From: Minisyncoccota bacterium
GTDB lineage: Bacteria > Patescibacteriota > Minisyncoccia > Phycocordibacterales > UBA9973
Assembly: GCA_017991515.1 (NCBI GenBank)
Contig: JAGOQI010000004.1
Coordinates: forward strand, 1-60,809
Reading direction: 5' to 3'
Length of the DNA stretch: 60,809 bases
The position numbers were made by a program, and so were the translations under genes. The notes under the pieces were generated by a model. That model was not told where the DNA came from, ran no database searches, and worked only from the letters and a program-made list of their open reading frames with translations. Shown here piece by piece: positions 1 through 60,809 of the stretch (position 1 is the first letter of the stretch; each line of letters opens with the position of its first letter).

Positions 1-95
1 TCAGGTTTTGGTATAGAAAAAAATATAGCACCTACGGCTACTACAAAAATCAAAAATATTAGAAGTTTCTTTAACACTTAGTTATTATAACAAAA

Positions 96-860
96 TTATT
101 TTGTTAATATTTCTGCTCCATCTTCGGTAATCAAAACCGTGTGTTCAAAATGGGCACTGCGAGAGCCATCGGTAGTTTTAAGAGTATAACCGTCACGCAT
201 CGTGACTATATCTTCAGAACCACGAGTCAGCATTGGTTCTATAGCTATGACCATTCCTGGTAGGAGTTTTGCTCCTCTGCCTGGTCGGCCATAGTTTGGC
301 ACATAAGGATCTTCATGAATAGCCCTGCCTACTCCATGCCCTGACAGAGTACGCACAATACCGAGTTTATAAGGCTTTACAAAGCTTTCTATCGCATATC
401 CGATGTCACCCACAGTAGCACCTGGGACAATGGCTTCTATGCCCTTATAGAGCGCCTGCTCGGTAACTGCCATAAGTTCTTTATCCTTAGGGGTAATTAT
501 TCCTCCGACAGGGACAGTGATGGCATGATCCAAGAAAACTCCTTCGTAGTTAAGCCCTAAATCAAGAGCAATAATATCACCCTCTTTAAGTACATATTTT
601 CCAGGTATTCCGTGAACAACTTCAGCATTTACTGAGGTAATAAGAGAAGCTGGATAAGGAGCATCTGCCCCTTCTGGTTTGTAACCTAAAAATGCTGGTT
701 TATGTCCTGCTTCAGTAATAAGTTTGTGTGCATAATCATCGAGCTCTTTGGTTGTTATCCCTGGTGCAACTTTTTTTGAAACTTTACGCAAAATATCAGC
801 GAGTATCGGACCTCCCCTTCTTAGTCTTTCTATTTCACTTTCTGTTTTTATAATAATCAT
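96..860 (-). CDS. map: type I methionine aminopeptidase
   Basis: 254-aa ORF with MetAP signatures (DIIALDLG, SGHGVGRAIHEDP, AIEPM, SAHFEHTV); last gene of the secY-adk-map tail of the spc-type operon. Confidence 0.95.
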   Translation of the reverse strand: MIIIKTESEIERLRRGGPILADILRKVSKKVAPGITTKELDDYAHKLITEAGHKPAFLGYKPEGADAPYPASLITSVNAEVVHGIPGKYVLKEGDIIALDLGLNYEGVFLDHAITVPVGGIITPKDKELMAVTEQALYKGIEAIVPGATVGDIGYAIESFVKPYKLGIVRTLSGHGVGRAIHEDPYVPNYGRPGRGAKLLPGMVIAIEPMLTRGSEDIVTMRDGYTLKTTDGSRSAHFEHTVLITEDGAEILTK

Positions 861-862
861 GT

Positions 863-892
863 AAGTTATAAAGTTTTTAAAGTTATAAAGTT
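863..892 (-). promoter_or_regulatory. array of AACTTTA heptads (3 full copies plus a partial one, minus-strand reading) ending 3 nt before the map ATG
   Basis: minus strand reads gAACTTTAtAACTTTAaaAACTTTAtAACTTacATG; a near-identical array precedes clpP at 50758-50784. Confidence 0.4.
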
Positions 893-921
893 CATAAAGA
901 TAAAATAATTTCTTATAGCGA

Positions 922-1027
922 GCACAAAATATAATGAATACTTTTGTGTTGTGAGCGTGACTGACGCGAACATCAGGTCAATTTTTAGCAAAAAATTACC
1001 GACAAAAGTATTCATTATACTTTGTGC
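922..1027. repeat. long inverted repeat, 26-bp arms (922-947 / 1002-1027, one mismatch) around a 54-nt loop
   Basis: gcacaaaatataatgaatacttttgt ... acaaaagtattcattatactttgtgc; right arm ends 9 nt from the adk stop codon. Confidence 0.85.
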
Positions 1028-1035
1028 GAGCGTCC

Positions 1036-1629
1036 TCATTCTAATCCAAGTTCTTCACAAATATCTCTATGAACACATTCTATAGTTTGCTCTCCTGAAA
1101 CGCTATGATAAACAACTCTTGGAGATTGTTTAAGGAGTTCTATAGCAGGTATTACTGACTCATGAAACCACTGTATTCTGCCCCAAACATCATTTTCATC
1201 TTTATCATCTTCTCTTCCTCTAGCCTTAAGCCTATCATAAGACCATTCATCACTAACATCAATATTAATAACATGTGGATGCCAATCAAAAAAATCAAAA
1301 GTTGAGCAAAGAGCTGGTACTTCGTCACAGATACGAGGAGTTCCATCAATGAAGACATGCTGATTTCCATTATATTTTTCTATTATCGAATGGCTCCATG
1401 CATGAACGCCCAAGAAAGACGGAGGTAGCTTACCTTGATCTATCATTTGTTTTGTTAGCTTACCTGTATATGTTGGACTTTTTATAAGTTCACGAAAGAT
1501 TTTCCCCGTCTCAAGATCAAACATTGAAGCTTCTGGATCGAGAGATTGTATTTTCTTTTTTAGAAGATCTACTTGGGTTCCTTTACCAGAGCCTGACTGA
1601 CCGATAAAGATATAAACTCCTTTATTCAT
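1036..1629 (-). CDS. adk: adenylate kinase (short-LID form)
   Basis: P-loop GQSGSGKGTQ, ETGKIFRE, FIDGTPR, RLKARGREDD; canonical position between secY and map. Confidence 0.85.
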   Translation of the reverse strand: MNKGVYIFIGQSGSGKGTQVDLLKKKIQSLDPEASMFDLETGKIFRELIKSPTYTGKLTKQMIDQGKLPPSFLGVHAWSHSIIEKYNGNQHVFIDGTPRICDEVPALCSTFDFFDWHPHVINIDVSDEWSYDRLKARGREDDKDENDVWGRIQWFHESVIPAIELLKQSPRVVYHSVSGEQTIECVHRDICEELGLE

Positions 1630-1647
1630 TTTTAGATTATATCACTT

Positions 1648-2916
1648 TTATTCGTGAAGAGAGATTTGAGCGTCAACTTTTCTAATCAAATCAATAAGAA
1701 CAGAAACTACGATAAGAAGAGATGTTCCTCCAATAGCAAAAGAAGTAATACCTGTAGCTGACTGAATTATGTGAGGCAGAACCGCAACTGCACCAAGGAA
1801 TACTGAACCAACAAGTGTGATTCTAGTTACAATAGTAGAGATGTAGTTTGTGGTTGCATCTCCTGGTCTAATACCTGGGACAAAAGCTCCATTTTTTTGT
1901 AAATTTGTAGCTATTTGTTTTGGATCAAAAGTAACTGCGGTATAAAAATATGTAAAGAATACAACTAACAAAAAGTAGACTGACGAATAAAGTGCTTGAT
2001 GAGAAAGAAAATATTGAAGTCCAGAACCAATACTTTGAAGTATTGCACGAGAAGAATTAGCAAATACTCCTACAAGAAATTGTGGGAAAAGAAGCAAAGA
2101 AGAAGCAAAGATAATTGGCATTACACCTGCTTGAGCCAAACGAAGTGGTAAATAAGTACTATTACCATTTAAAACCCTGATACCGCGAACAGCTCGCGCA
2201 TATGTAACAGGTACAGGTCGCTCTGCTTCATAAATATAAATAATCCCAGCAATAACAAGTATTGCTATAGCAATATAAAGAAGCAGAAGAGGTATTTGGT
2301 CTACTGTAAAAGTAAAGAAGAATTGAGCTACTTTACTTGGCATAGTAGCTAAAATACCGGCCATAATAAGTATAGAAACACCACTACCAACTCCAAATTC
2401 ATTGATAAGTTCCCCTATCCAAAGAAGTAACATAGATCCTCCAACAATAATTATGATGTTGGTTATAAGAGCATTTAAAGATAATGCGTCGATAGCACCT
2501 TGAGACTGGAGATATTTGATAAAACTAAAAGCCTGGAGAACAGCAAGAGGAACAGTCAAAAGTCGAACATATTGGTTGAACTTCTTTCTACCTGCTTCAC
2601 CACTCTCTTGCATTAACTCCTTAAGCCTAGGAGCCATCATAGATAAAAGTTGCATGATAATAGAAGCTGTAATATAAGGACCGATACCAAGCATTATTAT
2701 TGAAAAGCTTGAAAGACCTCCACCAGAGAGAGCGTTGAATACTCCAAAGAATTGATTGCCTTCTAAAAACTGATTGATTCTAAGTGTATCTACACCAGGA
2801 ACAGGAACAGATGCTAAAAGCCTAAATATAAATAAAGCACCGATAAGAAAGAGCACTCTATTTCGAAGCGATCTGTCTGTAAAAAGTGTTTTTAGTTTAT
2901 TTAGAAATGAATTCAT
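1648..2916 (-). CDS. secY: preprotein translocase subunit SecY
   Basis: 422-aa polytopic membrane ORF directly downstream of rplO; SecY-like N-terminus (LRNRVLFLIGALFIFRL..VPVPGV) and C-terminal region. Confidence 0.95.
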   Translation of the reverse strand: MNSFLNKLKTLFTDRSLRNRVLFLIGALFIFRLLASVPVPGVDTLRINQFLEGNQFFGVFNALSGGGLSSFSIIMLGIGPYITASIIMQLLSMMAPRLKELMQESGEAGRKKFNQYVRLLTVPLAVLQAFSFIKYLQSQGAIDALSLNALITNIIIIVGGSMLLLWIGELINEFGVGSGVSILIMAGILATMPSKVAQFFFTFTVDQIPLLLLYIAIAILVIAGIIYIYEAERPVPVTYARAVRGIRVLNGNSTYLPLRLAQAGVMPIIFASSLLLFPQFLVGVFANSSRAILQSIGSGLQYFLSHQALYSSVYFLLVVFFTYFYTAVTFDPKQIATNLQKNGAFVPGIRPGDATTNYISTIVTRITLVGSVFLGAVAVLPHIIQSATGITSFAIGGTSLLIVVSVLIDLIRKVDAQISLHE

Positions 2917-2924
2917 CTTGTTTT

Positions 2925-3371
2925 TTAAGCAGTACCGTTAACTTTTCCTCCTGCTTTTTCTATTTTTGTTTTTGCTGTATCTGAAGCAATACAATCAAAG
3001 ATTTCTAGTTTTTTTGTAAGCTCTCCAGTTGCAAGAATTTTTACTTGAGGAAGAACTCCTTTTGTTCTTGTGATAAGACCTTTTGTAAAGAGTGTTGATG
3101 GAGTAACAGCGTCCCCTGCATTAAAGTTTTTCTCTAAGACTGAAAGATTAACAACAGCAGGTCTTATAGCGAAAGCTTTGTTCATATTCTTTCCTCGTCC
3201 ACGAAGTTTTGGATACTTTTTAATAATATCACGAATATGTGGGCGAATTTTATGACCAGCTCTAGCTTTTTGACCCTTTGTTCCTCGTCCAGCAGTTTTA
3301 CCTCTAGTACCTCCACGGCCTACTAGTTTTGCTTTTTTATTTTTTGTTGTTCTTTTTAATTTATTAAGCAT
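2925..3371 (-). CDS. rplO: 50S ribosomal protein L15
   Basis: Gly/Arg/Lys-rich N-terminus GRGGTRGKTAGRGTKGQKARAG; operon position. Confidence 0.95.
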   Translation of the reverse strand: MLNKLKRTTKNKKAKLVGRGGTRGKTAGRGTKGQKARAGHKIRPHIRDIIKKYPKLRGRGKNMNKAFAIRPAVVNLSVLEKNFNAGDAVTPSTLFTKGLITRTKGVLPQVKILATGELTKKLEIFDCIASDTAKTKIEKAGGKVNGTA

Positions 3372-3378
3372 GATATTA

Positions 3379-3972
3379 CTATTTATTTTCAGAATTAACT
3401 TCTGGTGCTACTTCTACTTTTGGAGTATTAAAAGAATGTTTTTTAGAAATAGGACGAAGTGCTTTGATAACTGCTTTAGCTGTATTAAGCTTGTTTTTAC
3501 TTCCAGAGAGAACCTTACTAGTTACATCACGGATACCGGCAATAACCAAAATATCTCGAACTGCTGCTCCTGCCACAAGACCTTTACCTTTGTTTGGAAA
3601 AAGGATAACTTCACTTGAACAATATTTTGCACCTACATCCATAGGGATAGACTGTGTATCTGTTTTCTTGATCTTTATAGCATTTCTCTTTGCTGACTTA
3701 AGAGCTTTGGCAATAGCTAATGCTGTATCTCCTCCTTTTCCAGTACCAACTCCAACAACACCACTCTTATCTCCAATAACCATAGAAACAGCAAAACTCA
3801 TACGACGACCTCCAGCTACCACACGAGTAACTCGTCTAATATCTAAAATCTTTTGATCAACATCTTTAACTCTATCAGCGAAGCTTTTTCCTCCTGCATG
3901 TCTAGGTTGACGCCCTCCTGCTAATAAAGGTCGTGGGAAAGATGAATTTGTTGTTGGTTTTTTATCAGTCAT
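3379..3972 (-). CDS. rpsE: 30S ribosomal protein S5 (with N-terminal extension)
   Basis: RVTRVVAGGRRMSF, GVGTGKGGD, AIKALR motifs; position between rplR and rplO with only 7 nt to rplO (no rpmD). Confidence 0.95.
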   Translation of the reverse strand: MTDKKPTTNSSFPRPLLAGGRQPRHAGGKSFADRVKDVDQKILDIRRVTRVVAGGRRMSFAVSMVIGDKSGVVGVGTGKGGDTALAIAKALKSAKRNAIKIKKTDTQSIPMDVGAKYCSSEVILFPNKGKGLVAGAAVRDILVIAGIRDVTSKVLSGSKNKLNTAKAVIKALRPISKKHSFNTPKVEVAPEVNSENK

Positions 3973-3983
3973 AATTATTTTTA

Positions 3984-4331
3984 TTAAAATTGTAGTCCTG
4001 CCTCTCTAGCTGCATCAGCCAAAGCTTTTATTCGACCAGCGTACTTGAAACCATTTCGGTCAAAAACTACTGCTTTAATACCTTTTGCTTGAGCTAACTT
4101 AGCAACTTCCTGCCCTACTGAAATAGCTCCTTGCATCTTAGTTTCCTTTTTTCTGTTCATATCATTTGATGCTACTAGTGTAACTTGTGCAACATCATCA
4201 ATAAGTTGAGCGTATGAAAAATTGTTCGAACGAAACACACTCATCCGAGGACGATCTGCAGTACCAGAGATAAGCTTACGAACTTTTCGCTTAATTCTCA
4301 TTTTCTTTTCTTGTGTGTTTTGTCGTGACAT
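3984..4331 (-). CDS. rplR: 50S ribosomal protein L18
   Basis: [18 protein letters not shown] ... [28 protein letters not shown]. Confidence 0.95.
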
Positions 4332-4345
4332 ATATTTAAAAATTA

Positions 4346-4879
4346 TTACGCAGTTTTCTTACCTGCTTTTCGACGAATAACTTCATCGTGATATCGGAAA
4401 CCTTTACCTTTATAAGGTTCTGGTTTCTTAAGTGCTCGGACCTTAGCAGTGAAGGCTCCAACTGATTCTTTGTTTATACCTGTAACAGTAAGGTTATTTT
4501 TCTCAGCTGTAACAGTAAGCTCTTCTGGGATTGATACTACCACAGGGTGAGAAAATCCTAGAGCAAGATGAAGGTCTGTTCCTTTAACATCGCTTTTGAA
4601 ACCAACTCCTTCAAGGATAAGTTTCTTCACAAAAGGAGTATTTACACCTGCTAGCATGTTCTTTACATGAGAGGCATATGTTCCCCAAAGTGCTCGAGAG
4701 AAAGGATCATCCTTCTTTGGCGCAAAAGAGATAACATTGTTCTCAATAGTGATAGCAATAGTATCCGTAAAATCTTTAGAAAGAGTTCCAAGTGGACCTT
4801 TCACAGTAAAAACTCCTCCAGTATATTCTACTGTTGTGTTTGCTGGTATTTCTAGTTGTTGTTTTCCTACTCGGCTCAT
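4346..4879 (-). CDS. rplF: 50S ribosomal protein L6
   Basis: MSRVGKQ..., two-domain L6 pattern, [13 protein letters not shown] near the C-terminus. Confidence 0.95.
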
Positions 4880-4891
4880 AATAATAACTCT

Positions 4892-5281
4892 TTACCAAAT
4901 CATAAATAATGCTTCACCACCGACCTGTTCTTTGTGGGCTTGCTTGTTACTCAAAATCCCTTTTGGAGTTGAGAACACTGTGATACCTCTATTGTTTTTC
5001 ACAATGTGAATATCACGAACTCCCATATATACACGACGAGAAGGCTTTGAGATTCGCTTTACATCAGAGATTTTTGAAATACCAGAAGGATAAGCAAGTT
5101 CTATTTCAATAACAGGGACATTGTTCTTTTCTGTTTTCTTTGAATAACTTTCAATAAAACCATGATCTTTCAAACATTGTGCAATAGACATTTTAACTGC
5201 AGAAAAAGGAACAGTAACTGATTTCTTTGAAATCATTGCACCATTTTTCATTGTTATTATCATGTTAGATATTTGATCCAT
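4892..5281 (-). CDS. rpsH: 30S ribosomal protein S8
   Basis: D.ISNMIT..KNG, ISKPSRRVY, GITVFSTPKGILS..A....VGGE. Confidence 0.95.
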   Translation of the reverse strand: MDQISNMIITMKNGAMISKKSVTVPFSAVKMSIAQCLKDHGFIESYSKKTEKNNVPVIEIELAYPSGISKISDVKRISKPSRRVYMGVRDIHIVKNNRGITVFSTPKGILSNKQAHKEQVGGEALFMIW

Positions 5282-5297
5282 ATATTTTTACTGTGAA

Positions 5298-5483
5298 TTA
5301 CCAAGAACTCTTTCTGATACCTGGGATCATTCCTTCATTTGCGTATTCACGGAAGCAAATACGGCAAAGACCGAAGTCACGCATGAAGCCATGTGCTCGA
5401 CCACAACGGAAACAGCGGTTAACCGCTCGTGTACTATATTTTGGCGTCTTTTTTGAACGCGCGATAACTGATGTTTTAGCCAT
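5298..5483 (-). CDS. rpsZ: 30S ribosomal protein S14, zinc-binding type Z
   Basis: 61 aa with CxxC..CxxC ([20 protein letters not shown]) and a C-terminal KSSW. Confidence 0.95.
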
Positions 5484-5602
5484 ATTTTGTAAACCCTAAG
5501 AAATATCGCCTCTGGATGTCTGTATCATCACTTTTGTGTAGGCACAGAGATAAAGAGGGATTTCAAAGGAGTGGGCTTATCTTAACAGAAAGTAACTATT
5601 TG

Positions 5603-5638
5603 GTCAACCTCCTCACCTGTTTGGTGGGGAGGTCCAAT
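5603..5638. repeat. REP-like hairpin, copy 1 (CCTCCTCAC-N7-GTGGGGAGG)
   Basis: arms 5608-5616 / 5624-5632 flanked by gtcaa and tccaat; one of five copies in the window. Confidence 0.8.
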
Positions 5639-5662
5639 AAAAAACCCTCTCTTTCGAAAGGG
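5636..5662 (-). terminator. rho-independent terminator of the 5674-6300 gene
   Basis: minus strand CCCTTTC-GAAA-GAGAGGG followed by TTTTTTATT. Confidence 0.7.
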
Positions 5663-5673
5663 CTTTACTTACT

Positions 5674-6300
5674 CTAGTTAACAATTTCTTTAATAAGTGC
5701 CTGATTTTTACTAAACAATTTTTTAAGGCTAATAATATTAGCCTCTAAAGGTGTCCCCTTTTGTAAACCTATAAAATTTTTTCTTATGAAATCTTCAAGG
5801 TTACAGACAATGAGATACATTTTAATTTTTTCATCTTCAGCAAGATTGCTGTTTGAAAAACTTTTTAACTTCTCTACTTCTGATAAAACAATTTTCTCCA
5901 TATACTTTATCAACTGAGGATTTTTATCCTTTATAAAGTTCCATATTTCCTGATCTATCTTATTATTAATTTCAAAACAATTAAAAATATTGAAAAGATC
6001 TTTAAAGTTTAAGGATTTTTCTATATGAGCAGTTATTGATTCAATATAGAAAACTTGTATTTTATCTTTGTACTGGAAGCTTCCATAGACTACCTTATCT
6101 ATGTAATTAATCGCATTCCTAGCCGAAACAAAGTTAAAAGTTTTTGCTTCACTCTTTTTTGTATCAATAGTTTGTTCAAAATATTTAGTACGGTAATTAT
6201 TTTTTTTCTTTCTTTCTCTTCGAAAAAGAAATAATAAGACAAGTGAAAAAAGAACTGCTAGAAATAAAGCGCTGGGTAAAAGGTCAATGTTTTTAAACAT
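5674..6300 (-). CDS. hypothetical membrane-anchored protein (orphan) inserted in the spc operon
   Basis: 208-aa ORF with an N-terminal TM helix, then a basic stretch and a K/E/N-rich soluble part; no motif recognised; has its own terminator. Confidence 0.6.
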   Translation of the reverse strand: MFKNIDLLPSALFLAVLFSLVLLFLFRRERKKKNNYRTKYFEQTIDTKKSEAKTFNFVSARNAINYIDKVVYGSFQYKDKIQVFYIESITAHIEKSLNFKDLFNIFNCFEINNKIDQEIWNFIKDKNPQLIKYMEKIVLSEVEKLKSFSNSNLAEDEKIKMYLIVCNLEDFIRKNFIGLQKGTPLEANIISLKKLFSKNQALIKEIVN

Positions 6301-6346
6301 GGGCTTAAGTTTTCTTTATACACTACATTTAAAACATAAAAAGTCA

Positions 6347-6372
6347 ATAAAAAACTCTGCTAACGCAGAGTT
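6347..6372 (-). terminator. rho-independent terminator of the 6383-7033 gene
   Basis: minus strand ACTCTGCGTTAGCAGAGT followed by a T-run. Confidence 0.7.
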
Positions 6373-6382
6373 TAAACATTTA

Positions 6383-7033
6383 CTAGTATTTAAATACAAT
6401 ATGGTAAAAAGCTAATAAGCTATAAACCATGTGCAAACAAAATACAAGATACACATTTTTATATTTTTGGAACATAAACGAAAAAGCAATAGCTCCTGGA
6501 GCAACAAAAGCCATTACGGCAAGCGGCCTAGCGAAAATACTATGCATCCATATAAAAAGTATGGTTACCAAAGTAGTAATGATTATAGTAGCACTTTTAC
6601 CTTTAAAAATTTCATGACCAACCTTAGATAAAAAACTTTGGTACATAAAATCTTGAGCTACAACATAAAATAAAGACCATTTAACTACTCTAATCCAATC
6701 TGCTTTTGCTATATTTATTGTTTCAGTAAAACCCAAAATATTAGCATAAGGACCAGCAAATAATAATCCTAAAATACATAATCCTAAAGTAAGACCAACA
6801 CCCTTTGTGGGATTTTCAGGATTAAAACCAATATCACGCAAATTCCATTTCTTTGTTAACAATAATAATACTGTGATAATAAAAACAAAAGCCAAAGTTC
6901 CATTTATGAGATATTCATTTTGGAACTTAGAATCTAATATTTTATTACTACCTATTGCTACCGGAACAGTTGGAACAAAAAGAAATATTGGTAAAAATAC
7001 CGTAAGACGTTTAGATAAATTTATTTTTTTCAT
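6383..7033 (-). CDS. polytopic membrane protein, possibly a degenerate CPBP (CAAX-protease-like) family member
   Basis: 216 aa with about 6 TM segments; FIWMHSIF and CLHMVYSLL resemble CPBP motifs 2 and 3, but the EExxxR motif is replaced (AQDFMYQ). Confidence 0.4.
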   Translation of the reverse strand: MKKINLSKRLTVFLPIFLFVPTVPVAIGSNKILDSKFQNEYLINGTLAFVFIITVLLLLTKKWNLRDIGFNPENPTKGVGLTLGLCILGLLFAGPYANILGFTETINIAKADWIRVVKWSLFYVVAQDFMYQSFLSKVGHEIFKGKSATIIITTLVTILFIWMHSIFARPLAVMAFVAPGAIAFSFMFQKYKNVYLVFCLHMVYSLLAFYHIVFKY

Positions 7034-7070
7034 GTGCAGTAAGTTTTCTTTAATATTACTCCCGCTGTGA

Positions 7071-7101
7071 GAAAAAGAAAAGCCCTTACTTTGTAAGGGC
7101 T
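7071..7101 (-). terminator. rho-independent terminator after rplE
   Basis: minus strand AGCCCTTAC-AAA-GTAAGGGCT followed by TTTCTTTTTC. Confidence 0.75.
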
Positions 7102-7114
7102 TTTCTAGTATTTT

Positions 7115-7657
7115 TTAAAGGTCTTTTTTGAAAGGAATACCAATGTGAGTGAAGAAAGCTAGAGCTTCTTCTTTTGTCTTAGCGGTTGTACCGATTGTGA
7201 TAGCCATACCGAAAACATCTCGTAGGTCTTCGTCTGAACACTCTGGGAAGATAGTATGTTCTTTAATACCCATAGTCATATTACCAATAGCGTCTACAGA
7301 GCCAGGATTGATACCACGGAAGTCTTTTGTTCGAGGAAGAGCAATGTTGATAAGCTTGTCCATAAAGTGGTACATACGAGCTCCACGGAGAGTTACCATG
7401 AGGCCTACTGGATCTCCTTCTCGAGATTTGAAACCAGCTACTGACTTCTTGGCTGCACGAAGTGAAGGCTTTTGACCTGTTATCTTTGCTAGTCTATCAG
7501 AAACAAGATTATTTCTTTCTCTATCTTTTTTCATGTCAGAACCTGTTCCAACAGAAATACTTATTTTAGTAAGGTGAGGAGCAGAAACAGCATTTTTGTA
7601 TCCAAATTCTTTTAATGCTTTTGCTGTATTTAATTCTTTTTCTTTAACGATTTTCAT
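7115..7657 (-). CDS. rplE: 50S ribosomal protein L5
   Basis: 180-aa ORF; ISISVGTG, FRGINP, NMTMGIKEHTIFPE. Confidence 0.95.
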   Translation of the reverse strand: MKIVKEKELNTAKALKEFGYKNAVSAPHLTKISISVGTGSDMKKDRERNNLVSDRLAKITGQKPSLRAAKKSVAGFKSREGDPVGLMVTLRGARMYHFMDKLINIALPRTKDFRGINPGSVDAIGNMTMGIKEHTIFPECSDEDLRDVFGMAITIGTTAKTKEEALAFFTHIGIPFKKDL

Positions 7658-7658
7658 A

Positions 7659-7967
7659 TTATTTCAACTCTTGTCCGCTCTTTTTAGCAATGCGAACATT
7701 CTTATCTCCTATTTTTTTCTTGCCAATACGAGTAGCTTTGCCAGTCTTTGGGTCTACTACCATAACATTTGAGGCATTGATAGAAGCTTCTATTTCTATC
7801 ATAGAACCTTTTGTATCTTTACTCTTTGCCTTTAAATGTTTCTTAACTTTATTAACACCAGAAACAAGCAATCTGTTTGTCTCAGAGATTACTTTTGTAA
7901 CCTGGCCTTTCTCGCCTTTGTTCTTTCCTGCTATTACTATTATATTGTCTCCTTTTTTGATTTTCAT
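7659..7967 (-). CDS. rplX: 50S ribosomal protein L24
   Basis: MKIKKGDNIIVIAGKNKGEKGQV (KOW motif). Start moved to the ATG at 7967, because the longer ORF would overlap the rplN stop. Confidence 0.9.
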   Translation of the reverse strand: MKIKKGDNIIVIAGKNKGEKGQVTKVISETNRLLVSGVNKVKKHLKAKSKDTKGSMIEIEASINASNVMVVDPKTGKATRIGKKKIGDKNVRIAKKSGQELK

Positions 7968-7977
7968 ATTATAAAAA

Positions 7978-8349
7978 TTATAGTACCTCTGGTGCAAGAG
8001 AAGCTATTTTCTGATAACCAAGCTCTGCTATCTCTCTTGGAATAGGACCGAAAATACGACCTGCTTTTGGCTCTTTCTTTCCTTTTTCAAGAATAACAAC
8101 AGCGTTATCATCAAAACGGATATAAGAACCATCCTTTCTTCGGAAAGATTTCTTTTGTCTTACAACTACAGCATAGCAAACATCTTTTTTCTTTATAGCT
8201 TTTCGTGGTTCTGCTTTTTTGATAGAAAGTACCACAACATCTCCGATACCTGCATATCGTCTTTTTGAACCTCCAAGAACTTTGAAGATTTTACCTACAG
8301 TTCCTCCAGCATTATCTGTGATTTTTACGATTGATCCATCTTGTAACAT
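7978..8349 (-). CDS. rplN: 50S ribosomal protein L14
   Basis: MLQDGSIVKITDNAGG ... RIFGPIPREI. Confidence 0.95.
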   Translation of the reverse strand: MLQDGSIVKITDNAGGTVGKIFKVLGGSKRRYAGIGDVVVLSIKKAEPRKAIKKKDVCYAVVVRQKKSFRRKDGSYIRFDDNAVVILEKGKKEPKAGRIFGPIPREIAELGYQKIASLAPEVL

Positions 8350-8353
8350 AAGC

Positions 8354-8599
8354 CTATTTGTTTACCACACTAAAGTGTTTATCTTTTGAAATTGGACGAG
8401 TCTCGACTATCTCTACAGCGTCCCCTACCTTACTTGCATTAGTCTCATCATGAGCCTTGTACTTTTTAGTTATTTTAAGAAACTTCTTGTACTTTGGGTG
8501 TATTACAAACCTAGTCACAGCAACAACAACTGTCTTATCCATTTTGTCGGATACAACAAGTCCTTTGATTGTTTTCTTTTGTGTTGTTGGTGTTTTCAT
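8354..8599 (-). CDS. rpsQ: 30S ribosomal protein S17
   Basis: [17 protein letters not shown]....HPKY.K......KY.AHDE. Confidence 0.95.
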
Positions 8600-8652
8600 A
8601 ATAATTGTTCTTAGTGAGTATATACTACTGTTTTTTTCTAAAATGTCTACTT

Positions 8653-9072
8653 TTATAGATCTCTAGTAATTACTCTTGTCTTTACTGGTAGCTTTGTCCC
8701 TGCTTTTCGAAGTGCTTCTCGTGCAACAACTTCTGTAACTCCGTCTACTTCAAACAAAACTCTTCCAGGTAAAACTTCTATAGAATAACCCTTAAGCTCT
8801 CCTTTTCCTCCTCCCATCGGTACTTCTGCTGGTTTACTTGTTATAGGTCTGTCAGGAAAAACTCTAATCCACATCTTTCCTACTTTTGTAAGATGTCTTG
8901 AAGCTGCCTTTCTAGCTGCTTCGAGTTGGTTAGAGGTAAGTCTTCCTAATTGTTCAGTTTTCAAGCCGAAAGATCCAAAAGATAATTCTGTACCACGAGT
9001 TTCTACGCGAGAACTCATGTCAGTTCTTTTCTTGTGCCACTTTCTAAATTTTACTTTTTTCGGGAATAACAT
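8653..9072 (-). CDS. rplP: 50S ribosomal protein L16
   Basis: [14 protein letters not shown] ... MGGGKGE. Confidence 0.95.
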
Positions 9073-9092
9073 AATAATTTTTTAAACTTGTT

Positions 9093-9761
9093 TTATTTCT
9101 TCTCTCCTTTTGCAAAAACTTCTCCTTTGTAAATCCAAACCTTGATACCAATGTCTCCATAAGGCATGTGAGCTTTTTCTCTAGCATAATCAACATCAGC
9201 TCGTACTGTTTGAAGTGGAACAGATCCTCTTTTTAGGATTTCACTTCGAGAAATTTCAGCTCCTCCAAGTCGTCCACCTATGTAGAAACGAACTCCTTCT
9301 ACACCACGAACAGTCATAACCTTTTCTATAAGTTGCTTCATAACACGACGATATGGCATTCTCTTTTCTAGACCTTCTGCGATCATAAAAGAAACTATCT
9401 TTGCATCAGCTTCCGGAGAAGTTACTTCTACTATTTCAAGCTTAATCTCATCTGTAACAACAAGCTTTTCTCTCTTTAGAGCTTTTAGCATTTCTGCTTT
9501 CAGTTTTGTAGCAGCTTCACCATTTCTACCAATAATCATACCTGGTCTTGAGGTTCGTAGTATTACACGAACAGCCTTTTGTCCTCTTTCTATTTCAACA
9601 CTAGAAACATAAAAGCCACGAAGTTTCTTTTCTAAAAATTCTCGAATAGTAATATCTACCTTAAGATTTTCTACAAAATTAGCATCATCAGCAAACCAGC
9701 GACTTTTCCAGTCTCGAAGGGTAACTAATCTATGGGCATATGGGTGAACTACTTTTGACAT
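9093..9761 (-). CDS. rpsC: 30S ribosomal protein S3
   Basis: KVHPYAHRL....W.S.W, KH domain, GRLGGAEISRSE. Confidence 0.95.
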   Translation of the reverse strand: MSKVVHPYAHRLVTLRDWKSRWFADDANFVENLKVDITIREFLEKKLRGFYVSSVEIERGQKAVRVILRTSRPGMIIGRNGEAATKLKAEMLKALKREKLVVTDEIKLEIVEVTSPEADAKIVSFMIAEGLEKRMPYRRVMKQLIEKVMTVRGVEGVRFYIGGRLGGAEISRSEILKRGSVPLQTVRADVDYAREKAHMPYGDIGIKVWIYKGEVFAKGEKK

Positions 9762-9764
9762 ATA

Positions 9765-10124
9765 TTATTTCTTACTCTTATTAGCTTTTTCTTTAACAGC
9801 TTTTTTTTCTTCTAAAGCAACAGTTACATGACTCATTTTCTTGCGAATAGGTTTTGCCACTCCCATAGCTCGAGGCATAAATCTTTTCATAACCAAACCT
9901 TGGTTTACTTCAATGTTTTTAATAACAAGATTCGAAGTATCAATACCATCTTTAGAAGCATTTGCTACTGCACTCTTGATAAGCTTTTGGATTGGTTCTG
10001 CTGCTCTCTTTGGCATATATGAAAGCTGTACATCTGCCTGCTCAACACTTTTACCCTTAACTGCATGCGCAACAAGGCGAACCTTTCGTGGTGATTGTCG
10101 ATAATTTGTAAGTGTAGCTTTCAT
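9765..10124 (-). CDS. rplV: 50S ribosomal protein L22
   Basis: RQSPRKVRLVAHAVKG ... GLVMKRFMPRAMG. Confidence 0.95.
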   Translation of the reverse strand: MKATLTNYRQSPRKVRLVAHAVKGKSVEQADVQLSYMPKRAAEPIQKLIKSAVANASKDGIDTSNLVIKNIEVNQGLVMKRFMPRAMGVAKPIRKKMSHVTVALEEKKAVKEKANKSKK

Positions 10125-10138
10125 ATGTTTTTAATAAA

Positions 10139-10486
10139 TTATTTTTTCTTAGGATCAGCCACTGAAGCTTTGGCACTTTTAGCTGCTGTAATTTCTGATT
10201 CCTTTTTCTTTTGGTCAAGCTCTTTCTGCATTTTACCTCCGTGTCGAGTAAATTTGCGAGTCGGAGAAAATTCACCCAATCGGTGACCTACCATATCTTC
10301 AGTAACGAGAACTTCTATATGTGTTTTTCCATTATGAACACCGAAAGTAAAACCAACCATTTCAGGAGAGATTTGAGAGTCTCTTGCCCATGTTTTTATT
10401 ACTCCTGCAGATAACGGGGCTTTGCCAGCAATCTTTTTCAGAAGCTTTTCATCGATATATGGTCCTTTTGAGAGTGATCGTGTCAT
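10139..10486 (-). CDS. rpsS: 30S ribosomal protein S19 (Lys-rich C-terminal extension)
   Basis: [38 protein letters not shown]. Confidence 0.95.
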
Positions 10487-10493
10487 AATTTAG

Positions 10494-10519
10494 AATAAAA
10501 GAAGCTCGTTCGGAGCTCC
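10494..10519 (-). terminator. terminator/attenuator-like hairpin 14 nt upstream of the rpsS ATG
   Basis: minus strand GGAGCTC-CGAAC-GAGCTTC followed by TTTTATT; pairs better in the minus-strand RNA (G-U) than in the plus strand. Confidence 0.5.
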
Positions 10520-10523
10520 GCAT

Positions 10524-10551
10524 ATCTTATCAGATTAACAATATAAGTCAA
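10524..10551 (-). promoter_or_regulatory. candidate sigma70-type promoter for rpsS, embedded in a perfect 10-bp-arm palindrome (10539-10560)
   Basis: minus strand TTGACT-16 nt-TAAGAT; the predicted start falls inside the 5-prime arm of the 10494-10519 hairpin. Confidence 0.35.
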
Positions 10552-10578
10552 CTTATATTGCCTTTTATAATAACGAGC

Positions 10579-10680
10579 TAAGGCATAGTTAATAAAAGTA
10601 ACTTGCGCAGGCTGTCTGAGCCGAGCAGGAACAAAAAACTAGCAGGTTTTTATGTGTTTACTTTTATTAACTATGCCTTA
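10579..10680. repeat. long inverted repeat, perfect 23-bp arms (10579-10601 / 10658-10680) around a 56-nt GC-richer loop
   Basis: taaggcatagttaataaaagtaa ... ttacttttattaactatgcctta; the right arm overlaps the dgkA stop codon. Confidence 0.9.
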
Positions 10681-11064
10681 TGAGTGAAGGATTTTCGGAA
10701 TAAATATAATAATACCCACGATACTAGCTCCTAAAGCTGTGATAAGCACAGCGGCGGCGGCTACATCTTTAGTATCCTTAGCATACGGGTGATAATTTGG
10801 TGATGTAAGATCCATATCTATTTCCATGGCGGTATTGAAAGCTTCTGCTGCTAAAACACTTGTGATAGAAAGTATTATTACAGCCCACTCGCCTTCTGAG
10901 ATATGCAACCAAAGACCCAAAATGACCACCAAAACAGCTACTAGTCCGTGAACCCAAGCATTGTGCTGAGTCTTAAAAATAATACCAAGACCACGAAAAG
11001 CGTGAGTCAAACTCTTCCCTCTAGCGACTATCGAAAACCGCTTCTTCTCAGACATTTTTTGCAT
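10678..11064 (-). CDS. dgkA: diacylglycerol / undecaprenol kinase family membrane protein
   Basis: three TM helices and the DgkA signature AEAFNTAMEID. Start set to the ATG at 11064, because the upstream part of the ORF is occupied by a terminator hairpin. Confidence 0.75.
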   Translation of the reverse strand: MQKMSEKKRFSIVARGKSLTHAFRGLGIIFKTQHNAWVHGLVAVLVVILGLWLHISEGEWAVIILSITSVLAAEAFNTAMEIDMDLTSPNYHPYAKDTKDVAAAAVLITALGASIVGIIIFIPKILHS

Positions 11065-11097
11065 ATATTGAAGTATAGCCTGTATGCTCAGGCAGGC

Positions 11098-11126
11098 AAA
11101 TAAAAAGAACTCGTCGTAACGAGCTC
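11098..11126 (-). terminator. rho-independent terminator of the small basic protein gene
   Basis: minus strand GAGCTCGT-TACG-ACGAGTTC followed by TTTTTATTT. Confidence 0.65.
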
Positions 11127-11132
11127 TCATTT

Positions 11133-11327
11133 CTACTTTTTCTTGTATAAATTTCTTAATATTTGTTTGGCCCCCTCGGTGCCTTTTTTGCCAGCCAGGT
11201 TTTGTCCCAGTTCTGATGGACCAGTATTTAAGAATTTGGATCCTCGACGAACTTCGCCATGGTGGATATTACCCCTATAGGTACCCTTTCCTGTTTCAGG
11301 GTTCCACTTTGCATTTCCTTTCTTCAT
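11133..11327 (-). CDS. small basic protein (64 aa), unknown function
   Basis: MKKGNAKWNPETGKGTYRGNIHHGEVRRG...NLYKKK; Lys/Gly-rich; ATG at 11327 lies just downstream of the rplB terminator; TAAACT-8 nt-ATG. Confidence 0.5.
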   Translation of the reverse strand: MKKGNAKWNPETGKGTYRGNIHHGEVRRGSKFLNTGPSELGQNLAGKKGTEGAKQILRNLYKKK

Positions 11328-11374
11328 TTTAGTAAAGTTTATTTCCCAATATTGTAGTGATTTATAAAATAATT

Positions 11375-11400
11375 GCAAAAAACCACCCTTTCGGATGGTT
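11375..11400 (-). terminator. rho-independent terminator after rplB
   Basis: minus strand AACCATCC-GAAA-GGGTGGTT followed by a T-run. Confidence 0.75.
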
Positions 11401-11419
11401 TTTTATTTGTTATTTATGA

Positions 11420-12256
11420 TTATCTCTTTGTCTTTCGTCTTGAAACGATAAGATCGTTTGAGTATTTCTTTGGAGTTCTAGTTCGTACACCATAAGCTTG
11501 TTTACCATGACGAGTCTTTGGTCCTCTTCGGAGTCCAATACCTTGTACACCTTCACCACCTCCGTGTGGGTGATCTACTGGGTTCATAGCAGTACCGCGA
11601 ACAGTAGGTCTGATACCTTTCCATCGTGATCGTCCTGCTTTACCAAGGTTTCGAAGTTTACTCTCTTCATTTGAAACAGATCCGATACATGCCCAAACAG
11701 TATCTAGAACCTTTCGAACTTCCCCAGATGGCATCTTAAGGTTTGTATAACCTTCTGATTGAGCAGCAACTTGAGCAAATGTTCCAGCACCACGAGCAAG
11801 CTTTGCTCCACCTTGAGGCTTAAGTTCTATGTTGTATACAAATGTACCAACTGGAACATGTTTTATCATTAAACGGTTTGCTACTTCTATTTCTGCTTTT
11901 TCACTAACGATAAATTTGTGACCAACAGTAACACCTTTTGGAAGTACTACATACCTCTTTTCTCCATCAGCATAAGAAGCAATACCGATAAAAGCTGTTC
12001 TGTTTGGATCGTATTCTACAGAAGTAATTTTTGCTGGAATATCTATCTTGTTGTATAAAAAGTCGATGTCTCGAAGAGATCTCTTGTGCCCACCACCTTT
12101 GTGTGCAGTTGTGATGCGACCCCTATTGTTTCGTCCAACATTTCTTTTGCCACCTTTTGTTAAAGATTTTAGTGGTGTTGAAGTAGTAAGAATCTTTCGG
12201 TATTCTATACTTATTTCATTTCGTTTTGATGGAGTTGTTGGTCTATATTTTTTCAT
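11420..12256 (-). CDS. rplB: 50S ribosomal protein L2
   Basis: 278 aa; GRNN.GRIT..HKGGGHKR, NPVDHPHGGGEG. Confidence 0.97.
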   Translation of the reverse strand: MKKYRPTTPSKRNEISIEYRKILTTSTPLKSLTKGGKRNVGRNNRGRITTAHKGGGHKRSLRDIDFLYNKIDIPAKITSVEYDPNRTAFIGIASYADGEKRYVVLPKGVTVGHKFIVSEKAEIEVANRLMIKHVPVGTFVYNIELKPQGGAKLARGAGTFAQVAAQSEGYTNLKMPSGEVRKVLDTVWACIGSVSNEESKLRNLGKAGRSRWKGIRPTVRGTAMNPVDHPHGGGEGVQGIGLRRGPKTRHGKQAYGVRTRTPKKYSNDLIVSRRKTKR

Positions 12257-12276
12257 AGTATTAACTTATTTTAAAA

Positions 12277-12585
12277 TTACATTACCTCTATGGTTTTACC
12301 CTTTGGTAAAGTTATGTAAGCCTTGCGACCTTTTGCACCGAAACCAAGCTTTCCTTTTCGGAAAAAACTCTTAGCACTTTGGTTTACAGTGTTTACCTTT
12401 GTAGGCTTGTGCTTGTATTTCGCAACAAAAGCTTTAACTATCTCTGACTTTGTCGCAGTAGTTGCAACATCAAAAACATAAGTATTGAAAGACTGTGCAC
12501 GAGCTGCCTTCTCAGTAACAAGAGGATTTTTTAAAATCAAATCTTTTGTAACTACTTCTTTTGTTGTTGTTTCTTTTTTAGCCAT
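12277..12585 (-). CDS. rplW: 50S ribosomal protein L23
   Basis: PLVTEKA......N.YVF.V...A.K.EI; operon position. Confidence 0.9.
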   Translation of the reverse strand: MAKKETTTKEVVTKDLILKNPLVTEKAARAQSFNTYVFDVATTATKSEIVKAFVAKYKHKPTKVNTVNQSAKSFFRKGKLGFGAKGRKAYITLPKGKTIEVM

Positions 12586-12589
12586 AGTA

Positions 12590-13318
12590 TTATTTTAGTT
12601 TTGCTTCAAGCAAAGTTATAGCTTCTTTTGGTGCGACCATAATAACATGTTTGAAATTCATCATATCCAAAGCATTCATATCTTTTGTAAGACCTACAGT
12701 TACCCCTGGAAGGTTTGCAAAACTCTTCTCAACTACTTTATCAGATTCTGGAAGAGTCATAAGGATATTGGTTGCTTTCTTTGATGTTAGTTTTTCAAAA
12801 CCTGCAATCTTAGAAAGACCTTCCAATACAACTGAAGCATCTTTTGTTTTCATTTCCTTGAAAGAAAGAGTGTCTATAAATAAAATAGCTCCATCTGCTT
12901 GCTTCTTTGAAAGTACTGTAAAGAGAGCCTTTGTTCTCATTTTCTTATTAATCTTTTGAGAATAATCCTTGTCTACTCGTGGACCAAAAGTCACACCTCC
13001 ACCAACCCAGATAGGACTTCTTGAAGAACCGTGCCGAGCACGACCTGTACCTTTTTGAGCCCATGGCTTTTTACCGCCACCTGAAACCTCAGAACGGTCT
13101 TTAGTATGAGCTGTACCAGCACGCTTGTTAGCCATCATTGCTACAACAACTTGGTGAACCAGATCAGCATTCCAATTAAGACCAAAAACAGTCTTTGGAA
13201 GAGTGATAGAGCCTGCAGAAGTTCCCTTTTGATTATAAACTGTAGTTTCCATAGAAATAACTTTAGCTTTTGAAGCCTTTGTTGTTGTCTTTTTAGTTGT
13301 TGGTGTTTTTGTTTCCAT
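12590..13318 (-). CDS. rplD: 50S ribosomal protein L4
   Basis: SGGGKKPWAQKGTGRARHGS.RSPIW.GGGV.FGP. Start set to the ATG at 13318 (METKTP), 5 nt after the rplC stop. Confidence 0.92.
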   Translation of the reverse strand: METKTPTTKKTTTKASKAKVISMETTVYNQKGTSAGSITLPKTVFGLNWNADLVHQVVVAMMANKRAGTAHTKDRSEVSGGGKKPWAQKGTGRARHGSSRSPIWVGGGVTFGPRVDKDYSQKINKKMRTKALFTVLSKKQADGAILFIDTLSFKEMKTKDASVVLEGLSKIAGFEKLTSKKATNILMTLPESDKVVEKSFANLPGVTVGLTKDMNALDMMNFKHVIMVAPKEAITLLEAKLK

Positions 13319-13322
13319 AATA

Positions 13323-13937
13323 TTATGCGGTAATTCTAACAACTGTTCCTCTCCTGCCTGGTACTGCCCCACTAATATAAATAGTGTTTGTCGCAATATC
13401 AACAGCTACAACCTTTAAACCTTTTACAGTTACTGTGTCGCCTCCTGTTCGCCCTGGCATTCTCATACCTTTAACAACACGACCTCCAGCTCGTCCTGGA
13501 CCTCCGCCTGAAGAACCTCGCTCTCTTTCAGAGTGCTTTTGACCGTGAGATCTTGGACCTCCCTTGAAGTTGTATCTTTTAACAACACCTTGGAAACCTT
13601 TTGATTTTGAAGTACCAGAAACTGTAACAGCATCACCTTTTTCAAATGAAGCTACTGTTACTTCTTCTCCTGCAGTTGCAGTTGGAGCCTCATCATGGCG
13701 GATTTCTTGTATAACTTTAAAAGCCTTACCTCCTAGTGAAGTAGACAAAGCTTTTGAAACTCGAGAAACCTTTTGGTCTTCTGTCGCTAGTTGAACAGCA
13801 TTATAACCGTCAGATTCTACGGTTTTAACCTTAGTCACAGTATTTGGCATAGCCACAATAGCTGTCACAGGAGTAACAACACCCGATTCATCGAAGAGTT
13901 GAGTCATATTAAGTTTTCGTCCTAGTATGTATTTCAT
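13323..13937 (-). CDS. rplC: 50S ribosomal protein L3
   Basis: GRKLNMTQLFDE.G.V.PVT, KGFQGVVKRYNF.GGP.SHG. Confidence 0.95.
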   Translation of the reverse strand: MKYILGRKLNMTQLFDESGVVTPVTAIVAMPNTVTKVKTVESDGYNAVQLATEDQKVSRVSKALSTSLGGKAFKVIQEIRHDEAPTATAGEEVTVASFEKGDAVTVSGTSKSKGFQGVVKRYNFKGGPRSHGQKHSERERGSSGGGPGRAGGRVVKGMRMPGRTGGDTVTVKGLKVVAVDIATNTIYISGAVPGRRGTVVRITA

Positions 13938-14016
13938 GTATGTAAGTGGTTCGCCCTTATCGGGAGAACATTACCTCTTTTCGAATCTGTAATAGATTGA
14001 GTAACAGGTGACAAGG

Positions 14017-14024
14017 ATTATACA
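14017..14024 (-). promoter_or_regulatory. candidate -10 element (TG-TATAAT) for the rplC-proximal part of the operon
   Basis: minus strand ...gtcgTGTATAATcc, about 79 nt upstream of the rplC ATG, downstream of the inserted cassette. Confidence 0.35.
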
Positions 14025-14071
14025 CGACCTTTGAATTTACGCAAGTCAAACTTAAGTGCTATTATTAATAT

Positions 14072-14419
14072 ATGGGAATATTCAATATATTTAATAAAAA
14101 GCAGGATCTTGACGAAGTTGTAATTTCACAATTAGCAAAAGTTGGGTCAAATTTAGAAAAACCACACAATATAGATTTCTTTTTATACTTCCCAAGCACT
14201 GAACTTGACGAGAAGGCAAAAATTTTTATTCAAGATCAATATCCAGACTATGAAATAATTATTAAAGAATCAACACAAAAAGGTATTACCTTATGTGAGA
14301 TTCACGGTAAATTAGTTCCAACTATCGATGCTTTGCAAGATCTAAGAAAAAATTTTACAAACATAGCAAATAAACTACATGGCCAATATGACGGTTGGGG
14401 TGCCGAAATAGAAGATTAA
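14072..14419 (+). CDS. RraB-family (regulator of ribonuclease activity B-like) protein
   Basis: 115 aa; GSNLEKPHNIDFFLYFPS...and the C-terminal QYDGWGAEIED align by eye with E. coli RraB (..DPDALYTIEHHL.. / EYDGWGTYFED). Confidence 0.65.
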   Translation: MGIFNIFNKKQDLDEVVISQLAKVGSNLEKPHNIDFFLYFPSTELDEKAKIFIQDQYPDYEIIIKESTQKGITLCEIHGKLVPTIDALQDLRKNFTNIANKLHGQYDGWGAEIED

Positions 14420-14421
14420 AT

Positions 14422-14586
14422 TTACCACCCTAATTTATAACCTGCATAAACACCAAGTGAAGCGCCAATAGCACCGAAAATAACAGAAGAAAATGAGAAA
14501 GCTGAGGCTCCCCAAAGAAGATGTAGATACCCTCCGACAAACGAACCAATTACTAGCCCGACCTTAATAGCTGTTTTTCTTGGCAT
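14422..14586 (-). CDS. small (54 aa) glycine-zipper-like membrane protein, not in the ORF track
   Basis: my own translation: MPRKTAIKVGLVIGSFVGGYLHLLWGASAFSFSSVIFGAIGASLGVYAGYKLGW; the ATG lies 4 nt after the stop of the upstream gene. Confidence 0.4.
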   Translation of the reverse strand: MPRKTAIKVGLVIGSFVGGYLHLLWGASAFSFSSVIFGAIGASLGVYAGYKLGW

Positions 14587-14590
14587 GTTG

Positions 14591-14800
14591 TTAAGCCAGT
14601 GCAGGGATTTTGAGATTTGCTTGGATAGGTTTTTTATTGGCTATTTGGGTACTGGCATTTAGGATTTCGATACCTAGTATCTGACCCTTTTTATTGGTAT
14701 CAACAAGCAATCTGTCATCGAGCTTTATAGTATGAGAAATAGGCCCTTTTTTGAGGGAGAAATATATAGCATCTGCAATTTTATCATGTGTTATTTTCAT
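14591..14800 (-). CDS. DUF2283-family protein (putative antitoxin)
   Basis: HDKIADAIYFSL ... GQILGIEILNAS pattern; 4-nt ATGA overlap with the upstream DUF4258 gene. Confidence 0.7.
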   Translation of the reverse strand: MKITHDKIADAIYFSLKKGPISHTIKLDDRLLVDTNKKGQILGIEILNASTQIANKKPIQANLKIPALA

Positions 14801-15012
14801 AAATAATAACCAGTTATTATAACAATAGTAGTATGACTCTTTTTACAAACAATTTCAAGTATCCCCTTTGATAGCTCTTTTTGAAACATTGTTGTATTAT
14901 CTTTTCGTAAAACTGTAATATCAGGATTTTCGATAGTAGTTAATACATCTCGTTTTAGAATCTTACGCTCTTTCATTCGAATCTTTACATGATCAGTAAA
15001 TATAATCTTCAT
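14797..15012 (-). CDS. DUF4258-family protein (putative toxin)
   Basis: FTDHVKIRMKERKILKRDVLTTIENPD ... VIITGYY pattern typical of DUF4258. Confidence 0.7.
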   Translation of the reverse strand: MKIIFTDHVKIRMKERKILKRDVLTTIENPDITVLRKDNTTMFQKELSKGILEIVCKKSHTTIVIITGYYL

Positions 15013-15018
15013 AAAAAT

Positions 15019-15027
15019 ATTATATCA
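15019..15027 (-). promoter_or_regulatory. extended -10 box (TGaTATAAT), 6 nt upstream of the ATG
   Basis: minus strand TGATATAAT-attttt-ATG; implies a leaderless or near-leaderless mRNA. Confidence 0.5.
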
Positions 15028-15041
15028 AAAAAAACTCCTCT

Positions 15042-15452
15042 TTATAGAGGAGTCCAAGTACCACCTTTCAATACATAAGACCTAGTAACAACAAGGTCTT
15101 TATAAAGAATTAGCCAAACTACTAGTGAATCAGTTTTTACTCTTTCTATTTTTTGAATCTTTGGATAACCACCTTCTATAGTAAAGTCTCCAATGACCTC
15201 CCAGTAGTCTCCTACTTTATTTTGATAACAAATGCTCGCAACAATTGTCCAAATACGGCCATTGAAAATATTTCTCTCAACAACTATAAATTGTTTTGAA
15301 GAAATAACTTCACAGTAATAATTAACCAATAGTTCTTTCAAAGTTTCTTTTGAAATAGTAACTGGTTTATTTTCAATGAGAAAGTAGTTTATTTTGGTAT
15401 TTCTTTGTGTTGAACAGGAACTAAAAAATAAAATAATAATAATCTTTTTCAA
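15042..15452 (-). CDS. hypothetical lipoprotein
   Basis: MKKIIIILFFSSC lipobox-like signal; no other motif recognised. Confidence 0.55.
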   Translation of the reverse strand: MKKIIIILFFSSCSTQRNTKINYFLIENKPVTISKETLKELLVNYYCEVISSKQFIVVERNIFNGRIWTIVASICYQNKVGDYWEVIGDFTIEGGYPKIQKIERVKTDSLVVWLILYKDLVVTRSYVLKGGTWTPL

Positions 15453-15471
15453 AATATTTTTTCTAAATTAT

Positions 15472-15500
15472 AAAACAAAAATCCCCTTTCGGGGATTTTT
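15472..15500 (-). terminator. rho-independent terminator after rpsJ (bidirectional shape)
   Basis: AAAAATCCCC-GAAA-GGGGATTTTT. Confidence 0.8.
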
Positions 15501-15523
15501 GTTTGTTTTTATAGAGAGTTTTA

Positions 15524-15913
15524 TTACATCATCTTCACATCGATATCTACACCAGAGGGCATTGATAGATTTGTGAGAGCTTCGATTACCTTCGCTGAAG
15601 GATTCTCGATGTCGATAAGACGCTTGTGCACACGCATTTCAAACTGTTCACGAGAATTTTTGTAAATAAACGCAGACCGGTTGACTGTGTACTTTTTGAT
15701 TTCTGTAGGAAGTGGAATAGGACCACGAACCTTGGCGTCATAACGAATAGCAGTATCAATGATTTGTTTGGTACTAACATCAAGAATCTTGTTCTCGTAT
15801 GCTCGTACTCTTATGCGAAGCAATGATTGCACATCGTCTTTCTTTGCTACAACTCTTTTAGAAGCTGGAGCTTTCTTAGCGACTGTTTTTGTTGTTTTGT
15901 TTGTAGTAGCCAT
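15524..15913 (-). CDS. rpsJ: 30S ribosomal protein S10 (Lys/Ala/Thr-rich N-terminal extension)
   Basis: LRIRVRAYENKILD.....I........KVRGPIPLPT, HKRLIDI. Confidence 0.95.
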   Translation of the reverse strand: MATTNKTTKTVAKKAPASKRVVAKKDDVQSLLRIRVRAYENKILDVSTKQIIDTAIRYDAKVRGPIPLPTEIKKYTVNRSAFIYKNSREQFEMRVHKRLIDIENPSAKVIEALTNLSMPSGVDIDVKMM

Positions 15914-15941
15914 ATTTTTCCAAAGAGCAATTAGTTAGTAT

Positions 15942-17135
15942 TTAGGCAATTATCTTTGTTACAACACCTGCACCAACTGTTCGGCCTCCTTCTCGGATAG
16001 CAAAACGCATTTGTTCTTCCATAGCAACAGGAGCAACAAGCTCTACTTCAACCTTAACAGTATCTCCTGGCATAACCATTTCTACACCTGCTGGAAGAGT
16101 AACAGAACCAGTTACATCAGTAGTTCGAACATAGAACTGAGGCTTATAACCATTAACAAATGGAGTGTGTCGTCCACCTTCCTCCTTTTTAAGAACATAA
16201 ACTTCACCTTCAAACTTAGTGTGAGGTTTTACAGAACCAGTCTTTGCTAAAACTTGTCCACGAGTAAGATCTTCTTTCTTAACACCTCGTAGCAAGATAC
16301 CAGCATTGTCTCCAGCTTGTCCTTCGTTTAGTTGTTTATTGAACATTTCAATACCTGTAACAGTTGTCTTGATAGTATCTTTGATACCAACAATTTCAAC
16401 TTCTTCACCAACCTTTACTTGACCTCGCTCGATACGCCCTGTACAAACTGTACCTCGTCCTTCGATAGAGAAAATGTCTTCGATAGGCATAAGGAATGGC
16501 TTGTCTAGGTCACGAACTGGCATAGGAATATATTCATCAAGTGCTTTTGTAAGTTCAAGAACTTTTTGAGCCCATGGATCTTCGATAGAAGTAGCTTCAA
16601 GACCTTTCAATCCTGACCCTCTTATAACTGGGGCATCCTTGTCAAAACCTTGTTTTTCAAGAATCTCACGGATTTCTTCTTCAACTAGATCAATCATCTC
16701 TGGATCATCCACCATGTCGCATTTGTTTAGAAATACAAGCATTTTTGGAACACCAACTTGCTTCGCTAGAAGAACGTGCTCACGAGTTTGTGGCATAGCT
16801 CCATCTGTAGCAGCAACCACTAGGATTGCTCCGTCCATTTGAGCTGCACCAGTAATCATGTTCTTGATGTAGTCAGCGTGACCTGGAGCATCAATGTGAG
16901 CATAGTGACGATTAGCTGTTGAGTACTCGTTGTGAGAAATGTTAATAGTAATACCACGAGCTTTTTCCTCGGGTGCACTATCGATTTCACCAACTCCTTT
17001 TAATTTAACTGTGTCCCCGTTCATAGAAAGAACGTGGAGAATAGCCGCTGTAAGAGTAGTCTTTCCGTGGTCAACGTGACCAATTGTTCCTACGTTTACA
17101 TGGGGCTTTGAACGATCAAATGCTTCTGCTGCCAT
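15942..17135 (-). CDS. tuf: elongation factor Tu
   Basis: 397 aa; [22 protein letters not shown]. Confidence 0.98.
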
Positions 17136-17263
17136 AATAATTTAATAGTTAATTTTAATAATATATAAACTCTCGCAAATAAAAACAACGCCAACTGCGA
17201 TTGTACCTGCCATCATATCACGTAGCTCTTCTTTGTCAAACCTTTTTTCTAGGCTTTTGTAAT

Positions 17264-17289
17264 AAAAAAGCCCCTCCTGTTGGAGGGGG
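17264..17289 (-). terminator. rho-independent terminator of the 17308-17808 gene
   Basis: minus strand CCCCTCC-AACA-GGAGGGG followed by CTTTTTTATT. Confidence 0.7.
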
Positions 17290-17307
17290 TCAGTAAGTTG
17301 AGAATAA

Positions 17308-17808
17308 TTAGGCACCTTGTAACTCTTTTTTAAGCTCTTTAGCAGTAAAATACGAGTTAGTATTGTTGATAACACTAACGATAACATCAAAAACTTTTAA
17401 TAAATGACCTTTCAAAAGATCAATTCGGATGAAGTATCCCTTGTCAGGATGAAGGCAAAATCTGTGCTTTTGTACCTCTTTTAGTTTGATAGTAAATACA
17501 AAAGGCGTATTAACTTTATTGTCTTGAGCTTCAATGCTTTCTTTGATACTTGAAATGCATTGATTTAAGAGGAGGACATTGATTTCGTCATCGTCTCTAT
17601 GATGAAAACCAACCGTTATACACTCCTCTTCACTAATTCTATATTCACAAAAGCGAACATTGTCATAAGTAGAGAAATTGGGAAGTTTTTCTGAATTACT
17701 TTGTCTAAGAAATCCACCAATATCATGAAGGATTTGGCTTTTTAAAGAATTAAATTTCATAATTTGTACATTTTTCTTTACCATAACACGAGTTGTTTCT
17801 AGTGTCAA
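17308..17808 (-). CDS. hypothetical protein (orphan); start uncertain
   Basis: 166-aa ORF. Its 5-prime end overlaps REP copy 2, so an internal ATG (MVKKN.. or MKFNS..) is more likely the true start. Confidence 0.5.
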   Translation of the reverse strand: MTLETTRVMVKKNVQIMKFNSLKSQILHDIGGFLRQSNSEKLPNFSTYDNVRFCEYRISEEECITVGFHHRDDDEINVLLLNQCISSIKESIEAQDNKVNTPFVFTIKLKEVQKHRFCLHPDKGYFIRIDLLKGHLLKVFDVIVSVINNTNSYFTAKELKKELQGA

Positions 17809-17836
17809 ACCTCCCTACCAATTTAGTGGGGAGATT
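17804..17836. repeat. REP-like hairpin, copy 2 (CCTCCCTAC-N7-GTGGGGAG)
   Basis: arms 17810-17818 / 17826-17833 with left flank gtcaaa. Confidence 0.75.
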
Positions 17837-17863
17837 AAAAAAACCGCTCTTTCGAAGCGGTTT
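17837..17863 (-). terminator. rho-independent terminator of the SDR gene
   Basis: minus strand ACCGCT-TCGAAAG-AGCGGT followed by TTTTTTT. Confidence 0.75.
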
Positions 17864-17868
17864 AATAG

Positions 17869-18564
17869 TTAAGCGGCAATAAGATTTCTTAAATGCACTA
17901 CATACTCAGATGATTCAAGTTTTGATACATTTGGATCTGCAATAAGCTCTGGGAATTGCCTCTCTGTCATAGGCGACCTGATAAGAGCAGGTTCTTCACA
18001 AATCACATCTTTGAAAAAGTTTTCCAATTTCCATTCTCCAAGAAGATAACTTAAACGAGCCTTTGCTCTAACATAACCTTCTTCATCTATTCGATAAGGA
18101 TTGTCTACTTCAAAATGAGCAGCCCACGAACTTACACCTATTAAAACAGTATTCTTAAGCAAATCACCGAAAGCCTTTTTAAGCCCAAAGACAACAGTTT
18201 CTGCAGTTCGAACATTTACCAATTCGTGATAAATAATAGAATTTTGTTCTTTTTCTTCTTTTGTATCACCGGCAAACATTTCGTCAGAGTCTCTTCTCAA
18301 ATCTCCAGCAAGCATAAATACAAAATCAAACTTAATTCCTTCTTGAGATTTTTGTAAGAAATACTCAGTCATATCTTCATAATCTTCAAGATTACGAAGT
18401 TCTATATGAATATTTTTAAATTCCTCAAACATCTTTTGAGTTTTTTCTACATTTCTAACTGCTAAATGTATGATATGACCTGCTTTAGATAGGTGCTTAG
18501 TTAATTCGCTCCCTATCCCTCCTGATCCACCGCTAATAAAGAAAGTTTTTTTCATAATGTTCAT
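17869..18564 (-). CDS. short-chain dehydrogenase/reductase (SDR) family oxidoreductase
   Basis: Rossmann motif ISGGSGGIGS, VSSWAA serine, and YVRAK (YxxxK). Confidence 0.75.
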   Translation of the reverse strand: MNIMKKTFFISGGSGGIGSELTKHLSKAGHIIHLAVRNVEKTQKMFEEFKNIHIELRNLEDYEDMTEYFLQKSQEGIKFDFVFMLAGDLRRDSDEMFAGDTKEEKEQNSIIYHELVNVRTAETVVFGLKKAFGDLLKNTVLIGVSSWAAHFEVDNPYRIDEEGYVRAKARLSYLLGEWKLENFFKDVICEEPALIRSPMTERQFPELIADPNVSKLESSEYVVHLRNLIAA

Positions 18565-18572
18565 TTTACGCT

Positions 18573-18581
18573 ACTGTAGCA
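18573..18581 (-). promoter_or_regulatory. extended -10 box (TGcTACAGT), 8 nt upstream of the ATG
   Basis: minus strand TGCTACAGT-agcgtaaa-ATG. Confidence 0.45.
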
Positions 18582-18582
18582 C

Positions 18583-18612
18583 AAAAACAAAAAACCCCTC
18601 AAAAGAGAGGGG
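18583..18612 (-). terminator. rho-independent terminator of the 18633-19127 gene
   Basis: minus strand CCCCTC-TCTTTT-GAGGGG followed by TTTTTTGTTTTT. Confidence 0.7.
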
Positions 18613-18632
18613 TGCTACTGATCTCAAAATTA

Positions 18633-19127
18633 TTAAGGAGATAAAAAGGTTAGTCTAGCCAGCCTATCACTCAGCATCAAATTAAAAATTAAAATTTCTC
18701 CAAAAAACACTTCTACTGATTCATCTTTCTTGGGTTTATTAATCCAGGACTTTAAGCCGGGGTAAATTAAACCTCTAAGAACTTGTTCTTGTTGGGAGTC
18801 TTTAGAACTTCCAATGATAAAAAGTTCAAATGAGCATGCTATTCGACAAGCAGCTTCGACTCTAAAAGACGAACTATCTAAATTGTTTAGTGTTCTTTCT
18901 AAGTGATCTGGTAAAATTTTATCTACTAAATCAAGGTAGTTTTCAAATTTCTGTATAGCGACAGGAAAATCTGTTGACACTCTCTTCCCTTCAGCAATAA
19001 GTGAAAGTTCTGTTAGAACACAATGTAGTGCATTTTTAACTGAAGAATTAAAAATTGGCTTTGGTGGAACATAAGCAGTCCCCCAACCCATAAGGTCAAA
19101 CTTTTTCTGTATTAAATTATTAAACAT
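18633..19127 (-). CDS. hypothetical protein (orphan)
   Basis: 164-aa ORF with its own promoter-like TTGACA-16-TAGAGT and its own terminator; no motif recognised. Confidence 0.55.
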   Translation of the reverse strand: MFNNLIQKKFDLMGWGTAYVPPKPIFNSSVKNALHCVLTELSLIAEGKRVSTDFPVAIQKFENYLDLVDKILPDHLERTLNNLDSSSFRVEAACRIACSFELFIIGSSKDSQQEQVLRGLIYPGLKSWINKPKKDESVEVFFGEILIFNLMLSDRLARLTFLSP

Positions 19128-19204
19128 AAGCTTATTTTTTCTTTACTCTATTCTTTTTCTTAAATATGTCAATCAAACAAAAAGTCGCTCACTGATGAAC
19201 GACT

Positions 19205-19774
19205 TTAACCAATCATTTTCTTTGAAAGATCTTCTGATTCTTCTTCAAACTTTTCCTCTGTCTGTTTTTCTTCAACAAAAGAAAGTGTGTTGATACTATT
19301 TCCGCTATCTTTTTCTGAAGCATTAATCATTCCATCAAAGACATATTCTGAGATGTCGATAAGCCAATTATTTGTAGTTCTTTTTAGTCGAAGCTGTGTT
19401 GGTCTGTCGAACTTATCAAAAAATAGCTGTTTTTCTTCAAAAATCTCAATGCTTAAAATAGTTTCTATCTTTATTAAAAAGCCTTGCTCTACAGCCAATC
19501 CTAAAAGATAAGGAGTTGGAACTGTTTCTTTTTCACAATATAAAAATAAAGCTTTTTGCAAAGGAGCAGAGTGAGATCCTGGTAAATTTCTTAAACGAAT
19601 ATTTAATAAATCTACAGATATTTCTCTCGGACCAATTTTCAAATCACCATACTTTTGGAGAGCTTTTTCAATAACATCTTCGTAAGATAGCACTTTGTCT
19701 GATAGTAAAACTTTCAACCTTTCATCTTTCAAAGAAAAAATTGGGGAAACTAGTATGGTTCTTTTTTGTCCCAT
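19205..19774 (-). CDS. hypothetical protein with an acidic C-terminus (orphan)
   Basis: 189-aa ORF; no motif recognised. Confidence 0.55.
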   Translation of the reverse strand: MGQKRTILVSPIFSLKDERLKVLLSDKVLSYEDVIEKALQKYGDLKIGPREISVDLLNIRLRNLPGSHSAPLQKALFLYCEKETVPTPYLLGLAVEQGFLIKIETILSIEIFEEKQLFFDKFDRPTQLRLKRTTNNWLIDISEYVFDGMINASEKDSGNSINTLSFVEEKQTEEKFEEESEDLSKKMIG

Positions 19775-19795
19775 GTATTTTGTTTTGTTTGAATC

Positions 19796-19823
19796 ACTCT
19801 ATCACCTTGAGAAACCATGTCAA
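19796..19823 (-). promoter_or_regulatory. candidate promoter TTGACA-16-TGaTAGAGT for the 19205-19774 gene
   Basis: consensus -35 plus an extended -10, 21-nt leader; directly abuts REP copy 3. Confidence 0.55.
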
Positions 19824-19860
19824 TCCAAACCTCCCCACCAACTTGGTGGGGAGGTCAAAC
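19824..19860. repeat. REP-like hairpin, copy 3 (CCTCCCCAC-N7-GTGGGGAGG)
   Basis: arms 19830-19838 / 19846-19854, flanks tccaaa and tcaaac. Confidence 0.85.
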
Positions 19861-19886
19861 AAAAAACCGCTATTGTTGAGCGGTTC
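19859..19886 (-). terminator. rho-independent terminator after fusA
   Basis: minus strand AACCGCTCAACAATAGCGGTT followed by TTTTTGTTT. Confidence 0.75.
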
Positions 19887-19903
19887 TTTTGTTTAAAATA
19901 TTT

Positions 19904-22045
19904 TTATGAACGAGACTTGATTATAGTATCAGCCACATTTTGTGGAACTATGTCGTAACGCAAGAATTCCATAGTGAAACCAGCGCGACCTTCAGTCATA
20001 GAACGAAGTGTTGTCATATATCCGAACATTTCAGAAAGTGGAACAACAGCATTAACTACTTGGTTAAGCCCACGAGTTTCCATTCCTTCGATAAGTCCTC
20101 GACGAGAAGAAAGTGATCCGTTTACATCTCCCATGAACTTGTCAGGAGTTACAACTTCTACTTTCATCATAGGTTCTAGAATAACAGGTTTTGCAGATCG
20201 ACAAGCATCTTGTACAGCCATTGAAGCAGCTATTTTGAAGGCCATTTCGTTTGAGTCAACTTCGTGGAAGCTTCCATCATAAAGTTCTATAGAAACATTT
20301 TCCATTTTGAAACCTGCGAGAATACCTCGGTCTAGTCCTTCTTTCAAGCCTTTTTCAACTGGTGGGATAAATTCACCTGGAATAGCTCCTCCTTTGATAG
20401 TGTTTACTATTTCCATAGTACCAATACGCTTAGTGTTTTTTGGTAGGTCTTTAACATCTACAGACTGGTCCATAGGTTTGATTTTGATTTTCACATGACC
20501 ATAGTTACCCTTACCTCCAGACTGTTTAATGTATTTACCTTCAGCACTTGCCTCTCCTGTGATAGTTTCTCGATATGCAACTTGTGGCTTACCAACATTT
20601 GCTTCCACAGCGAACTCTCTTTTCATACGATCCACAATAATTTCAAGGTGAAGCTCTCCCATACCTGCAATAATAGTTTCTTCTGTTTCTGGATCAGTAG
20701 AGACTTTGAAAGTTGGATCTTCATCAGAGAGTTTGTTTAGGGCGAGTCCCATCTTCTCTTGGTCAGCTTTTGTTTTTGGTTCAATACGAAGGTTAATAAC
20801 TGGTTCTGGGAACTTAATACGATCAAGTGCTACTGGTGTCTTTTCATCACATAGAGTATCAGAAGTTTTTGTATCTTTAAGTCCAACAGCAGCTGCAATT
20901 TCTCCAGCAAAAACCTTTTTTACTTCTTCTCTTTGATCAGCTTGCATACGCACAATACGAGAAAGTCTTTCTTTATTTCCTGTTCGAGGATTATAAACAT
21001 AAGAACCAGCTTCAATGCTTCCAGAATAAACACGGAAGAAAACAAGTTGTCCTACGAATGGATCAACCATAGATTTGAAGGCAAGAGCTGAAAATGGAGC
21101 TTTGTCATCTGCAGGCAAAGATACTGGTTCTTCTGTATCTGGATTAATACCTGTTACTGGTTTGATATCTGTCGGAGCAGGAAGATAGTCAACAACAGCG
21201 TCGAGGACTAGTTGAACTCCTTTGTTCTTAAGAGCAGACCCTGCATATACTGGGAAAATAGCGTTATCAATAACAGCTTTTCGAAGAGTCTTTTTGAGTT
21301 CTGGAAGAGTTGGTACTGTACCATCTAAATAAGCCGCCATTTGGTCGTCATCATTTTCGACAATTCTTTCTACAAGTTCTTCATGGTATTTTTTAGCATC
21401 AGCTAACATATCTTCTGGAATTTCTTTTTGAATAACTTTGTTACCCATTTCTCCTTCGAAGTAATAAGCTTTCATTTCAATCAAATCCACAACACCTTCA
21501 TGTTTTTCCTCAAGACCAATAGGAATTTGTACACGAACTGCCTTTTTAGATAGTCGGTCCAAAATAGTTTTGTATGAGTGCTCAAAAGAGGCACCTGTAC
21601 GATCGAGTTTATTCACAAAACAAATACGAGGAACATTGGCTTCGTCAGCATAACGCCAGTTGGTCTCACTTTGAGGTTCAACACCTGCAACACCGTCGAA
21701 AACAACAACGGCACCGTCGAGTACGCGAAGAGACCGCTTTACTTCAACAGTAAAGTCGATGTGTCCAGGAGTATCAATAATATTAAATCTGTAAGCATTT
21801 TTCTTGTCTTGAGCAGAGTATGTAGGAATCCAGTTACAAGTAACAGCTGCTGAAGTAATAGTGATACCTCGTTCTCGCTCTTGTTCCATCCAGTCTGTAG
21901 TAGTCTCACCATCGTGCACTTCACCGATTTTGTGACTCATACCTGTATAGTAAAGTACGCGCTCTGAAGTTGTTGTTTTACCCGCATCAATGTGGGCGAT
22001 AATTCCGAAGTTTCGGGTTCTCTCTAATGAATATTCTCGTTCCAT
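19904..22045 (-). CDS. fusA: elongation factor G
   Basis: 713 aa; [21 protein letters not shown], domain IV/V signatures. Confidence 0.98.
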
Positions 22046-22330
22046 AAATAATAATTGTTTTGTGATTTAAATAATAATGACTGCCAAGGCAGTTCAAGTG
22101 TCAATACTGTACAGCTAAATAGTGATTTTTGCAACACAAAACCCCTGGGCGAACCATGGGGTTTTTTAACCAAAACCAACTGCTATATGAGAAGATTGAA
22201 ATAATTTCTTTAATAAAGCACTCACTGTAGAAACAGGGTGCTTTTTTGTCGCTGAGACCAACTGCTCAGTAAGTCTAGCGCATTAAACCTTATCTTATGA
22301 AAATTCTCTTTTAGCTTAGCACACCTTCAG

Positions 22331-22366
22331 AAAAAGAAAAGACCCTCCGCCAACTGGCGGAGGGTC
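22331..22366 (-). terminator. rho-independent terminator after rpsG (bidirectional shape)
   Basis: GACCCTCCGCC-AGTT-GGCGGAGGGTC flanked by A- and T-runs. Confidence 0.8.
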
Positions 22367-22383
22367 TTTTCTTTTGAGTCTTT

Positions 22384-22854
22384 TTACCAAGCGAAGTGAG
22401 CGAAAGCTTTGTTTGATTCTGCCATTTTGTGAGTATCTTTCTTTTTCTTAACAGCATTTCCTTCACCTTTAGAAGCTTGAATGAATTCGTCTGCTAGGGC
22501 AACAGAAGTCTTAACTCCTTTGCGTCCTCGTGCGCTTTCGATAATCCATCTCATAGCCAATGCTTGTCTTCTTTCTGTACGAACTTCTCGAGGAACTTGG
22601 TAGTTTGCTCCACCAATACGGCGAGAACGAACTTCAACTAGTGGACCAGCATTTTTAAGAGCTGATTCAAAAACTTCCATAGGATCTTCTATACCCTCTT
22701 TCTCTTTTACAATATCTAATGCATCATAAACATTAGTTCGAGCTGTATTTTTCTTACCATCCCACATAATACAGTTAATAAATTTCTCAAGTTTAAGAGA
22801 ACCGTACTTAATGTCCGGAGAAACCATATTTCGATTTGTTACTTTTCTTCGCAT
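22384..22854 (-). CDS. rpsG: 30S ribosomal protein S7
   Basis: 156 aa; VEVRSRRIGGANYQVP, ends AHFAW. Confidence 0.95.
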   Translation of the reverse strand: MRRKVTNRNMVSPDIKYGSLKLEKFINCIMWDGKKNTARTNVYDALDIVKEKEGIEDPMEVFESALKNAGPLVEVRSRRIGGANYQVPREVRTERRQALAMRWIIESARGRKGVKTSVALADEFIQASKGEGNAVKKKKDTHKMAESNKAFAHFAW

Positions 22855-22872
22855 AATAATTTTTATTTATGA

Positions 22873-23295
22873 TTACTTCTTAGCAGCTTTAGGACGCTTT
22901 GTTCCATACATAGAACGACTCTTTCGACGCTTATCAATACCTTGAGTATCGAGAACACCACGAACGATGTGATAACGAACTCCAATCAAGTCTTTAACAC
23001 GACCACCTCGGAGCATTACCACTGAGTGCTCTTGTAGATTGTGACCTTCACCTGGAATATAAGCTGTTACTTCTTGTCCGTTTGTAAGTCTTACACGAGC
23101 TATCTTTCGAACCGCTGAGTTAGGCTTCTTTGGAGTAGTAGTAGACACCTTTACACATACACCTCTTTTGAAAGGAGATGGGTAAAATACTGGTTTATTG
23201 TGAATGTGGTTCATTCCACGAGAAAGAGCAACCGCTTTACTCTTTCGGACTTGCTTTGTTCGAGGCTTTTTTATTAGCTGATTTATAGTTGCCAT
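22873..23295 (-). CDS. rpsL: 30S ribosomal protein S12
   Basis: [38 protein letters not shown]. Confidence 0.97.
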
Positions 23296-23322
23296 GTGTC
23301 TGCTATCCTACTATATAAGTGA

Positions 23323-23946
23323 CTAGAGTGCAATACCTGTCAGCAAGGTAAATAGATTAAAGGCTAAAGGCGCTACAAACTTCCAGCCTAAAAATAGAAA
23401 AGCTATCAAAAGAGGAAGACTGTACTGTTCTAATACTCTCAGCTGGGGTTCAAAACGAGCAGGCAAAACAGCACTTAAAAATCTGAAACCATCCAAAGGT
23501 GCAATAGGAATAGCATTAAACAATGCCAAGACTATATTAAGTAGAACAATAATACTCGCAATATCAAAAAAGGCCAAAGAGTTGATACCCAAAGACATGA
23601 AGACTCTAATAGCTAGTCCAAAAATAATAGCAATAGAAAGGTTTACTACTATTCCCGCGATAGAGACAATAGCTACACTTTTATTCCCTCTTTTTAAATT
23701 TGCTGGATTATACGGCACAGGCTTTGCCCAACCTACAACAAAACCGGTCCCTGAAATAATCAATATTGCTGGCAGTATTACAGAACCAAACCAATCTAAG
23801 TGTTTCAAAGGGTTTAGTGTAATACGCCCAAGCATTCGAGCTGTTGGATCTCCTTCCCTTTCTGCAGCAAGACCGTGAGCAACTTCGTGCACAATAATAG
23901 AGATAATGAGAACTAGAAAATAAAATATTGAAAGTGGTCCGGACAT
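23323..23946 (-). CDS. site-2 protease (M50) family membrane metalloprotease
   Basis: HEVAHGLAA (HExxH) in a TM helix and NAIPIAPLDG (NxxPxxxLDG). Confidence 0.8.
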   Translation of the reverse strand: MSGPLSIFYFLVLIISIIVHEVAHGLAAEREGDPTARMLGRITLNPLKHLDWFGSVILPAILIISGTGFVVGWAKPVPYNPANLKRGNKSVAIVSIAGIVVNLSIAIIFGLAIRVFMSLGINSLAFFDIASIIVLLNIVLALFNAIPIAPLDGFRFLSAVLPARFEPQLRVLEQYSLPLLIAFLFLGWKFVAPLAFNLFTLLTGIAL

Positions 23947-23987
23947 GTATATAACTATACGAGAAAAACATTAATTGAACAACAAAA

Positions 23988-23996
23988 TGTTACAAT
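23988..23996 (+). promoter_or_regulatory. extended -10 box (TGtTACAAT), 9 nt upstream of the ATG
   Basis: TGTTACAAT-tcaaaaatc-ATG. Confidence 0.5.
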
Positions 23997-24005
23997 TCAA
24001 AAATC

Positions 24006-25022
24006 ATGGAAGAAACTAAAATAAAACTTACTTTTATACAAGGACTAAAAAACATAGTTTTAGAAGAAATATTAAATAACCCAAAATTAAGAACCATCTA
24101 CCAAGGAGGCGATGCTGTTTATTTAGATTTTAATTCAAATATTAATGAGGTCTTACAATTAAAAAGTATTCTAAATGCTTATATTATAAAACAAGGAGAC
24201 AATCTAAATCCTTATTTTTTATCTAAACATAAGTCTTACATTGGAGAGCTTATTGAATTTGTATTGAAACACTCTTCAGGATTTAAAAGTTTTAAACTTA
24301 GTTGCGCTGGACCAGACTCTAAAGAAGTCCGTTCTATAAAAAGGTTTATAACTGACACATATAAAATAGAAGAGTCAGAAGAAGCTGATATGGAACTCTT
24401 TATTGGTAAATCAAATAGTACTTGGGAACTTGGAGTACGAATCACAAACAGACCTCTTTCTCTAAGAGAATACAAAGTAGAAAATATCAAAGGAGGACTT
24501 AACCCAACAATTGCATATGCAATAAATACTTTTTGTAATCTCAGTTTTGCAAAATCCTATTTAAATATATTTTCTGGTAGCGCAACACTTTTAATAGAAG
24601 CTGGGTTAATAAATAAAAGTTTAAAGTTAATTGGCTTTGATAATAATGGCAAAAGTAATGCTCTTGCTGTTAAAAACATAAAAAAAGCAGGATTAATAAA
24701 ATCAATACAACTCAAAACAGAGGATATTTTTAATAAACCCGAACTAGGCAAATTTGATGTCATAACCTCAGATTTACCATTTGGTATGCAAATCTCTAAA
24801 GGTGAAAATTTAGAAAAATTATATGAAACATTTATAGAATATAGTGAGCATTCAATAAACCAAGATGGAATACTTGCTGTATACACAACGGAATACGATC
24901 TGCTGTCTAAAATAATTGAAAAATCAAAATTCTCTGTTGTCGAAACCCTTGATTTGAAAGTATCAACTGTAGTAAATAGCTATATTTATCCTAAAGTTTT
25001 TATTTGTAAACTCAAATCCTAG
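24006..25022 (+). CDS. THUMP-domain RNA methyltransferase (UPF0020-type, N2-guanine/N6-adenine class)
   Basis: 338 aa; the N-terminal half resembles THUMP; SAM motif I-like NIFSGSATLLIEAG and motif IV SDLPFG (DPPY-like). Confidence 0.6.
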   Translation: MEETKIKLTFIQGLKNIVLEEILNNPKLRTIYQGGDAVYLDFNSNINEVLQLKSILNAYIIKQGDNLNPYFLSKHKSYIGELIEFVLKHSSGFKSFKLSCAGPDSKEVRSIKRFITDTYKIEESEEADMELFIGKSNSTWELGVRITNRPLSLREYKVENIKGGLNPTIAYAINTFCNLSFAKSYLNIFSGSATLLIEAGLINKSLKLIGFDNNGKSNALAVKNIKKAGLIKSIQLKTEDIFNKPELGKFDVITSDLPFGMQISKGENLEKLYETFIEYSEHSINQDGILAVYTTEYDLLSKIIEKSKFSVVETLDLKVSTVVNSYIYPKVFICKLKS

Positions 25023-25046
25023 CTACTTGCTAGAGAAAGTTCATTG

Positions 25047-25055
25047 TGTTATTAT
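25047..25055 (+). promoter_or_regulatory. extended -10 box (TGtTATTAT), 9 nt upstream of the rpmB ATG
   Basis: TGTTATTAT-gcacccact-ATG. Confidence 0.45.
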
Positions 25056-25064
25056 GCACCCACT

Positions 25065-25310
25065 ATGGCAAAAGAGTGTGTTGTAACAAAAAAATCATCT
25101 CTAGTCGGTGGGCGCTATGCTAACCAAACTCGTGCGACTGTTTTCACCCCAACAGGGTCTGTTCGTCGTTATGCCAATCTTCAAAAGAAAAGAGTTTTTG
25201 TACCTGAGCTAAACAAGACTGTAGTAGTGACTATCTCTCCACAAGGACTACGCACTATCAAGAAAAACGGTGCTTACTCTACCCTAAAAAAAGCTGGCGT
25301 TCTGAAATAA
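25065..25310 (+). CDS. rpmB: 50S ribosomal protein L28
   Basis: MAKECVVTKKSSLVGGRYANQTRAT ... NLQKKRVFVPELNK; start set to the ATG at 25065. Confidence 0.85.
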   Translation: MAKECVVTKKSSLVGGRYANQTRATVFTPTGSVRRYANLQKKRVFVPELNKTVVVTISPQGLRTIKKNGAYSTLKKAGVLK

Positions 25311-25313
25311 TCA

Positions 25314-25338
25314 AAAAACACCAAATCTGGTGTTTTTT
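25314..25338 (+). terminator. rho-independent terminator after rpmB
   Basis: AAAAACACCA-AATC-TGGTGTTTTTT. Confidence 0.8.
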
Positions 25339-25370
25339 AAATTTAGGTGTAAAGTGAAAGAAAAAAACCA

Positions 25371-25571
25371 ATGGAAATAATGACTGCTCTACAGAAGATA
25401 CTGGAAAGTATCTTAAAAACAAAGAGATTAAAATGTGCCTGGTGTAAAAATACCTTTCCGGAACAATATTCGGAAAAGCACAAAGAAAGATGCCCTCATT
25501 ACAAACCTGTGCCAACAGTTACAGGTATTGATAAAACTGGAGGTAAAAAACGAACAGAAAAAAGTTACTAA
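25371..25571 (+). CDS. small Cys/His-containing protein (possible zinc-binding), unknown function
   Basis: 66 aa; CAWC ... HKERCPH spacing suggests a CCHC/CCCH knuckle; basic C-terminus. Confidence 0.4.
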   Translation: MEIMTALQKILESILKTKRLKCAWCKNTFPEQYSEKHKERCPHYKPVPTVTGIDKTGGKKRTEKSY

Positions 25572-25599
25572 AAAAGCCACAAAACTATTTTGCGGCTTT

Positions 25600-26475
25600 T
25601 TATTTCCCTGCTTGCGCAGACAGGTTATACCACTTCGCTCCATCCGTTTCGAAAGTTATACTTCCTGATTCGGCAGTTGAAACATAAGGAATGTTAAATT
25701 GTTTCAAAAGATCTAGGACTTCTTTGTGTGGGTGTCCATAAGAATTATCTTTAGCAGCAGATATTATAGAAAGTACTGGAGTAGTTACCTTAAGATATGC
25801 TGCGGTTGTAGAGGTACGAGAGCCATGGTGTCCGAGCTTTAAAATATCAACATTAAGAAGTTCAGGTACAGACTTGGCTAAGTACTGCTCAATAGGCGCC
25901 GGTGAATCCCCGGTAAACAAAATGCTTCTCTCTCCTGAAACAAACTTCCCTACTACTGAACCAGTATTTGTTTCCCAACCTGACACATCTCTATCGGGAA
26001 ATAAAACTAAAAAGTATTCCTCCCCAGAGAAATCAAACTTCATGCCAGATCTTACAAAATAACTAGGAACACCTTTCTCTTTTATCAAATTCATCAATCC
26101 TTTGTACTCATCTGTCTCTCCTCCGACTTCTGAAGTCAGGAACATATCAACTTTGTATCTCTTCAAAACTTCGTCGAGTCCTCCAATATGATCCGCATCT
26201 GGATGAGTCGCGAGGACTATATCTATAGTTTTATCATTCCAAGACATTACTTTTGAAAGCTCTCCAAGCACCATCGAGTCCCTTCCTCCATCTATCAGCA
26301 TTTGTTTACCATTGCTTGTTTCTATAAAAAAGCTGTCACCTTGTCCAACATCAAATATATAAACCTTGGACATTTTCTCTTCTATTTTTTGATTATCGGA
26401 AGAAAAAACCAGTCCTACAGATAAGGCGCAAATAATTATGAAAAATATACCTATTCGAGCAGTCTTGGAATTCAT
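25600..26475 (-). CDS. membrane-anchored metallo-beta-lactamase-fold protein, stand-alone ComEC C-terminal-domain type
   Basis: N-terminal TM helix; VYIFDVGQGDSFFIE ... VLATHPDADHIGG ... KLGHHGS. Confidence 0.8.
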   Translation of the reverse strand: MNSKTARIGIFFIIICALSVGLVFSSDNQKIEEKMSKVYIFDVGQGDSFFIETSNGKQMLIDGGRDSMVLGELSKVMSWNDKTIDIVLATHPDADHIGGLDEVLKRYKVDMFLTSEVGGETDEYKGLMNLIKEKGVPSYFVRSGMKFDFSGEEYFLVLFPDRDVSGWETNTGSVVGKFVSGERSILFTGDSPAPIEQYLAKSVPELLNVDILKLGHHGSRTSTTAAYLKVTTPVLSIISAAKDNSYGHPHKEVLDLLKQFNIPYVSTAESGSITFETDGAKWYNLSAQAGK

Positions 26476-26596
26476 CCCGTTAGAGGTAGGACATTTTTAA
26501 ATGTCCGTCCGTGTTATTAATATTAATTTTGACCTTAATTGTTTTAAAACGATATTTCATACTTGTATAACTAACATGGTACACCTCTAACGGGAT
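26474..26596. repeat. perfect 14-bp inverted repeat bracketing the whole divergent intergenic region
   Basis: atcccgttagaggt (26474-26487) and acctctaacgggat (26583-26596); an internal palindrome ggacattt-tt-aaatgtcc lies at 26489-26506. Confidence 0.85.
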
Positions 26597-26598
26597 TC

Positions 26599-27195
26599 AT
26601 GTATACTTATTGTATGTTTACAGAACAAAAATTCCAAATAGGCCCTTTGGTGGGTATAAGCGAGAAAAATATCGAAGAGCACTTGAAGCTCTATAGTGGC
26701 TATGTAAAAAATGCTAATGCTGTTATAGAAAAAGTGGCAACACTAGATGGTGAAAAAGATGCTTATCTTGTTGGGGAAATGTTTCGACGATTTAGTTTCG
26801 AATACAACGGCATGAGAAATCATGAAATTTACTTTTCATTACTAGAAGGATCTCCGACTCCTCTTAATCCTGAAAGTGAACTAGGTAAAACACTTCTTGG
26901 GCTTTTCGGAAGTTATGAAAAGTTTGTACAAGAATTCACCTCTTTGGCTATGACTCGAGGTGTTGGCTGGGCTGTGCTTTGGTATGACAAAAAAGAAAAA
27001 AAGATACTGGCTTCTTGGGTAGATGAACAACACTTGGGACAGTTAAACGGGGCTGAAATGATATTTGCACTTGATATGTGGGAACACTCTTATGTCGTAG
27101 ACTATCAACCTTCTGGCAAGAAACAATATGTTGAGGATTTCTTTAAAAATGTGAACTGGGCTGTAGTGGAAAAATATTTCTTAGATGCTCAATAA
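26599..27195 (+). CDS. Fe/Mn superoxide dismutase family protein (divergent)
   Basis: EEHLKLYSGYVKN, NHEIYF, LDMWEHSYVVDY; the four canonical metal-ligand positions (H, H, D, H) appear to be present. Confidence 0.6.
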   Translation: MYTYCMFTEQKFQIGPLVGISEKNIEEHLKLYSGYVKNANAVIEKVATLDGEKDAYLVGEMFRRFSFEYNGMRNHEIYFSLLEGSPTPLNPESELGKTLLGLFGSYEKFVQEFTSLAMTRGVGWAVLWYDKKEKKILASWVDEQHLGQLNGAEMIFALDMWEHSYVVDYQPSGKKQYVEDFFKNVNWAVVEKYFLDAQ

Positions 27196-28603
27196 TTTGC
27201 TTACGAAAAATTAAACCGAGAAAAACAGTATAGAAAAGTGTTACACCCCAGCCCGAGACGGCTGGGGTTTGCCATTGTGGCAGTGTAGAAAAATAAGTCA
27301 GAACTTTTATGGAAATAACGCCGACAAAACTAGTAATAATACCGATAAAACTAGCTAGTGGAGAAACAAATGAAGTCACTATTGCTAACAATCCTCCAAG
27401 CATCAGTATCGGGATTATTGGTACCAAGAAAATATTGGCAATTGGTGAAACAAGAGGAAAAAGTCCTGAGAAGTACATCAGATATGGAAGCATGAAAACT
27501 GGGAGGCCTGTAGCCAGTATCAAAAGTTCTCGTAAGTTTAATTTGCCGGCAACAGGTATGAAAGAAAGTTTTTGATTGAGAAGGGGTAAAAAAGCAATAA
27601 TATAAAATGTAGCTAAGAAAGAGAGGTGAAAACCAGGATCAACAAATATAGTTTGTGGAGATAAGAAAAAGAAAAATAGAAATGAAACAAGAAGAGCTCG
27701 GAAAACATTATAAGTATTCAGCGACATACCAGCGACAAGAGCGATGCTTCCCATTATCCCCGCTCGTACTGCTGCCACACCCGCCCCACTAACCAAAACT
27801 AGAGAAACTATTCCACAAAATATAACTAGGGTTTTTATTTTATATGGAACTCTCCGAAACAAAAGACCTATGAACCCCGCCAAAACTGTAATGTTATAAC
27901 CAGATAAAACAAGAGTATGAAGCGTGCCTGTGTAACGGAAAATATCAGAGAGGTACTTCGGTATACCTCCTTGGAAACCAACAAGCATTCCAGAGACTAT
28001 GCCATCTACTGGAAAAGCGATATACGAAGAGATTTTTTCTGCGATAAAACTTCTAGCAATACTTGAAGCTCTAAGTATTTGCAAATAAATATTTTTGTCT
28101 TTTTCCTCGAGAGAAACGACTTTTGCATTTCTCATCAAGGCTTCAACTCCGCGACTAGCTAAATACTGATCATAATCAAAAGTCCGACCAGTCTCTGTCA
28201 GAAAGTCCTCTGGTAGTTCTACTTTGCCACGAAGTGAAACCTTGTCTCCAGGCAATAAATCTGTCTTTTCATAAAGAGTAGTTTGGATATCGATGTCTTG
28301 TTTATCTATTTTTACTGAAACAAGAGTTCTATCTAGTCTTTCGTCTACTACTTTAACAACTCCGGTTAGTGCTTGGTTACCTAAAGGGATTTCATATGTT
28401 GGAATAACCCAAAACCTCATCGCACCAAGTACAACTGCCCCTGCCAAAGCTATGCTGACCAAAACGGCTCTCCTATTTCTTAAAACTAAATAAAAAAATG
28501 CTCCATAAAAAGCACTTATTATGCAAATATTAAAAAGTGAAACATCAAAAACACTATACAAACTCGCCCCGACTATAAGACTGATACAAAACAGTATCAA
28601 CAT
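27143..28603 (-). CDS. comEC: ComEC/Rec2 DNA-uptake channel protein, lacking the MBL domain
   Basis: 486 aa; N-terminal TM helices plus an OB-like region, then a polytopic competence domain; ends without a beta-lactamase-fold domain. Confidence 0.75.
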   Translation of the reverse strand: MLILFCISLIVGASLYSVFDVSLFNICIISAFYGAFFYLVLRNRRAVLVSIALAGAVVLGAMRFWVIPTYEIPLGNQALTGVVKVVDERLDRTLVSVKIDKQDIDIQTTLYEKTDLLPGDKVSLRGKVELPEDFLTETGRTFDYDQYLASRGVEALMRNAKVVSLEEKDKNIYLQILRASSIARSFIAEKISSYIAFPVDGIVSGMLVGFQGGIPKYLSDIFRYTGTLHTLVLSGYNITVLAGFIGLLFRRVPYKIKTLVIFCGIVSLVLVSGAGVAAVRAGIMGSIALVAGMSLNTYNVFRALLVSFLFFFFLSPQTIFVDPGFHLSFLATFYIIAFLPLLNQKLSFIPVAGKLNLRELLILATGLPVFMLPYLMYFSGLFPLVSPIANIFLVPIIPILMLGGLLAIVTSFVSPLASFIGIITSFVGVISIKVLTYFSTLPQWQTPAVSGWGVTLFYTVFLGLIFRKQIIEHLRNIFPLQPSSHF

Positions 28604-28616
28604 AAGACAAGTATAC

Positions 28617-28657
28617 GAGGTTTGACCTCCCCACTCAAGATAGTGGGGAGGTTTGAC
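28617..28657. repeat. REP-like hairpin, copy 4 (CCTCCCCAC-N8-GTGGGGAGG) with a GAGGTTTGAC direct repeat on both sides
   Basis: arms 28626-28634 / 28643-28651; opposite orientation to copies 1-3. Confidence 0.85.
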
Positions 28658-28663
28658 AACTTT

Positions 28664-29293
28664 TTATTGAGGCTTTTTTACTCTCAAATATCCCAAAAAT
28701 AACAATACTACACCAGCAACAGCGACCCATATTTTAATATTATTAGGCAATCCTACAGAATATGACAAGGCAAGACAAAGTGGCAATGTTCCGACAAAAG
28801 TAGCAATAGTGTAAGATCTCAACTTCATATCAGTAAAAAGTCCTAGAGCATAGCTAACAAAGTCAACAGGTACAGCAATTCTAAATATAATGACTGCAAT
28901 AAAAAGATTATGGCTTGGTATACGGCCTTCAATCCATCTTAGTTGTTTGTCACTAATAAATTTGTTCACTACATTGCGACCGTATTTTTTTGAAATATTA
29001 AAAGCAATTATTGCCCCTATAGTCCATCCAATACTTGTTAAAACAGCAGTAAGAAACGGACCCCATAATGTTACAGCTAAAGGTAGAGCAGGTAATAAAG
29101 TCACTGGCCCCATTACAGTTGCCACTATAAGACCAAAGAGATATATCAAAACACCTAAAATAGGAAATTTTTTAATAAATGACTGCAAATACTCTGCATA
29201 AGTAGAACTAAGATAAGACATTAAAATAAATGCCCCTGTTACGGCAATTATTATCAATAAGCTTTTAATTTGATTTTTGTTCATTTTTATCAA
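28664..29293 (-). CDS. DedA / TVP38-TMEM64 family membrane protein
   Basis: 209 aa polytopic; GPVTLLPALPL ... FRIAVPVDFVSYALG resembles the SNARE-associated (DedA) domain. Confidence 0.6.
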   Translation of the reverse strand: MIKMNKNQIKSLLIIIAVTGAFILMSYLSSTYAEYLQSFIKKFPILGVLIYLFGLIVATVMGPVTLLPALPLAVTLWGPFLTAVLTSIGWTIGAIIAFNISKKYGRNVVNKFISDKQLRWIEGRIPSHNLFIAVIIFRIAVPVDFVSYALGLFTDMKLRSYTIATFVGTLPLCLALSYSVGLPNNIKIWVAVAGVVLLFLGYLRVKKPQ

Positions 29294-30012
29294 AGCAAAG
29301 TGCTTAGTGTATAGTCCTGCACCAAACCTGTCTCTTCTGCTTTGGAAAAAACTTTTTTATACTTTGCGCCTTTTGTACCATTCACCCTCTTTTCACATTG
29401 TGCCCAAGTTTTATCGGCATAGACCTTACCACCAACAAGTGAAACATAAGAATAAGCTGGTCCAGAATTTTTAGATTTTGATGAAGATTTTTTAACTTCT
29501 GACTTTGGAGGATTTTCTTCGAGATAAGTTTTGTAATCTTTTAGAGAACCTTTGAAAGATTTTATTTTTTCAGAAAGTGCGGACTTTACTGCCAATTCAT
29601 CACACCTATCGTTATATATGTGACCACTGTGTCCTTCTACTTTATTTAGTTTCAAGTGTCTCCCAAGTTCATCGCGAAGTCGCAACAGTTTTTGCCATTG
29701 AGATTTGTTTTCTACTGGTTTTTTAGTAGTGGTTATCCAGCCATTTCTAACCCAGCCATCAAGCCAGCTTTCTATCCCTTTCAAAACATAAGTGGAGTCA
29801 GCATGTAGTTCTACTGTATAGCCTGCAAAATGCGACACTGCATAATCCAAACCTTTGATAACAGCCTCCAGCTCCATTTGATTGTTAGTAGCTGGGTTTT
29901 GTGCCCCAGCAAGCTCTATAACCTTACTATCTGTCATAAGTACTGCTCCCCATCCTCCTGGTCCAGGATTGCCTCTCGATGCTCCATCTGTATAAATAGT
30001 AAGTATTTTCAT
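29290..30012 (-). CDS. rnhA: ribonuclease HI fused to a C-terminal hybrid-binding (Cauli_VI-like) domain
   Basis: N-terminal part: YTDGASRGNPGPGGWG, NNQMELEA, DSTYV, HSGHIYNDRCDELA. C-terminal part: YSYVSLVGGKVYADKTWAQCEKRVNGTKGAKYKKVFSKAEE. Confidence 0.85.
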   Translation of the reverse strand: MKILTIYTDGASRGNPGPGGWGAVLMTDSKVIELAGAQNPATNNQMELEAVIKGLDYAVSHFAGYTVELHADSTYVLKGIESWLDGWVRNGWITTTKKPVENKSQWQKLLRLRDELGRHLKLNKVEGHSGHIYNDRCDELAVKSALSEKIKSFKGSLKDYKTYLEENPPKSEVKKSSSKSKNSGPAYSYVSLVGGKVYADKTWAQCEKRVNGTKGAKYKKVFSKAEETGLVQDYTLSTLL

Positions 30013-30019
30013 ACTTGTA

Positions 30020-31660
30020 TTATACCAAACCTTGGATTCTCACTCGGACTCCCCCTCTCCAACCTGCTTCAAGTGTTCCGGTAAATGAAACAATCGCTCC
30101 TGTAACCATTTTTTCTTTCATATCAGAGTCTGTAAAAAAGTTAAAAGCTGTAGCCTTGCCGAAAGCGTCTTCCAAGTTACATTCTAAATGTTCTTTGTTT
30201 TTACCAAACATCTTTGTGCTAACAATTTTCACATTTTCAAATAAAAATAATGGTTGAGTATTTCCTACTCCAAATGGCGCTAAGACTCGAACTTTTTGTA
30301 AATGTCTGACTGAAACAATACCCAAATTCATAGATATAGCATCAGTATTTTTCTGCTCTTGTGCAACATGTTCTACGCTTCCAATAGCTTTATTTAATTC
30401 TTCTTCTAAAAAATGTATTTTTTCTTTCTCTACAGCAAATCCTCCGGCTGCTTGGTGTCCACCAGCGTGTAGTAGCACTCCCTCAGGCAAAGCTTGAAAA
30501 ATATATGCGGCATGATGTTCGTCTAGCATGCGACATGAACCCTTGATAAATCCGTCACCACTCTCTCCCCAAACAAAAAAACTTCTGTTATATGCTTCCT
30601 GTAACTTATTTGCTACCAACCCTAGTACTGCCGGCCTCCAAGATAAATCCCCTAGCACCACTATCGCTGGTAACTCTCTGGTATCTAGTTTTTTGTGCGA
30701 CTCTTTTACGATACGAGCTACCAAAACTTTTCTTTCATTATTTATCTTTTCTAAATTCTTAACTATAGCCAAAGCTTTATTTCTATCATCGGTAGATAGA
30801 AGTTCAAATGCCAACATTGGGGTATCCATACGAGAAGCGGCATTAAGGCGAGGTGCGACAGTAAATGTAAGATCTGTCTCGGTCAAAGTTTCTGGATCCA
30901 TGCGTTGCTCTGCAAAGAGAGTTCGGAGTCCCACTCTGCGAGTTTTTTTCATAACCATCATTCCAAAACTTGCCAGCATTCTATTTTCTCCTATTAACGG
31001 CACCATATCAGATAATGTGGCAAAACCTACCATATCAAGTAGCCATTTCTCCCAACCTTCTTTTGCACCAAACTTCTCTCTATGTTTTTCTAAAAATGCA
31101 CAAACTAAATAAAATGCCATAGTAGCACCACATGGATCTTGGTTTGGATAAGTCCCTTTTTTCGGATGAACTACAGCTAATGCTGCTGGGTACTGCACTA
31201 GTGGCGCATGATGATCTGTAACAATAATATCTATCTCTCGACTTCGAGCATCAGCAACTTGGGCGATAGCGGTAATACCAAGATCAACAGTAATGATGAG
31301 TGAAACACCTTTTTCTTCTAATACATCAATACCTAAAGTACTCAGTCCATACCCTTCATCATGTCTATCTGGAATATAAACATGAACATTTTCTATATAT
31401 CCAATAGCTTTAAAAAAGTCTACCAATATCACCGCACCAGGAATACCGTCACAGTCGTAGTCAGAGTAAATACCTATTTGCTCACCGTCTTTTATAGCTT
31501 TATATATTCTATTTACAGCTATTTCCATATCTTCAAACAAAAACAAATCTCCTATTTTATATTCAGGAAATAAGAAACTTTTTTGGTCTGTTTCAGATAG
31601 ATTTAATCTATCTAAGAGTATTTTCTGTAACTGGTCCGGAGTTGGAGTGGTAGGCGTCAT
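30020..31660 (-). CDS. recJ: single-stranded-DNA-specific exonuclease RecJ
   Basis: DHH family motifs: DYDCDG, VTDHH, GGHQAAGG (DHHA1). Confidence 0.9.
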   Translation of the reverse strand: MTPTTPTPDQLQKILLDRLNLSETDQKSFLFPEYKIGDLFLFEDMEIAVNRIYKAIKDGEQIGIYSDYDCDGIPGAVILVDFFKAIGYIENVHVYIPDRHDEGYGLSTLGIDVLEEKGVSLIITVDLGITAIAQVADARSREIDIIVTDHHAPLVQYPAALAVVHPKKGTYPNQDPCGATMAFYLVCAFLEKHREKFGAKEGWEKWLLDMVGFATLSDMVPLIGENRMLASFGMMVMKKTRRVGLRTLFAEQRMDPETLTETDLTFTVAPRLNAASRMDTPMLAFELLSTDDRNKALAIVKNLEKINNERKVLVARIVKESHKKLDTRELPAIVVLGDLSWRPAVLGLVANKLQEAYNRSFFVWGESGDGFIKGSCRMLDEHHAAYIFQALPEGVLLHAGGHQAAGGFAVEKEKIHFLEEELNKAIGSVEHVAQEQKNTDAISMNLGIVSVRHLQKVRVLAPFGVGNTQPLFLFENVKIVSTKMFGKNKEHLECNLEDAFGKATAFNFFTDSDMKEKMVTGAIVSFTGTLEAGWRGGVRVRIQGLV

Positions 31661-31667
31661 GATAAAG

Positions 31668-31676
31668 ATTGTAACA
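31668..31676 (-). promoter_or_regulatory. extended -10 box (TGtTACAAT), 7 nt upstream of the recJ ATG
   Basis: minus strand TGTTACAAT-ctttatc-ATG. Confidence 0.55.
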
Positions 31677-31685
31677 TGTTAGAAT
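31677..31685 (+). promoter_or_regulatory. extended -10 box (TGtTAGAAT), 7 nt upstream of the HIT gene ATG
   Basis: TGTTAGAAT-aatagta-ATG; lies back-to-back with the recJ box. Confidence 0.55.
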
Positions 31686-31692
31686 AATAGTA

Positions 31693-32100
31693 ATGGAAAA
31701 CGACACAGTATTTGGCAAGATCATAAGAGGAGAAATCCCTGCAACGAAGGTTTATGAAAATGAAAAGTTTCTGGCTTTTTTAGATATAAATCCAGTAGCA
31801 AAAGGCCATACACTACTAATACCAAAAGAAAAATATACCTGGATACATGATGTACCAAATGAATTGCTGGCAGAGAGCTTTATAAAAGCAAAAGAAATAA
31901 TACTAGCCATGAAAGATGGTATACCTTGTGACTATGTTCAAATTGGTGTTGTGGGAAATGAAGTACCTCATTTCCATATTCACTTAATACCAAGAAGTTT
32001 ATCTGAGGAAGTACTACAAACAAATAGACCCCATATGCCTTACAGAGACAACAAAGAAGCTAGTTTATTTGCTAACAAAATAAAAGAAGTTTTGAAATAA
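31693..32100 (+). CDS. HIT-family nucleotide hydrolase (HinT-like)
   Basis: FGKIIRGEIP, histidine triad HFHIHLIP. Confidence 0.9.
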   Translation: MENDTVFGKIIRGEIPATKVYENEKFLAFLDINPVAKGHTLLIPKEKYTWIHDVPNELLAESFIKAKEIILAMKDGIPCDYVQIGVVGNEVPHFHIHLIPRSLSEEVLQTNRPHMPYRDNKEASLFANKIKEVLK

Positions 32101-32187
32101 AAAAACCCGCCAAATAAAAGACGGGTCGTATGAAGAAGAGTAAGGGATTATCTAAAATAAAGAACTTGAAGGATTGAGGAAAAAATA

Positions 32188-32218
32188 GGAGCTGGGTAGA
32201 AACCCTGCTCCGTTTTTT
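32188..32218 (+). terminator. rho-independent terminator, probable end of the HIT transcript
   Basis: GGAGCTGGG-TAGAAA-CCCTGCTCC followed by GTTTTTT. Confidence 0.6.
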
Positions 32219-32264
32219 ATATCCAATATCCTATGAAAAACCAGAGAGAATGTAACACGACTTT

Positions 32265-32300
32265 AAAATAAATGCAATAAAGACCCTGCTTAGGGTCTTT
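32265..32300 (-). terminator. terminator hairpin after pgk
   Basis: minus strand AAGACCCT-AAGC-AGGGTCTT followed by TATTGCATTTATTTT. Confidence 0.55.
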
Positions 32301-32341
32301 ACGGGGTACTTTCACTAAACCTTATTGGTTTTTCTTATTTT

Positions 32342-33478
32342 CTATTTTAAACATTGTATACCAGGAAGAGTACCGGTTGCAAGATAGTCTAGTGTTGCAC
32401 CTCCACCAGTAGAGACGAAAATATTAGCTTTTTTATCAGCTATCTTTTGAACTAAAGCACCTGTGTCTCCCCCACCTATAACGGATAATCCTTTACTTGC
32501 TACCATAGCTTTTGCCAAAGTATTTGTTGCTGAAGTGAAACCTCCTTCATACCAACCAGTTGGTCCATTCCAAACTATAACTTTAGCTTTTTTAATTTTC
32601 TCAACAATCATCTTAGCAGTTTCTGATCCTATATCTACTATTTTGTCTCTCCTACCTACATCTCCTAGTGTTAAAGTCTTACTATTTTTACCATGTAAAA
32701 CAACAACATCTACAGGGAGTAAAAGTTTTGGTGAAGAGAATAATTTTTTGATTTCTTTTTCATAGCCATTTTCAACAACAGAAACTCCTACTTCGAAACC
32801 ACCAGTTTTCAAAAAGGAGTTAGCAATAGCTCCCGTTATAACAACCTGATCAGCAGTTTCAATAAATCTATTTAAAAGAGGTATTTTTGTAGAAAACTTT
32901 GCTCCGCCTAATATAAATAAAAATGGGTGCTTTTTATTATCTAATAATTTAGAAAGGATTTTTATTTCTTTTTCTAATTGTAACCCAGCAAAAGCAGGTA
33001 AGTATTTTGTAATACCGACAACACTGGCATGTTTTCTATGAGAGACAGAGAAAGCATCGTTTATAAAAACATCAGCATAAGAAGCTAAAAGCCTAGAGAA
33101 CTTTGGATCATTTTTTTCTTCTCCTTCGTATCGACGAATATTATCGAAAAGTACAACTGTATCTTGTGGTAAATCTTCAATAACCTTCTTTACTTTTTCT
33201 GTTTGTAAAATATTCTCAGTGATAAACTTTATTGAAAAATGCTTTGCTAAATAAGTAGCTATTGGTCTTAAAGAAGCCCTATTGTCACCCATATGTGCAA
33301 CCAGTAAAACTTGCATACCTTTTTTCTGAAGAGCTCGGATAGTATCAAAAGATACATCTATGCGTTTAGTATCAAGTATCTTAGTTCCTTTCATTGGAAC
33401 ATTAAAATCTACCCTTACCAAGGCTCTTGTGTCTTTTATTTTTTTTATGTTTTTAATTGTTTTCATTTTAAGAAACAA
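32342..33478 (-). CDS. pgk: phosphoglycerate kinase
   Basis: 378 aa; VRVDFNVP, FILGGAKFSTKI, VWNGP.G, GGGDT. Confidence 0.92.
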   Translation of the reverse strand: MFLKMKTIKNIKKIKDTRALVRVDFNVPMKGTKILDTKRIDVSFDTIRALQKKGMQVLLVAHMGDNRASLRPIATYLAKHFSIKFITENILQTEKVKKVIEDLPQDTVVLFDNIRRYEGEEKNDPKFSRLLASYADVFINDAFSVSHRKHASVVGITKYLPAFAGLQLEKEIKILSKLLDNKKHPFLFILGGAKFSTKIPLLNRFIETADQVVITGAIANSFLKTGGFEVGVSVVENGYEKEIKKLFSSPKLLLPVDVVVLHGKNSKTLTLGDVGRRDKIVDIGSETAKMIVEKIKKAKVIVWNGPTGWYEGGFTSATNTLAKAMVASKGLSVIGGGDTGALVQKIADKKANIFVSTGGGATLDYLATGTLPGIQCLK

Positions 33479-34229
33479 GAGAAAGAGTTTTTGCTAATAA
33501 ACCAAATCTCTTTGCATCTAAACTTATGCGTCCAACCAAAAGACCGTTTGCTCCTCCTTCTATTACAAAAGAAGATCCATTTTGCTCATTAACAGAACCA
33601 CCATATAAAATTTTAACTTCTCCTGCTACTTTTGCATCAACATTATCAGCGATAACCTTGCGAATAAATATAAGCATTTCACGACATTCAACTGCTGTTG
33701 CTTCTCGAGCGGCATTTTTTCCTATTGCCCAAATAGGTTCATAAGCAAAAACTATTTTTTTTAATTGAGCTTTTGGAATATTAGTAATAATACTCTCTAT
33801 CTGACTTTTAACAGTACTTAGGTACCAACCATGACTATCTCTTTGTTTCTCACCTATACAGACAACTGGAACAATCTTTTTTTGTAAAAGAAGTATTGTA
33901 GAAGCTAAAACCTGTTCATCTGTTTCTCCTCGCTCTCTTGATTCTGAATGTCCTACTAAACAATATTTTGCACCATATGACGCCAACATTTCTGAACTTA
34001 TGAGACCTGTTTGAGCATTTTCTAAACTTGGAGCTATGGATTGTCCTCCAAAATAAAGAGTGTTTTTAATACTTTTTGTTAAAAATGGCAAATGAATACT
34101 CGGAGAACAAACAATGGTATTTATTGTTTTTTTATATTTACGAGCTATTTCTAGTGTTTTTTTGCCAAGAGTTAGTGCTTCTGAGGGCTTCTTTGGTGCC
34201 ATTTTCCAGTTTCCTATCAGTAATATCAT
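33468..34229 (-). CDS. tpiA: triosephosphate isomerase
   Basis: IGNWKM, VGHSESR, AYEPIWAIG, YGGSV. Confidence 0.92.
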   Translation of the reverse strand: MILLIGNWKMAPKKPSEALTLGKKTLEIARKYKKTINTIVCSPSIHLPFLTKSIKNTLYFGGQSIAPSLENAQTGLISSEMLASYGAKYCLVGHSESRERGETDEQVLASTILLLQKKIVPVVCIGEKQRDSHGWYLSTVKSQIESIITNIPKAQLKKIVFAYEPIWAIGKNAAREATAVECREMLIFIRKVIADNVDAKVAGEVKILYGGSVNEQNGSSFVIEGGANGLLVGRISLDAKRFGLLAKTLSLVS

Positions 34230-34257
34230 TTGGATATTATATCACACGAACAAAAAG

Positions 34258-35751
34258 CTAATTTTCTAATTCCTCCCAAAGAATTATTTGATATTTATCT
34301 GAAGCCAAGGGAAAGTTTGGTGGTGGAGCATAAAGAAGATTTGTATCATAATTAATAATACGATTTTCATACCCTGTATCATCTGTATAAGCAAAACCAT
34401 ATCTTAAATTTGTAGCAATCATACCAAAGAGGGTTACGCTGTTTCTATAAACAGTTGAACCACATTTATTTGTTCCAGCACCATTTGTTGGGGGAAGATA
34501 ATAATGTCTACCTACTCGTCCATTTTGAGCTATTAAAGCTGCATCTATTTGAAAAGTATCTGCTGAAAATAGACCTATATTTATATCATCTTGAGCAATA
34601 AGAGCAATAACATCACTACCGTTGTAGTTTGTATATCTTAGAGCATTATTTATGGTAATACTTTTACGCAAACTAGAATTATCTGGGAAACGAGCGGCGG
34701 CTATAGTAACACGAGCGGTGTTTATAGTTCCTTCTACCCAAATATGATCTTCTGCAAAAATAAGGCCATTAGCAGGGATAGCGTAATTTGCAATAAAAGT
34801 CTTATTTCCAATACTCCATGTACCCCAATTTGTATCAGTCCCCACATTTGAACAACCACTTGGAGCTGCTGCTAGGCTGGTAACTCGATACAAATCAAAA
34901 GTATCATTTGTCTTAAGAATTATCTGATAACCTTGATATCCAGAAGATGCAAAATATCTTCCACTTGCAATAGCTTGCGCTTTGATAGTTGCTAAATCAT
35001 TAGTTATACCTGTAAAGTCTGCAGCTGGTACAGGGAATTCTCTACCTGCTTTAAAAACATCACTTCGATTTGGAACACTTGACGGAGGTGCTTCACCTGG
35101 CCGATAAGAATCATTCACTGTAGTTGATCCAGAATTAACATGAGTATGAACACCAAATTCATTACTCCCTGTATGATCAGGATCGCTATAGCTTGTTTTA
35201 GAGCTTGTTATTTTATTCCAAATAACACCATCAAAACGAATTCCACCATTTGAATGAATTGGTCCATACACAACAGTTCCTTCACCAAAACGCATATCGG
35301 AATTTGCTAACACTGAATATTTTGCCAAAGAAGGTATAGCTAAGTGAACATTAATACTACGAGTTGCTGTTGGGTCAATCAAAGTTGCTCCTTTAGATTT
35401 TATTTTTACGAGAGTTGATCCTGATAAAGGAGGAGTTACTGTGAGTGTGTAAGAACCTATTTGATTACCATCTTTATCATTAAATGGATACACATATGGA
35501 CCAGCGCCTACATTACCTAAAGTATAACCAGTTTGATAATGAGCTAAATACCATCGCGCATATTCGATACCAGCTTCTGCAATTTGCAAAGAAACTTCAC
35601 GAGATTGGATTTTTCTAGAAAGCCTGCCGCTAGCTGCTGCCCAAGAAATAACAGCAGTAATAGTTAAAATACTTATAGCTGCAAAAATCATAACCCCAAT
35701 AAGAAGAAAACCTTTTTGTTTAGAATTATTTTTTGTCTTAAAAATGTTCAT
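34258..35751 (-). CDS. PilX-like / minor-pilin-associated large secreted protein
   Basis: 497 aa; N-terminal KGFLLIGVMIFAAISIL hydrophobic segment without Glu+5, followed by a Ser/Thr/Asn/Gly-rich beta-type region; last gene of the pilus operon. Confidence 0.5.
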   Translation of the reverse strand: MNIFKTKNNSKQKGFLLIGVMIFAAISILTITAVISWAAASGRLSRKIQSREVSLQIAEAGIEYARWYLAHYQTGYTLGNVGAGPYVYPFNDKDGNQIGSYTLTVTPPLSGSTLVKIKSKGATLIDPTATRSINVHLAIPSLAKYSVLANSDMRFGEGTVVYGPIHSNGGIRFDGVIWNKITSSKTSYSDPDHTGSNEFGVHTHVNSGSTTVNDSYRPGEAPPSSVPNRSDVFKAGREFPVPAADFTGITNDLATIKAQAIASGRYFASSGYQGYQIILKTNDTFDLYRVTSLAAAPSGCSNVGTDTNWGTWSIGNKTFIANYAIPANGLIFAEDHIWVEGTINTARVTIAAARFPDNSSLRKSITINNALRYTNYNGSDVIALIAQDDINIGLFSADTFQIDAALIAQNGRVGRHYYLPPTNGAGTNKCGSTVYRNSVTLFGMIATNLRYGFAYTDDTGYENRIINYDTNLLYAPPPNFPLASDKYQIILWEELEN

Positions 35752-35752
35752 A

Positions 35753-36391
35753 CTATTGTTGAATTTTTAAATTACGGATAGCAACCTGTGTGCTAACCTC
35801 AAGAGTAGTAGGAGATTGATTAACATCAGGATCAATTCTTATTTTAACACCAATTAATCTAACATCAGCTAGTAAGCCGTTAGTAGAAGAGACGACTCCT
35901 CCTGACCCTCCTGTATATGTAGAGTCATAGTATGTAAAAATAGGTATGCCATCAGGAATATTCCTAACTCCGGTCATAAAAACTTGTGTTTTTTTATTTG
36001 AAACATTATAGATCAATGGTGTGCCTGTTGGTTTTATAGTTTCTTTATTAAGAGTTGTACCTGTAAGACTATATCTAATCCATTCTTTTAACCCGTCATT
36101 ATCAATATCGCTATAAAAAGTAAAGCTATTGTCTCCAATAGACTCTATCGGGTAAGAACCGCTATTAGAAGGACTTGCAGAACGAATCTCTGCTGTCATT
36201 GGTCGTAAAAGTTTTTGAGCACTATCTCCTGCAGTAAGGCTATTACTAAAATAACGATTAAAAGAAAATACATCTCTTTGAAATTTTGAAATAACAATAC
36301 CTAGTATTGAAACTATCGATATAGTTACAACTAGTTCCATTAAAGAAAAACCATGATTAAGGTGAGATTTGTATTGTTTCATATGTATCAC
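35753..36391 (-). CDS. prepilin-type N-terminal cleavage/methylation domain protein (pilin or pseudopilin)
   Basis: class III signal ...NHG/FSLMELVVTISIVSILG with Glu at +5. Confidence 0.75.
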   Translation of the reverse strand: MIHMKQYKSHLNHGFSLMELVVTISIVSILGIVISKFQRDVFSFNRYFSNSLTAGDSAQKLLRPMTAEIRSASPSNSGSYPIESIGDNSFTFYSDIDNDGLKEWIRYSLTGTTLNKETIKPTGTPLIYNVSNKKTQVFMTGVRNIPDGIPIFTYYDSTYTGGSGGVVSSTNGLLADVRLIGVKIRIDPDVNQSPTTLEVSTQVAIRNLKIQQ

Positions 36392-38138
36392 TACTTATTG
36401 TAATATCTTTCTGTGTTGTCGTATACCCAGTTTTTGAAATAGTTATTGTATATGTTCCAGAAGATAACCCTCCAAAGTCTATTTGACCTGGTGGTAAACA
36501 TCCTGATGTGTAAGTAATAGCTACATCAGAGATAGAAGGTGTTTTTGAAGTGTCTGTAGTCGAAAGAAAAACTTTATATCTTAAATATTGATCTCCTGCA
36601 TGAATAGAAGCTATATTACTTGTTGATGTTGTATAGAAAGTTGCGTCTGTTCCATCAGGACCAAGAAAATTCCATGTTGTATTATCTAAATTTGTAGCAA
36701 TTTGAAAACGAATAGGATTAGTTCCCATACCTGTTGGCTGACTAGTTGGAGACCATATTAGCTGTTGTAGTGTTGCAGGAGCACCAAGATTTATTGTAGA
36801 AGAAACAAGCTCCCCACTATTAACATAAGTAGAACCTGATGAATTTAATTTTATTTGTCCTGGAGCATTAGTATAATCAATACCACCATCCGTGCTAGAA
36901 AAACGGCTTTTATCAGTAAAATCAACCTGACCAGAACCTCCATTCCAATCAGTTTGAGATATAGAACCAATACTTGTTTGACCAGAGAAAGTCCCAGATG
37001 GCCCACTTATTCCAACCGTAGCATCGGCTATAGGTAAGCCTGCAAGTTCTGTAACTGCTACAACTAACCGACTACCTGAAACAGCCGGCTTAATAGTGAG
37101 AAATACATCTTGACTTGAATTAGGAGGAATAGAAAGTGGAAATACAGGATTTGTTCCTGCTATTTCATAAGTACTTCCAGAAAGATTTATTTTATAAGTA
37201 TCCCACTCTATATTATTAATAGTGTTTGAAACACCAGAAGCGCTGAAGGCAATAGTATTTTTTAAAACATTTGGAGTACCTATCAACTTACTCCCCACAA
37301 AAGATCCTGAGACTCCTGTAATACTCGCACATTGAGCTGACTGAACCTTAAGTGCTATTGAGCTTATAGTATCTATGGCAAAAGTTGTTTGGCTAACAGT
37401 ATTGGCTACAACAGTTATATGAGGCTTTACAGGATTTGGATTGCCGGATCCTCCGGGTAAATAAGTTTGATCTGATGAATAACCTGTTTTTGAAACAGAT
37501 ATAAAATATTTCTCAGCCGAAGGGGGAGCATCCACAATAGTAAGAACTCCTGCGGAGTCAGTTATATCTGAAAAGTTAATTGCGGGAGAAACAGAGTTGT
37601 TTATTATAGAAACATTGGCATTTGCTACAGGTATTCCATTGGCATCAATAACCTTTATTACTAAAGCACCATTACCATTTTCTGTTTCTAGGCTTTTAGG
37701 AGCAACAGTGCTGGTATATTCAACTGATACAGACTGCGCACAACTTGTACAAATAACCTTTACAACCATCAATTTATTATCTGCGGGAGAAAGATCGTTC
37801 GGTGTTCCCCCAAGAGTTCCGTCAGCAGGAAGATCTATGTTTCGAATTGTAGTATTTACTGAAAATGTAACATTACCTCTAGAAACATTTTTCGTAGCTG
37901 GGATAACACCACTTGGAATACCTGAAATTATTCCAACATTACTATATTGAAGATTCCTAATAAATTCTATTTGTTCACTAGCTATTTGCGTAGCAATAGT
38001 TTTTGTACGAATACGAGCAGAGAGTTCTACTACTTTGGCATAGAGTTGATAAATAGCTAAAGAAAAAATAACAAAAAAAGCTGCTGCGACTAAGGTTTCC
38101 ATGAGTGTTGTACCTCGTTGTTTACCCTTATATCTCAT
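36357..38138 (-). CDS. giant pseudopilin with carboxypeptidase-regulatory-like beta-sandwich repeats
   Basis: 593 aa; prepilin-like KQRG/TTLMETLVAAAFFVIF; repeats such as LVIKVIDANGIPVANANVSI..TDSAGV..ISVSKTGYSS and GTYTITISKTGYTT. Confidence 0.7.
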   Translation of the reverse strand: MRYKGKQRGTTLMETLVAAAFFVIFSLAIYQLYAKVVELSARIRTKTIATQIASEQIEFIRNLQYSNVGIISGIPSGVIPATKNVSRGNVTFSVNTTIRNIDLPADGTLGGTPNDLSPADNKLMVVKVICTSCAQSVSVEYTSTVAPKSLETENGNGALVIKVIDANGIPVANANVSIINNSVSPAINFSDITDSAGVLTIVDAPPSAEKYFISVSKTGYSSDQTYLPGGSGNPNPVKPHITVVANTVSQTTFAIDTISSIALKVQSAQCASITGVSGSFVGSKLIGTPNVLKNTIAFSASGVSNTINNIEWDTYKINLSGSTYEIAGTNPVFPLSIPPNSSQDVFLTIKPAVSGSRLVVAVTELAGLPIADATVGISGPSGTFSGQTSIGSISQTDWNGGSGQVDFTDKSRFSSTDGGIDYTNAPGQIKLNSSGSTYVNSGELVSSTINLGAPATLQQLIWSPTSQPTGMGTNPIRFQIATNLDNTTWNFLGPDGTDATFYTTSTSNIASIHAGDQYLRYKVFLSTTDTSKTPSISDVAITYTSGCLPPGQIDFGGLSSGTYTITISKTGYTTTQKDITISSDTYETIQISP

Positions 38139-38139
38139 A

Positions 38140-39357
38140 TTAATTTATAGAATCCATTATCGAATACATAGGAGAGAGCATAGAGATAGCAAAAAATCCT
38201 ACAGCCACACCAATAAATATCATTAAAACAGGCTCAATAATAGTCGAAAGATCTTTTGTTTTATTATCAACTTCTGTTTCGTAAAAAGTAGCTACTTCTA
38301 AAAGCATGTCGCCTAAATTTCCAGTTTCCTCTCCCACCTCTATCATTTCTCCCATCATCACTGGATAAAGCTTAGTCTGAGCTTTAAAAACAGAAGAAAT
38401 AGGAACACCTTTTTGAACAACCTCTTCAACTTCGGCTAAAACAGCTTTGTAATAAACATTTTGAAGAACTTCTTTTGTTATCCCAATAGCCCTCCCTATA
38501 GAAACTCCTGAACTAAGCAAAGACGACATAGTTCTAGTTGTTCTGGCGGTATTAACTTCTTTTACAATTGTTCCAATAACTGGCAATCTGATAACCAGCC
38601 AGTCTATTTTTCTTTTTACTTTTGCATTTTTAAGAGCAAAAATAACTATAAAGACAACACTCACTATTCCAAGAACTACAAAAAGGAAGTTGTTAGCCAA
38701 TGTGTCACTAATCCAAACAACTATTTTTGTTGAAGCAGGGAGCTCTGTTCCAAGCTCTTTGAAAGTCTTAGTAAGAGTAGGTACAACATAAACAAACATC
38801 AATATTCCTATGATAAAAATAGCGCCTAAAATAATAGACGGGTACATCATAGCGCTTTTTATCTTTTTATTAAGAGCGTAGCTTTTCTCAAGAGTGACAC
38901 CTATTTCAGACAAAGTATTTGGTAGTCCACCAGACTCTTCTCCTGCTTTAACCATAGCCACAAATAAGGCAGAGAAAACTTTTGGATATTTTGCCAAGCC
39001 GTCTGAAAAAGTTCCTCCTTTGTTAATAGTCTCAGATAAATCCTCAATAATTTGTTTAAAATATTTATTTCTTGTTTGTTTTGAAAGTACTTGCAATGCT
39101 CTAGAGATAGAAAGTCCTGCCTTAAGCATTCCTGACAAGTTCTTTGTCATCAAAATCTTTTCACTTAGTTTTATATTACCTGCCCCAAAAGAAATAGAGT
39201 TTAATTTACCTAAAAGTCCTCCAGAAGATTGGTTGATAAATATTGGGGTCAATCCTTTATTTCTAAGTTCATTTATAGCCTCAACTTTATCGCGAGCTTC
39301 AATAACACCTTCTGAAGCAGTATTGTTTGCATTACGAGCTTTATAAGAAAATTTCAT
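38140..39357 (-). CDS. pilC: type IV pilus / T2SS platform protein (GspF/PilC family)
   Basis: 405 aa, two T2SSF repeats, three TM segments. Confidence 0.9.
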   Translation of the reverse strand: MKFSYKARNANNTASEGVIEARDKVEAINELRNKGLTPIFINQSSGGLLGKLNSISFGAGNIKLSEKILMTKNLSGMLKAGLSISRALQVLSKQTRNKYFKQIIEDLSETINKGGTFSDGLAKYPKVFSALFVAMVKAGEESGGLPNTLSEIGVTLEKSYALNKKIKSAMMYPSIILGAIFIIGILMFVYVVPTLTKTFKELGTELPASTKIVVWISDTLANNFLFVVLGIVSVVFIVIFALKNAKVKRKIDWLVIRLPVIGTIVKEVNTARTTRTMSSLLSSGVSIGRAIGITKEVLQNVYYKAVLAEVEEVVQKGVPISSVFKAQTKLYPVMMGEMIEVGEETGNLGDMLLEVATFYETEVDNKTKDLSTIIEPVLMIFIGVAVGFFAISMLSPMYSIMDSIN

Positions 39358-39409
39358 ACTTATATAAGTGTATCAAATTTTTAGTTTGTTTGTGTGTGAA
39401 ATATTTATT

Positions 39410-41158
39410 TTACTCACTAACTACACGCAATACTTCGTCGATAGTAGTGTTGCCTTGTATCGCTTGGAAAATACCGTCTTCAATCATAGTCATCATTCCC
39501 TCTTTTTTCCCTTGACCTTCTATTTCATCTGCAGTTCCACCACGGAGAATTATTTCTTTGATAGCTGAGCTTACCTTTAGTGCTTCGTGAATACCAACAC
39601 GGCCTTTATATCCATCTTCTGACTCTTCGCTACTTTTTGCTCGGAAAAATGGTATTTCTTTCCAAGGTGTTCCTGGTTTTATTATTTTTTCATTTTCCAA
39701 AAATGGTCGGAGGTGATCCATGTCTATAACATCACTTAGTGCTTTAAGTTCTCCGTCTGACAAGAAGTACTGCTCTTTGGCATTTGTTAGTCGTCGCACC
39801 AATCGTTGTGCCACAATAACTTTCGCAGTTGAAACGATAAGAAATGGTTCTACTCCCATATCTATAAGTCTCGGTACGGCACCAGCAGCACTATTGGTGT
39901 GGATAGTTGAAAGAACTAAGTGACCAGTAAGTGCGGCATTAACAGCCAAAGAGGCAGTTTCTCCATCTCGAATCTCTCCCACCATAATAATATTAGGGTC
40001 TTGTCGAAGAAGCGCTCGGAGTCCGTTGGCAAAAGTCATACCTATTTCACTCTTAACTTGTGTTTGATTTATACGAGGCATTTGATACTCAATAGGGTCT
40101 TCAACAGTTGATATATTTACTTCTGGAGTGTTCAATATATCGAGCATGGTGTACAAAGTTGTTGTCTTACCTGAACCAGTTGGTCCTGATGCTAAAACAA
40201 TACCTGAGTGTTGTTTCATTCCTTCATGAATTCTTTCCAAACTCTCTCCATGAAAACCAAGACCTTCCAAAGTAAAACCATGAGAGCCTTCCCTCAAAAT
40301 ACGAATAACCGTCTTTTCTCCATAATAAGTTGGCAAGGTTGAGACACGGAAAGAAACCGGCATTTCATCCATCACTATTTTAAATCGTCCATCTTGTGGC
40401 AATCTCTTTTCATCAAGCTTCAGGTTTGAAAGTACCTTGATACGAGCTGTTACTGCTGGAGCTGCTTCTTTAGGTAGCAACATGGCATCATGAAGTATTC
40501 CATCTATACGATATCGAATTATTAAATTCTCATCACTTGGTTCTATGTGTATATCAGAAGTATTTTGAAGTATGGCATGAGAAATAAGACTATCGACAAT
40601 CTTAATCACAGGCAAATCCTCTGCCATTTCTTTCAAATCCTTCTCTGTTGTTTTGTCGTCCTTATCTTCTACTTTTTGAATACTACCAACCTCTTTTTGA
40701 ATAATAGAGTCAAACTCTGCTTGCAAACTTTTCTTGTATTGTAATAAAACACTCTTTATAGACTCGCTATCTGTAAGTCTTGGGAGTATTCTAAGGCCTG
40801 TTTTTTTCTTTATGAAATCAATAGCGGGAAGATTATCTATATCCAACATACATATTTCCAAGTCTGTACCCCGCTTTTTATAAGCGATAATGTTGTACTT
40901 ACGAGCAATAGCTTCCGGTATCATATGTAAAACATCTCTATCAATTTTCTCTTTTTCTAAATTTAAATAAGGAATACCAAGTACATAAGCATGTAGTTTT
41001 TGTAATTCAGACTCTTTGATCTTGCCAGAAGATAGTAAAAAATCAGAAAGGCTTGTACCTTTTTTAATTTTTTCTTTTTCAAATATAGCCAAGTCATCTA
41101 CTGATACTATATTTGTATCAAGTAACAAACTCTGAAGTTTATTTTCATCAACAACCAT
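39410..41158 (-). CDS. pilB: type IV pilus assembly ATPase (GspE/PilB family), lacking the tetracysteine motif
   Basis: N-terminal GSPII_E_N-like domain, Walker A GPTGSGKTT, Walker B IMVGEIRD, His box GHLVLSTIHTN; only one Cys in the whole protein. Confidence 0.92.
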   Translation of the reverse strand: MVVDENKLQSLLLDTNIVSVDDLAIFEKEKIKKGTSLSDFLLSSGKIKESELQKLHAYVLGIPYLNLEKEKIDRDVLHMIPEAIARKYNIIAYKKRGTDLEICMLDIDNLPAIDFIKKKTGLRILPRLTDSESIKSVLLQYKKSLQAEFDSIIQKEVGSIQKVEDKDDKTTEKDLKEMAEDLPVIKIVDSLISHAILQNTSDIHIEPSDENLIIRYRIDGILHDAMLLPKEAAPAVTARIKVLSNLKLDEKRLPQDGRFKIVMDEMPVSFRVSTLPTYYGEKTVIRILREGSHGFTLEGLGFHGESLERIHEGMKQHSGIVLASGPTGSGKTTTLYTMLDILNTPEVNISTVEDPIEYQMPRINQTQVKSEIGMTFANGLRALLRQDPNIIMVGEIRDGETASLAVNAALTGHLVLSTIHTNSAAGAVPRLIDMGVEPFLIVSTAKVIVAQRLVRRLTNAKEQYFLSDGELKALSDVIDMDHLRPFLENEKIIKPGTPWKEIPFFRAKSSEESEDGYKGRVGIHEALKVSSAIKEIILRGGTADEIEGQGKKEGMMTMIEDGIFQAIQGNTTIDEVLRVVSE

Positions 41159-41165
41159 TGTTTAT

Positions 41166-41174
41166 ATTGTATCA
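41166..41174 (-). promoter_or_regulatory. extended -10 box (TGaTACAAT), 7 nt upstream of the pilB ATG
   Basis: minus strand TGATACAAT-ataaaca-ATG. Confidence 0.55.
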
Positions 41175-41195
41175 CGCCAAAAAAATAAGATAGAA

Positions 41196-41226
41196 ACAAA
41201 AAAAGCTCACAATGAGCTTTTTTTGT
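41196..41226 (-). terminator. bidirectional-shape terminator after the 41234-42601 gene
   Basis: AAAAAAAGCTCA-TTG-TGAGCTTTTTTT. Confidence 0.8.
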
Positions 41227-41233
41227 TTCTAGA

Positions 41234-42601
41234 TTAAAACTCTATAAATAAGAATTTTTTTCTAAGAGTTACACTTGCTTGGTCTGAAGCAGATAAGCTT
41301 CCATTTACACAGTTAATAGTATAAGTAGTATTTCTAGTTGGACTAACATCGATAGACCCATTCAACGCTCCCGCTGTAAATCCTATTCCTGAACAAGAAG
41401 TAGCTCCTGAAGATATCCAGCTAAGAGTCGAGCTTTCACCTGAAGCAATTTTTTCTGGTGTTGCAATTAAGTCTACTGTTATGCCTGGACCAGCAGTAAG
41501 TACAGTGACTGTTTTTTGGTCTACTGCATTTCCAAAAGGTCCAGTACACGACAGTGTAAATGTAGTAGTAGATGTTAGTGTTCCTGTTGAATCATGAGGA
41601 TAAGAACTAGTAACAGGTTTTGGTCCTGTCCAAGACCCGCCACTAGCTGTACAAGATGTAACATTAGAACTTATCCAAGATAGTGTCGCTGAGCCACCTG
41701 AGAATATAGACATTGGAGAAGCATTGAGTGTTACTGTTGGACCTTTTGTAGATGTCTCACAAGTACTACCATTCCAAGCTAAACCACTATCACAAGTAGC
41801 ATTTGCAGTAGACTGAGCAAGTTCTATAGAATTGTGATAAAGATAAAATGTAGTTGCGCCATAACTAAGAACAGTAGACTGAGAACCGCTAGCAAGAGGA
41901 GATGGTGTGAAAGAAGAAGGAGCACCTGTATTTCTAGTAATGGATGTTGAACTTGCTGTAAGATCAGCCGTTGTCCAATCAACAGTGCTATTACAATTAG
42001 CAGCTCCTGAGGCAATATTACAAGAATTTGCCAAAAGAGTACCTGTAGGTCCAGTATTATTTGGTACTACAACATTTTCAAAAGATAACCATCCAACAAT
42101 CTCACTCCCCCAAGCATAACCAAAAACATTATCACCTGAACGAGTTGCTCCATAAGAATACGGTGCTTGTTGTACACCTGCAGTATTTCTATCATGGTCA
42201 TTTGTTGAAGAGAAAGATACCCATCCATCCCAACCTTCACTTGCAGATGTAAATCTTGCCCAACCTTTTAAAGAGTTAGAGATCATTTGTGCTCCACAAG
42301 TACCAGCTGTACCTGCTGGACAACCAGTATTAAAATCAAGCCAGCCAATATTGTCATTCCACCCGTAACCTGTCCATGAGCCGTCAGTGCTTTGCATAAC
42401 ACTATATGAAACAGTTCCACATGTTGAGTTATTACTACAGTTTAAACTAACCCATCCAACAGTATCTGACCACAACCAACCAGTAACAGGAACTTCTCCG
42501 GCAGCAGAAACATTTTTTTGATTCAAATAGTTAAAACCAATATAAAAACTAGATACTACTAGAATAGATGCAAACAATAAAGTTATATATTTTTTAAACA
42601 T
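41234..42601 (-). CDS. secreted repeat protein: four Trp-rich repeats plus three Ig-like Ser/Thr-rich modules
   Basis: signal/anchor; GWLWSDTVGWVSLN, GYGWNDNIGWLDFN, GWDGWVSFS, GYAWGSEIVGWLSFEN; then the modules ATLSWISSNVTSCTASGGSW / STLSWISSGATSCSGIGF. Confidence 0.65.
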   Translation of the reverse strand: MFKKYITLLFASILVVSSFYIGFNYLNQKNVSAAGEVPVTGWLWSDTVGWVSLNCSNNSTCGTVSYSVMQSTDGSWTGYGWNDNIGWLDFNTGCPAGTAGTCGAQMISNSLKGWARFTSASEGWDGWVSFSSTNDHDRNTAGVQQAPYSYGATRSGDNVFGYAWGSEIVGWLSFENVVVPNNTGPTGTLLANSCNIASGAANCNSTVDWTTADLTASSTSITRNTGAPSSFTPSPLASGSQSTVLSYGATTFYLYHNSIELAQSTANATCDSGLAWNGSTCETSTKGPTVTLNASPMSIFSGGSATLSWISSNVTSCTASGGSWTGPKPVTSSYPHDSTGTLTSTTTFTLSCTGPFGNAVDQKTVTVLTAGPGITVDLIATPEKIASGESSTLSWISSGATSCSGIGFTAGALNGSIDVSPTRNTTYTINCVNGSLSASDQASVTLRKKFLFIEF

Positions 42602-42603
42602 AA

Positions 42604-42882
42604 TTAATTTTTATTAAGCGCCCCTTTTAATAAAACCGCTCTTTCTTCGTCTGTTAAAGGCTTAGAATCTTTTTGCATTTCTACTATGATAGCTTCTTTT
42701 TGTTCTTCAGGAATAGTTGTAGTATCACTATTTAAAGTATTTAATATCTGAACCTTTTCTTCATAAGTAGGCTCACTACTTTTGTTCCCATTTTTATATT
42801 TTATAACTAAGAAAACAATAACTAAAATAAAAATAATTGAAATAATCCAAGGTAAAATACTTTTTTTGTCGGTGTCTTGCAT
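42604..42882 (-). CDS. small single-pass membrane protein
   Basis: MQDTDKKSILPWIISIIFILVIVFLVI...; start chosen at the ATG 8 nt downstream of a TGtTAATAT box (42891-42899); its stop lies 2 nt from the next start. Confidence 0.5.
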   Translation of the reverse strand: MQDTDKKSILPWIISIIFILVIVFLVIKYKNGNKSSEPTYEEKVQILNTLNSDTTTIPEEQKEAIIVEMQKDSKPLTDEERAVLLKGALNKN

Positions 42883-42957
42883 ATACATATATATTAACAC
42901 ACAAAAGAACTACACAAAACAATATCCACAGCTTTTACACATTTTGAACTAGAAAAA

Positions 42958-42987
42958 TTGACAAATAGCACAATTCCTGTATATAAT
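42958..42987 (+). promoter_or_regulatory. consensus sigma70 promoter TTGACA-18-TATAAT
   Basis: TTGACA at 42958-42963 and TATAAT at 42982-42987, about 75 nt upstream of the 43063 ATG. Confidence 0.6.
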
Positions 42988-43062
42988 ATATTCAAATGTA
43001 CGAGAGTACTTTGACTTAAATTCTTGGCAATATCGCCTCATCTTCTAAATTTTTAAATAATC

Positions 43063-43974
43063 ATGAAAAAGATTTTAAACGCTTTGGGGATGAGCGTGTT
43101 GTTCATCTCTATATTTTTAGTGTCTTGTGGTAAAGGTTCTAACACCATAACACCACAACCAGATCCTCCACCTACACCTCCTTCCCCTGTTTATTCCATC
43201 AACTCAACAACTGTTTCTGATATTACTCAAACATCAGCTACAGTAACTACGACAGTTGGTGCTACGAACAGTGGAAATATCTATTCGAAAGGATTTTATT
43301 GGTCTGAAACCAGTCCGATTCCTGGAGAAAGTGATAATTTCTTAGATGGTGGAAGCGGTGCCGGAAGCATGACCAAATCTATCTCAGGGCTTTTGGCTAA
43401 CAAACCTTACTATGTAAGAGCTTGTTATAAAAAAAGTTCCACAGATAGTTGGACTTGGAACAGTGAAGTTAGCTTCACAACCTTGCCTGTACCTCCAAAG
43501 TACAGCGAAGGTCAAGTTATGCCCGATGGTTTCACAATCAATATTGTTTACAACAATGGTAACACTGCCAAAGGTGTTAAAAATGTTGGTGGTATCAACG
43601 GCTACGGGTTTGGTTGTATCGGTACTCCTACAGGTGCGACAGGTACAGCTATCGGAACAGGTATCACAAATACCAATACCATAGCATCTATTTGTCCTGT
43701 TAGTGCTGCCAAGCTTTGCTTGGATGCTGGAGGTTATCTTCCATCTACAGATGAAATGAAAGAGCTCTGGGACAAAAGAAATGTTGCTGGTATATCAGCT
43801 GTATTTACTACTTCAGAAGGTTCATTTTGGACTTCTACTGAAGTAGATGGTACTTATGCCAAAGCATTTGATTGGGGACAAGGAGTTTCTTTCACAAACT
43901 GGAAACAATCTGGACCAGGAAGTGCTCCACCATTAACAAGAGCAGGAGTAATAGCTGTAAAAAATTACAATTAA
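43063..43974 (+). CDS. lipoprotein with an Fn3-like domain and a DUF1566 (Lcl C-terminal-like) domain
   Basis: lipobox FLVSC; Pro-rich linker; ITQTSATVTTT...GFYWSE...KPYYVRAC..SFTT; C-terminal part GYLPSTDEMKELW ... FWTSTE. Confidence 0.6.
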   Translation: MKKILNALGMSVLFISIFLVSCGKGSNTITPQPDPPPTPPSPVYSINSTTVSDITQTSATVTTTVGATNSGNIYSKGFYWSETSPIPGESDNFLDGGSGAGSMTKSISGLLANKPYYVRACYKKSSTDSWTWNSEVSFTTLPVPPKYSEGQVMPDGFTINIVYNNGNTAKGVKNVGGINGYGFGCIGTPTGATGTAIGTGITNTNTIASICPVSAAKLCLDAGGYLPSTDEMKELWDKRNVAGISAVFTTSEGSFWTSTEVDGTYAKAFDWGQGVSFTNWKQSGPGSAPPLTRAGVIAVKNYN

Positions 43975-43990
43975 TTTTTTACTTAAAAGT

Positions 43991-44027
43991 AAATCCCGAC
44001 TTCAAATTGAAGTCGGGATTTTTTTAT
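43991..44027. terminator. bidirectional terminator between convergent genes
   Basis: AAATCCCGACTTCA-AA-TTGAAGTCGGGATTTTTTT. Confidence 0.85.
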
Positions 44028-44047
44028 TTATATATTTTGTTTTTATA

Positions 44048-44671
44048 TTAACAAGGCACTACTTCTGAACCTAGTTTAGATGAATTACTGTAGTTTCCAG
44101 GGACTATATTCCAAGCTCTGCTATCAGAATTTCTCTGAACATAACCCCACGAAGCTGGTACTTTTGTTTGTAGGTTTGCATCAAGCCACACATGAACACC
44201 AGAGTCTACTTGTGTCTCGCCTGTAGTATAAACAGTGGCAGGCGTTGCACAATTTCTTGAAACACTAACAGCAACACCATTAGAAACAGGAGGGAACCCT
44301 CCACCACCTCCTACAGTAGTCAAAAGGCAAGAAGTGAGTTTGCCTGTACTATCTGAACATACACCTGTAGCTACACTATTTGGATTTAAATTATTTATCT
44401 GAACATAACCACTTAAAACTTTTGCTCCGTCTGTTCTCCAAACAGCTAAATTATTTCCAGACATCAATCCTTTTGTTTCAAGCGTAATACCAATAGGATC
44501 AGTAGGAGTTCCACCTTTTGCTTGTCCAGTACTAGTAGTATTTATAAGACCTGAAACATCATTTGCTGGTGGATTGGCTGGAGCAGGGAAAGCTGAAGCA
44601 TACCGAACACCAAAACCTATAACAAGGATAACTAGGAAAGATTTTATTATGTCTAAATTTGTTTTTTTCAT
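44048..44671 (-). CDS. secreted protein P1: conserved PPxxNV/QxKGG N-module, Gly5 hinge, unique ~85-aa C-terminal domain
   Basis: signal ..RYASA/F; PANPPANDVSGLINTTSTGQAKGG; C.D...KL..C; GGGGG; ends in Cys. Confidence 0.7.
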   Translation of the reverse strand: MKKTNLDIIKSFLVILVIGFGVRYASAFPAPANPPANDVSGLINTTSTGQAKGGTPTDPIGITLETKGLMSGNNLAVWRTDGAKVLSGYVQINNLNPNSVATGVCSDSTGKLTSCLLTTVGGGGGFPPVSNGVAVSVSRNCATPATVYTTGETQVDSGVHVWLDANLQTKVPASWGYVQRNSDSRAWNIVPGNYSNSSKLGSEVVPC

Positions 44672-44689
44672 ATATTTATATTTTAAAAA

Positions 44690-45769
44690 TTAATTTGGAA
44701 CACTATTACCACAAGCTCTAATACCTACATATCCGTTTACTCCACCACTATAACATCCATCGTACAAGTAATAACCCGCACAACCCGGTATCGATGATGG
44801 ATTATTGAAATCAGGTGATTGGAAGTAGATTTGTCCAATATTACTACAGCCAGTAGGTTCTGTACCACCATTGCCAGGCTGAGCAAAAAGATATGGTGTT
44901 GTACTTACATCTAAACAAATATTTCCCGAGCCTGCTGCACAAACATTTTTATTGTGAACCAGATATCCGTCAGCAAAATATGTTCTATCTCCTGATAATT
45001 TGAAGTTAAACAGTGGTGTTGTTTCTGCTACTTGTTCACTTTCAATAGAATAAATATGAACTAATCCATTTTCTGTAATAAGAGTATCTCCAACAGCCAG
45101 TTGTGTTACTTCTATACCGATGTTCTCTTGTTTTGTTTTCTCTGGATTGATAGATTTCCAACCTTCTGTTGTTTTAAACGGGTGTTCTTCTGTTACGAAT
45201 GCTTTTTCGCCGTTGAAACCAAATATAATTCCGTCTGATTTAGGAGGTCTGTGATAGTCCAAAACAACATTATTTGTAGTTTCTCCTTTCAAAACATCGC
45301 CTATTTTTACATCTTGAATATTCTTTTTACTACCATCAGCCATTGTTACTAAAGTATCAGCTATGAAGCAGTTAAAAGCAGATGACCAAGATGTTCCGCC
45401 ACCTCCACCTCCACCTCCAATAGGTATCAAACAATCTGTAGTTAGTTTGTGTTCTTCATCTACACAAATTTTACGCTTGCCAGAAGTAGGGTGTAGATCA
45501 TCTATATATAGATTGCCAGATATAGTAGCGTTATTCCAAATAGCTAAACTATTTACTGCCAAGTTTCCTGAAACATCCAACATGGAACCAGATATAGGAG
45601 AACCTCCTTTTGATTGTTCAGTTGTTGTAGAGTTTAAAATATTAGCGACATTTCCGTTTGGAGGATTGCTTGTAGGACCAAATGCTGCATAAACATAGTT
45701 AAGCCCAAGACCAAAAACAACCATTAGAACTATAAATTTTATTTTGTTTAGTATGTTTATTTTTTTCAT
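44690..45769 (-). CDS. secreted protein P2: same N-module, Gly8 hinge, Hint/BIL autoprocessing domain, 86-aa Cys/Gly/Tyr-rich tail
   Basis: TSNPPNGNVANILNSTTTEQSKGG; CVDEEHKLTTDC; GGGGGGGG; Hint blocks CFIADTLVTMADG, VTEEHPF, GYLVHN. Confidence 0.8.
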   Translation of the reverse strand: MKKINILNKIKFIVLMVVFGLGLNYVYAAFGPTSNPPNGNVANILNSTTTEQSKGGSPISGSMLDVSGNLAVNSLAIWNNATISGNLYIDDLHPTSGKRKICVDEEHKLTTDCLIPIGGGGGGGGTSWSSAFNCFIADTLVTMADGSKKNIQDVKIGDVLKGETTNNVVLDYHRPPKSDGIIFGFNGEKAFVTEEHPFKTTEGWKSINPEKTKQENIGIEVTQLAVGDTLITENGLVHIYSIESEQVAETTPLFNFKLSGDRTYFADGYLVHNKNVCAAGSGNICLDVSTTPYLFAQPGNGGTEPTGCSNIGQIYFQSPDFNNPSSIPGCAGYYLYDGCYSGGVNGYVGIRACGNSVPN

Positions 45770-45788
45770 ATGTTTTTAATCTAACAGC

Positions 45789-46241
45789 TTATTCTATTAA
45801 ACAAATACTTGAGCAACCGTCCCCATTAGCAGTATTACCATCATCACACTGTTCAGCTTTTTCTATATAAGAGTTTCCGCACTGAGCATCACAAATAACA
45901 AGTTTATTGGAAGTATCTATACATACAGGACGAAGACCTGAAGTCCAAACACCTTGGTCTGAAGTCAAAGCACTTACAGTTACTTGATTTTCTACTGTCA
46001 TGTTCTGAATAACATATAGAACATTAGCAGAAAAAGTTTGAGCAACATCCAAAAGTGAACCCCTAAAAGAGCGTGAACCACCTTTTGATTGAGGATTTGA
46101 ACTAGTATTTATTGGACCAGAAACATTGTTTCCTGGAGGAACAGCTGTTGGAGCATTCCACGCAGCTAGAGCAATAGTACCGACAAAAAAAGTAGCAATT
46201 AAAAATTGTGTTAACAACTTCTTCAAATCAATATTTTTCAT
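45789..46241 (-). CDS. secreted protein P3: same N-module, then a myxococcal-type cysteine-rich repeat
   Basis: PTAVPPGNNVSGPINTSSNPQSKGG; CIDTSNKLVIC; CGNSYIEKAEQCDDGNTANGDGCSSIC. Confidence 0.7.
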   Translation of the reverse strand: MKNIDLKKLLTQFLIATFFVGTIALAAWNAPTAVPPGNNVSGPINTSSNPQSKGGSRSFRGSLLDVAQTFSANVLYVIQNMTVENQVTVSALTSDQGVWTSGLRPVCIDTSNKLVICDAQCGNSYIEKAEQCDDGNTANGDGCSSICLIE

Positions 46242-46248
46242 TATTAAA

Positions 46249-46257
46249 ATTGTAACA
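46249..46257 (-). promoter_or_regulatory. extended -10 box (TGtTACAAT), 7 nt upstream of the P3 ATG
   Basis: minus strand TGTTACAAT-tttaata-ATG. Confidence 0.55.
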
Positions 46258-46320
46258 TATTAATTATGATTTACCATAAGTAATGTGGGTAAAATAAAAG
46301 ATATTAAGTTAAAAATAATA

Positions 46321-46349
46321 TTGTCTATACAATATATATATGCTATATT
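46321..46349 (+). promoter_or_regulatory. candidate nusA promoter TTGTCT-17-(TGc)TATATT
   Basis: -35-like and extended -10 elements at good spacing; the ~90-nt leader contains the hairpin ATGTCCGA..TCGGACAT (46362-46392). Confidence 0.45.
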
Positions 46350-46440
46350 GCTCTTATAGTAATGTCCGACGCCGAAAGGTTCGGACATTTCTGTTGAAAA
46401 TCGATAAAAACCCTTACAAAATAATAACAATATAAATATT

Positions 46441-47739
46441 ATGTTAGATATCAAAGCCCTAAAAATAGCTATAGAACAACTAGAAACTGAGCGCCGAATA
46501 GGTCGCGACAAACTTATTGACGCTATAGAACAATCCCTTGCCGCTGCTTATAAAAAAGAGTATGGCAAAAAAGGCCAAGTAGTACGCTCTCACATCGACC
46601 TTGATGCTGGAAGTGTTTCTTTTGACCAAGTTAAAACTGTAGTTGATGACTCCCTTGTTTACTTTGAAGAAGACCTGGCTGCGCAGGCAGGAGAAGAAAA
46701 CCCAGTTGAGCGTTCTGAAACAGATGAAAGAGAGTCTTATAACGAGGAGAAACATATTCTTCTGGAGGATGCTCGTATTATCAAAGCTGATGCTCAAATA
46801 GGAGACGAAATAGTCTTCGATCTAGAACCAAAAGATGATTTTGGTCGTATTGCTGCGCAAACTGCCAAGCAAGTTATCATTCAACGCATTCGTGAAGCAG
46901 AACGAGGTTCTATTATGGAAGAATTTGGTAGCAAAGAAGGCGACATAGTTTCAGGTCATATCCAAAAGGTTGACCGAGGAAATGTTTTTATTGATTTCAA
47001 CAGAGCAACAGGCGTTATTCCTCCAGCAGACCAAATACCAGGTGAACATTACAATCGTGGAGCTCGTATTCGAGGATATTTGTACAATGTCGAAGAATCT
47101 CCTCGAGGTATAAATTTGAAAATTTCAAGAACTCATCCAAAATTTATGGAAAAGCTTTTTGCCCAAGAGTCTCCTGAGATTGCAAACGGACTTGTAGAAA
47201 TAAAGGCTATTGCCCGAGAACCAGGTGCTCGTTCAAAAATAGCTGTTTATACAGAAGATCCAAATATTGATCCAGTAGGATCTTGTGTTGGTCAAAGAGG
47301 TGTTCGAGTGAGCACTGTTATGAATGAATTAAGTGGAGAGAAAATAGACATTATCGAATGGTCTTCTGATCCTGAAGAGTTTGTAAGAAAGGCTCTTTCT
47401 CCAGCAAAAGTTTTAGAAGTAATACTGGATGAAGCAGAACACAAAGCATCTATTGAAGTTACTCCTGATCAACTCTCTCTTGCTATCGGTAAAGGAGGGC
47501 AAAATGTTCGTCTAGCTGCCAAGCTGACTGGGTGGAAAATAGACATCAAAGGTAGTGAAGTTCCAGAGGGCGAAACTACTGAGACACCAGAAGGTGATGA
47601 CTTCAAACCTTTGTCTGATTTAGTAGAAAGTAAAACGGAGGAAGATGTTGAAGAAACAGAAACTCCTGTAGAAATAGAAACAACTGAAGAAGTTGTCGCA
47701 GAGGAAAAATTAGAAGAAACAACAGAAGAGGCGAAATAA
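46441..47739 (+). CDS. nusA: transcription termination/antitermination factor NusA (acidic insertion in the NTD, acidic C-terminal tail)
   Basis: FGRIAAQTAKQVIIQRIREAER, S1 and KH1/KH2 (GQRGVRV, IGKGGQNVRLA). Confidence 0.93.
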   Translation: MLDIKALKIAIEQLETERRIGRDKLIDAIEQSLAAAYKKEYGKKGQVVRSHIDLDAGSVSFDQVKTVVDDSLVYFEEDLAAQAGEENPVERSETDERESYNEEKHILLEDARIIKADAQIGDEIVFDLEPKDDFGRIAAQTAKQVIIQRIREAERGSIMEEFGSKEGDIVSGHIQKVDRGNVFIDFNRATGVIPPADQIPGEHYNRGARIRGYLYNVEESPRGINLKISRTHPKFMEKLFAQESPEIANGLVEIKAIAREPGARSKIAVYTEDPNIDPVGSCVGQRGVRVSTVMNELSGEKIDIIEWSSDPEEFVRKALSPAKVLEVILDEAEHKASIEVTPDQLSLAIGKGGQNVRLAAKLTGWKIDIKGSEVPEGETTETPEGDDFKPLSDLVESKTEEDVEETETPVEIETTEEVVAEEKLEETTEEAK

Positions 47740-47740
47740 T

Positions 47741-48271
47741 ATGAATCTACTACACGAAATAACTCCAGGGAAAAATGTTCCTGAGATAATAAATGTAATC
47801 ATAGAAATACCAAAAGGTTCAAAAAACAAATACGAGCTTGATAAAGAAACTGGTCTTATCACTCTAGACCGAGCACTTCATACATCTCAAGACTATCCTT
47901 TTGATTATGGTTTTGTGCCACAGACTCACTGGGAGGACGGTGATCCTTTGGATGTTGTTGTTCTTACAACATACCCACTGGCACCAGGGGTTTTAGTAAA
48001 AGTTCGACCTGTCGCTGTTGTGAATATGATAGATGATGGAGAGGGCGATGCAAAAATTATAGGTGTTCCAGAGAAAGATCCTAGATGGGACGATGTAAAA
48101 GATATATCTGATATCAACAAACATACACTTAAAGAGATAGAGCACTTTTTCCTAACATACAAAAAACTTCAAAACAAAGAAGTTTCAATAAATGGGATAG
48201 ACGGTAAAGACAAAGCAATAGAAGCTATAAACAAATCTATTGTTTTATACAAAGAAAAGTTTAATAAATAA
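47741..48271 (+). CDS. ppa: inorganic pyrophosphatase (family I)
   Basis: IEIPKGSKNKYE, YPFDYGFVPQT, DGDPLD, DDGEGDAKI. Confidence 0.93.
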   Translation: MNLLHEITPGKNVPEIINVIIEIPKGSKNKYELDKETGLITLDRALHTSQDYPFDYGFVPQTHWEDGDPLDVVVLTTYPLAPGVLVKVRPVAVVNMIDDGEGDAKIIGVPEKDPRWDDVKDISDINKHTLKEIEHFFLTYKKLQNKEVSINGIDGKDKAIEAINKSIVLYKEKFNK

Positions 48272-48302
48272 AAAATGCCTTCCCTAAAACGGAAGGCATT
48301 TT
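48272..48302. terminator. bidirectional terminator
   Basis: AAAATGCCTTCC-CTAAAAC-GGAAGGCATTTT. Confidence 0.85.
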
Positions 48303-48309
48303 ACTAACT

Positions 48310-48543
48310 TCATTTATTTCTTTTTTCTTCCATTAATCCTAGTATTGCAGTAGATAATGCCATACTTATTGCCGACAAAATAAACAAGTAAAAGGCAAGG
48401 TCTGAATCGATAACTTTTAATATTCCTAATATACTAAAAGCTACTGATGAGACTAAAAATAAGTATGGAGGGAAAGAATAAATTTCTTTTAAAAACTGTA
48501 AAAAAGATTCTTTTATTAACAGAATTCCTAATTTATTTTTCAT
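48310..48543 (-). CDS. small two-TM membrane protein, hypothetical
   Basis: MKNKLGILLIKE... with two hydrophobic helices; start set to the first ATG. Confidence 0.4.
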   Translation of the reverse strand: MKNKLGILLIKESFLQFLKEIYSFPPYLFLVSSVAFSILGILKVIDSDLAFYLFILSAISMALSTAILGLMEEKRNK

Positions 48544-48645
48544 AACTTTTAAATTTTTATTACTATACACCACAAAAAATAAAAGTAAATACTCTGTGTA
48601 AGAACTACCCTAGTAAATCGTCTCTAATGGTGTATAATAAAACCT

Positions 48646-49155
48646 ATGAAAAAGACCATTATTACTAGCTTTTTAGCCATAATATTGCTCGGATCCCCTG
48701 CTTTTGCAGCCGAAACAGCTCCTGTTGTAACAGATAAGGCTGATATTGCGACTACTCCAAAAGACATAAAAATAGAGACTGCTGAAGCAAAAAAGAAGAG
48801 AATAGAACAAGATTTGCGTTCTACTGTTTCAAAACTTCAATCAGTTGTTGATAGAACTCAAGTCCTAATAGATCTTCTTATTAAAAACAATAGAGACACA
48901 ACTGAAGCATCAAAATATATAGTTGAGGCTCGTTTTTCTCTACAAACTGCAACAGATGCTATTGATCAGTTTTCAGGAGTAGTTCCAGAAGTTAAAATAG
49001 AAAAAACTTTAATAAAAAAAGAAGTTGTTGTTGCCCCTGCTCCATTCAAAGAGCCTCTTAAAAAAGCAGAGGATTCACTAAAAGAATCTAAAGCTTCTCT
49101 TATTCAAAGTATTACAGCTCTAAAAGAAAGTCTTATTACTAAAGAAACAAATTAA
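48646..49155 (+). CDS. secreted coiled-coil protein, hypothetical
   Basis: signal peptide ..SPAFA/AE; heptad-rich K/E/T sequence; TATAAT-7 nt-ATG upstream. Confidence 0.55.
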   Translation: MKKTIITSFLAIILLGSPAFAAETAPVVTDKADIATTPKDIKIETAEAKKKRIEQDLRSTVSKLQSVVDRTQVLIDLLIKNNRDTTEASKYIVEARFSLQTATDAIDQFSGVVPEVKIEKTLIKKEVVVAPAPFKEPLKKAEDSLKESKASLIQSITALKESLITKETN

Positions 49156-49160
49156 ATTCT

Positions 49161-49409
49161 ATGGATCAAATATCCAAAGATTTTAACCACAATAAATATC
49201 AAAACAAAAGTCCTTGGGCTATCGTACTGATATTTGTTGTGGTTATTTTATTCGGAATATTTTGGCTTATAGAAGAAAAGAAAGAAGTTTCTTATGTCCC
49301 TTCTTTTGCGCAAAATCCAAGTCCTAAAAAGAGTACCTTGGATATTGCTTCGGACCTTGAAGCCTCTGTTGGTTCTATAGAAATACCAAATTATTCTGAT
49401 TCGGAATAA
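49161..49409 (+). CDS. small single-pass membrane protein, hypothetical
   Basis: 82 aa, one TM helix (WAIVLIFVVVILFGIFWLI). Confidence 0.45.
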   Translation: MDQISKDFNHNKYQNKSPWAIVLIFVVVILFGIFWLIEEKKEVSYVPSFAQNPSPKKSTLDIASDLEASVGSIEIPNYSDSE

Positions 49410-49433
49410 TTTTTTGGTATTATTATGCCCTTG

Positions 49434-49442
49434 TGCTAGACT
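49434..49442 (+). promoter_or_regulatory. extended -10 box (TGcTAGACT), 9 nt upstream of the tig ATG
   Basis: TGCTAGACT-ggcaaaact-ATG. Confidence 0.45.
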
Positions 49443-49451
49443 GGCAAAACT

Positions 49452-50507
49452 ATGAAAAATAAAATCGATAATCTTTCAATAACAAATCTGCCCGACTCTA
49501 TGATAGAGATAAAAGGTGAGCTCTCATGGGAAGCTTTTGCAAAATATGAGAAAAAGGCTTTGGAGCAACTTTCAAAACATTTAGAAATAGATGGGTTTAG
49601 AAAAGGTTCTGTTCCTGAAGCTATGGCGAAGAAACATTTAGGAGACGAACTTGTTCTCTCTGATATGGCAGAACTAGCTCTTCAAGAATTCTACCCTACT
49701 ATTTTAGAAGAAAACAAAATAGACGCCATAGGCAGACCGTCTGTTTCTATTACTAAACTCGCTCGAGATAACTCTCTGGGCTTTACTCTTACTACCGCTA
49801 TTTTACCGGAAATAAAACTTCCTGACTACAAGAAACTTGCTAAAGGAGCTCCTGCTATTGCTGAAGTATCTGCTACTGAAGAAGAGATAGACAAGGTAGT
49901 AGAAGACCTTCGTCAAATGCGTGCTTATGGACATGTTCACGGACCAGAAGACAACCTGTCTGCGCAGGCAGGACACGAACACTCAGAAGAATTACCGGAA
50001 GTAAATGATGAATTTGCAAAAAGCTTTGGTGCATTTAACAGTGTCGCTGACCTACGAGCAAAAATTAAAGAAAATGTTTTAAAAGAAAAAGATCTTAATG
50101 AGAAAGATAAGCGCCGTATAAATATCATGGATGCCGTCATCAAAGAAGCTACTTTTGATGTACCAAAGATTATTTTAGAATCAGAACAAGAAAAAATGAT
50201 AGCTCAAATAGAAAGTGATGTTGCTAGAAGTGGAATGAAGTTTGAAGACTATTTAGCTCATACCAAGAAAACTCGTGAAGACTTGATGGAAGAATTCAAA
50301 GGTGAAGCAGAGCGCCGAGCTCGTTTCCAAATGGTTATCAATGCTATTGCTAAAGATATGGATATCAAAACTACTGACGAAGAAGTAGATGCTGAAGCTC
50401 AAAAGCTGATGCAACAATACCCCGGTGCCGACCTCGCTCGTACTAAAGCTTACGCTGATATGATGCTAGTCAACGAAAAAATCCTCTCAACATTGGAGAA
50501 TTTATAA
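49452..50507 (+). CDS. tig: trigger factor lacking the FKBP-type PPIase domain
   Basis: ribosome-binding signature GFRKGSVP in the N-domain; the C-domain begins LPEVNDEFAKSFG; only a ~23-aa His/Glu-rich linker lies between them. Confidence 0.85.
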   Translation: MKNKIDNLSITNLPDSMIEIKGELSWEAFAKYEKKALEQLSKHLEIDGFRKGSVPEAMAKKHLGDELVLSDMAELALQEFYPTILEENKIDAIGRPSVSITKLARDNSLGFTLTTAILPEIKLPDYKKLAKGAPAIAEVSATEEEIDKVVEDLRQMRAYGHVHGPEDNLSAQAGHEHSEELPEVNDEFAKSFGAFNSVADLRAKIKENVLKEKDLNEKDKRRINIMDAVIKEATFDVPKIILESEQEKMIAQIESDVARSGMKFEDYLAHTKKTREDLMEEFKGEAERRARFQMVINAIAKDMDIKTTDEEVDAEAQKLMQQYPGADLARTKAYADMMLVNEKILSTLENL

Positions 50508-50513
50508 AAAATA

Positions 50514-50546
50514 AAAGCCCTGTAAAATCTTACAAGGCTTTTTTAA
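50514..50546 (+). terminator. rho-independent terminator after tig
   Basis: AAAGCCCTGTAA-AATC-TTACAAGGCTTTTTT. Confidence 0.8.
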
Positions 50547-50674
50547 TTTCTTTTACTTTCCAATTTCTGCCATAAAATCTTGTATGGCGAGGAGAAGCGA
50601 CAAATCGTTAATTCCATACATAAGCTTTAAATTTTCTTTACTATACTATATTTCCTTACTTAGTCAATCTTATT

Positions 50675-50703
50675 TTGCTTTTATGTCAAAATACCGCTAT
50701 AGT
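50675..50703 (+). promoter_or_regulatory. candidate clpP promoter TTGCTT-17-TATAGT
   Basis: good spacing; lies about 85 nt upstream of the clpP ATG. Confidence 0.4.
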
Positions 50704-50757
50704 ATCCTTGTACTGAATGCTGTCTTTCCTATACTCCTTCTTCTGTTTCTTACTTTC

Positions 50758-50784
50758 AACTTTACAAACTTTAAACTTTAAACT
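50758..50784 (+). promoter_or_regulatory. array of AACTTTA heptads (3 full copies plus a partial one) ending 5 nt before the clpP ATG
   Basis: cAACTTTAcaAACTTTAAACTTTAAACTgacttATG; the same heptad array precedes map. Confidence 0.45.
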
Positions 50785-50789
50785 GACTT

Positions 50790-51380
50790 ATGTTAATACC
50801 AACCGTTATTGAAAAAACCGCAGGTGGTGAGCGTGCTTATGATATTTATTCTCGTCTTCTAAAAGATCGTATTATTTTTTTGGCAGGCCCTATAGACGAC
50901 CATGTTGCAAACCTAGTTATAGCTCAATTTTTATTCTTAGCTAACGAGGATTCTAAAAAAGATATTTATTTATATATAAACTCTCCGGGAGGTTCTGTAA
51001 CAGCAGGACTAGCTATTTTAGACACTATGAATTTTATAAAACCTGATGTTTCAACTATTTGTGTTGGTATGGCAGCATCAATGGGTTCACACCTTTTAGC
51101 TGGAGGAGCAAAAGGAAAAAGATTTGCGTTGCCTAACGCTGAAGTAATGATTCACCAACCGCACGGTGGGTTTGAAGGACAAGTTACAGATATAGAAATA
51201 ACGGCTAAACAAGTAATAAAACTTAAAGGTCGTCTTAATGAGATATTTGCCAAAAACACTGGTCAGAAACTTACAAAAATCCAAGAAGACATGGAGAGAG
51301 ACTTTTATATGGACTCGTCTGAAGCTAAAAAGTACGGCATCATTGACTCAGTTATTACCAAAAACCCTGGTGTAAATTAA
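50790..51380 (+). CDS. clpP: ATP-dependent Clp protease proteolytic subunit
   Basis: 196 aa; GMAASMGS (Ser), MIHQPHGG (His), and an Asp further downstream. Confidence 0.95.
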
Positions 51381-51385
51381 TTTTT

Positions 51386-52906
51386 ATGAATCCTATCTTA
51401 CTCGCTATTGGTATGCTTCTTGCCGGAGGTATCATTGGCTACAGCATACGAGCTGTCATATTTATCATTCGCAAAAACTCTTTAGAACTCTCTGTTGGAG
51501 AGCGTTTGATGCATGCCAAAGAGCAAGCTCAGAAAATACTTGATGAAGCTAAAGAATCTTCTGCAGAGCTCTTAGAAGAAATTCGAGAAGAAGAAAAACA
51601 AAAAGACCAAGATTTTAAAATTACTGAAGACAGATTGATAAAAAAAGAATCTTTACTGGACCTTCGCCAAAGCGAGTTAGACTCTCGAGCTAAAACACTT
51701 GAACAAAAACTTTTAAATGCAGAAGCGCTAACTAAGCAAGCTAAAAACTTAGCAGAAGAAAGAATTCGGGTACTTGAAAGTATTGCAAACTTTTCACAAG
51801 AAGATGCTCGTAATGCTCTCATTATAGACACAGAGAAAAAATTTGAAGAAGACTTTGCTATTCGTAGTACTAAACTCCAACATGGCATGGAAGATGCACT
51901 CAAAGACAGAGCCAAGGAAATACTGATGACGGCAATACAGAGACTCTCTGTTCCGACAACCAACGCACTAACCACTGCTAGTGTCGCTATCCCAAACGAT
52001 GAAATAAAAGGAAAGGTTATTGGAAAAGAAGGAAGAAATATAAGAGTATTTGAAAGAGATTCTGGTGTAGAGCTTTTGATAGACGAATCCCCTGGCTTTA
52101 TTGTTGTCTCATGTTTTGATCCGGTTCGTAGAGCTATTGCTACCAGCGCCCTTGAAGCACTGGTCAAAGACGGTCGTATCCAACCAGCTCGTATAGAAGA
52201 AGAACTCGAAACTGCCAAAAATAATATTCATGAAATCATGAAAGAAAAAGGCTCTGCTGCAGTTTATGAATGTGGTATTTTCAACCTTGACCCTAGGGTT
52301 GTAGCTATCTTAGGAAGGCTCCATTATCGAAGTAGTTATGGTCAAAATGTTTTACAGCACTCTATAGAAATGGCCCATGTCGCCGGCATGCTCGCTACTG
52401 AGCTTGGGGCAGATGCTTATATTGCCAAGGCTGGAGCACTTGTTCACGATATTGGAAAAGCGCTCGACCATGAATTTGAAGGAACTCATGTAGAAATAGG
52501 AGTGAAAATGCTTCGCCGTTTTGGAACAGACGAACGCATCATTTCTGCTATGAAAAGTCACCACGATGACTGCCCTCATGAATCTCTTGAAGCAGTAATA
52601 GTTCAAACAGCTGATATGATAAGTGGCTCTCGCCCTGGAGCAAGACGCGATACTGCCGAAATGTATCTCAAGAGACTGGCAGAACTTGAAAACTTGGCCA
52701 ATGCTTATGAAGGAGTCGAGAAAGCTTTCGTTTTGCAAGCCGGAAGAGAAATAAGAATCTTCGTTCACCCACAAGCTATCTCAGATTTAGAGTCCAAAAA
52801 CTTAGCACGAAACATTGCCCTAAACATAGAACGCGACCTTCGCTATCCAGGACAAATCAAAGTGACCATCATCCGCGAAACAAGAGTGATAGATTACGCG
52901 AGATAG
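51386..52906 (+). CDS. rny: ribonuclease Y
   Basis: N-terminal TM helix, coiled coil, KH (GKVIGKEGRNIR), HD domain (HSIEMAH..HDIGK). Confidence 0.93.
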   Translation: MNPILLAIGMLLAGGIIGYSIRAVIFIIRKNSLELSVGERLMHAKEQAQKILDEAKESSAELLEEIREEEKQKDQDFKITEDRLIKKESLLDLRQSELDSRAKTLEQKLLNAEALTKQAKNLAEERIRVLESIANFSQEDARNALIIDTEKKFEEDFAIRSTKLQHGMEDALKDRAKEILMTAIQRLSVPTTNALTTASVAIPNDEIKGKVIGKEGRNIRVFERDSGVELLIDESPGFIVVSCFDPVRRAIATSALEALVKDGRIQPARIEEELETAKNNIHEIMKEKGSAAVYECGIFNLDPRVVAILGRLHYRSSYGQNVLQHSIEMAHVAGMLATELGADAYIAKAGALVHDIGKALDHEFEGTHVEIGVKMLRRFGTDERIISAMKSHHDDCPHESLEAVIVQTADMISGSRPGARRDTAEMYLKRLAELENLANAYEGVEKAFVLQAGREIRIFVHPQAISDLESKNLARNIALNIERDLRYPGQIKVTIIRETRVIDYAR

Positions 52907-52907
52907 T

Positions 52908-53294
52908 TTAAGGCAATAGCCCTAATAATGACATTAACTTACCTTTTATCCCACTTTTGGGTGGGGTTTTTTCGTGTAGCTTTTGTTTAAGCAACTCTAC
53001 TTGTTTTGATAAAACAGTAGCATTTTCATCGGCATTTTTAATCTCACTTGGTAAAGCATCTTCTTCGATTCTATCAATACTTTTATGAAGATTTATGTCA
53101 TGTATTTTCTTATTTTCCAAAACATCTTCTAGTTCTGCTTTCACTTTAGCTATTTGATTTTTTAGATCTTCTGGATCCTCTGGTATAACTAGCAATTCAG
53201 GTGCTACAACACTCTCTTCGGGTGTATTTTCTTCATCCTTACCATAAAAGTATTCTCTAGTTGCTTTGCTTAATCCTTCGGGTATTTTGTCCAT
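52908..53294 (-). CDS. hypothetical acidic coiled-coil protein
   Basis: 128-aa ORF; TGgTATAAT box (53305-53313) 10 nt upstream of the ATG. Confidence 0.5.
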   Translation of the reverse strand: MDKIPEGLSKATREYFYGKDEENTPEESVVAPELLVIPEDPEDLKNQIAKVKAELEDVLENKKIHDINLHKSIDRIEEDALPSEIKNADENATVLSKQVELLKQKLHEKTPPKSGIKGKLMSLLGLLP

Positions 53295-53342
53295 AATGCT
53301 TAATATTATACCAGTCGCTCTATTGCCTTGCGAGTCGCTTCT

Positions 53343-53351
53343 TGCTAGGAT
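53343..53351 (+). promoter_or_regulatory. extended -10 box (TGcTAGGAT), 6 nt upstream of the ATG
   Basis: TGCTAGGAT-tttaat-ATG. Confidence 0.45.
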
Positions 53352-53357
53352 TTTAAT

Positions 53358-53645
53358 ATGGAAACACCAAAAGTATACTTTGATAGTGAAGAAATAAAAT
53401 CAGGAATTGATAAAGAGGTTTCTTTCTCATTAAACACAGAGGAGGCTCCTGCCTTAAACGAAGATCGTGAAATGTTTATATTAAAATCCAAGAATGATGC
53501 TCTTCAACTTGAAATAAGAGAAGAGGAAGATGCGCTAAACGATCTACTGGAAAAATTGGTTATACTAAGACGAGACAAAGAAGATATAGAAAATAAAATA
53601 TCAGAGCTTCAAGACAAGACAGTTGAAAAAACTACTTTAAATTAA
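53358..53645 (+). CDS. hypothetical acidic coiled-coil protein
   Basis: 95-aa ORF, bounded by a promoter-like box and a strong terminator. Confidence 0.5.
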   Translation: METPKVYFDSEEIKSGIDKEVSFSLNTEEAPALNEDREMFILKSKNDALQLEIREEEDALNDLLEKLVILRRDKEDIENKISELQDKTVEKTTLN

Positions 53646-53652
53646 TCTAAAC

Positions 53653-53678
53653 AAAAACCCCGCAATTGCGGGGTTTTT
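53653..53678. terminator. bidirectional terminator
   Basis: AAAAACCCCGCAATTGCGGGGTTTTT. Confidence 0.85.
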
Positions 53679-53680
53679 GT

Positions 53681-53854
53681 TTATTTTGAACCTTCTAGGG
53701 CTTCTTCGTATTCTTCTTGACTCATAAGAGCAGAAACTCCAGTTTCTGGAATAGTTCTCATTGTTCTAGGATTTCCTTTTGCATCAAAATGCTCTGATCC
53801 TTCAATTTCTACTGCACTTCCTTCAGGTTTTTGATTTGGTTGTTCTAATGACAT
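53681..53854 (-). CDS. small acidic hypothetical protein (57 aa counted from the first ATG)
   Basis: MSLEQPNQKPEGS...; the ORF-track start is a TTG, while the first ATG is at 53854. Confidence 0.35.
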   Translation of the reverse strand: MSLEQPNQKPEGSAVEIEGSEHFDAKGNPRTMRTIPETGVSALMSQEEYEEALEGSK

Positions 53855-53859
53855 AATAT

Positions 53860-53890
53860 TTGACAAATTATTTAAATATGTTAGTATAAT
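53860..53890 (+). promoter_or_regulatory. candidate promoter TTGACA-19-TATAAT for the ClpP-like gene
   Basis: consensus hexamers with a long spacer and a 17-nt leader. Confidence 0.4.
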
Positions 53891-53907
53891 AGCAAATTAA
53901 CTAAGTT

Positions 53908-54381
53908 ATGGCAAGCACTCTCCTTATAGGAAACTTAACTGTTGAAAAAGCTCGTTCTTTTATAAATTTAATTGAAATAGAATCAGAAAAATCTAAAAAA
54001 ATTTCTATCTATATTCATTCTCACGGAGGTAGTTTACGTGCATATGCTGAAATAGCAGAAGCAATGCTCAAACTATCAAAGAAAGGTGTATCGTTTATTG
54101 GGCTAGGTGCAAATACCGGCTCAACAGCAATGCTAATTTTCTTAAACTGTGATGAAAGATTAGTTACTCAATCTTCTAACGGATATATTCACTTACCTGT
54201 CGAAAAAGTACTTGTTTCTAAAGAAGTCAAAGAAAAAGAAACAAAAAAGATTGTTGGGTTTATAGAGAGAAGAACAATAATTTCTGAAAAAAATATATAC
54301 CAATTAAATGACTTACCTCTTTCAGCTAACGATATGGTGAAATATGGTATTGCTACTAAAAAAGTAATAAGCTTTCCTTAG
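53908..54381 (+). CDS. truncated ClpP-like (S14 / Clp-fold) serine peptidase paralog
   Basis: 157 aa; IYIHSHGGSLRAYAEI, GANTGSTAMLIF (compare GMAASMGS), NGYIHLP (compare MIHQP), SANDMVKYGIA; lacks the N-terminal axial-loop region. Confidence 0.55.
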   Translation: MASTLLIGNLTVEKARSFINLIEIESEKSKKISIYIHSHGGSLRAYAEIAEAMLKLSKKGVSFIGLGANTGSTAMLIFLNCDERLVTQSSNGYIHLPVEKVLVSKEVKEKETKKIVGFIERRTIISEKNIYQLNDLPLSANDMVKYGIATKKVISFP

Positions 54382-54387
54382 GTTAAG

Positions 54388-54419
54388 GCCGAATCTATTA
54401 AATATAGGTTCGGCTTTTT
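54388..54419 (+). terminator. rho-independent terminator
   Basis: GCCGAA..15 nt..TTCGGC followed by TTTTTA. Confidence 0.6.
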
Positions 54420-54430
54420 ATTTTTCGCGG

Positions 54431-54436
54431 TATACT
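54431..54436 (+). promoter_or_regulatory. -10 box TATACT, 6 nt upstream of the ATG
   Basis: TATACT-tatgtc-ATG. Confidence 0.35.
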
Positions 54437-54442
54437 TATGTC

Positions 54443-57145
54443 ATGTTAGAAAACAGAGAAACTTTTTCTTCGGGGTCACAAGAAGTATCGCATTTAGCAA
54501 GTGAAGCTCACAAGGCTTACACTATTCAAGAAGGTGGTCCTAAGACTCCAGAGGAAGCAACACTCTCAGCTATAGAAAAATATTCACGTGCAGAAGCTTC
54601 AGAATTTTTACATGAAGCTAGAGTCCTTCCAGAACACCAAGTAGAACATGTTGCACTTAGGCTTAAACCAGAGCCTCATGATAGAAAAGTTGAAGAACTC
54701 TTTGCTACAATGCTTGAAAAAGGCATCAAAAATGCCTTGGATATACTTCGTAAAATGAAAGATCCTCATTTAGAAGACGACTTTCATCGCTTCTTAGTCC
54801 AATATTTACATACTATAGGTGCTGTTCCAGGATTAAAAGAAAAAGACAATTTATATAAAGAACTAAACCACACTCTTTTCTCTGTGGCACTTCCTCCAGA
54901 AACAGAAGAAGTAGATTTCAAAAAGAAAGTTTCTGCCATGGGACAGTTTTATACTAGCTTAGTTTCACTTGTTGGACTTGAAAAAACTGTTTCTTTTGAA
55001 CTTGCTGTTGAACACTCTCGCAAAGATATTGTTGTATATGTAGCCATACCTAGAGAAAACATTGATGGTTTTGAAAAGTTTGTGCACTCATTTTTCCCTG
55101 GTGCTGCCGTAGAAGAAGTAGTGGACGATTTCAATATATTTGGACTCGAAGCACATTCTATTTCAGCTAGTGTTGCTACTTTGAAAGAGTCTCCTTTCAA
55201 ACCACTAAAAACATATTTAGATTTTGATAACGATCCTTTCTCTGGAACCCTCGGAGCGCTTGCACAGATAGCCGAAACAGGCGAAGGTTGTGCTCTTCAA
55301 ATAGTACTTTCTGAAAGTCATCACAAAATAGCCGACCGAAACAATATGATAATGTCTGAAGCCCAAAAAGGTGGAGCTCTTGTGAAAGACCTTTACAAAA
55401 AAGCTACCGAATCAATGCTTGGTTCTTTAGCAAAAGAGGCGTTTTCTTTATTTAAGAAAAAGGAAGAGGAAAAAGAAGAAGAAAAGAAAATAGACACCGA
55501 AGGAATAGAAATGTTCAAAAAGAAAAATGATTCTCGGGTAGTTGGAGCAACTCTTCGTATCATTACTTCTGCTAGTTCTACTGCTAGATCAGAACAACTA
55601 CGCAAATCTGTAGAAGCTTCTTTCGGCCAATACACTTATATCGGTGGTAACTCTATAGAATGGCAAGAATCCAAAAGCACATCTTTACTTGAAACTTGCC
55701 AAGCGTTTTCTTTTCGAACACAAAGTGAAAAACCTTTAGAACTCTCACTAAATGAAGTTTCAACAATGGTTCATTTCCCTACTAGCGTATCTTCTCCTCA
55801 CGAATTACAAAACAGTGGTGGCGCCAATGCTCCTGCCCCACTTGGAGCTTCAAAAAATGCTGATGGTGTATATCTTGGAACCAATACTTATCGTGGGCAA
55901 ACAACAAATGTCTTCTTGGGCAAAGAAGATAGAGTACGACACTGTTATGTTATTGGTCAGACAGGTACAGGTAAAACAACTATTCTGAAAAATATGGCTA
56001 TCCAAGATATCCAAAATGGCAACGGTATTTGTTTTATTGACCCACACGGCAACGATATAGAAGATATCTTGGCAAATATCCCCGCTGAGAGATTAGACGA
56101 TGTCGTCTACTTTGACCCAGCATATACAGCTCGTCCTATGGGACTAAACATGCTTGAATACGATGTAAATTATCCTGAGCAAAAAATATTTGTTATCAAC
56201 GAACTCCTCGGTATCTTCAACAAGCTTTTTGATATGAAAACTGCTGGTGGTCCTGCCTTCGAACAATATTTCCGAAACTCTGCTGGTCTTATCATGGAAG
56301 ATCCAGAAAGCGGATCAACACTTTTAGAGATCAGTCGTGTCCTATCTGACAAGGCTTTCAGACAAATGAAGCTCGCGAAATGTAAAAATCCTATTATCAA
56401 ACAATTCTGGGAAAATGCTGAAAAAACTACAGGTGAGGCATCACTTGCAAACTTTGTGCCATATATCACTAACAAGTTTGACCCATTCGTATCGAACGAC
56501 ATTATGCGACCAGTAATAGCTCAACAACACAGCGTACTGAACTTCCGGGAAATAATGGATAATAAGAAAATACTTTTAGTAAACCTTTCAAAAGGTCGTC
56601 TTGGCGATATCAACTCTCACCTTATAGGTCTTTTGTTAGTTGGGAAAATAACCATGGCTGCCCTATCTCGTGTTGATATGGTTGGTAAGGGACCAGTAAA
56701 TGATTTCTATCTTTATATTGATGAATTCCAAAATGTAACCACTGATTCTATAGCGACTATTTTGTCCGAAGCTCGAAAATACAGACTTTCTCTAACTGTT
56801 GCGCACCAATACATCGAGCAACTTGAAGAAACTATCAAAAATGCGGTCTTCGGAAATGTCGGCTCAATGATTATCTATCGCGTGAGTCCAGAAAATGCTG
56901 CAATTTTCGAAAAACAACTTACTCCAACATTTACTCCTGATGATGTGTTGAAACTCCAAAACTTTAATGCTTATGCAAAAATTTTAGTAAACGGTGTACC
57001 AGAGAAAGCATTTAACCTCAAAATCCCACCTCCACCAAAAGGTAACAACGATATTGCCGACAAAGTGAAGCAAATCTCCTACCTCAAATACGGACGGCCG
57101 AGAGAAGAAGTAGAAGCAGAAATCATGTCTAGATATCAAATCTAA
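54443..57145 (+). CDS. soluble VirD4/TraD/TrwB-like P-loop NTPase with a ~480-aa unknown N-terminal region
   Basis: 900 aa; Walker A GQTGTGKTT followed by CFIDPHGND; Walker B LYIDEFQN; ARKYRLSLTVAHQY; no TM helices seen. Confidence 0.7.
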   Translation: MLENRETFSSGSQEVSHLASEAHKAYTIQEGGPKTPEEATLSAIEKYSRAEASEFLHEARVLPEHQVEHVALRLKPEPHDRKVEELFATMLEKGIKNALDILRKMKDPHLEDDFHRFLVQYLHTIGAVPGLKEKDNLYKELNHTLFSVALPPETEEVDFKKKVSAMGQFYTSLVSLVGLEKTVSFELAVEHSRKDIVVYVAIPRENIDGFEKFVHSFFPGAAVEEVVDDFNIFGLEAHSISASVATLKESPFKPLKTYLDFDNDPFSGTLGALAQIAETGEGCALQIVLSESHHKIADRNNMIMSEAQKGGALVKDLYKKATESMLGSLAKEAFSLFKKKEEEKEEEKKIDTEGIEMFKKKNDSRVVGATLRIITSASSTARSEQLRKSVEASFGQYTYIGGNSIEWQESKSTSLLETCQAFSFRTQSEKPLELSLNEVSTMVHFPTSVSSPHELQNSGGANAPAPLGASKNADGVYLGTNTYRGQTTNVFLGKEDRVRHCYVIGQTGTGKTTILKNMAIQDIQNGNGICFIDPHGNDIEDILANIPAERLDDVVYFDPAYTARPMGLNMLEYDVNYPEQKIFVINELLGIFNKLFDMKTAGGPAFEQYFRNSAGLIMEDPESGSTLLEISRVLSDKAFRQMKLAKCKNPIIKQFWENAEKTTGEASLANFVPYITNKFDPFVSNDIMRPVIAQQHSVLNFREIMDNKKILLVNLSKGRLGDINSHLIGLLLVGKITMAALSRVDMVGKGPVNDFYLYIDEFQNVTTDSIATILSEARKYRLSLTVAHQYIEQLEETIKNAVFGNVGSMIIYRVSPENAAIFEKQLTPTFTPDDVLKLQNFNAYAKILVNGVPEKAFNLKIPPPPKGNNDIADKVKQISYLKYGRPREEVEAEIMSRYQI

Positions 57146-57179
57146 CAAAAATCCCACAATATCAAGCTTGTGGGATTTT
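57146..57179 (+). terminator. rho-independent terminator
   Basis: AAAAATCCCACA..TGTGGGATTTTG. Confidence 0.75.
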
Positions 57180-57180
57180 G

Positions 57181-57189
57181 TGTTATTAT
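57181..57189 (+). promoter_or_regulatory. extended -10 box (TGtTATTAT), 8 nt upstream of the ATG
   Basis: TGTTATTAT-tgagacat-ATG. Confidence 0.45.
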
Positions 57190-57197
57190 TGAGACAT

Positions 57198-58073
57198 ATG
57201 ACATACGAAAACCCACCAAGACCAGATAATAACAATGAGAATTTTGAAGATGTTAATAATGAGCAAATAGAGGCTTTAAATGAAAATACTGTTGTTGTAG
57301 ATCCAAAAGAGATGGAGAAGTTAGAAGATCTTGAAGCAGAGGTTAAATTTAGAACAAGTGATACAGCAGAGAAAATTAGAGAAGCTCAAGCAAAGAAAAG
57401 TAATGTTGATATGGATTGGGATAATAAAACTCAATATAGAATCCCCCCAACCAACCAAAGAGGTTCGGGTCTCAAAAAAATGATGTTAGGGACAGCATTT
57501 ACCCTCTCAAGTCTTTTTGGTTTTGCAAACAAAGGGAAAAATGTAGAGAATGCAGGAGATAGCACTATAAAAAATAATAAAATAGAAAACTTCGCGGATT
57601 CAACAGAAAAATCTAAAGAAGTAGATTTTAAAAAATATGAACAATTTGGTATCTCTCATATAGAAAAATTAGAATCAAATGATAAAGAGAATGACATTTT
57701 CTTAGTTTCTGTTCCTGAGTATAAAAGTTATGGTGATGTTTTTAATGTTTTAAATAAAGCAGGTCTTACTCCTGTGTCTACAGAAAAAATGGATGAGGCT
57801 GTTTCTATGAACCAAGATTTATTTAAAAAAGCTGGCTCAATAATATCTCTTAACGAAGTTGTTAATAAACTTGGTAATCCTAGCTACAGTACAGTTACAT
57901 GGGATAAGAAAGCAAATACTTTTCATGGAGAATCTAGAGAAATACAAGTTATGAAAGCAAAAAAAGGTGAGCAATTTTCAAACTTTGATTCTGACTACGA
58001 TAGATATAACTTTATAGTTAAAGCACCAAAAGAAAAAACTGCAGATTACGAATCTGGTTTAGCAAAAAAATAA
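57198..58073 (+). CDS. hypothetical single-pass membrane protein
   Basis: start moved to the ATG at 57198, because the ORF-track TTG start lies inside the terminator hairpin; acidic N-terminus, one TM helix (MMLGTAFTLSSLFGFA), C-terminal globular part. Confidence 0.55.
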   Translation: MTYENPPRPDNNNENFEDVNNEQIEALNENTVVVDPKEMEKLEDLEAEVKFRTSDTAEKIREAQAKKSNVDMDWDNKTQYRIPPTNQRGSGLKKMMLGTAFTLSSLFGFANKGKNVENAGDSTIKNNKIENFADSTEKSKEVDFKKYEQFGISHIEKLESNDKENDIFLVSVPEYKSYGDVFNVLNKAGLTPVSTEKMDEAVSMNQDLFKKAGSIISLNEVVNKLGNPSYSTVTWDKKANTFHGESREIQVMKAKKGEQFSNFDSDYDRYNFIVKAPKEKTADYESGLAKK

Positions 58074-58077
58074 AAAT

Positions 58078-58107
58078 AAAACCGCCCATCATAACGAAGG
58101 CGGTTTT
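58078..58107 (+). terminator. rho-independent terminator
   Basis: AAACCGCC..GGCGGTTTTTG. Confidence 0.75.
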
Positions 58108-58301
58108 TGTTTTCATAACTTTTTCTTTTATAACAGTAACTTTTTCTTTAATTGCCTACTTTCTTTTATTGTTTTGTAGAATAATATACTTACTACTACT
58201 AATTCAATAAACAATAAAGTGACAAAAAGATAAGTTACTACTATCATGATACGGTATTTAGTTTGAATAAATAATAGCATATTATAAGCTTAATGTCAAT
58301 T

Positions 58302-58329
58302 TTGCATCAAAAAACCCTTGCTATATAAT
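58302..58329 (+). promoter_or_regulatory. candidate HU promoter TTGCAT-16-TATAAT
   Basis: near-consensus hexamers; ~80-nt leader with a stem-loop. Confidence 0.5.
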
Positions 58330-58411
58330 GATAGTAGCGTAAAGCTCTTAGCTTGCACGCTCTGACGAGATTATCAGAAGCAATCCACATTCGTGGAAAA
58401 TTAAACAAACT

Positions 58412-58684
58412 ATGAACAAAGCATCACTTGTTGAACTCGTACACGGCATTGTCGGCGGTACAAAAGTACAAGCTGAAGAAGTCATGGAGAGTATCATCTC
58501 TGCTATTACCAACACTCTCAAAAAGGGTGACGAAGTATCTATAGCTAGTCTTGGTATCTTCTCTGTGAAGACTCGTGCAGCTCGTACAGCTCGTAATCCT
58601 AAGACTGGTGAGCCAGTAAAGGTTGCGGCAGCTCGTGTTCCTCGATTTAGAGCCGCAAAAGCTCTTAAGGACGCAGTTAAATAG
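58412..58684 (+). CDS. hup: HU / IHF-family DNA-binding protein
   Basis: 90 aa; MNKASLVE, GDEVSIASLGIFSVKTRAARTARNPKTGE. Confidence 0.95.
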   Translation: MNKASLVELVHGIVGGTKVQAEEVMESIISAITNTLKKGDEVSIASLGIFSVKTRAARTARNPKTGEPVKVAAARVPRFRAAKALKDAVK

Positions 58685-58713
58685 CATTTCCCCGAGCTCG
58701 GGTACATGTATAC

Positions 58714-58746
58714 AAAATAGCCCTAAAAAGGGCTATTTTGTATTTT
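58714..58746 (+). terminator. rho-independent terminator after hup
   Basis: ATAGCCC-TAAAAA-GGGCTAT followed by TTTGTATTTT. Confidence 0.8.
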
Positions 58747-58750
58747 AAGC

Positions 58751-58778
58751 TTGCAAAATAAAAGATATTTGATATAGT
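58751..58778 (+). promoter_or_regulatory. candidate promoter TTGCAA-16-(TGa)TATAGT
   Basis: precedes the unlisted 59-aa ORF. Confidence 0.45.
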
Positions 58779-58817
58779 TTTCCTTGAACCAATTTTTAAA
58801 ACCAAAAAAAGTACATT

Positions 58818-58997
58818 ATGGCATTTGGAGGAACTATTAAAACAGAGCCGGCTAAAACAACGAGTAAAGAATTCGTAACACTTCACACCGGACAGAAAAT
58901 TGCTAAGAAAAAATATGAAAAAATGCTGAAGGATGCACAAGGAGGTAAGAGTAATCAGCCACCACCCCTCAAAAAACCTGATCCAAGCAACAATTAA
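58818..58997 (+). CDS. small basic protein (59 aa), not in the ORF track
   Basis: my own translation: MAFGGTIKTEPAKTTSKEFVTLHTGQKIAKKKYEKMLKDAQGGKSNQPPPLKKPDPSNN; bracketed by a promoter-like element and a terminator. Confidence 0.45.
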   Translation: MAFGGTIKTEPAKTTSKEFVTLHTGQKIAKKKYEKMLKDAQGGKSNQPPPLKKPDPSNN

Positions 58998-58998
58998 T

Positions 58999-59040
58999 TA
59001 AAAAACCCGACACATAACAATGCGTCGGGTTTCATTTTTC
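58999..59040. terminator. bidirectional terminator
   Basis: AAAAAACCCGAC..12 nt..GTCGGGTTTCATTTTT. Confidence 0.75.
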
Positions 59041-59056
59041 ATAGTTCTAAATTAAA

Positions 59057-60145
59057 TTACAACTGCACAACAATTTCTTTAGGTTTTTTACTTAACCTTT
59101 TAAGCTCCATGACATGAGCTTTTACTGCCATATAATATGTATCGTATTCCACTATTGGAACTCTCCATTTTTTATAAACAGGCATTAATGTTTTTCTTAG
59201 TTCAGGATAATGAACATGAGAAACACCAGGAAATAAATGATGTTCTCTTTGGAAATTTAATCCACCTAAAAACCAAGTAATCAAATTATTATTCACCGCA
59301 AAATCAGCCGTAGTTGATATTTGATGCATAAAATAATCTTCTTCTTTTGTTTCTATAGTTGGGTGTTTTAAACCCGAAACTACATGTGCCAATTGGAAAA
59401 CAGTAGCGATAAGTAAGCTAGTGACTCCAACTACTATTACATAACCAATAACCCACTTAGTAAATCCTACTTTCAGTATAGGAAATACTATAAAAACAAA
59501 GGCGTTGAACGCCTTACCAAACCAAAAAACAAAATGATCTCTTGTAGAAAACTTTATTCCTTCCTTATAAAGGATTTTTCTAGTGAAATACTTTTTATAA
59601 TCATTAAAAAGAATCCACTGAAATAAAAGTAAGCTATAAACTATCATCCAATAAATCCATAGGTGTTGGAATTGATGTATAGACAACCATCCTTGGTCGT
59701 CATGCATCCGTAGAAGTGGCTTTGCTTCAATATCTTCATCATAACCGCTGATATTTACATTGGTATGATGAATAACATTGTGCTTAACAAACCATGTAGT
59801 GTTATTTGCCCCTAAAAAGTTTAAGGACAATCCCATGATATAGTTAAGTTTTTTACTCTGGCTGTAACTTTGGTGTATTGCATCATGCATTACACAAAAT
59901 CCAATACCGGCTTTCACAAATGCCAAAACAATGCACAATGGTACTGCCCAATACCAATCTGGTGTCTGAAAAACCAATAAATAATAAGTTAATACAAATA
60001 AGGAAAAGAGAGCTATTGTTTTTGAGAATAATCTCCAATCCCCTGTTTGTTTCTTTTTTATTAATTGAAAATAGTTGTCTTTAGCTGCTTTTACCTCTCT
60101 GACAAAAGCAGTGTCCATGTTAAATTTCGGAATAGCTATTGCCAT
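59057..60145 (-). CDS. membrane fatty acid desaturase, front-end type (third His box QxxHH), no cytochrome b5 fusion
   Basis: His boxes HDAIH, HNVIHH, QREHH; four or more TM segments. Confidence 0.85.
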   Translation of the reverse strand: MAIAIPKFNMDTAFVREVKAAKDNYFQLIKKKQTGDWRLFSKTIALFSLFVLTYYLLVFQTPDWYWAVPLCIVLAFVKAGIGFCVMHDAIHQSYSQSKKLNYIMGLSLNFLGANNTTWFVKHNVIHHTNVNISGYDEDIEAKPLLRMHDDQGWLSIHQFQHLWIYWMIVYSLLLFQWILFNDYKKYFTRKILYKEGIKFSTRDHFVFWFGKAFNAFVFIVFPILKVGFTKWVIGYVIVVGVTSLLIATVFQLAHVVSGLKHPTIETKEEDYFMHQISTTADFAVNNNLITWFLGGLNFQREHHLFPGVSHVHYPELRKTLMPVYKKWRVPIVEYDTYYMAVKAHVMELKRLSKKPKEIVVQL

Positions 60146-60152
60146 AGTTGTA

Positions 60153-60158
60153 AGTTTA
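60153..60158 (-). promoter_or_regulatory. -10-like TAAACT, 7 nt upstream of the desaturase ATG
   Basis: minus strand TAAACT-tacaact-ATG. Confidence 0.3.
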
Positions 60159-60218
60159 AATTTTTTAAATAACGATGTTTGTTTGAATTAATTGTATCAA
60201 CAAGAAAACATTAAAGCT

Positions 60219-60258
60219 ATTTGACCTCCCCACTAGTTTGTAGTGGAGGAGGTTTGAC
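60219..60258. repeat. REP-like hairpin, copy 5 (CCTCCCCAC-N9-GTGGAGGAGG)
   Basis: arms 60225-60233 / 60243-60252, TTTGAC on both sides, one extra base in the right arm. Confidence 0.8.
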
Positions 60259-60300
60259 ACACACCTTAGAAATGAGTAGTATCAAGAAAAACTTAATGTT

Positions 60301-60645
60301 ATGAATACATCAATCACTGAAGAAGTTATTGTTCTTACATATAATAGCGATAGTTTCCCAATGTCGCTTGGTTTACCTTTAGAGAAATTAAGACTAATTG
60401 ATCCAGTAAAAACAGATCGCATAAAGGAATGCGTGAGAACTGAGTTAATAAAGATTGTTATTTTTGATGGATGTTTACCAATGGATGTCCTGCTAACTAC
60501 TTGCAAGGTAGTTAAAGATATACGCAGGAAAAATAAATTGAATTTAAAGATTTTCATCATCAACCAAGATGAGATTCTCGTTGAAGGTGCTGAGTATGTA
60601 CAAAATCCCAAAAAGATTAAGGAGTACTTAAAAATAGCAGCCTAG
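60301..60645 (+). CDS. hypothetical protein, possibly a degenerate CheY-like receiver fold
   Basis: 114 aa; alternating beta/alpha-like pattern (VIVLTYNSD, IVIFDGCLPMD, LKIFIINQ), but the phospho-acceptor context is not canonical. Confidence 0.35.
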   Translation: MNTSITEEVIVLTYNSDSFPMSLGLPLEKLRLIDPVKTDRIKECVRTELIKIVIFDGCLPMDVLLTTCKVVKDIRRKNKLNLKIFIINQDEILVEGAEYVQNPKKIKEYLKIAA

Positions 60646-60663
60646 TATAAACTTTCTTAGCTT

Positions 60664-60690
60664 AGCCTGGTCAAATGGTCAGGCTTTTTT
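60664..60690 (+). terminator. rho-independent terminator
   Basis: AGCCTG-GTCAAATGGT-CAGGCT followed by TTTTTTT. Confidence 0.8.
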
Positions 60691-60692
60691 TG

Positions 60693-60763
60693 TGCGGGAT
60701 AGGAGAGTCGAACTCCTCACCACAGTTTGGAAAACTGTTATCTTACCGATAAACTAATCCCGC
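60693..60763 (-). tRNA. tRNA-Gly (anticodon UCC), 71 nt, CCA not encoded
   Basis: hand-folded: acceptor GCGGGAT/ATCCCGC, anticodon stem ACAGT/ACTGT with loop TTTCCAA, T-arm AGGAG-TTCGACT-CTCCT, discriminator A. Confidence 0.8.
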
Positions 60764-60809
60764 AATGATTAAATTTTAGCATGAAATCTCCCTCGGCTTT
60801 TCTCTCGTC

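What the first reader, a model, noticed from the sequence alone, without database searches (positions are those of the whole stretch)
44048..46241. Three tandem secreted paralogs: one conserved N-terminal module, three unrelated C-terminal heads (candidate polymorphic surface/effector system next to the pilus operon)
Three consecutive minus-strand genes (45789-46241, 44690-45769, 44048-44671) sit 19 and 18 nt apart. They share a promoter-like TGtTACAAT-N7-ATG at 46249-46257 and are closed by the strong hairpin at 43991-44027. Each protein starts with a Sec-type signal (ALA/AW, VYA/AF, ASA/F). Each then carries the same module, which I can align by eye: P-x-x-x-P-P-x-x-N-V-[SA]-x-x-[IL]-N-[ST]-[ST]-[ST]-x-x-Q-[SA]-K-G-G ... 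L-[DE]-V ... N-x-L-[AY]-[VI] ... C-x-D-x-x-x-K-L-x-x-C. In two of the three this is followed by a poly-Gly hinge (G5, G8). After the hinge the sequences are unrelated. P1 has an ~85-aa domain ending in Cys. P2 has a Hint/BIL autoprotease plus an 86-aa Cys/Gly/Tyr-rich tail. P3 has CGNSYIEKAEQCDDGNTANGDGCSSIC, which matches the myxococcal cysteine-rich repeat pattern (CG..v...E.CDDGN...gDGCs..C). A constant delivery module, a hinge, exchangeable heads and a Hint domain together are the grammar of polymorphic toxin/adhesin loci. I cannot assign the N-module to any named family. The locus lies between a type IV pilus-like operon and nusA in what looks like an episymbiotic CPR genome. An attachment or host-directed effector role is inference only.
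Basis: partly seen in the sequence, partly recalled or inferred. Interest (0 to 1): 0.8.

Follow-up and report, generated by a model that had tools for sequence, protein, structure and literature searches.

The report
Three-gene surface-protein array with swappable heads
Three neighbouring genes of an ultra-small (CPR) bacterium encode secreted proteins that share a previously undescribed 90-residue base domain but carry different outer "heads"; related bacteria keep the same array at the same chromosomal site, often beside type IV pilus genes, so it looks like a modular attachment system rather than a toxin locus.

Summary
There are three co-oriented genes: gA 45789-46241, gB 44690-45769 and gC 44048-44671. 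They have 19- and 18-nt gaps, Sec-type signals, a shared ~90-aa N-module, Gly hinges and three unrelated C-termini.

The N-module matches nothing in Pfam, NCBIfam, PHROGs, PADLOC or PDB. It defines at least 179 protein clusters. It always sits directly behind the signal peptide, either alone (28 of 97 full-length cases) or in front of at least 42 unrelated heads.

The heads are adhesin-like: InlB-B repeat, fn3, CARDB, Gly-rich, LVIVD and Cys-rich repeat. None is a toxin. No immunity ORFs exist.

Arrays of two or three N-module genes occupy one conserved site: ppa-nusA | GW-repeat protein + array | (pilB-pilC-pilins) | tpiA-pgk. A close syntenic relative has three entirely different heads at the same site.

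gB's Hint is a BIL-type domain (Cys134 ... His-Asn273, then a near-invariant Lys). It is followed by a conserved six-Cys tail, not a variable toxin. In other genomes this cassette sits on the first or the third gene instead.

Best reading: a modular cell-surface display or attachment system, with the N-module as a common mounting or assembly base. The toxin/effector reading is not supported.

The parts
46249..46257 (-). Extended -10-like promoter TGTTACAAT, 7 nt before the gA ATG. It implies a leaderless-type transcript start for the three-gene unit.
   Evidence: Sequence. The same motif-to-ATG geometry occurs at 8 of 13 motif copies in the window. Function not tested.
45789..46241 (-). gA, 150 aa. 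Sec signal (aa 1-26; 46164-46241), N-module type A (aa 27-117; 45891-46163), one Cys-rich acidic repeat (aa 120-150; 45792-45884).
   Evidence: First-position genes form a clade with 161/200 bootstrap support. It has 6 Cys, an even number.
44690..45769 (-). gB, 359 aa. Sec signal (aa 1-28; 45686-45769), N-module (aa 29-113; 45431-45685), hinge with G8 (aa 114-133; 45371-45430), BIL-type Hint (Cys134 to Asn273; 44951-45370), six-Cys tail starting with Lys274 (aa 274-359; 44693-44950).
   Evidence: The public annotation starts at Met16 (344 aa) and so cuts off the signal peptide.
44048..44671 (-). gC, 207 aa. Sec signal (aa 1-27; 44591-44671), N-module (aa 28-115; 44327-44590), hinge with G5 (aa 116-125; 44297-44326), 82-aa head closed by Cys141-Cys207 (44051-44296).
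   Evidence: The only head homolog seen is P0161. The head is absent from the L089 ortholog P0122.
43991..44021 (.). Bidirectional intrinsic-terminator-like hairpin (14-bp stem) closing the three-gene unit and the convergent lipoprotein gene.
43063..43974 (+). Convergent 303-aa lipoprotein-like gene (signal ending in ...LVSC). It is kept at the same position in relatives L089 and L095. It belongs to the neighbourhood, not necessarily to the system.
41234..42900 (-). Constant partners of N-module arrays: a 98-aa single-TM protein (42604-42900) and a 455-aa GW-repeat secreted/membrane protein (41234-42601).
   Evidence: GW homolog found next to arrays in 13 of the 16 relative loci searched, plus the window itself. 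No Pfam or NCBIfam hit; a PDB sequence search returned only chance-level hits (E >= 0.07).
34258..41158 (-). Type IV pilus gene set: PilB ATPase (39410-41158), PilC platform (38140-39357), 593-aa pilin-like protein (36357-38138), 212-aa N-methyl pilin (35753-36391) and a 497-aa protein (34258-35751). It is frequently, but not always, adjacent to N-module arrays.

Best explanation
**What it is.** The three genes form one transcription unit, running from a leaderless-type promoter to the terminator. They encode three Sec-exported, disulfide-stabilised cell-surface proteins of a Paceibacteria-type CPR bacterium.

**The base.** Each mature protein begins with the same previously undescribed ~90-residue domain: [WF]xxP[TS]xxPPxxN ... 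QxKGG ... CxDxxGKLxxC. I read this domain as the common base by which the proteins are mounted or assembled on the envelope. Assembly is probably with each other, and with the always-adjacent GW-repeat membrane protein and/or the pilus apparatus.

**The heads.** A Gly- or Pro-rich hinge then carries an exchangeable head that does the binding. gA has a Cys-rich acidic repeat. gC has an 82-aa disulfide-closed domain. gB has a small six-Cys domain.

**The Hint in gB.** In gB a BIL-type Hint domain lies between hinge and head. After export it should self-process. Cys134 forms a thioester at Asn133|Cys134, and Asn273 cyclises to cut Asn273|Lys274. This excises the Hint and either separates the stalk from the six-Cys tail or ligates the two.

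**Shown.** Gene structure, module family, head diversity, synteny, the Hint catalytic motifs, and the absence of toxin or immunity features.

**Inferred.** Signal cleavage, surface location, co-assembly, an adhesion role, and the actual Hint chemistry.
For: - **Secreted and extracellular.**
  - Signal peptides have small residues at -3/-1.
  - Cys counts are even in gA (6) and gC (4). gB has 9 = 2 + 6 + the catalytic Cys134.
  - CPR bacteria are enriched in MdbA/VKOR-type extracellular disulfide machinery (PMC6744442).
- **The module is an autonomous N-terminal unit.**
  - It forms 179 clusters and starts at about residue 27.
  - 28 of 97 full-length members are module-only proteins, typically ending at or just after the last Cys (often ...KLxxCP).
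  - Two Cys are invariant, and Q and K are near-invariant, in 76 sequences.
- **Heads are adhesin-type and exchangeable.**
  - Pfam on 69 members gave Flg_new_2 13, Gly_rich_2 8, DUF4215 7, fn3 5, CARDB 2 and LVIVD 1.
  - The tails fall into 42 clusters.
  - L095 has the same synteny but three other heads.
  - The L089 ortholog of gC lacks a head.
- **The array and its site are conserved.**
  - 12 of 17 arrays are triads.
  - The block ppa-nusA | GW | array | (pilB pilC) | tpiA pgk is kept across relatives.
  - First-position genes form a clade in 161/200 bootstraps, and third-position genes in 81/200.
- **The Hint cassette moves between carriers.**
  - It sits on the second gene here, the third in L005 and the first in L007, L015.
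  - There is one per Hint-selected array. This fits carriers that are functionally interchangeable, as in a co-assembly.
- **The module may need partners.** The AF2 model of the module has pLDDT 79 but pTM 0.42 and few intrachain strands, i.e. it is extended.
- **Hint identity.**
  - Profile hits to the solved BIL2 (6Y75/6TMM) at E = 1.6e-7 over the full length.
  - Further hits to the 'bacterial intein-like domain' 2LWY and the gp41-1 intein.
  - C-F-[IV]-A-D-T ... Y-[LF]-V-H-N-K is conserved in 111 homologs.
Against: - No experimental or proteomic evidence of export, surface location or assembly was available.
- Co-assembly rests on conserved triads and an extended monomer model. No multimer prediction could be run.
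- Pairs rather than triads exist (L091, L093). Second-position orthology is not resolved (37/200 bootstraps).
- Pilus genes are absent from the site in L012-L014, L017 and L093, and not seen within the flanks held for L005, L007. Any pilus link is therefore facultative.
- Foldseek found no structural relative that could confirm an anchor or stalk role.
- 13 of the 17 arrays were collected through a Hint-containing query (the window, L005, L007, L008 and the loci). 'One Hint per array' is therefore biased, and the unbiased arrays L091, L093 and L095 have none.
Confidence: 0.5

Rival explanations
1. **Pilus-associated non-pilin adhesins (PilY1/PilC-like).** The Sec-exported N-module docks onto the type IV pilus, at the tip or on minor pilins. 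The heads give the pilus its binding specificity for host cells.
For: - N-module genes lie 18-80 nt upstream of pilB, in the same orientation, in L091, L015, L022 and L028. They lie near pilB in the window and in L095.
- In the Patescibacterium TM7x, pilus proteins without a PilD-type signal and with extra C-terminal domains (PilX1/PilX2) are proposed PilY1-like adhesins (PMC12206443).
Against: - In L012-L014, L017 and L093 the array and GW protein sit at the same site without pilB/pilC.
- There is no PilY1 or pilin domain hit and no class III (G|FTLIE) signal.
- pilB has its own promoter-like motif.
- A convergent gene and a terminator separate the array from the pilus genes in the window.
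Confidence: 0.2
2. **Polymorphic toxin/effector system.** The N-module delivers the protein, the Hint releases a C-terminal toxin, and the heads are exchangeable effectors.
For: - The grammar of constant N-terminus, hinge and variable C-termini is present, with a Hint in one member.
- PT-HINT gives a weak hit, E = 0.043.
- A true array of that kind using the same Hint subfamily exists in a Bdellovibrionales genome, L050.
Against: - No toxin or enzyme domain occurs in any head.
- There are no downstream immunity-like ORFs or orphan cassettes.
- The post-Hint tail is conserved, with four invariant Cys across lineages.
- The array sits at a fixed chromosomal site in conserved order.
- The triad is identical in four assemblies.
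- No PADLOC hit.
Confidence: 0.06
3. **Self-polymerising non-T4P fibre.** Module-only proteins are the major subunit, head-bearing paralogs are tip or decorating subunits, and the conserved mature N-terminus acts as a donor strand (TasA- or archaeal-thread-like).
For: - Module-only proteins are abundant, 28 of 97.
- Conservation starts at the very first mature residues.
- The monomer model is extended.
- Weak, non-significant BFVD matches are dominated by phage fibre proteins, E >= 0.6.
Against: - The window's own array has no module-only member.
- The N-terminal segment is Pro-rich, which is poor for a donor beta-strand.
- There is no structural match to TasA, threads or pilins.
- No dedicated signal peptidase or chaperone gene lies in the array.
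Confidence: 0.1

Closest known systems
Bacterial intein-like (BIL) Hint domains in variable secreted proteins (Amitai et al. 2003; Dassa et al. 2004). Solved examples: Tetrahymena BUBL BIL2 (6Y75/6TMM) and Clostridium BIL (2LWY).
   Same: - About 140 aa, with an N-terminal Cys nucleophile and a C-terminal His-Asn.
- No Cys/Ser/Thr at +1.
- Embedded in a non-conserved secreted protein.
- Profile match at E = 1.6e-7 over the full length.
- BIL domains are described as sitting in hypervariable regions and auto-cleaving at either end (PMC7765530).
   Different: - All Pfam Hint-clan hits are below gathering thresholds.
- This subfamily has a near-invariant Lys at +1 (97/111) and is followed by a conserved Cys-rich tail.
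- The cassette moves among the members of a conserved paralog array.
- No cleavage or splicing was tested.
Polymorphic toxin systems with a PT-HINT releasing domain (Zhang, Aravind et al. 2012).
   Same: Conserved N-terminal part, variable C-terminal parts and a Hint before the C-terminal module.
   Different: No toxin domains, no immunity genes and no orphan cassettes. The tail is conserved. The array is small (2-3 genes) and sits at a fixed core-genome site.
PilY1/PilC-type non-pilin adhesins of type IV pili, and PilX1/PilX2 of Saccharibacteria TM7x (PMC12206443).
   Same: Sec-type rather than prepilin-type signal. Encoded in or beside T4P clusters. Variable binding domains.
   Different: - No sequence or fold relation was detected.
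- The conserved part is N-terminal and only 90 aa.
- The pilus linkage is facultative.
Myxococcal Cys-rich acidic repeat proteins (TIGR02232 / DUF4215).
   Same: gA residues 120-150 are a bona fide single repeat above both curated cut-offs. Cys-rich extracellular proteins of CPR have been proposed to act in attachment (PMC4736985).
   Different: Here there is one repeat on a 90-aa base, not a large multi-repeat protein, and no MYXO-CTERM-type sorting signal.
Modular Gram-positive surface proteins with a constant wall-anchoring module and variable passenger (SLH, CWB2 or sortase-anchored adhesins).
   Same: One constant module, a flexible linker and diverse Ig-like, fn3 or repeat passengers.
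   Different: The constant module is a new family at the N-terminus. There is no LPXTG. Binding to the wall or S-layer is untested.

Membership tests
Polymorphic toxin system | Conserved N-terminal secretion or trafficking region shared by paralogs | tested here: met
   Shared Sec signal plus N-module.
Polymorphic toxin system | Hypervariable C-terminal domain belonging to recognisable toxin (nuclease, deaminase, peptidase, pore) families | tested here: not met
   No such Pfam or NCBIfam hits in the three proteins or in 69 family members. The post-Hint tail is conserved across lineages.
Polymorphic toxin system | Immunity gene immediately downstream of each toxin; orphan cassettes | tested here: not met
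   The gaps of 19 and 18 nt hold no ORF. The terminator follows gC directly.
Hint superfamily / BIL-type domain | N-terminal Cys/Ser nucleophile at the domain's first residue | tested here: met
   Cys134 is invariant in 11 aligned homologs, and the CF[IV] motif recurs in 111.
Hint superfamily / BIL-type domain | C-terminal His-Asn (Asn cyclisation site) | tested here: met
   H272-N273 are invariant. The Y[LF]VHN motif occurs in 111 homologs.
Hint superfamily / BIL-type domain | Significant profile similarity to solved or curated Hint domains | tested here: met
   PDB profile search: BIL2 6TMM/6Y75 at E = 1.6e-7 across 140 positions, 2LWY at 2e-4, gp41-1 intein at 7e-4. Pfam Hint-clan models hit only below their gathering scores.
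Canonical (class 1) intein | Cys/Ser/Thr at +1 of the C-extein for trans-esterification; insertion in a conserved host protein | tested here: not met
   +1 is Lys in 97/111. The host proteins are variable secreted proteins.
Hint superfamily / BIL-type domain | Actual auto-cleavage or splicing activity | not testable with these tools
   Requires expression of gB and mass spectrometry.
TIGR02232 / DUF4215 Cys-rich repeat | Score above the curated cut-off | tested here: met
   gA 120-150: 47.6 bits against 20.8 (NCBIfam) and 29.1 against 27 (Pfam).
Type IV pilin / pseudopilin | Class III signal (short basic leader, G|F/M-T-L-I-E, N-methylation motif) | tested here: not met
   No N_methyl hit in gA-gC, whereas the neighbouring 212-aa pilin has one. 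The sequences show AxA-type SPase I sites.
Sortase-assembled pilins / LPXTG surface proteins | C-terminal LPXTG-like sorting signal | tested here: not met
   No LP.[TSA]G in any of the three.
Phage tail-fibre-like proteins | Significant sequence or fold similarity to fibre or receptor-binding proteins; phage context | tested here: not met
   - PHROGs gave 0 hits for 76 modules.
- The best BFVD Foldseek match has E = 0.6.
- No close relatives in IMG/VR.
- The context is housekeeping genes with uniform GC.

The most novel reading that the evidence does not exclude
The BIL domain may act as a single-turnover ligase rather than a mere self-protease. The thioester formed at the C-terminus of the N-module stalk (Asn133~Cys134) would be resolved by a lysine amine. 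Three candidate lysines exist:
- the near-invariant Lys274 of its own tail;
- the near-invariant Lys of the QxKGG motif in a neighbouring N-module, which would give a sortase-independent covalent cross-link within the three-subunit assembly;
- an amine on the host-cell surface, which would give covalent adhesion by an episymbiont.

There is a precedent. The closest solved relative, Tetrahymena BIL2, ligates its N-extein to a Lys epsilon-amine (PMC8616854).
Probability: 0.12. Interest if true: 0.85.

Novelty: new variant of a known kind. Interest (0 to 1): 0.6.

Why it matters
CPR/Patescibacteria live attached to other cells, and how they recognise and hold hosts is largely unknown beyond type IV pili.

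This locus defines a compact and widely conserved gene set at a fixed site:
- an undescribed 90-aa base domain;
- a GW-repeat partner protein;
- 2-3 paralogs with freely exchanged binding heads, often fused to the pilus cluster.

It gives a concrete, testable candidate for the specificity-determining surface layer of these organisms. It also shows a BIL/Hint cassette that moves between the subunits of one array and carries a conserved Lys at the splice junction. That makes Hint-mediated ligation in bacterial surface assembly experimentally addressable.

Tried and rejected
- **Word-indexed homolog search with the 3-sequence module profile.** It returned only 2 hits. It was replaced by the exhaustive HMMER search.
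- **The search for related loci with the module alignments A5 and A3.** I used the Hint-containing alignment A7 instead. This biases those loci towards Hint-bearing arrays, so I added unbiased look-ups via P0135, P0131, P0146 and P0124.
- **AF2 of full gC.** The head was not modelled (pLDDT < 50).
- **Foldseek.** The gC model and the module model gave nothing against PDB. Against BFVD the module model gave only E >= 0.6.
- **PDB sequence searches.** The module profile, the gB tail, the gC head and the GW protein all gave nothing significant.
- **Family libraries.** PHROGs gave nothing significant for the three proteins (one weak hit over gB's Hint) and nothing for 76 modules; PADLOC found nothing for the three proteins; NCBIfam found nothing for 76 modules; Pfam gave one chance-level hit.
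- **Literature.** No paper was found on this module, or on Hint domains in Patescibacteria.
- **Rejected ideas.**
  - Prophage or HGT island: GC is uniform and the flanks are housekeeping genes.
  - Pilin: no class III signal.
  - Sortase substrate: no LPXTG.
  - Lipoprotein: no lipobox Cys in gA-gC.
- **My first tail clustering.** It merged 55 tails through low-complexity links. I redid it with SEG filtering.
Full report
**1. Observation**

The gaps are 19 and 18 nt and contain no ORF.

TGTTACAAT lies at 46249-46257, 7 nt before the gA ATG. This is not an isolated pattern:
- TGNTAYAAT occurs 13 times in the window against 6.8 expected. Only 4 of 100 shuffles reach 13.
- Eight copies lie 6-10 nt before an ATG that opens an ORF of at least 128 aa. 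These include pilB, tpiA, recJ and rnhA.

Leaderless-type promoters therefore seem usual in this genome, and the call for gA is credible.

A 14-bp-stem hairpin at 43991-44021 separates gC from a convergent gene.

Each protein begins with a basic n-region, a hydrophobic core and small residues at -3/-1 (ALA|AW, VYA|AF, ASA|F). AF2 models residues 4-26 of gC as a helix.

The shared module aligns at 34-39% identity with invariant P..PP, Q.KGG and C.D...KL..C. An HMM of it finds only these three ORFs in the six-frame translation of the window, at E about 1e-36 to 1e-35, with the next hit at 0.65.

- gA residues 120-150 are a genuine Cys-rich acidic repeat. TIGR02232 scores 47.6 bits (cut-off 20.8) and DUF4215 scores 29.1 (cut-off 27).
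- gB has a Hint domain followed by an 86-aa tail.
- gC has a G5 hinge and an 82-aa head with no family match.

Cys counts fit extracellular disulfides. gA has 6 and gC has 4. gB has 9, which is 2 in the module, 6 in the tail and the catalytic Cys134.

**2. The N-module is an undescribed, CPR-restricted domain family**

None of the three proteins, and none of 76 module sequences scanned one by one, matches a Pfam, NCBIfam or PHROGs family. The single exception is a chance hit at E = 0.008. PADLOC and a PDB profile search are also negative.

An exhaustive HMMER search of 1.84 billion representatives found 179 clusters at E <= 1e-3 and 49 at E <= 1e-10. The module almost always starts near residue 27, directly after the signal peptide.

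Of the 97 full-length members in that unbiased set:
- 28 are module-only proteins of about 107-164 aa, typically ending at or just after the second Cys (often ...KLxxCP).
- 69 carry tails of at least 40 aa, which fall into 42 unrelated BLAST clusters.

Pfam on those 69 proteins gives InlB-B-repeat (13), Gly_rich_2 (8), DUF4215 (7), fn3 (5), CARDB (2) and LVIVD (1). There is no toxin or enzyme domain.

In 76 aligned modules the two Cys are invariant, and the Q and K of QxKGG are at least 90% conserved.

AF2 on that alignment gives pLDDT 79 but pTM 0.42 and very little intrachain secondary structure, i.e. an extended chain. Foldseek finds nothing in PDB. In BFVD it finds only non-significant matches (E >= 0.6), dominated by phage fibre proteins.

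Among the 95 loci fetched, only CPR MAGs contain the module: Nomurabacteria, Paceibacteria/Paceibacterota, MAGs labelled Saccharibacteria, and unclassified 'bacterium' MAGs. The Bacteroidota, Proteobacteria and Bdellovibrionota loci that share the Hint do not contain it.

**3. The array and its site are conserved**

The window is contig JAHZTO010000388.1 of GCA_020049755.1. The identical triad occurs in three other assemblies.

In relatives, N-module genes again form tandem arrays. Twelve of 17 arrays are triads: the window, L005, L007, L012-L017, L022, L028 and L095. The rest are pairs.

The chromosomal site is the same throughout: ppa-nusA, then a GW-repeat protein (homolog of window 41234-42601, usually preceded by a ~95-aa single-TM protein), the N-module array, optionally pilB-pilC-pilins, then tpiA-pgk.
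- pilB follows the array within 18-80 nt in L091, L015, L022 and L028, and lies close in the window and in L095.
- In L012-L014, L017 and L093 the array is followed directly by tpiA-pgk.

The constant partner is therefore the GW protein, and the pilus linkage is frequent but facultative.

In the window the array lies on the far side of the GW gene, separated from it by a convergent lipoprotein gene. L095 and L089 keep that same layout.

**4. Heads really are exchanged**

L095 was found through an unbiased module hit. It has the window's synteny and a 53%-identical GW protein. Its triad (235, 264 and 258 aa) carries three other heads, with no Hint and no Cys repeat.

In L089 the ortholog of gC has a 75%-identical module but is a 121-aa module-only protein.

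A neighbour-joining tree of 13 modules from five arrays gives these groupings:
- first-position genes group in 161/200 bootstraps;
- third-position genes group in 81/200;
- second-position genes are not resolved (37/200).

Against that background the Hint-plus-tail cassette is on the second gene in the window. It is on the third gene in L005 and L022. It is on the first gene in L007 (there fused behind the Cys repeat) and in L015.

**5. The Hint**

Pfam Hint-clan models hit gB only below threshold. A profile of gB and ten homologs, however, matches solved BIL-type domains:
- Tetrahymena BUBL BIL2 (6TMM/6Y75), E = 1.6e-7 over 140 positions;
- the 'bacterial intein-like domain' 2LWY, E = 2e-4;
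- the gp41-1 intein, E = 7e-4.

In 111 homologs the domain is 131-151 aa (median 140). It starts C-F-[IV]-A-D-T and ends Y-[LF]-V-H-N. The next residue is Lys in 97 of 111, usually with a Cys at +4.

With Lys at +1, canonical splicing is excluded. N-terminal thioester formation and C-terminal Asn cyclisation both remain possible, as described for BIL domains (PMC7765530).

The tails behind the Hint share four invariant Cys across distant CPR lineages. The tail is therefore a conserved partner of this Hint, not a polymorphic toxin.

For contrast, locus L050 (Bdellovibrionales) shows what a classical polymorphic array with this Hint looks like. Three ~600-770-aa ORFs there share about 90%-identical N-terminal 500-aa regions; two of them gave Hint hits.

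**6. Interpretation**

The toxin/effector reading fails its defining tests: no toxin domains, no immunity genes, a conserved tail, and a fixed core-genome site.

The most economical reading is a surface display or attachment system. The N-module is the mounting or assembly base, the hinge is a spacer, and the heads are binding modules. Three observations point to co-assembly of the paralogs:
- the triad is conserved;
- the carrier of the Hint cassette is interchangeable;
- the monomer model is extended.

This is inference only.

The neighbourhood suggests cooperation with the GW-repeat protein and, where present, the type IV pilus. Non-PilD-signal, domain-extended pilus proteins have been proposed as adhesins in TM7x (PMC12206443). 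Cys-rich extracellular CPR proteins have been proposed to act in attachment (PMC4736985).

A more adventurous reading is that the BIL domain ligates the stalk to a lysine amine. It rests on the near-invariant Lys at +1, the near-invariant Lys in the module, and the isopeptide-forming chemistry reported for the closest solved relative (PMC8616854).

**7. Novelty and verdict**

The module family and the conserved array are, as far as the libraries and literature searched show, undescribed. The kind of system, a modular surface protein with a BIL domain in a variable secreted protein, is known. I rate it a new variant of a known kind, with interest 0.6.

Noticed in passing
window 1636-1644, 23988-23996, 30019-30027, 31668-31676, 34236-34244, 41166-41174, 46249-46257, 53305-53313: Extended -10 motifs (TGNTAYAAT) sit 6-10 nt upstream of the ATG of eight long ORFs. 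Leaderless-type mRNAs therefore appear to be the norm in this genome.
   Followed up: partly
window 41234-42900 (minus strand): A 98-aa single-TM protein and a 455-aa protein with repeated GW(x)WS..(I/V)GW(I/V)S motifs match no Pfam or NCBIfam family; a PDB sequence search of the 455-aa protein gave only chance-level hits. The GW protein has a homolog next to the N-module array in 13 of 16 relatives' loci searched, and a small TM protein precedes it where checked (L007, L008, L091, L093, L095). This is an undescribed conserved partner family.
   Followed up: partly
window 44690-45769: The public annotation of gB (344 aa, P0001 and the L001 gene call) starts at Met16 and removes the n-region of the signal peptide. 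The 359-aa ORF matches the MKK... starts of its paralogs.
   Followed up: yes
window 43063-43974 (+): A convergent 303-aa lipoprotein-like gene (…LVSC lipobox-like signal, weak Lcl_C hit at E = 0.006) is inserted between the array and the GW/pilus genes. Homologs sit at the same place in L089 and L095.
   Followed up: partly
L050 (Bdellovibrionales chromosome OZ242172.1), about 4279-12019: Three tandem ~600-770-aa ORFs share about 90%-identical N-terminal 500-aa regions; two of them gave hits to the same Hint subfamily. This looks like a classical polymorphic-toxin-like array.
   Followed up: no
P0013, P0028; L035, L041, L044 (Sphingobacteriia/Cytophagia genomes): Some homologs carry two to five Hint copies of this subfamily in one protein. 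In P0013 one Hint follows another after only 4 residues (…VHNKGSSCF…).
   Followed up: no
gB residues 192-232 and many homologs (Pfam column): The Pfam AXH model (Ataxin-1/HBP1) hits this Hint subfamily recurrently but below threshold. PDB AXH chains appear at E = 0.004-0.05 in the profile search. This could be a remote relation or a model artefact.
   Followed up: no
window 1-23000: The left part of the window is a long minus-strand run of short genes that I did not examine. The far right end has a tRNA-Gly(TCC) at 60692-60763.
   Followed up: no

Follow-up and report, generated by a model that had tools for sequence, protein, structure and literature searches.

A type A BIL-like Hint domain followed by a near-invariant lysine in a predicted surface protein of a CPR bacterium

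What does an intein-like domain do in a protein that offers it no Cys, Ser or Thr at the +1 position? This question is raised by a 359-aa open reading frame on the minus strand of the window, that is, the whole stretch of 60,809 nucleotides of contig JAGOQI010000004.1 analysed here. A first-pass annotation had placed a Hint/BIL-type domain at 44951-45370, corresponding to residues 134-273, and re-translation confirmed both the coordinates and the motifs, as well as the absence of a +1 nucleophile, residue 274 being Lys. The features discussed below are as follows, with conservation counted in a set of 117 homologous Hint units (31-99% identity).

44690-45769, minus strand: 359-aa open reading frame comprising signal peptide, N-module, Gly8 hinge, Hint domain and Cys-rich tail; stop codon at 44690-44692
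45683-45769, minus strand: predicted hydrophobic signal peptide or signal anchor (MKKINILNKIKFIVLMVVFGLGLNYVYAA), residues 1-29, read from the sequence
45431-45682, minus strand: N-module, residues 30-113, with the pattern PTxxPPxNNVxxxINxSxTxQxKGG ... C-x10-C and ending C102...C113
45395-45418, minus strand: Gly8 hinge, residues 118-125, codons (GGAGGT)3 GGC GGA
44951-45370, minus strand: Hint (type A BIL-like) domain, residues 134-273, 140 aa, CFIADTLVTMADG...TEEH...ADGYLVHN
45368-45370, minus strand: Cys134, the Cys1 nucleophile of block A, kept in 117/117 units
45182-45193, minus strand: T193-E-E-H196, the TxxH motif of block B (T in 111/117 units, H in 116/117)
44951-44956, minus strand: H272-N273, the terminal His-Asn of block G (H in 117/117 units, N in 113/117)
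44948-44950, minus strand: Lys274, the +1 residue (K at +1 in 97/117 units)
44693-44950, minus strand: 86-aa tail, residues 274-359, of the six-Cys family T1 (Cys277, 285, 308, 330, 339 and 353)
45789-46241, minus strand: upstream paralogue of 150 aa, with the N-module and one cysteine-rich acidic repeat (TIGR02232 1e-12, DUF4215 1.2e-6) and no Hint domain; 19-bp gap to the Hint gene
44048-44671, minus strand: downstream paralogue of 207 aa, with the N-module, Gly5 and an unrelated C-terminal domain and no Hint domain; 18-bp gap to the Hint gene

We found 133 homologues of the 359-aa protein at E<=1e-3, the best of which is 99% identical; the remaining homologues that cover most of the protein share 36-64% identity with it, and a lookup of the exact sequence returned no matching record. 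Residues 6-29 form a helix in the AlphaFold model, and the signal peptide would presumably be cut after VYA. Because this hydrophobic N-terminal helix is combined with six conserved cysteines in the tail, we infer that the protein is exported, and it can be regarded as a likely modular protein of the cell surface, exported by way of Sec, in a bacterium of the Nomurabacteria/Paceibacteria (CPR).

The assignment of residues 134-273 to the Hint/BIL type follows from profile-to-PDB comparison, fold search and the conserved catalytic blocks. As a single sequence the domain matches BIL2 (6Y75/6TMM) across its whole length (E 1.6e-4), and a family profile of 27 homologous Hint domains run against the PDB recovered BIL2 6Y75 at 1.4e-16, the Clostridium thermocellum BIL 2LWY at 3.9e-13 and the gp41-1 intein at 2.7e-11, together with the DnaB and PI-SceI inteins. 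In its AlphaFold model the domain has pLDDT values of 82-98 in 10-residue blocks over residues 131-270, and a Foldseek search with this model gave BIL2 6y75 at E 8.8e-12 (TM 0.81, 23% identity), gp41-1 at TM 0.83, 2LWY at TM 0.74 and hedgehog 1AT0 at TM 0.67; the 50 PDB matches at E<=1e-3 are all inteins, BILs, Hog or Vint domains, with top TM values of 0.81-0.83. The expectation that Hint or intein profiles would recognise the protein was therefore borne out by solved Hint domains, to 1.4e-16, but not by curated families. With the 359-aa protein as query, all Pfam models of the Hint clan remained under their gathering scores (Hom_end_hint 23.3 vs 32.1; PT-HINT, PF07591, 14.5 vs 27.7), NCBIfam contained no fitting model and yielded a fragmentary intein match only, and PHROGs gave one weak match and nothing else. 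Certain relatives do clear the Pfam cut-offs (Hom_end_hint 34.6 against 32.1, Vint 29.3 against 27), 20 of the 27 profile members match PT-HINT weakly (best 4.5e-7), and the model of the non-catalytic AXH module was also matched.

Residues 134-273 are thus a Hint-superfamily domain of the type A BIL kind, and every type A feature that could be assessed was found in them. Type A bacterial intein-like (BIL) domains were reportedly described by Amitai et al. in 2003, and Dassa et al. are said to have reported in 2004 on a C. thermocellum BIL domain with Ala at +1. Like the type A BIL 2LWY, the present domain has an N-terminal Cys, a TxxH motif, a C-terminal His-Asn pair and no +1 nucleophile, and, as is usual for type A BILs, it measures about 140 aa, is free of a homing endonuclease and lies within variable regions of non-conserved secreted proteins. 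Unlike those domains, it belongs to a clade with a near-invariant +1 Lys, in which many members are C-terminal or tandem and the CPR members then carry Cys-rich tails starting K-x-x-C. A type B assignment was rejected, as type B domains lack similarity to block G and the domain ends YLVHN, with the terminal His-Asn present. The best match in both sequence and structure, BIL2 of Tetrahymena thermophila BUBL1 (6Y75/6TMM), shares Cys1 and the terminal Asn, which the native BIL2 must possess given its C1A-N143A crystal construct. It differs, however, in being eukaryotic and cytoplasmic and in being flanked by ubiquitin-like domains in a polyubiquitin-like locus; its acceptor Lys sits in ubl5 or other substrates rather than at +1, and Zn-dependent activation has been described for it.

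The near-complete invariance of Cys1, TxxH and His-Asn over 117 diverged units argues that the domain is catalytically active, and this conservation, as far as aligned sequences can tell, is not a matter of chance. We therefore favour, as the probable reading, an active type A BIL-like Hint domain in an exported surface protein that would act mainly by autoproteolysis at both of its junctions and so free the tail. After export and folding, Cys134, aided by T193 and H196, would convert the N133-C134 bond into a thioester by an N-S acyl shift, and Asn273, aided by H272, would cyclise to a succinimide and thereby cut the N273-K274 bond. Hydrolysis of the thioester would free the N-module, comprising the signal peptide or anchor, the stalk and the Gly hinge, and the 86-aa disulfide-rich tail would be set free, its new N-terminus being Lys274. 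A minor product, in which the N-module is ligated to the tail via the Lys274 amine, may also form. For the type A BILs with a His-Asn end, cleavage products dominate, and those of them that lack a +1 nucleophile still splice, though at low yield, through a proposed attack of the freed alpha-amine on the thioester (PMC4031507); the BIL2 reaction, according to its authors, ends in an isopeptide at a Lys epsilon-amine (PMC8616854, section 2.4). In light of both precedents the earlier statement that the domain cannot splice was too strong.

The +1 residue deserves attention in its own right. Besides the 97 units with Lys at +1, a further 13 of the 117 have Lys at +2 and just one has Thr at +1, and a genome scan recovered Lys at +1 in 79 of 92 units that span CPR, DPANN, Bdellovibrionota, Proteobacteria, Bacteroidota and Chloroflexota. 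All four units without the terminal Asn are also without the Lys. This joint loss corresponds to about two independent lineages. Many relatives carry the Hint domain at their extreme C-terminus; among the 17 proteins that stop 1-2 residues past His-Asn, 15 have Lys as their last residue, and immediate tandem Hint domains occur in the arrangement HN-K-x0-4-CF. Four paralogues from Omnitrophota, and a handful of others, have His-Asn but no Lys nearby. Judged from these sequences, the near-invariant lysine argues that the +1 residue matters beyond the mere absence of a nucleophile, and plain C-terminal cleavage leaves this lysine, the ...HN-Lys ends and the joint loss of Asn and Lys unexplained.

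What surrounds the Hint domain is far less constant than the domain itself. The N-module is common to the Hint gene and both flanking genes by HMM and alignment, its HMM matching exactly three ORFs of the window (E 6e-46, 2e-42 and 7e-38); it has no Pfam relative, its profile gave nothing significant against the PDB and its model has low pLDDT. The hinge-encoding hexamer repeat noted at first reading is present, as (CCACCT)x3.5 at 45399-45419 with 100% matches in Tandem Repeats Finder, and so is the Gly8 hinge, but the suggestion that it varies in length in frame found no support: P0001, which differs by 2 substitutions and is the sole near-identical relative, carries the identical Gly8, and no length variation was seen. 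Nor is the Gly8 hinge characteristic of the family, since 61 of 117 units lack a Gly run upstream of the Hint domain. The tail, previously taken for a novel orphan, belongs to a conserved family, T1, of 11 sequences that are 38-55% identical, in which K1 and five cysteines are invariant and the sixth (C80) is missing only in one truncated sequence. Against 1.84 billion representatives, the T1 profile retrieved only four real clusters, each directly after a Hint domain, and in 79 loci T1 tails stand solely in that position, as do the other tail families of the same loci. Related proteins bear other Cys-rich tails, all starting K-x-x-C, and strict clustering resolved at least six tail families plus singletons, the Hint domains of which are 52-99% identical; a looser single-linkage BLAST without composition correction had merged all Cys-rich tails. 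Pfam returned no matches for the tails of six families, for the C-terminal domain of the 207-aa paralogue or for a 455-aa neighbour, the low-confidence T1 tail model (pLDDT 64) had no fold match in the PDB, and a word-indexed homology search with the tail alone or the N-module alone gave nothing useful, which reflects a limit of the index and not absence. Taken together, N-regions and tails recombine freely around a constant Hint domain, tails occur solely after it, and Hint-less paralogues in the same three-gene array have other C-termini, all of which upholds the earlier view that the flanks rebuild no conserved host protein. A released tail would probably serve as an extracellular binding or adhesion module. 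As to the wider setting, the gene cluster lies directly upstream of pilB/pilC in four CPR loci and adjoins them in the window, six relatives with a C-terminal Hint domain have canonical prepilin N-termini, and the family is found frequently in lineages of predators and episymbionts, an enrichment that carries no control for sampling. No orphan Hint fragment and no spare tail turned up when all six frames of the whole window were searched, and our literature search for Hint or BIL domains tied to CPR/Patescibacteria or to pilins found nothing.

These observations have to be weighed against other readings of the locus. Because Lys at +1 is conserved across phyla and lost along with Asn, amine-mediated ligation is a possibility, in which Lys274 itself acts as nucleophile and resolves the Cys134 thioester, the Hint domain is excised and the N-module becomes covalently joined to the tail. 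This could proceed by Asn cyclisation that frees the alpha-amine for attack and leaves a normal peptide bond, as in the type A BIL route, or by attack of the Lys274 epsilon-amine, which would leave an isopeptide-linked product; in tail-less relatives the N-module would be joined to a single Lys. The lysine counts within the family and across phyla fit such a reaction, as do the Asn-less units that are also Lys-less and the proteins ending ...VHN-K that keep both, immediate tandem Hint domains would be harmless if each splices out, and both chemistries have precedents, the alpha-amine ligation put forward for type A BILs (PMC4031507) and the Lys-isopeptide of BIL2 (PMC8616854). Yet cleavage outweighs splicing in the tested type A BILs (PMC4031507), the independent shuffling of N-regions and tails shows no sign of selection for a particular N-module-tail product, a few units have His-Asn without a nearby Lys, and the joint loss of Asn and Lys stems from about two lineages. 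Alternatively, the lysine may take part in a salt bridge, perhaps to E195 of TEEH; a test of the Hint units for covariation of Lys+1 with E195 gave no informative signal. We accordingly regard ligation as the main outcome as rather unlikely, though the likeliest of the rival readings. Slightly more doubtful is its extension to the family at large, namely that 'CF...VHN-K' marks a distinct, uncurated Hint clade of many phyla in which the +1 Lys amine resolves the thioester, giving nucleophile-free or isopeptide ligation. The reaction would then take place in surface proteins, linked to pili or resembling pilins, of prokaryotes that live as episymbionts or predators (CPR, DPANN, Bdellovibrionota), and it might serve to connect or cap exported surface modules or to attach them covalently to a partner. 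At the opposite extreme, the Hint fold could be degenerate and catalytically silent, and retained for a structural or binding role. The sub-threshold Pfam scores and the AXH match would accord with this, but the conservation of C1, the block B T/H and HN in over 100 diverged units and in different phyla is unexpected for a silent module. We consider this reading very improbable and rejected it, as the catalytic positions are all conserved.

Three further readings turn on what follows the domain and to what it is attached. If it were the pre-toxin Hint of a polymorphic toxin, as in PF07591 proteins such as Neisseria MafB, the released tail would be an antibacterial or anti-host toxin or a bacteriocin-like peptide. 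The proteins are alike in being secreted, in having variable C-terminal modules just behind a constant Hint domain and in their predicted autoproteolytic release, and the weak PT-HINT matches of most profile members point the same way. However, the 359-aa protein itself falls under the PT-HINT threshold, the tails match neither a toxin nor any other family and form conserved Cys-rich families with a common K-x-x-C start rather than varied enzymatic toxin folds, the downstream gene encodes a secreted N-module paralogue and not a small cytoplasmic immunity protein, and the window contains no orphan cassettes; a toxin thus seems a decidedly unlikely explanation. About equally improbable, in our view, is a Hedgehog-like transfer, in which the Cys134 thioester reacts with a nucleophile from outside the protein, be it an amine of the cell envelope, a lipid or a group on the surface of a target cell. 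The N-module or, in pilin-like relatives, the cargo would be attached covalently to this nucleophile, and the Hint domain would leave together with the tail. The Hint fold is shared, tail-less relatives have the cargo-Hint architecture of Hog proteins with the domain at the extreme C-terminus, and the prepilin N-termini, the proximity to pilB/pilC and the predatory or episymbiotic lifestyles are all compatible with it. But Hog domains have a sterol-recognition region and no terminal His-Asn, whereas the window protein lacks any sterol- or substrate-recognition region, has a His-Asn pair and a Lys that such a reaction would not need, bears a sizeable, conserved and unrelated 86-aa tail after the Hint domain and is not pilin-like, and the lifestyle enrichment is uncorrected for sampling. 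Finally, a canonical mobile mini-intein would splice to restore a functional host protein, and blocks A, B, F and G are indeed intein-like, the fold is that of class 1 mini-inteins (gp41-1, Ssp DnaB) and mini-inteins are among the best structural matches. In contrast to these, the domain is followed by Lys and not by Cys, Ser or Thr, its host is a non-conserved secreted protein that offers no conserved-protein insertion site, tail-less and tandem arrangements exist, a homing endonuclease is missing, and no Hint-less N-module-tail protein was found among 1.84 billion representatives or in the 79 loci. With a +1 Lys and no intein-less alleles, a canonical intein was rejected and has next to no likelihood.

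Autoproteolysis by an active type A BIL-like Hint domain thus stands as our preferred reading. The domain type is already known, and what is unusual is its near-invariant +1 Lys and its recurring link to pilus genes. The locus widens the range of type A intein-like domains to CPR bacteria and to a large clade, uncurated and present in many phyla, and the fact that no Pfam or NCBIfam model captures the 359-aa protein at its gathering score is unsurprising, though helpful for annotation. If the +1 Lys does accept the thioester, it would represent a natural, ATP-independent extracellular ligation or isopeptide chemistry of obvious value for protein engineering, and one that may bear on how surface and pilus proteins are built or deployed in ultra-small episymbionts and predatory bacteria.

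The Hint gene, a 359-aa ORF, is the middle one of three tandem paralogues with a common N-module (the region after the signal peptide), separated by gaps of 19 and 18 bp. All three encode a signal peptide followed by the module PTxxPPxNNVxxxINxSxTxQxKGG...C-x10-C, for which Pfam, NCBIfam and the PDB hold no relative and whose structure model was poor. Re-translation of the ORF and Tandem Repeats Finder, which placed a (CCACCT)x3.5 repeat at 45399-45419, recovered every element and coordinate described in the first-pass annotation. G+C is 36% in both the window and the ORF.

Features of the Hint gene and its neighbourhood
45789-46241, minus strand, paralogue: N-module and cysteine-rich acidic repeat
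44690-45769, minus strand, Hint-gene ORF, 359 aa (ORF call and translation), with the following parts on the same strand (translated sub-coordinates):
residues 1-29, hydrophobic N-terminus MKKINILNKIKFIVLMVVFGLGLNYVYAA
residues 30-113, N-module, ending with the C102...C113 pair
residues 118-125 (45395-45418), Gly8
residues 126-133, eight-residue linker TSWSSAFN
residues 134-273 (exactly 44951-45370), Hint domain CFIADT...TEEH...ADGYLVHN
residue 274, Lys, the +1 residue after the Hint domain
residues 274-359, 86-aa tail with six Cys
44048-44671, minus strand, paralogue: N-module, Gly5 and another domain
43063-43974, plus strand, lipoprotein-like gene, 303 aa, separating the paralogue array from the pilus genes; its matches (Lcl_C-like, 'lipo-invert' tail) are weak
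41234-42601, minus strand, 455-aa secreted repeat protein: GW...IGW repeats and two Ig-like repeats
39410-41158, minus strand, PilB
38140-39357, minus strand, PilC
36357-38138, minus strand, pseudopilin-like protein, 593 aa
35753-36391, minus strand, prepilin-motif protein

With the window protein alone, Pfam gave sub-threshold matches to the Hint-clan models Hom_end_hint, Vint, Hint and PT-HINT and to AXH, and NCBIfam gave a fragmentary intein match and nothing else. The single sequence aligned over its full length to BIL2 from the Tetrahymena BUBL1 locus, a bacterial intein-like (BIL) domain (6Y75/6TMM; E 1.6e-4). When 27 diverse homologous domains, each of which individually matches at least one Pfam Hint-clan model, were combined into a profile, it matched BIL2 (E 1.4e-16), the Clostridium thermocellum BIL (2LWY; E 3.9e-13), the gp41-1 intein (E 2.7e-11), the Ssp DnaB intein (E 1e-8) and PI-SceI (E 1.3e-7) in the PDB. 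The AlphaFold model, which used 92 aligned homologues, was confident across the Hint domain (10-residue block means 82-98), though not for the N-module or tail, and all 50 of its Foldseek matches in the PDB at E<=1e-3 are intein, BIL, Vint or hedgehog domains, led by BIL2 (E 8.8e-12, TM 0.81, rmsd 2.4 Å; 2LWY, TM 0.74; gp41-1, TM 0.83). The first-pass annotation had named the lack of any Hint or intein profile hit as a result that would refute its proposal; given these profile and fold matches, that refutation does not arise. Pfam AXH, the ataxin-1/HBP1 module, also matches 21 of the 27 Hint domains in our alignment A2 (best E 5.5e-16), on the window domain over residues 134-232 and in some members over nearly the whole model. 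Because ataxin-1 AXH structures also appear among the PDB matches of the Hint profile, these matches suggest a relationship between AXH and the Hint fold.

A homology search with the window protein yielded 133 proteins. Almost all come from uncultured Nomurabacteria, Paceibacteria and Paceibacterota, and a few already carry the NCBI name "Hint domain-containing protein". Over the 117 full-length Hint units from these homologues, Cys134 and His272 are kept in all, His196 in 116, Asn273 in 113 and Thr193 in 111. Since these residues persist in units that are 31-99% identical to the window domain, the pattern speaks for a domain that is still catalytically active rather than for a relic. In addition, when one genome per species was scanned with the family's C-terminal motif, 177 relatives turned up in CPR lineages (Nomurabacteria, Paceibacteria, Peribacteria, Gracilibacteria, SR1), DPANN archaea, Bdellovibrionota, Alpha- and Gammaproteobacteria, Chloroflexota, Omnitrophota, Planctomycetota and Bacteroidota, the last with a Mucilaginibacter protein of 4119 aa that carries five Hints in tandem. 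In the raw locus list as sampled, lineages with a predatory, parasitic or episymbiotic lifestyle (Bdellovibrionota, Micavibrio, Rickettsiales, CPR, DPANN and Omnitrophota) seem over-represented in the clade. The Hint ORFs of a Peribacteria and an SR1 locus (L022, L029) appear fragmented under genetic code 11, probably a translation artefact of UGA being a sense codon in those lineages and not a sign of pseudogenes.

The residue before the Hint domain varies, while the one after it is Lys in 97 of the 117 units and in 79 of 92 complete units from genome-scan loci across phyla; position +4 is Cys in 70/117. Seventeen genome-scan proteins stop 1-2 residues past His-Asn, 15 of them ending in Lys, and the four units of the homologue set that have lost the terminal Asn, representing about two independent lineages, also lack the Lys. 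Both flanks vary freely among relatives: some share the window's N-module, others have unrelated N-regions, and tail length runs from 1 to 377 residues. When the 82 tails with 30 aa or more were clustered by strict BLAST, they fell into families of 25, 11, 9, 3, 3 and 2 members, a two-member family lacking cysteines and many singletons; the Hint domains, in contrast, keep 52-99% identity to that of the window. The window tail belongs to the 11-sequence family T1 (78-98 aa, 38-55% identical), in which K1, D14 and five Cys never vary and only a single truncated sequence lacks the sixth Cys. All Cys-rich tails, of whichever family, start K-x-x-C...C-x3-6-C-[ILV]-[DN]. In some proteins two to five Hints directly follow one another, with spacers of K plus 0-4 residues: CPR proteins (P0013, P0086, P0089) have two or three, and the Mucilaginibacter angelicae protein (L024) has five in a row. 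Proteobacterial members (L044, L048, L049, L060, L062-L070, L077) show a signal peptide, Hint near the N-terminus, HN-K and a long acidic Gly/Asp/Glu/Ser-rich tail without cysteines.

An unfiltered T1 profile search of 1.84 billion representative proteins found four genuine clusters, in all of which the tail begins directly after the Hint His-Asn; the other seven matches were short multi-stretch matches to repetitive proteins. Local HMM searches of 79 fetched loci and the window likewise placed T1 and three other tail families only directly after Hint, so that no Hint-free carrier of T1 was found in either set, in agreement with the earlier claim that the flanks do not rebuild a host protein. 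We rejected an intein in favour of a BIL because there is no Hint-free allele, no intein-type nucleophile at +1 (Lys) and no homing endonuclease in the protein, and the host protein is secreted and non-conserved. A polymorphic toxin, with Hint releasing a toxic tail, is a weak explanation: the tails match no toxin family, there is no immunity gene, the gene downstream is a secreted paralogue, and orphan cassettes were not found within the window.

Type A BILs likewise end in His-Asn and lack a +1 nucleophile; they form an N-terminal thioester, are cut at the C-terminus by Asn cyclisation and give mostly cleavage products, although freed alpha-amine attack on the thioester can ligate the flanks (PMC4031507, review). 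In BIL2, the depositors report a reaction ending in a Lys epsilon-amine isopeptide (PMC8616854, section 2.4). Based on this chemistry, the best-supported reading, which we consider reasonably probable, is that the protein would be exported via the Sec pathway, undergo an N-S acyl shift at Cys134 and form a succinimide at Asn273, releasing both the N-module and the Lys-initiated six-Cys tail. The main rival, amine-mediated ligation of the flanks, is kept alive by the conserved Lys and appears unlikely; since type A BILs can ligate, the earlier statement that the domain cannot splice says more than is known for this class.

The N-module/Hint array and a type IV pilus cluster adjoin in the window (35753-46241, minus strand), with the genes from the 455-aa protein to the prepilin-motif protein on the Hint-gene strand, downstream of the opposite-strand lipoprotein gene. 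A block of NusA, the 455-aa protein and N-module/Hint genes recurs in related genomes, leading straight into pilB in four CPR genomes (L001, L006, L013, L015) and into TIM and PGK genes in four others, so the pilus link is not universal. Moreover, six HN-K members outside CPR (L041 6255-8420 and 8420-10726, L047, L052, L075, L078), from Bdellovibrionales, Bacteriovoracales, Rickettsiales and Planctomycetales, have the canonical prepilin cleavage/methylation motif GF[ST][LM]xE at the N-terminus and, by this motif, resemble modular pilins that end in a Hint; one of the six, from Planctomycetales, adjoins pilB and pilC. We regard the Hint-pilus link as a lead, not a result. L052 is also listed among loci with the Hint-gene/pilus-cluster neighbourhood. 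L003, L006, L009 and L013 contain similar paralogue arrays in which one member bears a Hint, and in L011 and L018 a homologue of the lipoprotein-like gene adjoins the Hint gene. The 455-aa protein, which occurs within the fetched regions of about 11 related loci, has no Pfam or NCBIfam match, but its Ig-like part gives a match to a PHROG family labelled 'virion structural protein' (E 6e-12). Near the pilus cluster lie genes for DNA uptake and processing, namely ComEC (27143-28603), RecJ-like (30020-31660) and RNase H genes (region 27143-31660), and a 900-aa TraG/VirD4-like coupling ATPase is at 54443-57145.

Finally, in every testable respect the window domain is a type A BIL, and thus a further member of an already known class. 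In the literature searched we found no description of a +1 Lys that is near-invariant across phyla, of the K-x-x-C Cys-rich tails specific to CPR or of the association with pilus genes, and no paper on pilin-like Hint proteins. It is a long shot, but in pilus-linked surface proteins of episymbionts and predators it might be the lysine amine that resolves the thioester.

Follow-up and report, generated by a model that had tools for sequence, protein, structure and literature searches.

A discrete 18-bp GC-rich near-palindrome, CCTGYCTGCGCAGGCAGG, is cleanly inserted, in frame, in three housekeeping genes of a Patescibacteria (candidate phyla radiation, CPR) bacterium, and the same 18-mer occurs in more than 100 different low-GC contexts elsewhere, so that it behaves like a selfish or neutral mini-palindromic insertion sequence. 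The stretch of DNA analyzed (the window) comprises 60,809 nucleotides of contig JAGOQI010000004.1 (assembly GCA_017991515.1), and its host is a Nomurabacteria/Paceibacterota-type CPR bacterium. The 19-mer ACCTGKCTGCGCARGCAGG is found at 25607-25625 (-), 46673-46691 (+) and 49954-49972 (+), whereas 0 copies are expected and none was found in 100 dinucleotide-preserving shuffles. All three copies are read as [D/N]-L-[S/A]-A-Q-A-G, within YNLSAQAGK* in an MBL/ComEC-C-like gene, EEDLAAQAGEEN in nusA and EDNLSAQAGHEH in a trigger factor (tig) gene lacking the PPIase domain. The recurrence and shared frame of the motif, as first noted in a preliminary description, are therefore confirmed, and a fourth, degenerate copy has been added (Table 1). 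The sense strand is predicted to fold into a 7-bp stem with a GCGC loop (-8.3 kcal/mol), while the mutated copies of the window fold more weakly.

Table 1. Copies and possible relatives of the 18-bp palindrome in the window
Position	Strand	Sequence	Location	Remarks
49955-49972	+	CCTGTCTGCGCAGGCAGG	tig (49452-50507 +), His-rich linker	Canonical copy; adds LSAQAG
46674-46691	+	CCTGGCTGCGCAGGCAGG	nusA (46441-47739 +), acidic loop of the N-terminal domain	One substitution; reads GA[18-mer]A
25607-25624	-	CCTGTCTGCGCAAGCAGG (minus strand)	MBL-fold/ComEC-C-like gene (25600-26475 -), two codons before the stop	One substitution; reads AA[18-mer]G AAA TAA
11079-11096	+	CCTGTATGCTCAGGCAGG	Antisense to, and probably upstream of the true start of, the diacylglycerol kinase gene (10678-11130 -), or at the extreme N-terminus of its ORF	Two mismatches; the Pfam domain starts at residue 43 of the longest ORF
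10611-10629	+	GCTGTCTGAGCCGAGCAGG	Loop of the 23-bp inverted repeat 10579-10601/10658-10680	Possible decayed relative; uncertain

Comparison with close orthologs revealed the boundaries of the unit. In trigger factor, the window reads GAA GAC AA, followed by CCTGTCTGCGCAGGCAGG and A CAC, where an 87%-identical ortholog (locus L120) reads GAT GAT AAA CAC, so that the element is an exact 18-bp block entering AAA with neither target duplication nor loss. Among 120 Tig homologs, only the window and a 99%-identical relative (P0121) carry it. For nusA, the closest insertion-free ortholog (P0003/L120) is 91% identical, whereas a relative that is 97% identical at the nucleotide level (L277) carries the perfect palindrome CCTGCCTGCGCAGGCAGG at the same place. 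NusA insertions lie at different positions in different lineages, and one NusA contains two copies. In the MBL gene, removal of the element restores TGG TAT AAG AAA TAA, the WY[K/R]K* end that most homologs have. At this position (site A), copies with 0, 1, 1, 2, and 5 mismatches are found in five lineages scattered on the tree, while the nearest relatives of the window are empty; a second position, site B, is filled in three separate places. Independent assemblies reproduce the copies (L277, P0121, and a further relative, P0241, on 4 contigs).

Several details of the preliminary description did not withstand this comparison. The unit measures 18 nt rather than the 20 or 45 nt proposed, since the extended similarity between nusA and tig already exists in the insertion-free L120 (GAT GAT AAA CAC GAT CAC) and thus reflects acidic/His-rich codon composition. 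The element does not supply the stop codon of the MBL gene, and loss of the PPIase domain, with which the tig copy had been linked, is clade-wide and independent of it. The partial copy suspected in the hairpin loop (10605-10629) is at best a degenerate relative that matches the family arms only with mismatches and is not statistically established.

Exact-match scans showed that the 18-mer is widespread. A genome scan returned at least 119 loci, of which 31 are labelled Roizman-, Beckwith-, Nomura-, Kaiser-, Giovannonibacteria, Paceibacterota, Minisyncoccia or Saccharibacteria, and a metagenome scan gave 120 more; almost all sites are unrelated to one another. Judged solely from flanking conserved motifs, host genes of the genome-scan copies include EF-G, GyrB, DnaK, CTP synthase, and GatB; RpoC and a Mu-like phage are also among the contexts. 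Some hits fell in MAGs labelled Gammaproteobacteria, Pseudomonadales or Leptonemataceae (loci L004, L040, L045, L058, L069, L101, L108, and L032), labels that may or may not denote true non-CPR hosts. Since only exact matches were searched for, the apparent constancy of the sequence across the phylum is partly due to ascertainment bias. No flank conservation was observed in 50 and in 81 independent low-GC sites beyond a weak G-R|C preference (G/A at -1 and C at +1), with G..C flanks in 22 of 81 sites against 15.5 expected. About 85% of low-GC sites lie inside ORFs of at least 100 codons, and 62 of 71 genic low-GC sites (about 87%) use a single palindrome-symmetric frame (p=5e-21), sense outnumbering antisense by 65:30 (p=4e-4). 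Nested 18-nt inserts at the palindrome centre were seen in three loci (L122, L124, and L136). The element furthermore belongs to a family with the same arms and variable centres, of which 25 by-catch members were found against 1.15 expected per Mb, mostly in frame.

Taken together, the most plausible interpretation (probability roughly 0.65) is that the motif, CCTG[T/C]CT-GCGC-AGGCAGG with 7-bp arms, one T:G position in the commonest form and a perfect-palindrome variant, belongs to a family of tiny palindromic insertion sequences in Patescibacteria genomes and at least one phage. The analysis shows that the sequence enters DNA as an exact 18-bp block without target-site duplication or loss of target bases, that it is present or absent among close relatives, that it recurs at the same nucleotide positions in lineages whose nearest relatives lack it, that it can sit in tandem with, adjacent to or nested in the centre of another copy, and that it then decays by point substitution. 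Because 18 is a multiple of three and no frame has a stop, genic copies do not break the ORF; surviving copies lie in variable loops, linkers, C-terminal tails, and short intergenic spacers, nearly all in the one frame giving L-S/P-A-Q-A/T-G rather than Cys/Arg-rich peptides. In contrast, it is only inferred that the element is selfish or neutral DNA copied from existing copies by a trans-acting enzyme whose specificity keeps the consensus identical across classes, and that the absence of duplication, the hairpin, the strand bias, and the liking for hairpin centres and terminator-proximal sites point to a single-stranded hairpin intermediate, IS200/IS605- or REP/RAYT-like in logic. The peptide itself is most likely a passenger. 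However, no transposase, HUH enzyme, nuclease, RAYT or other candidate enzyme was found in the window, which encodes only a Hint-domain protein and a TraG/VirD4-like ATPase in this respect, or next to paired copies. Moreover, an 18-nt single hairpin is smaller than anything known to be mobilized, its flanks show only a weak G-R|C preference where IS200/IS605 and REP systems use a guide/target tetranucleotide, and recurrence at identical positions could also reflect old insertions with precise losses, or selection for a function.

The suggestion in the preliminary description that the motif resembles Rickettsia palindromic elements (RPEs) is partly supported, as the analogy holds but family membership does not. 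The motif is a nucleotide-level element inserted in frame into unrelated genes and not a conserved peptide motif. Like RPEs (Ogata et al. 2000, as tabulated in PMC3184786), the element is a palindromic repeat without an encoded transposase that is inserted in frame into unrelated protein-coding genes, including housekeeping genes, as well as into intergenic DNA, the added peptide residing in tolerant regions. RPEs, however, measure about 105-146 bp (PMC3184786), form Rickettsia-specific consensus families and are confined to Rickettsia, whereas the present unit is 18 bp (relatives 20-21 bp), is shared as an identical sequence across several Patescibacteria classes and a phage, and shows a single dominant frame. 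With REP/REPIN elements mobilized by RAYT (IS200/IS605-like Y1 HUH transposases), it shares a short GC-rich imperfect palindrome with conserved stem and variable loop, the lack of terminal inverted repeats and target duplication, families of variants, and clusters and adjacent copies; a REP-like array with the same core occurs in a GC-rich contig (L228). REPs are nevertheless 21-65 bp, extragenic, present in hundreds of copies and carry a conserved GTAG/CGTC head (PMC3184786; PMC3733652), while the element described here is mostly intragenic, occurs at about tens per Mb (about 25 extra family members per Mb) and has no conserved head. Insertion and excision without duplication or footprint, hairpin recognition, and strand bias are features of IS200/IS605-family single-strand transposition; the clean insertion and the predicted hairpin agree with this family. 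IS200/IS605 elements require left and right end hairpins, a guide/target tetra- or pentanucleotide and an encoded or trans TnpA; here, only a weak G-R preference is seen upstream, and no TnpA was seen in the window. A further parallel is provided by the GC clusters of yeast mitochondrial DNA with their derivatives (byps) and the double-hairpin elements of Allomyces mtDNA (see the review PMC8811140). These are GC-rich palindromic mini-elements invading a very AT-rich, compact genome, including in-frame insertion into protein genes, with mobility inferred from presence/absence. They differ in being organellar, 30-60+ bp long and often accompanied by short target repeats; byps are skipped by the ribosome, whereas the present element has no stop in any frame and is presumably translated. 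The element is not a MITE, a class defined by terminal inverted repeats flanking a core, target-site duplication, and a length of about 50-400 bp, since it has no core and no duplication. A search for its two 9-mer halves as ends of a longer transposon found no separated pairs but only more palindromic relatives, and the ORFs between paired copies are housekeeping genes (RpoC, PheT, CCA-adding enzyme). An Rfam gathering scan of the window and 8 loci found no known RNA family overlapping the motif, but only a tRNA elsewhere.

Among alternative explanations, an unlikely one that survives somewhat better than the others regards each copy as a dead-end scar of break repair, formed when an abundant hairpin oligonucleotide from a phage, a retroelement or another source is captured at double-strand breaks or stalled forks. 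In favor of this view are the absence of target duplication, target loss, and a conserved target, the location of copies at hairpin centres and beside terminators, where forks stall, the presence of copies in a Mu-like phage contig, and the nesting of several different 18-nt hairpins at the same place. On the other hand, no source molecule is known, no locus with conserved longer flanks that could be a master copy was found beyond a group in the HU 3′ UTR, and exact reuse of the same nucleotide position in separate lineages suggests targeting rather than random breaks. Slightly less likely still is a functional cis-acting site for a conserved dimeric protein (for example, a parS-like centromere, a nucleoid-occlusion or SMC-loading-type site, or a homing/LAGLIDADG-type 7-4-7 target) that must be placed inside genes because these genomes have almost no intergenic DNA. 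The spacer-less 7-4-7 palindrome is identical in many classes, its density is low to moderate (about 25 family members per Mb beyond the seeds, 4 in 60 kb here), some copies at 62-70% protein divergence are still 17-18/18 identical while neighboring third codon positions have diverged, and an orthologous copy between the HU stop codon and its terminator occurs in five contigs. However, the HU 3′ UTR of the window lacks it, three of the four window copies carry substitutions, many homologous copies are visibly decaying (TSTQAG, PPANTG, VPAHAG), and the closest relatives lack the site with no replacement nearby. Centres also vary in sequence and length, and other 18-mers nest into the centre, which would destroy a binding site. 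The sequence is unrelated to the 16-bp parS palindrome TGTTNCACGTGAAACA, which clusters near oriC; canonical parS-like sites occur in a single low-GC locus (L190) of unchecked taxonomy.

A DNA uptake signal, raised in the preliminary description as a weaker alternative, is not supported and appears very unlikely. ComEC, a type IV pilus ATPase, and a platform protein are encoded in the window, and the sharing of the sequence across related lineages, its two orientations, its occasional proximity to terminators, and its frame bias are also seen for the uptake sequences of Neisseria (DUS) and Pasteurellaceae (USS). Those sequences and cyanobacterial HIP1 are, however, 8-12 nt long, occur at about 1 per kb and arise by substitution, whereas the 18-mer is found at about 1 per 15-40 kb (4 copies in 60.8 kb, and 1 exact-type extra copy in about 300 kb of flanks), being 15-40 times rarer, and arises by clean insertion followed by decay in situ. 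Identity across whole classes is unlike the genus-level dialects of DUS, and nested and variable-centre relatives do not fit a receptor motif. Selection for a peptide motif ([D/N]LSAQAG), suggested only by the dominant frame, is effectively refuted, as nucleotides are identical in genomes of 31-50% GC without synonymous variation, intergenic and other-frame copies exist, the antisense orientation gives LPAQTG, and the motif is absent from nearly all orthologs of functionally unrelated host proteins.

If the favored interpretation is correct, the lower size limit of repeated insertion DNA would fall below the smallest REPs (21 bp), and ultra-compact CPR genomes, usually described as poor in mobile DNA, would be seeded with selfish palindromes hiding inside essential genes. 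Such copies would offer a simple tag for tracking recent insertion and loss between closely related, uncultivated lineages, an explanation for some lineage-specific loop insertions in CPR core proteins, and a defined substrate with which to fish for an enzyme inserting DNA seamlessly without duplication; they would also call for caution in annotation and phylogenetics, because these six-residue blocks are not homologous characters. No description of the sequence or the phenomenon was found in the searchable literature by exact sequence and peptide strings or by keyword. A bolder possibility, which remains tentative, is that the hairpin is a bona fide mobile element, the smallest known, copied between sites and between distantly related Patescibacteria and their phages by a yet unidentified enzyme that targets hairpin tips or stalled forks and neither duplicates nor damages the target, its in-frame survivors being a steady source of six-residue loop insertions in core proteins (RpoC, EF-G, GyrB, DnaK, NusA, Tig). 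A phage origin was considered and rejected, since a viral scan mostly returned the perfect palindrome in GC-rich contigs in all frames, likely an unrelated background or a REP-like family, and only 4 low-GC contigs were hit, one of them Mu-like.

The pattern ACCTGKCTGCGCARGCAGG occurs exactly three times in the window, on both strands, whereas none was found in 100 dinucleotide-preserving shuffles. The host ORFs encode NusA (with NusA_N, S1 and KH domains), a trigger factor with N- and C-domains but no PPIase domain, and an MBL-fold protein of the ComEC C-terminal type. In all three, the copy is read as [D/N]-L-[S/A]-A-Q-A-G. The preliminary description, which had reported one GC-rich palindromic core read in the same frame inside three unrelated genes, was therefore correct in its observation. 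When mismatches are allowed, a fourth copy, CCTGTATGCTCAGGCAGG, is revealed, which is antisense to the diacylglycerol kinase ORF and probably lies upstream of its true start. The window has a GC content of 36%, and by its NusA homologs it comes from a Nomurabacteria/Paceibacterota-type member of the Patescibacteria.

Coordinates of the element copies, their host genes and other features, in the window unless another contig is named
Feature	Position	Strand
Pattern copy in the MBL-fold gene	25607-25625	-
Pattern copy in nusA	46673-46691	+
Pattern copy in the trigger factor gene	49954-49972	+
18-nt indel in the trigger factor gene relative to L120	49955-49972	
Fourth copy, with mismatches	11079-11096	
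nusA	46441-47739	
Trigger factor gene	49452-50507	
MBL-fold gene, ComEC C-terminal type	25600-26475	-
Competence/DUF4131 membrane part of ComEC	27143-28603	-
Fe/Mn superoxide dismutase gene	26599-27195	opposite to the two ComEC genes
Whole split ComEC region	25600-28603	
HU gene	58412-58684	
HU gene with the palindrome and terminator that follow	58412-58710	
Stretches each holding one hairpin of about 30 nt	5579-5637, 17781-17839, 19801-19859	+
Stretches each holding one hairpin of about 30 nt	28621-28679, 60220-60278	-
23-bp inverted repeat	10579-10601 / 10658-10680	
Possible decayed relative of the 18-mer family in its loop	10611-10629	
Region with weak Hint matches and DUF4215 protein	44690-46241	
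Switch of gene orientation	about 46300-46450	
ClpP-like ORF and TraG/VirD4/HerA-like ATPase	53908-57145	
Hint-containing protein in the relative L275	6337-8904	
Copies in the Mu-like phage contig L136 (IMGVR_UViG_3300031952_000413)	2363-2406 and 4016-4035	
REP-like arrays in the GC-rich contig L228/L140	1137-3707	
Tandem repeats in the Leptonemataceae MAG L032	5600-6200	
parS-like sites in the low-GC metagenome contig L190	891-1845	

A scan of one genome per GTDB species with the 19-mer returned at least 119 loci, whereas about 17 chance hits are calculated for a uniform-composition collection of 596 Gb. Thirty-one loci carry Patescibacteria names (Roizman-, Beckwith-, Nomura-, Kaiser- and Giovannonibacteria, Paceibacterota, Parcubacteria group, Minisyncoccia and Saccharibacteria), although these genomes are small and AT-rich. 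The remaining hits are high-GC background, exemplified by the NAD-epimerase motif NLAAQAGVRYS and a Kitasatospora repeat; a few hits lie in MAGs that merely carry non-CPR labels. Alignment of 50 low-GC sites revealed no conservation whatever outside the core. A second scan, of metagenome contigs with the bare 18-mer CCTGTCTGCGCAGGCAGG, yielded at least 120 more loci, containing 81 distinct low-GC sites with both flanks available. These show only a weak flank preference, with G at -2, G/A at -1 and C at +1. Since both scans required exact matches and their locus counts are lower bounds, the constancy of the sequence, the total copy number and the taxonomic range are incompletely sampled by these figures. 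The element is therefore an 18-mer with 7-bp arms, CCTG[T/C]CT and AGGCAGG, around GCGC. The sense strand is predicted to fold at -8.3 kcal/mol, the perfect-palindrome variant at -11.0 and the reverse strand at -4.6.

The nearest available relative, L120 (GCA_020850295, a Nomurabacteria MAG with NusA 91% and trigger factor 87% identical), is syntenic with the window over about 11 kb. A nucleotide alignment of the two reports one indel in the trigger factor gene, consisting of exactly CCTGTCTGCGCAGGCAGG. At the codon level, the window reads GAA GAC AA[C CTG TCT GCG CAG GCA GG]A CAC GAA CAC, while L120 reads GAT GAT AAA CAC GAT CAC. Removal of the 18-mer restores the AAA codon, and there is neither a target duplication nor a deletion. 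Among 120 trigger factor homologs (54-99% identity), only the window and a 99%-identical protein from independent assemblies carry LSAQAG, whereas all the others have the short His-rich linker. This disposes of three points of the preliminary description. The similarity over 45 nt between the nusA and tig copies is just the pre-existing acidic/His codons. The absence of the PPIase domain, where the tig copy was said to sit exactly, is clade-wide: trigger factor lacks this domain in the whole clade (341-361 aa; homologs P0121-P0240), and in its place is a conserved His-rich linker (HVHGxxDxHxH) that might bind metal. The acidic stretch of NusA, reported to have no counterpart in E. coli, is clade-wide too, and the element adds six residues to it. 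In nusA the insertion reads GA[18-mer]A, and a relative 97% identical at the nucleotide level (L277) carries the perfect palindrome CCT at the spot where the window has GCT, so that the window copy has already mutated.

The MBL-fold gene gives an unbiased view, since its 120 homologs were collected by protein similarity and not by motif. Most of them end in WY[K/R]K followed by the stop codon. One insertion position, site A, lies between the second and third base of the penultimate codon. It is occupied in the window (AA[...]G) by a copy with 1 mismatch, and among the homologous loci in L279 (AA[...]A) by an exact canonical copy, in L278 (CG[C TTG ...]T) by a copy with 1 mismatch, in L280 (CG, CCTACCTGCGCAGACAAG, A) by a copy in the opposite orientation with 2 mismatches, and in L282 (CG, CACATCTACTCAGGCAGG, C) by a copy with 5 mismatches encoding the peptide TSTQAG. 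In L281 (TGG TAT AGA AAA TAA) it is empty. The stop codon is therefore native, contrary to the earlier claim that the element supplies it. A second position, site B, lies 16 residues upstream, between QDSG and TVTF, and carries an exact copy in L281 and element peptides in two other groups. On a neighbour-joining tree built without these regions, filled states fall in at least four separate places for site A and three for site B, while the window's nearest relatives (76-83% identity) are empty. Either the same nucleotide positions are hit repeatedly, or old insertions are lost precisely many times; in both cases the block is gained or lost as a unit, and copies of different ages coexist. The gene itself is one half of a split ComEC: the Competence/DUF4131 membrane part and the MBL domain are separate genes, and between them lies an Fe/Mn superoxide dismutase gene that overlaps the end of the first, an arrangement conserved in relatives (L278-L282). 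NusA shows the same behaviour as the MBL-fold gene. Most of 120 homologs have no insert; the window and the loci L122 and L124 have one at the same position; and L276 has a decayed copy two codons further on (GC[C GTG CCT GCG CAC GCA GG]A), plus an exact copy in the C-terminal tail.

In low-GC contigs of the metagenome scan, where 82 sites were tallied for reading frame, 62 of 71 copies inside ORFs of at least 100 codons use a single frame, C CTG NCT GCG CAG NCA GG (p=5e-21 against one-third). Because of the palindrome, this frame is the same on both strands, giving LSAQAG in sense and LPAQTG in antisense, whereas the other frames would give PVCAGR, CLRRQ or PACADR. Eleven sites are intergenic or in short ORFs. 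The genome scan gives the same picture. Sense orientation is favoured, at 41:21 and 24:9 (pooled 65:30, p=4e-4). The host genes, as judged only from the conserved motifs that flank the insert or from their translations, include EF-G, GyrB, DnaK, CTP synthase, GatB, RpoC, PheT, CCA-adding enzyme and an FKBP-type PPIase, and in each case the copy appears to lie in a variable loop or tail. The intergenic copies include an orthologous one, located 8-9 nt after the HU stop codon and before the terminator in five related contigs (L072, L168, L202, L225, L237), where the canonical 18-mer is followed by TCTCGAGA. The window's own HU gene is followed instead, 5 nt after its stop, by a different GC palindrome, CCCGAGCTCGGG, and then a terminator. 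Apart from such orthologous groups, the sites are unrelated to each other.

Besides the seed copies, the roughly 1.0 Mb of low-GC loci contains 25 further sequences of the form CCTGYC-(0-14 nt)-GRCAGG, whereas order-1 Markov simulations expect 1.15, with a maximum of 4. These include the perfect palindrome, a 20-mer, CCTGCCTGCCGGCAGGCAGG, and a 21-nt subfamily, CCTGCCTNCCGGCGAGGCAGG. Most are in frame, for example DLPTGQAG, HLPAGKAG and LPAGEAG. GatB carries the canonical copy in one locus (L006) and a 21-nt relative at the same site in another (L268). Copies can be tandem (locus L171) or 8 nt apart (locus L165). Three times, a different 18-nt GC hairpin is nested at the centre of a copy, its position being ambiguous by one base: AATGCCTTCACATGCAAG between CCTGCCCGC and GCAGGCGGG in L122, CCTCCCGGGTGGTCGGGA in L124, and CCTGCCGGCACAGGCGGG between CCTGTCTGCG and CAGGCAGG in L136. 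The last is a Mu-like phage contig (Gam, GemA, Mu-F, portal; GC 0.42), in which the split canonical copy lies inside a Mu-F-like gene; it also carries an un-nested, in-frame canonical copy and several other GC-rich palindromes. In the window, a possible decayed relative of the family lies in the 56-nt loop of a perfect 23-bp inverted repeat immediately after the diacylglycerol kinase stop codon. A GC-rich (0.64) contig, L228/L140, has REP-like intergenic arrays built on the same core (CCTGTCTGCGCAGGCAGGCAGGCA and variants), and the Leptonemataceae MAG L032 has tandem 118-nt repeats, each carrying a variant of the palindrome. The motif or a look-alike therefore exists outside Patescibacteria.

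The data fit selfish or neutral insertion DNA, whose consensus would be kept by the specificity of whatever copies it. While the clean edges, the gain or loss of the block as a unit and the coexistence of copies of different ages are results of the comparisons, this selfish or neutral character and any mechanism of copying are inferred. The absence of duplication, the hairpin, the strand bias and a preference for hairpin centres and terminator-proximal positions are the logic of single-strand hairpin transposition (IS200/IS605, REP/RAYT), yet this step is inference only: no enzyme was found in the window, there is no conserved guide or target tetranucleotide, and 18 nt is below any known mobilisable unit. 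The main mechanistic rival is a repair-capture origin, in which a hairpin oligonucleotide is trapped at breaks. A protein-binding site (7-4-7 palindrome) cannot be excluded, but fits poorly with mutated copies (three of four here), variable centres, nesting and empty closest relatives. An uptake signal, raised in the preliminary description as a weaker alternative, is contradicted by the low density in the loci examined, by origin through insertion and by decay. A peptide motif is excluded by exact nucleotide identity in genomes of 31-50% GC, by the existence of intergenic copies and by absence from nearly all orthologs. In function, the element resembles Rickettsia palindromic elements (RPE) and yeast mitochondrial GC clusters, but it is not a member of RPE (105-146 bp), REP (21-65 bp, extragenic, GTAG/CGTC head) or MITE (inverted repeats plus duplication). 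The proposed reading as an RPE-like in-frame element is hence partly supported. Searches of the literature for the sequence, the peptides and the phenomenon found nothing relevant. In-frame palindromic selfish DNA is already known; the element, on this reading a case of it, is unusual for its size, its seamless insertion and its reach across a superphylum.

The window also holds, in intergenic DNA, five copies of a roughly 30-nt hairpin, AAACCTCCCCAC-(7-9 nt)-GTGGGGAGGTCAAA. On the coding strand, its GGAGG arm lies about 10 nt upstream of a start codon, and it looks like a repeated Shine-Dalgarno-sequestering 5′ UTR structure or a second small repeat family. In the low-GC metagenome contig L190, which also carries the 18-mer, three canonical parS-like sites (TGTTCCACGTGGAACA and relatives) lie within 1 kb. 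At about 46300-46450 gene orientation switches, almost all genes being on the minus strand to the left and on the plus strand to the right, and the cumulative GC skew has its minimum here too; this could be a replication origin or just a divergent operon boundary, and no dnaA was seen in the window. A 359-aa protein with weak Hint / homing-endonuclease-associated Hint matches is encoded in this neighbourhood, and a 150-aa DUF4215 protein lies just upstream of nusA, whereas relatives have much larger Hint-containing proteins at this place (for example in L275). A short second ClpP-like ORF (157 aa, weak match) is followed by a 900-aa TraG/VirD4/HerA-like ATPase (DUF8128 in relatives), conserved in synteny in L120 and L122.
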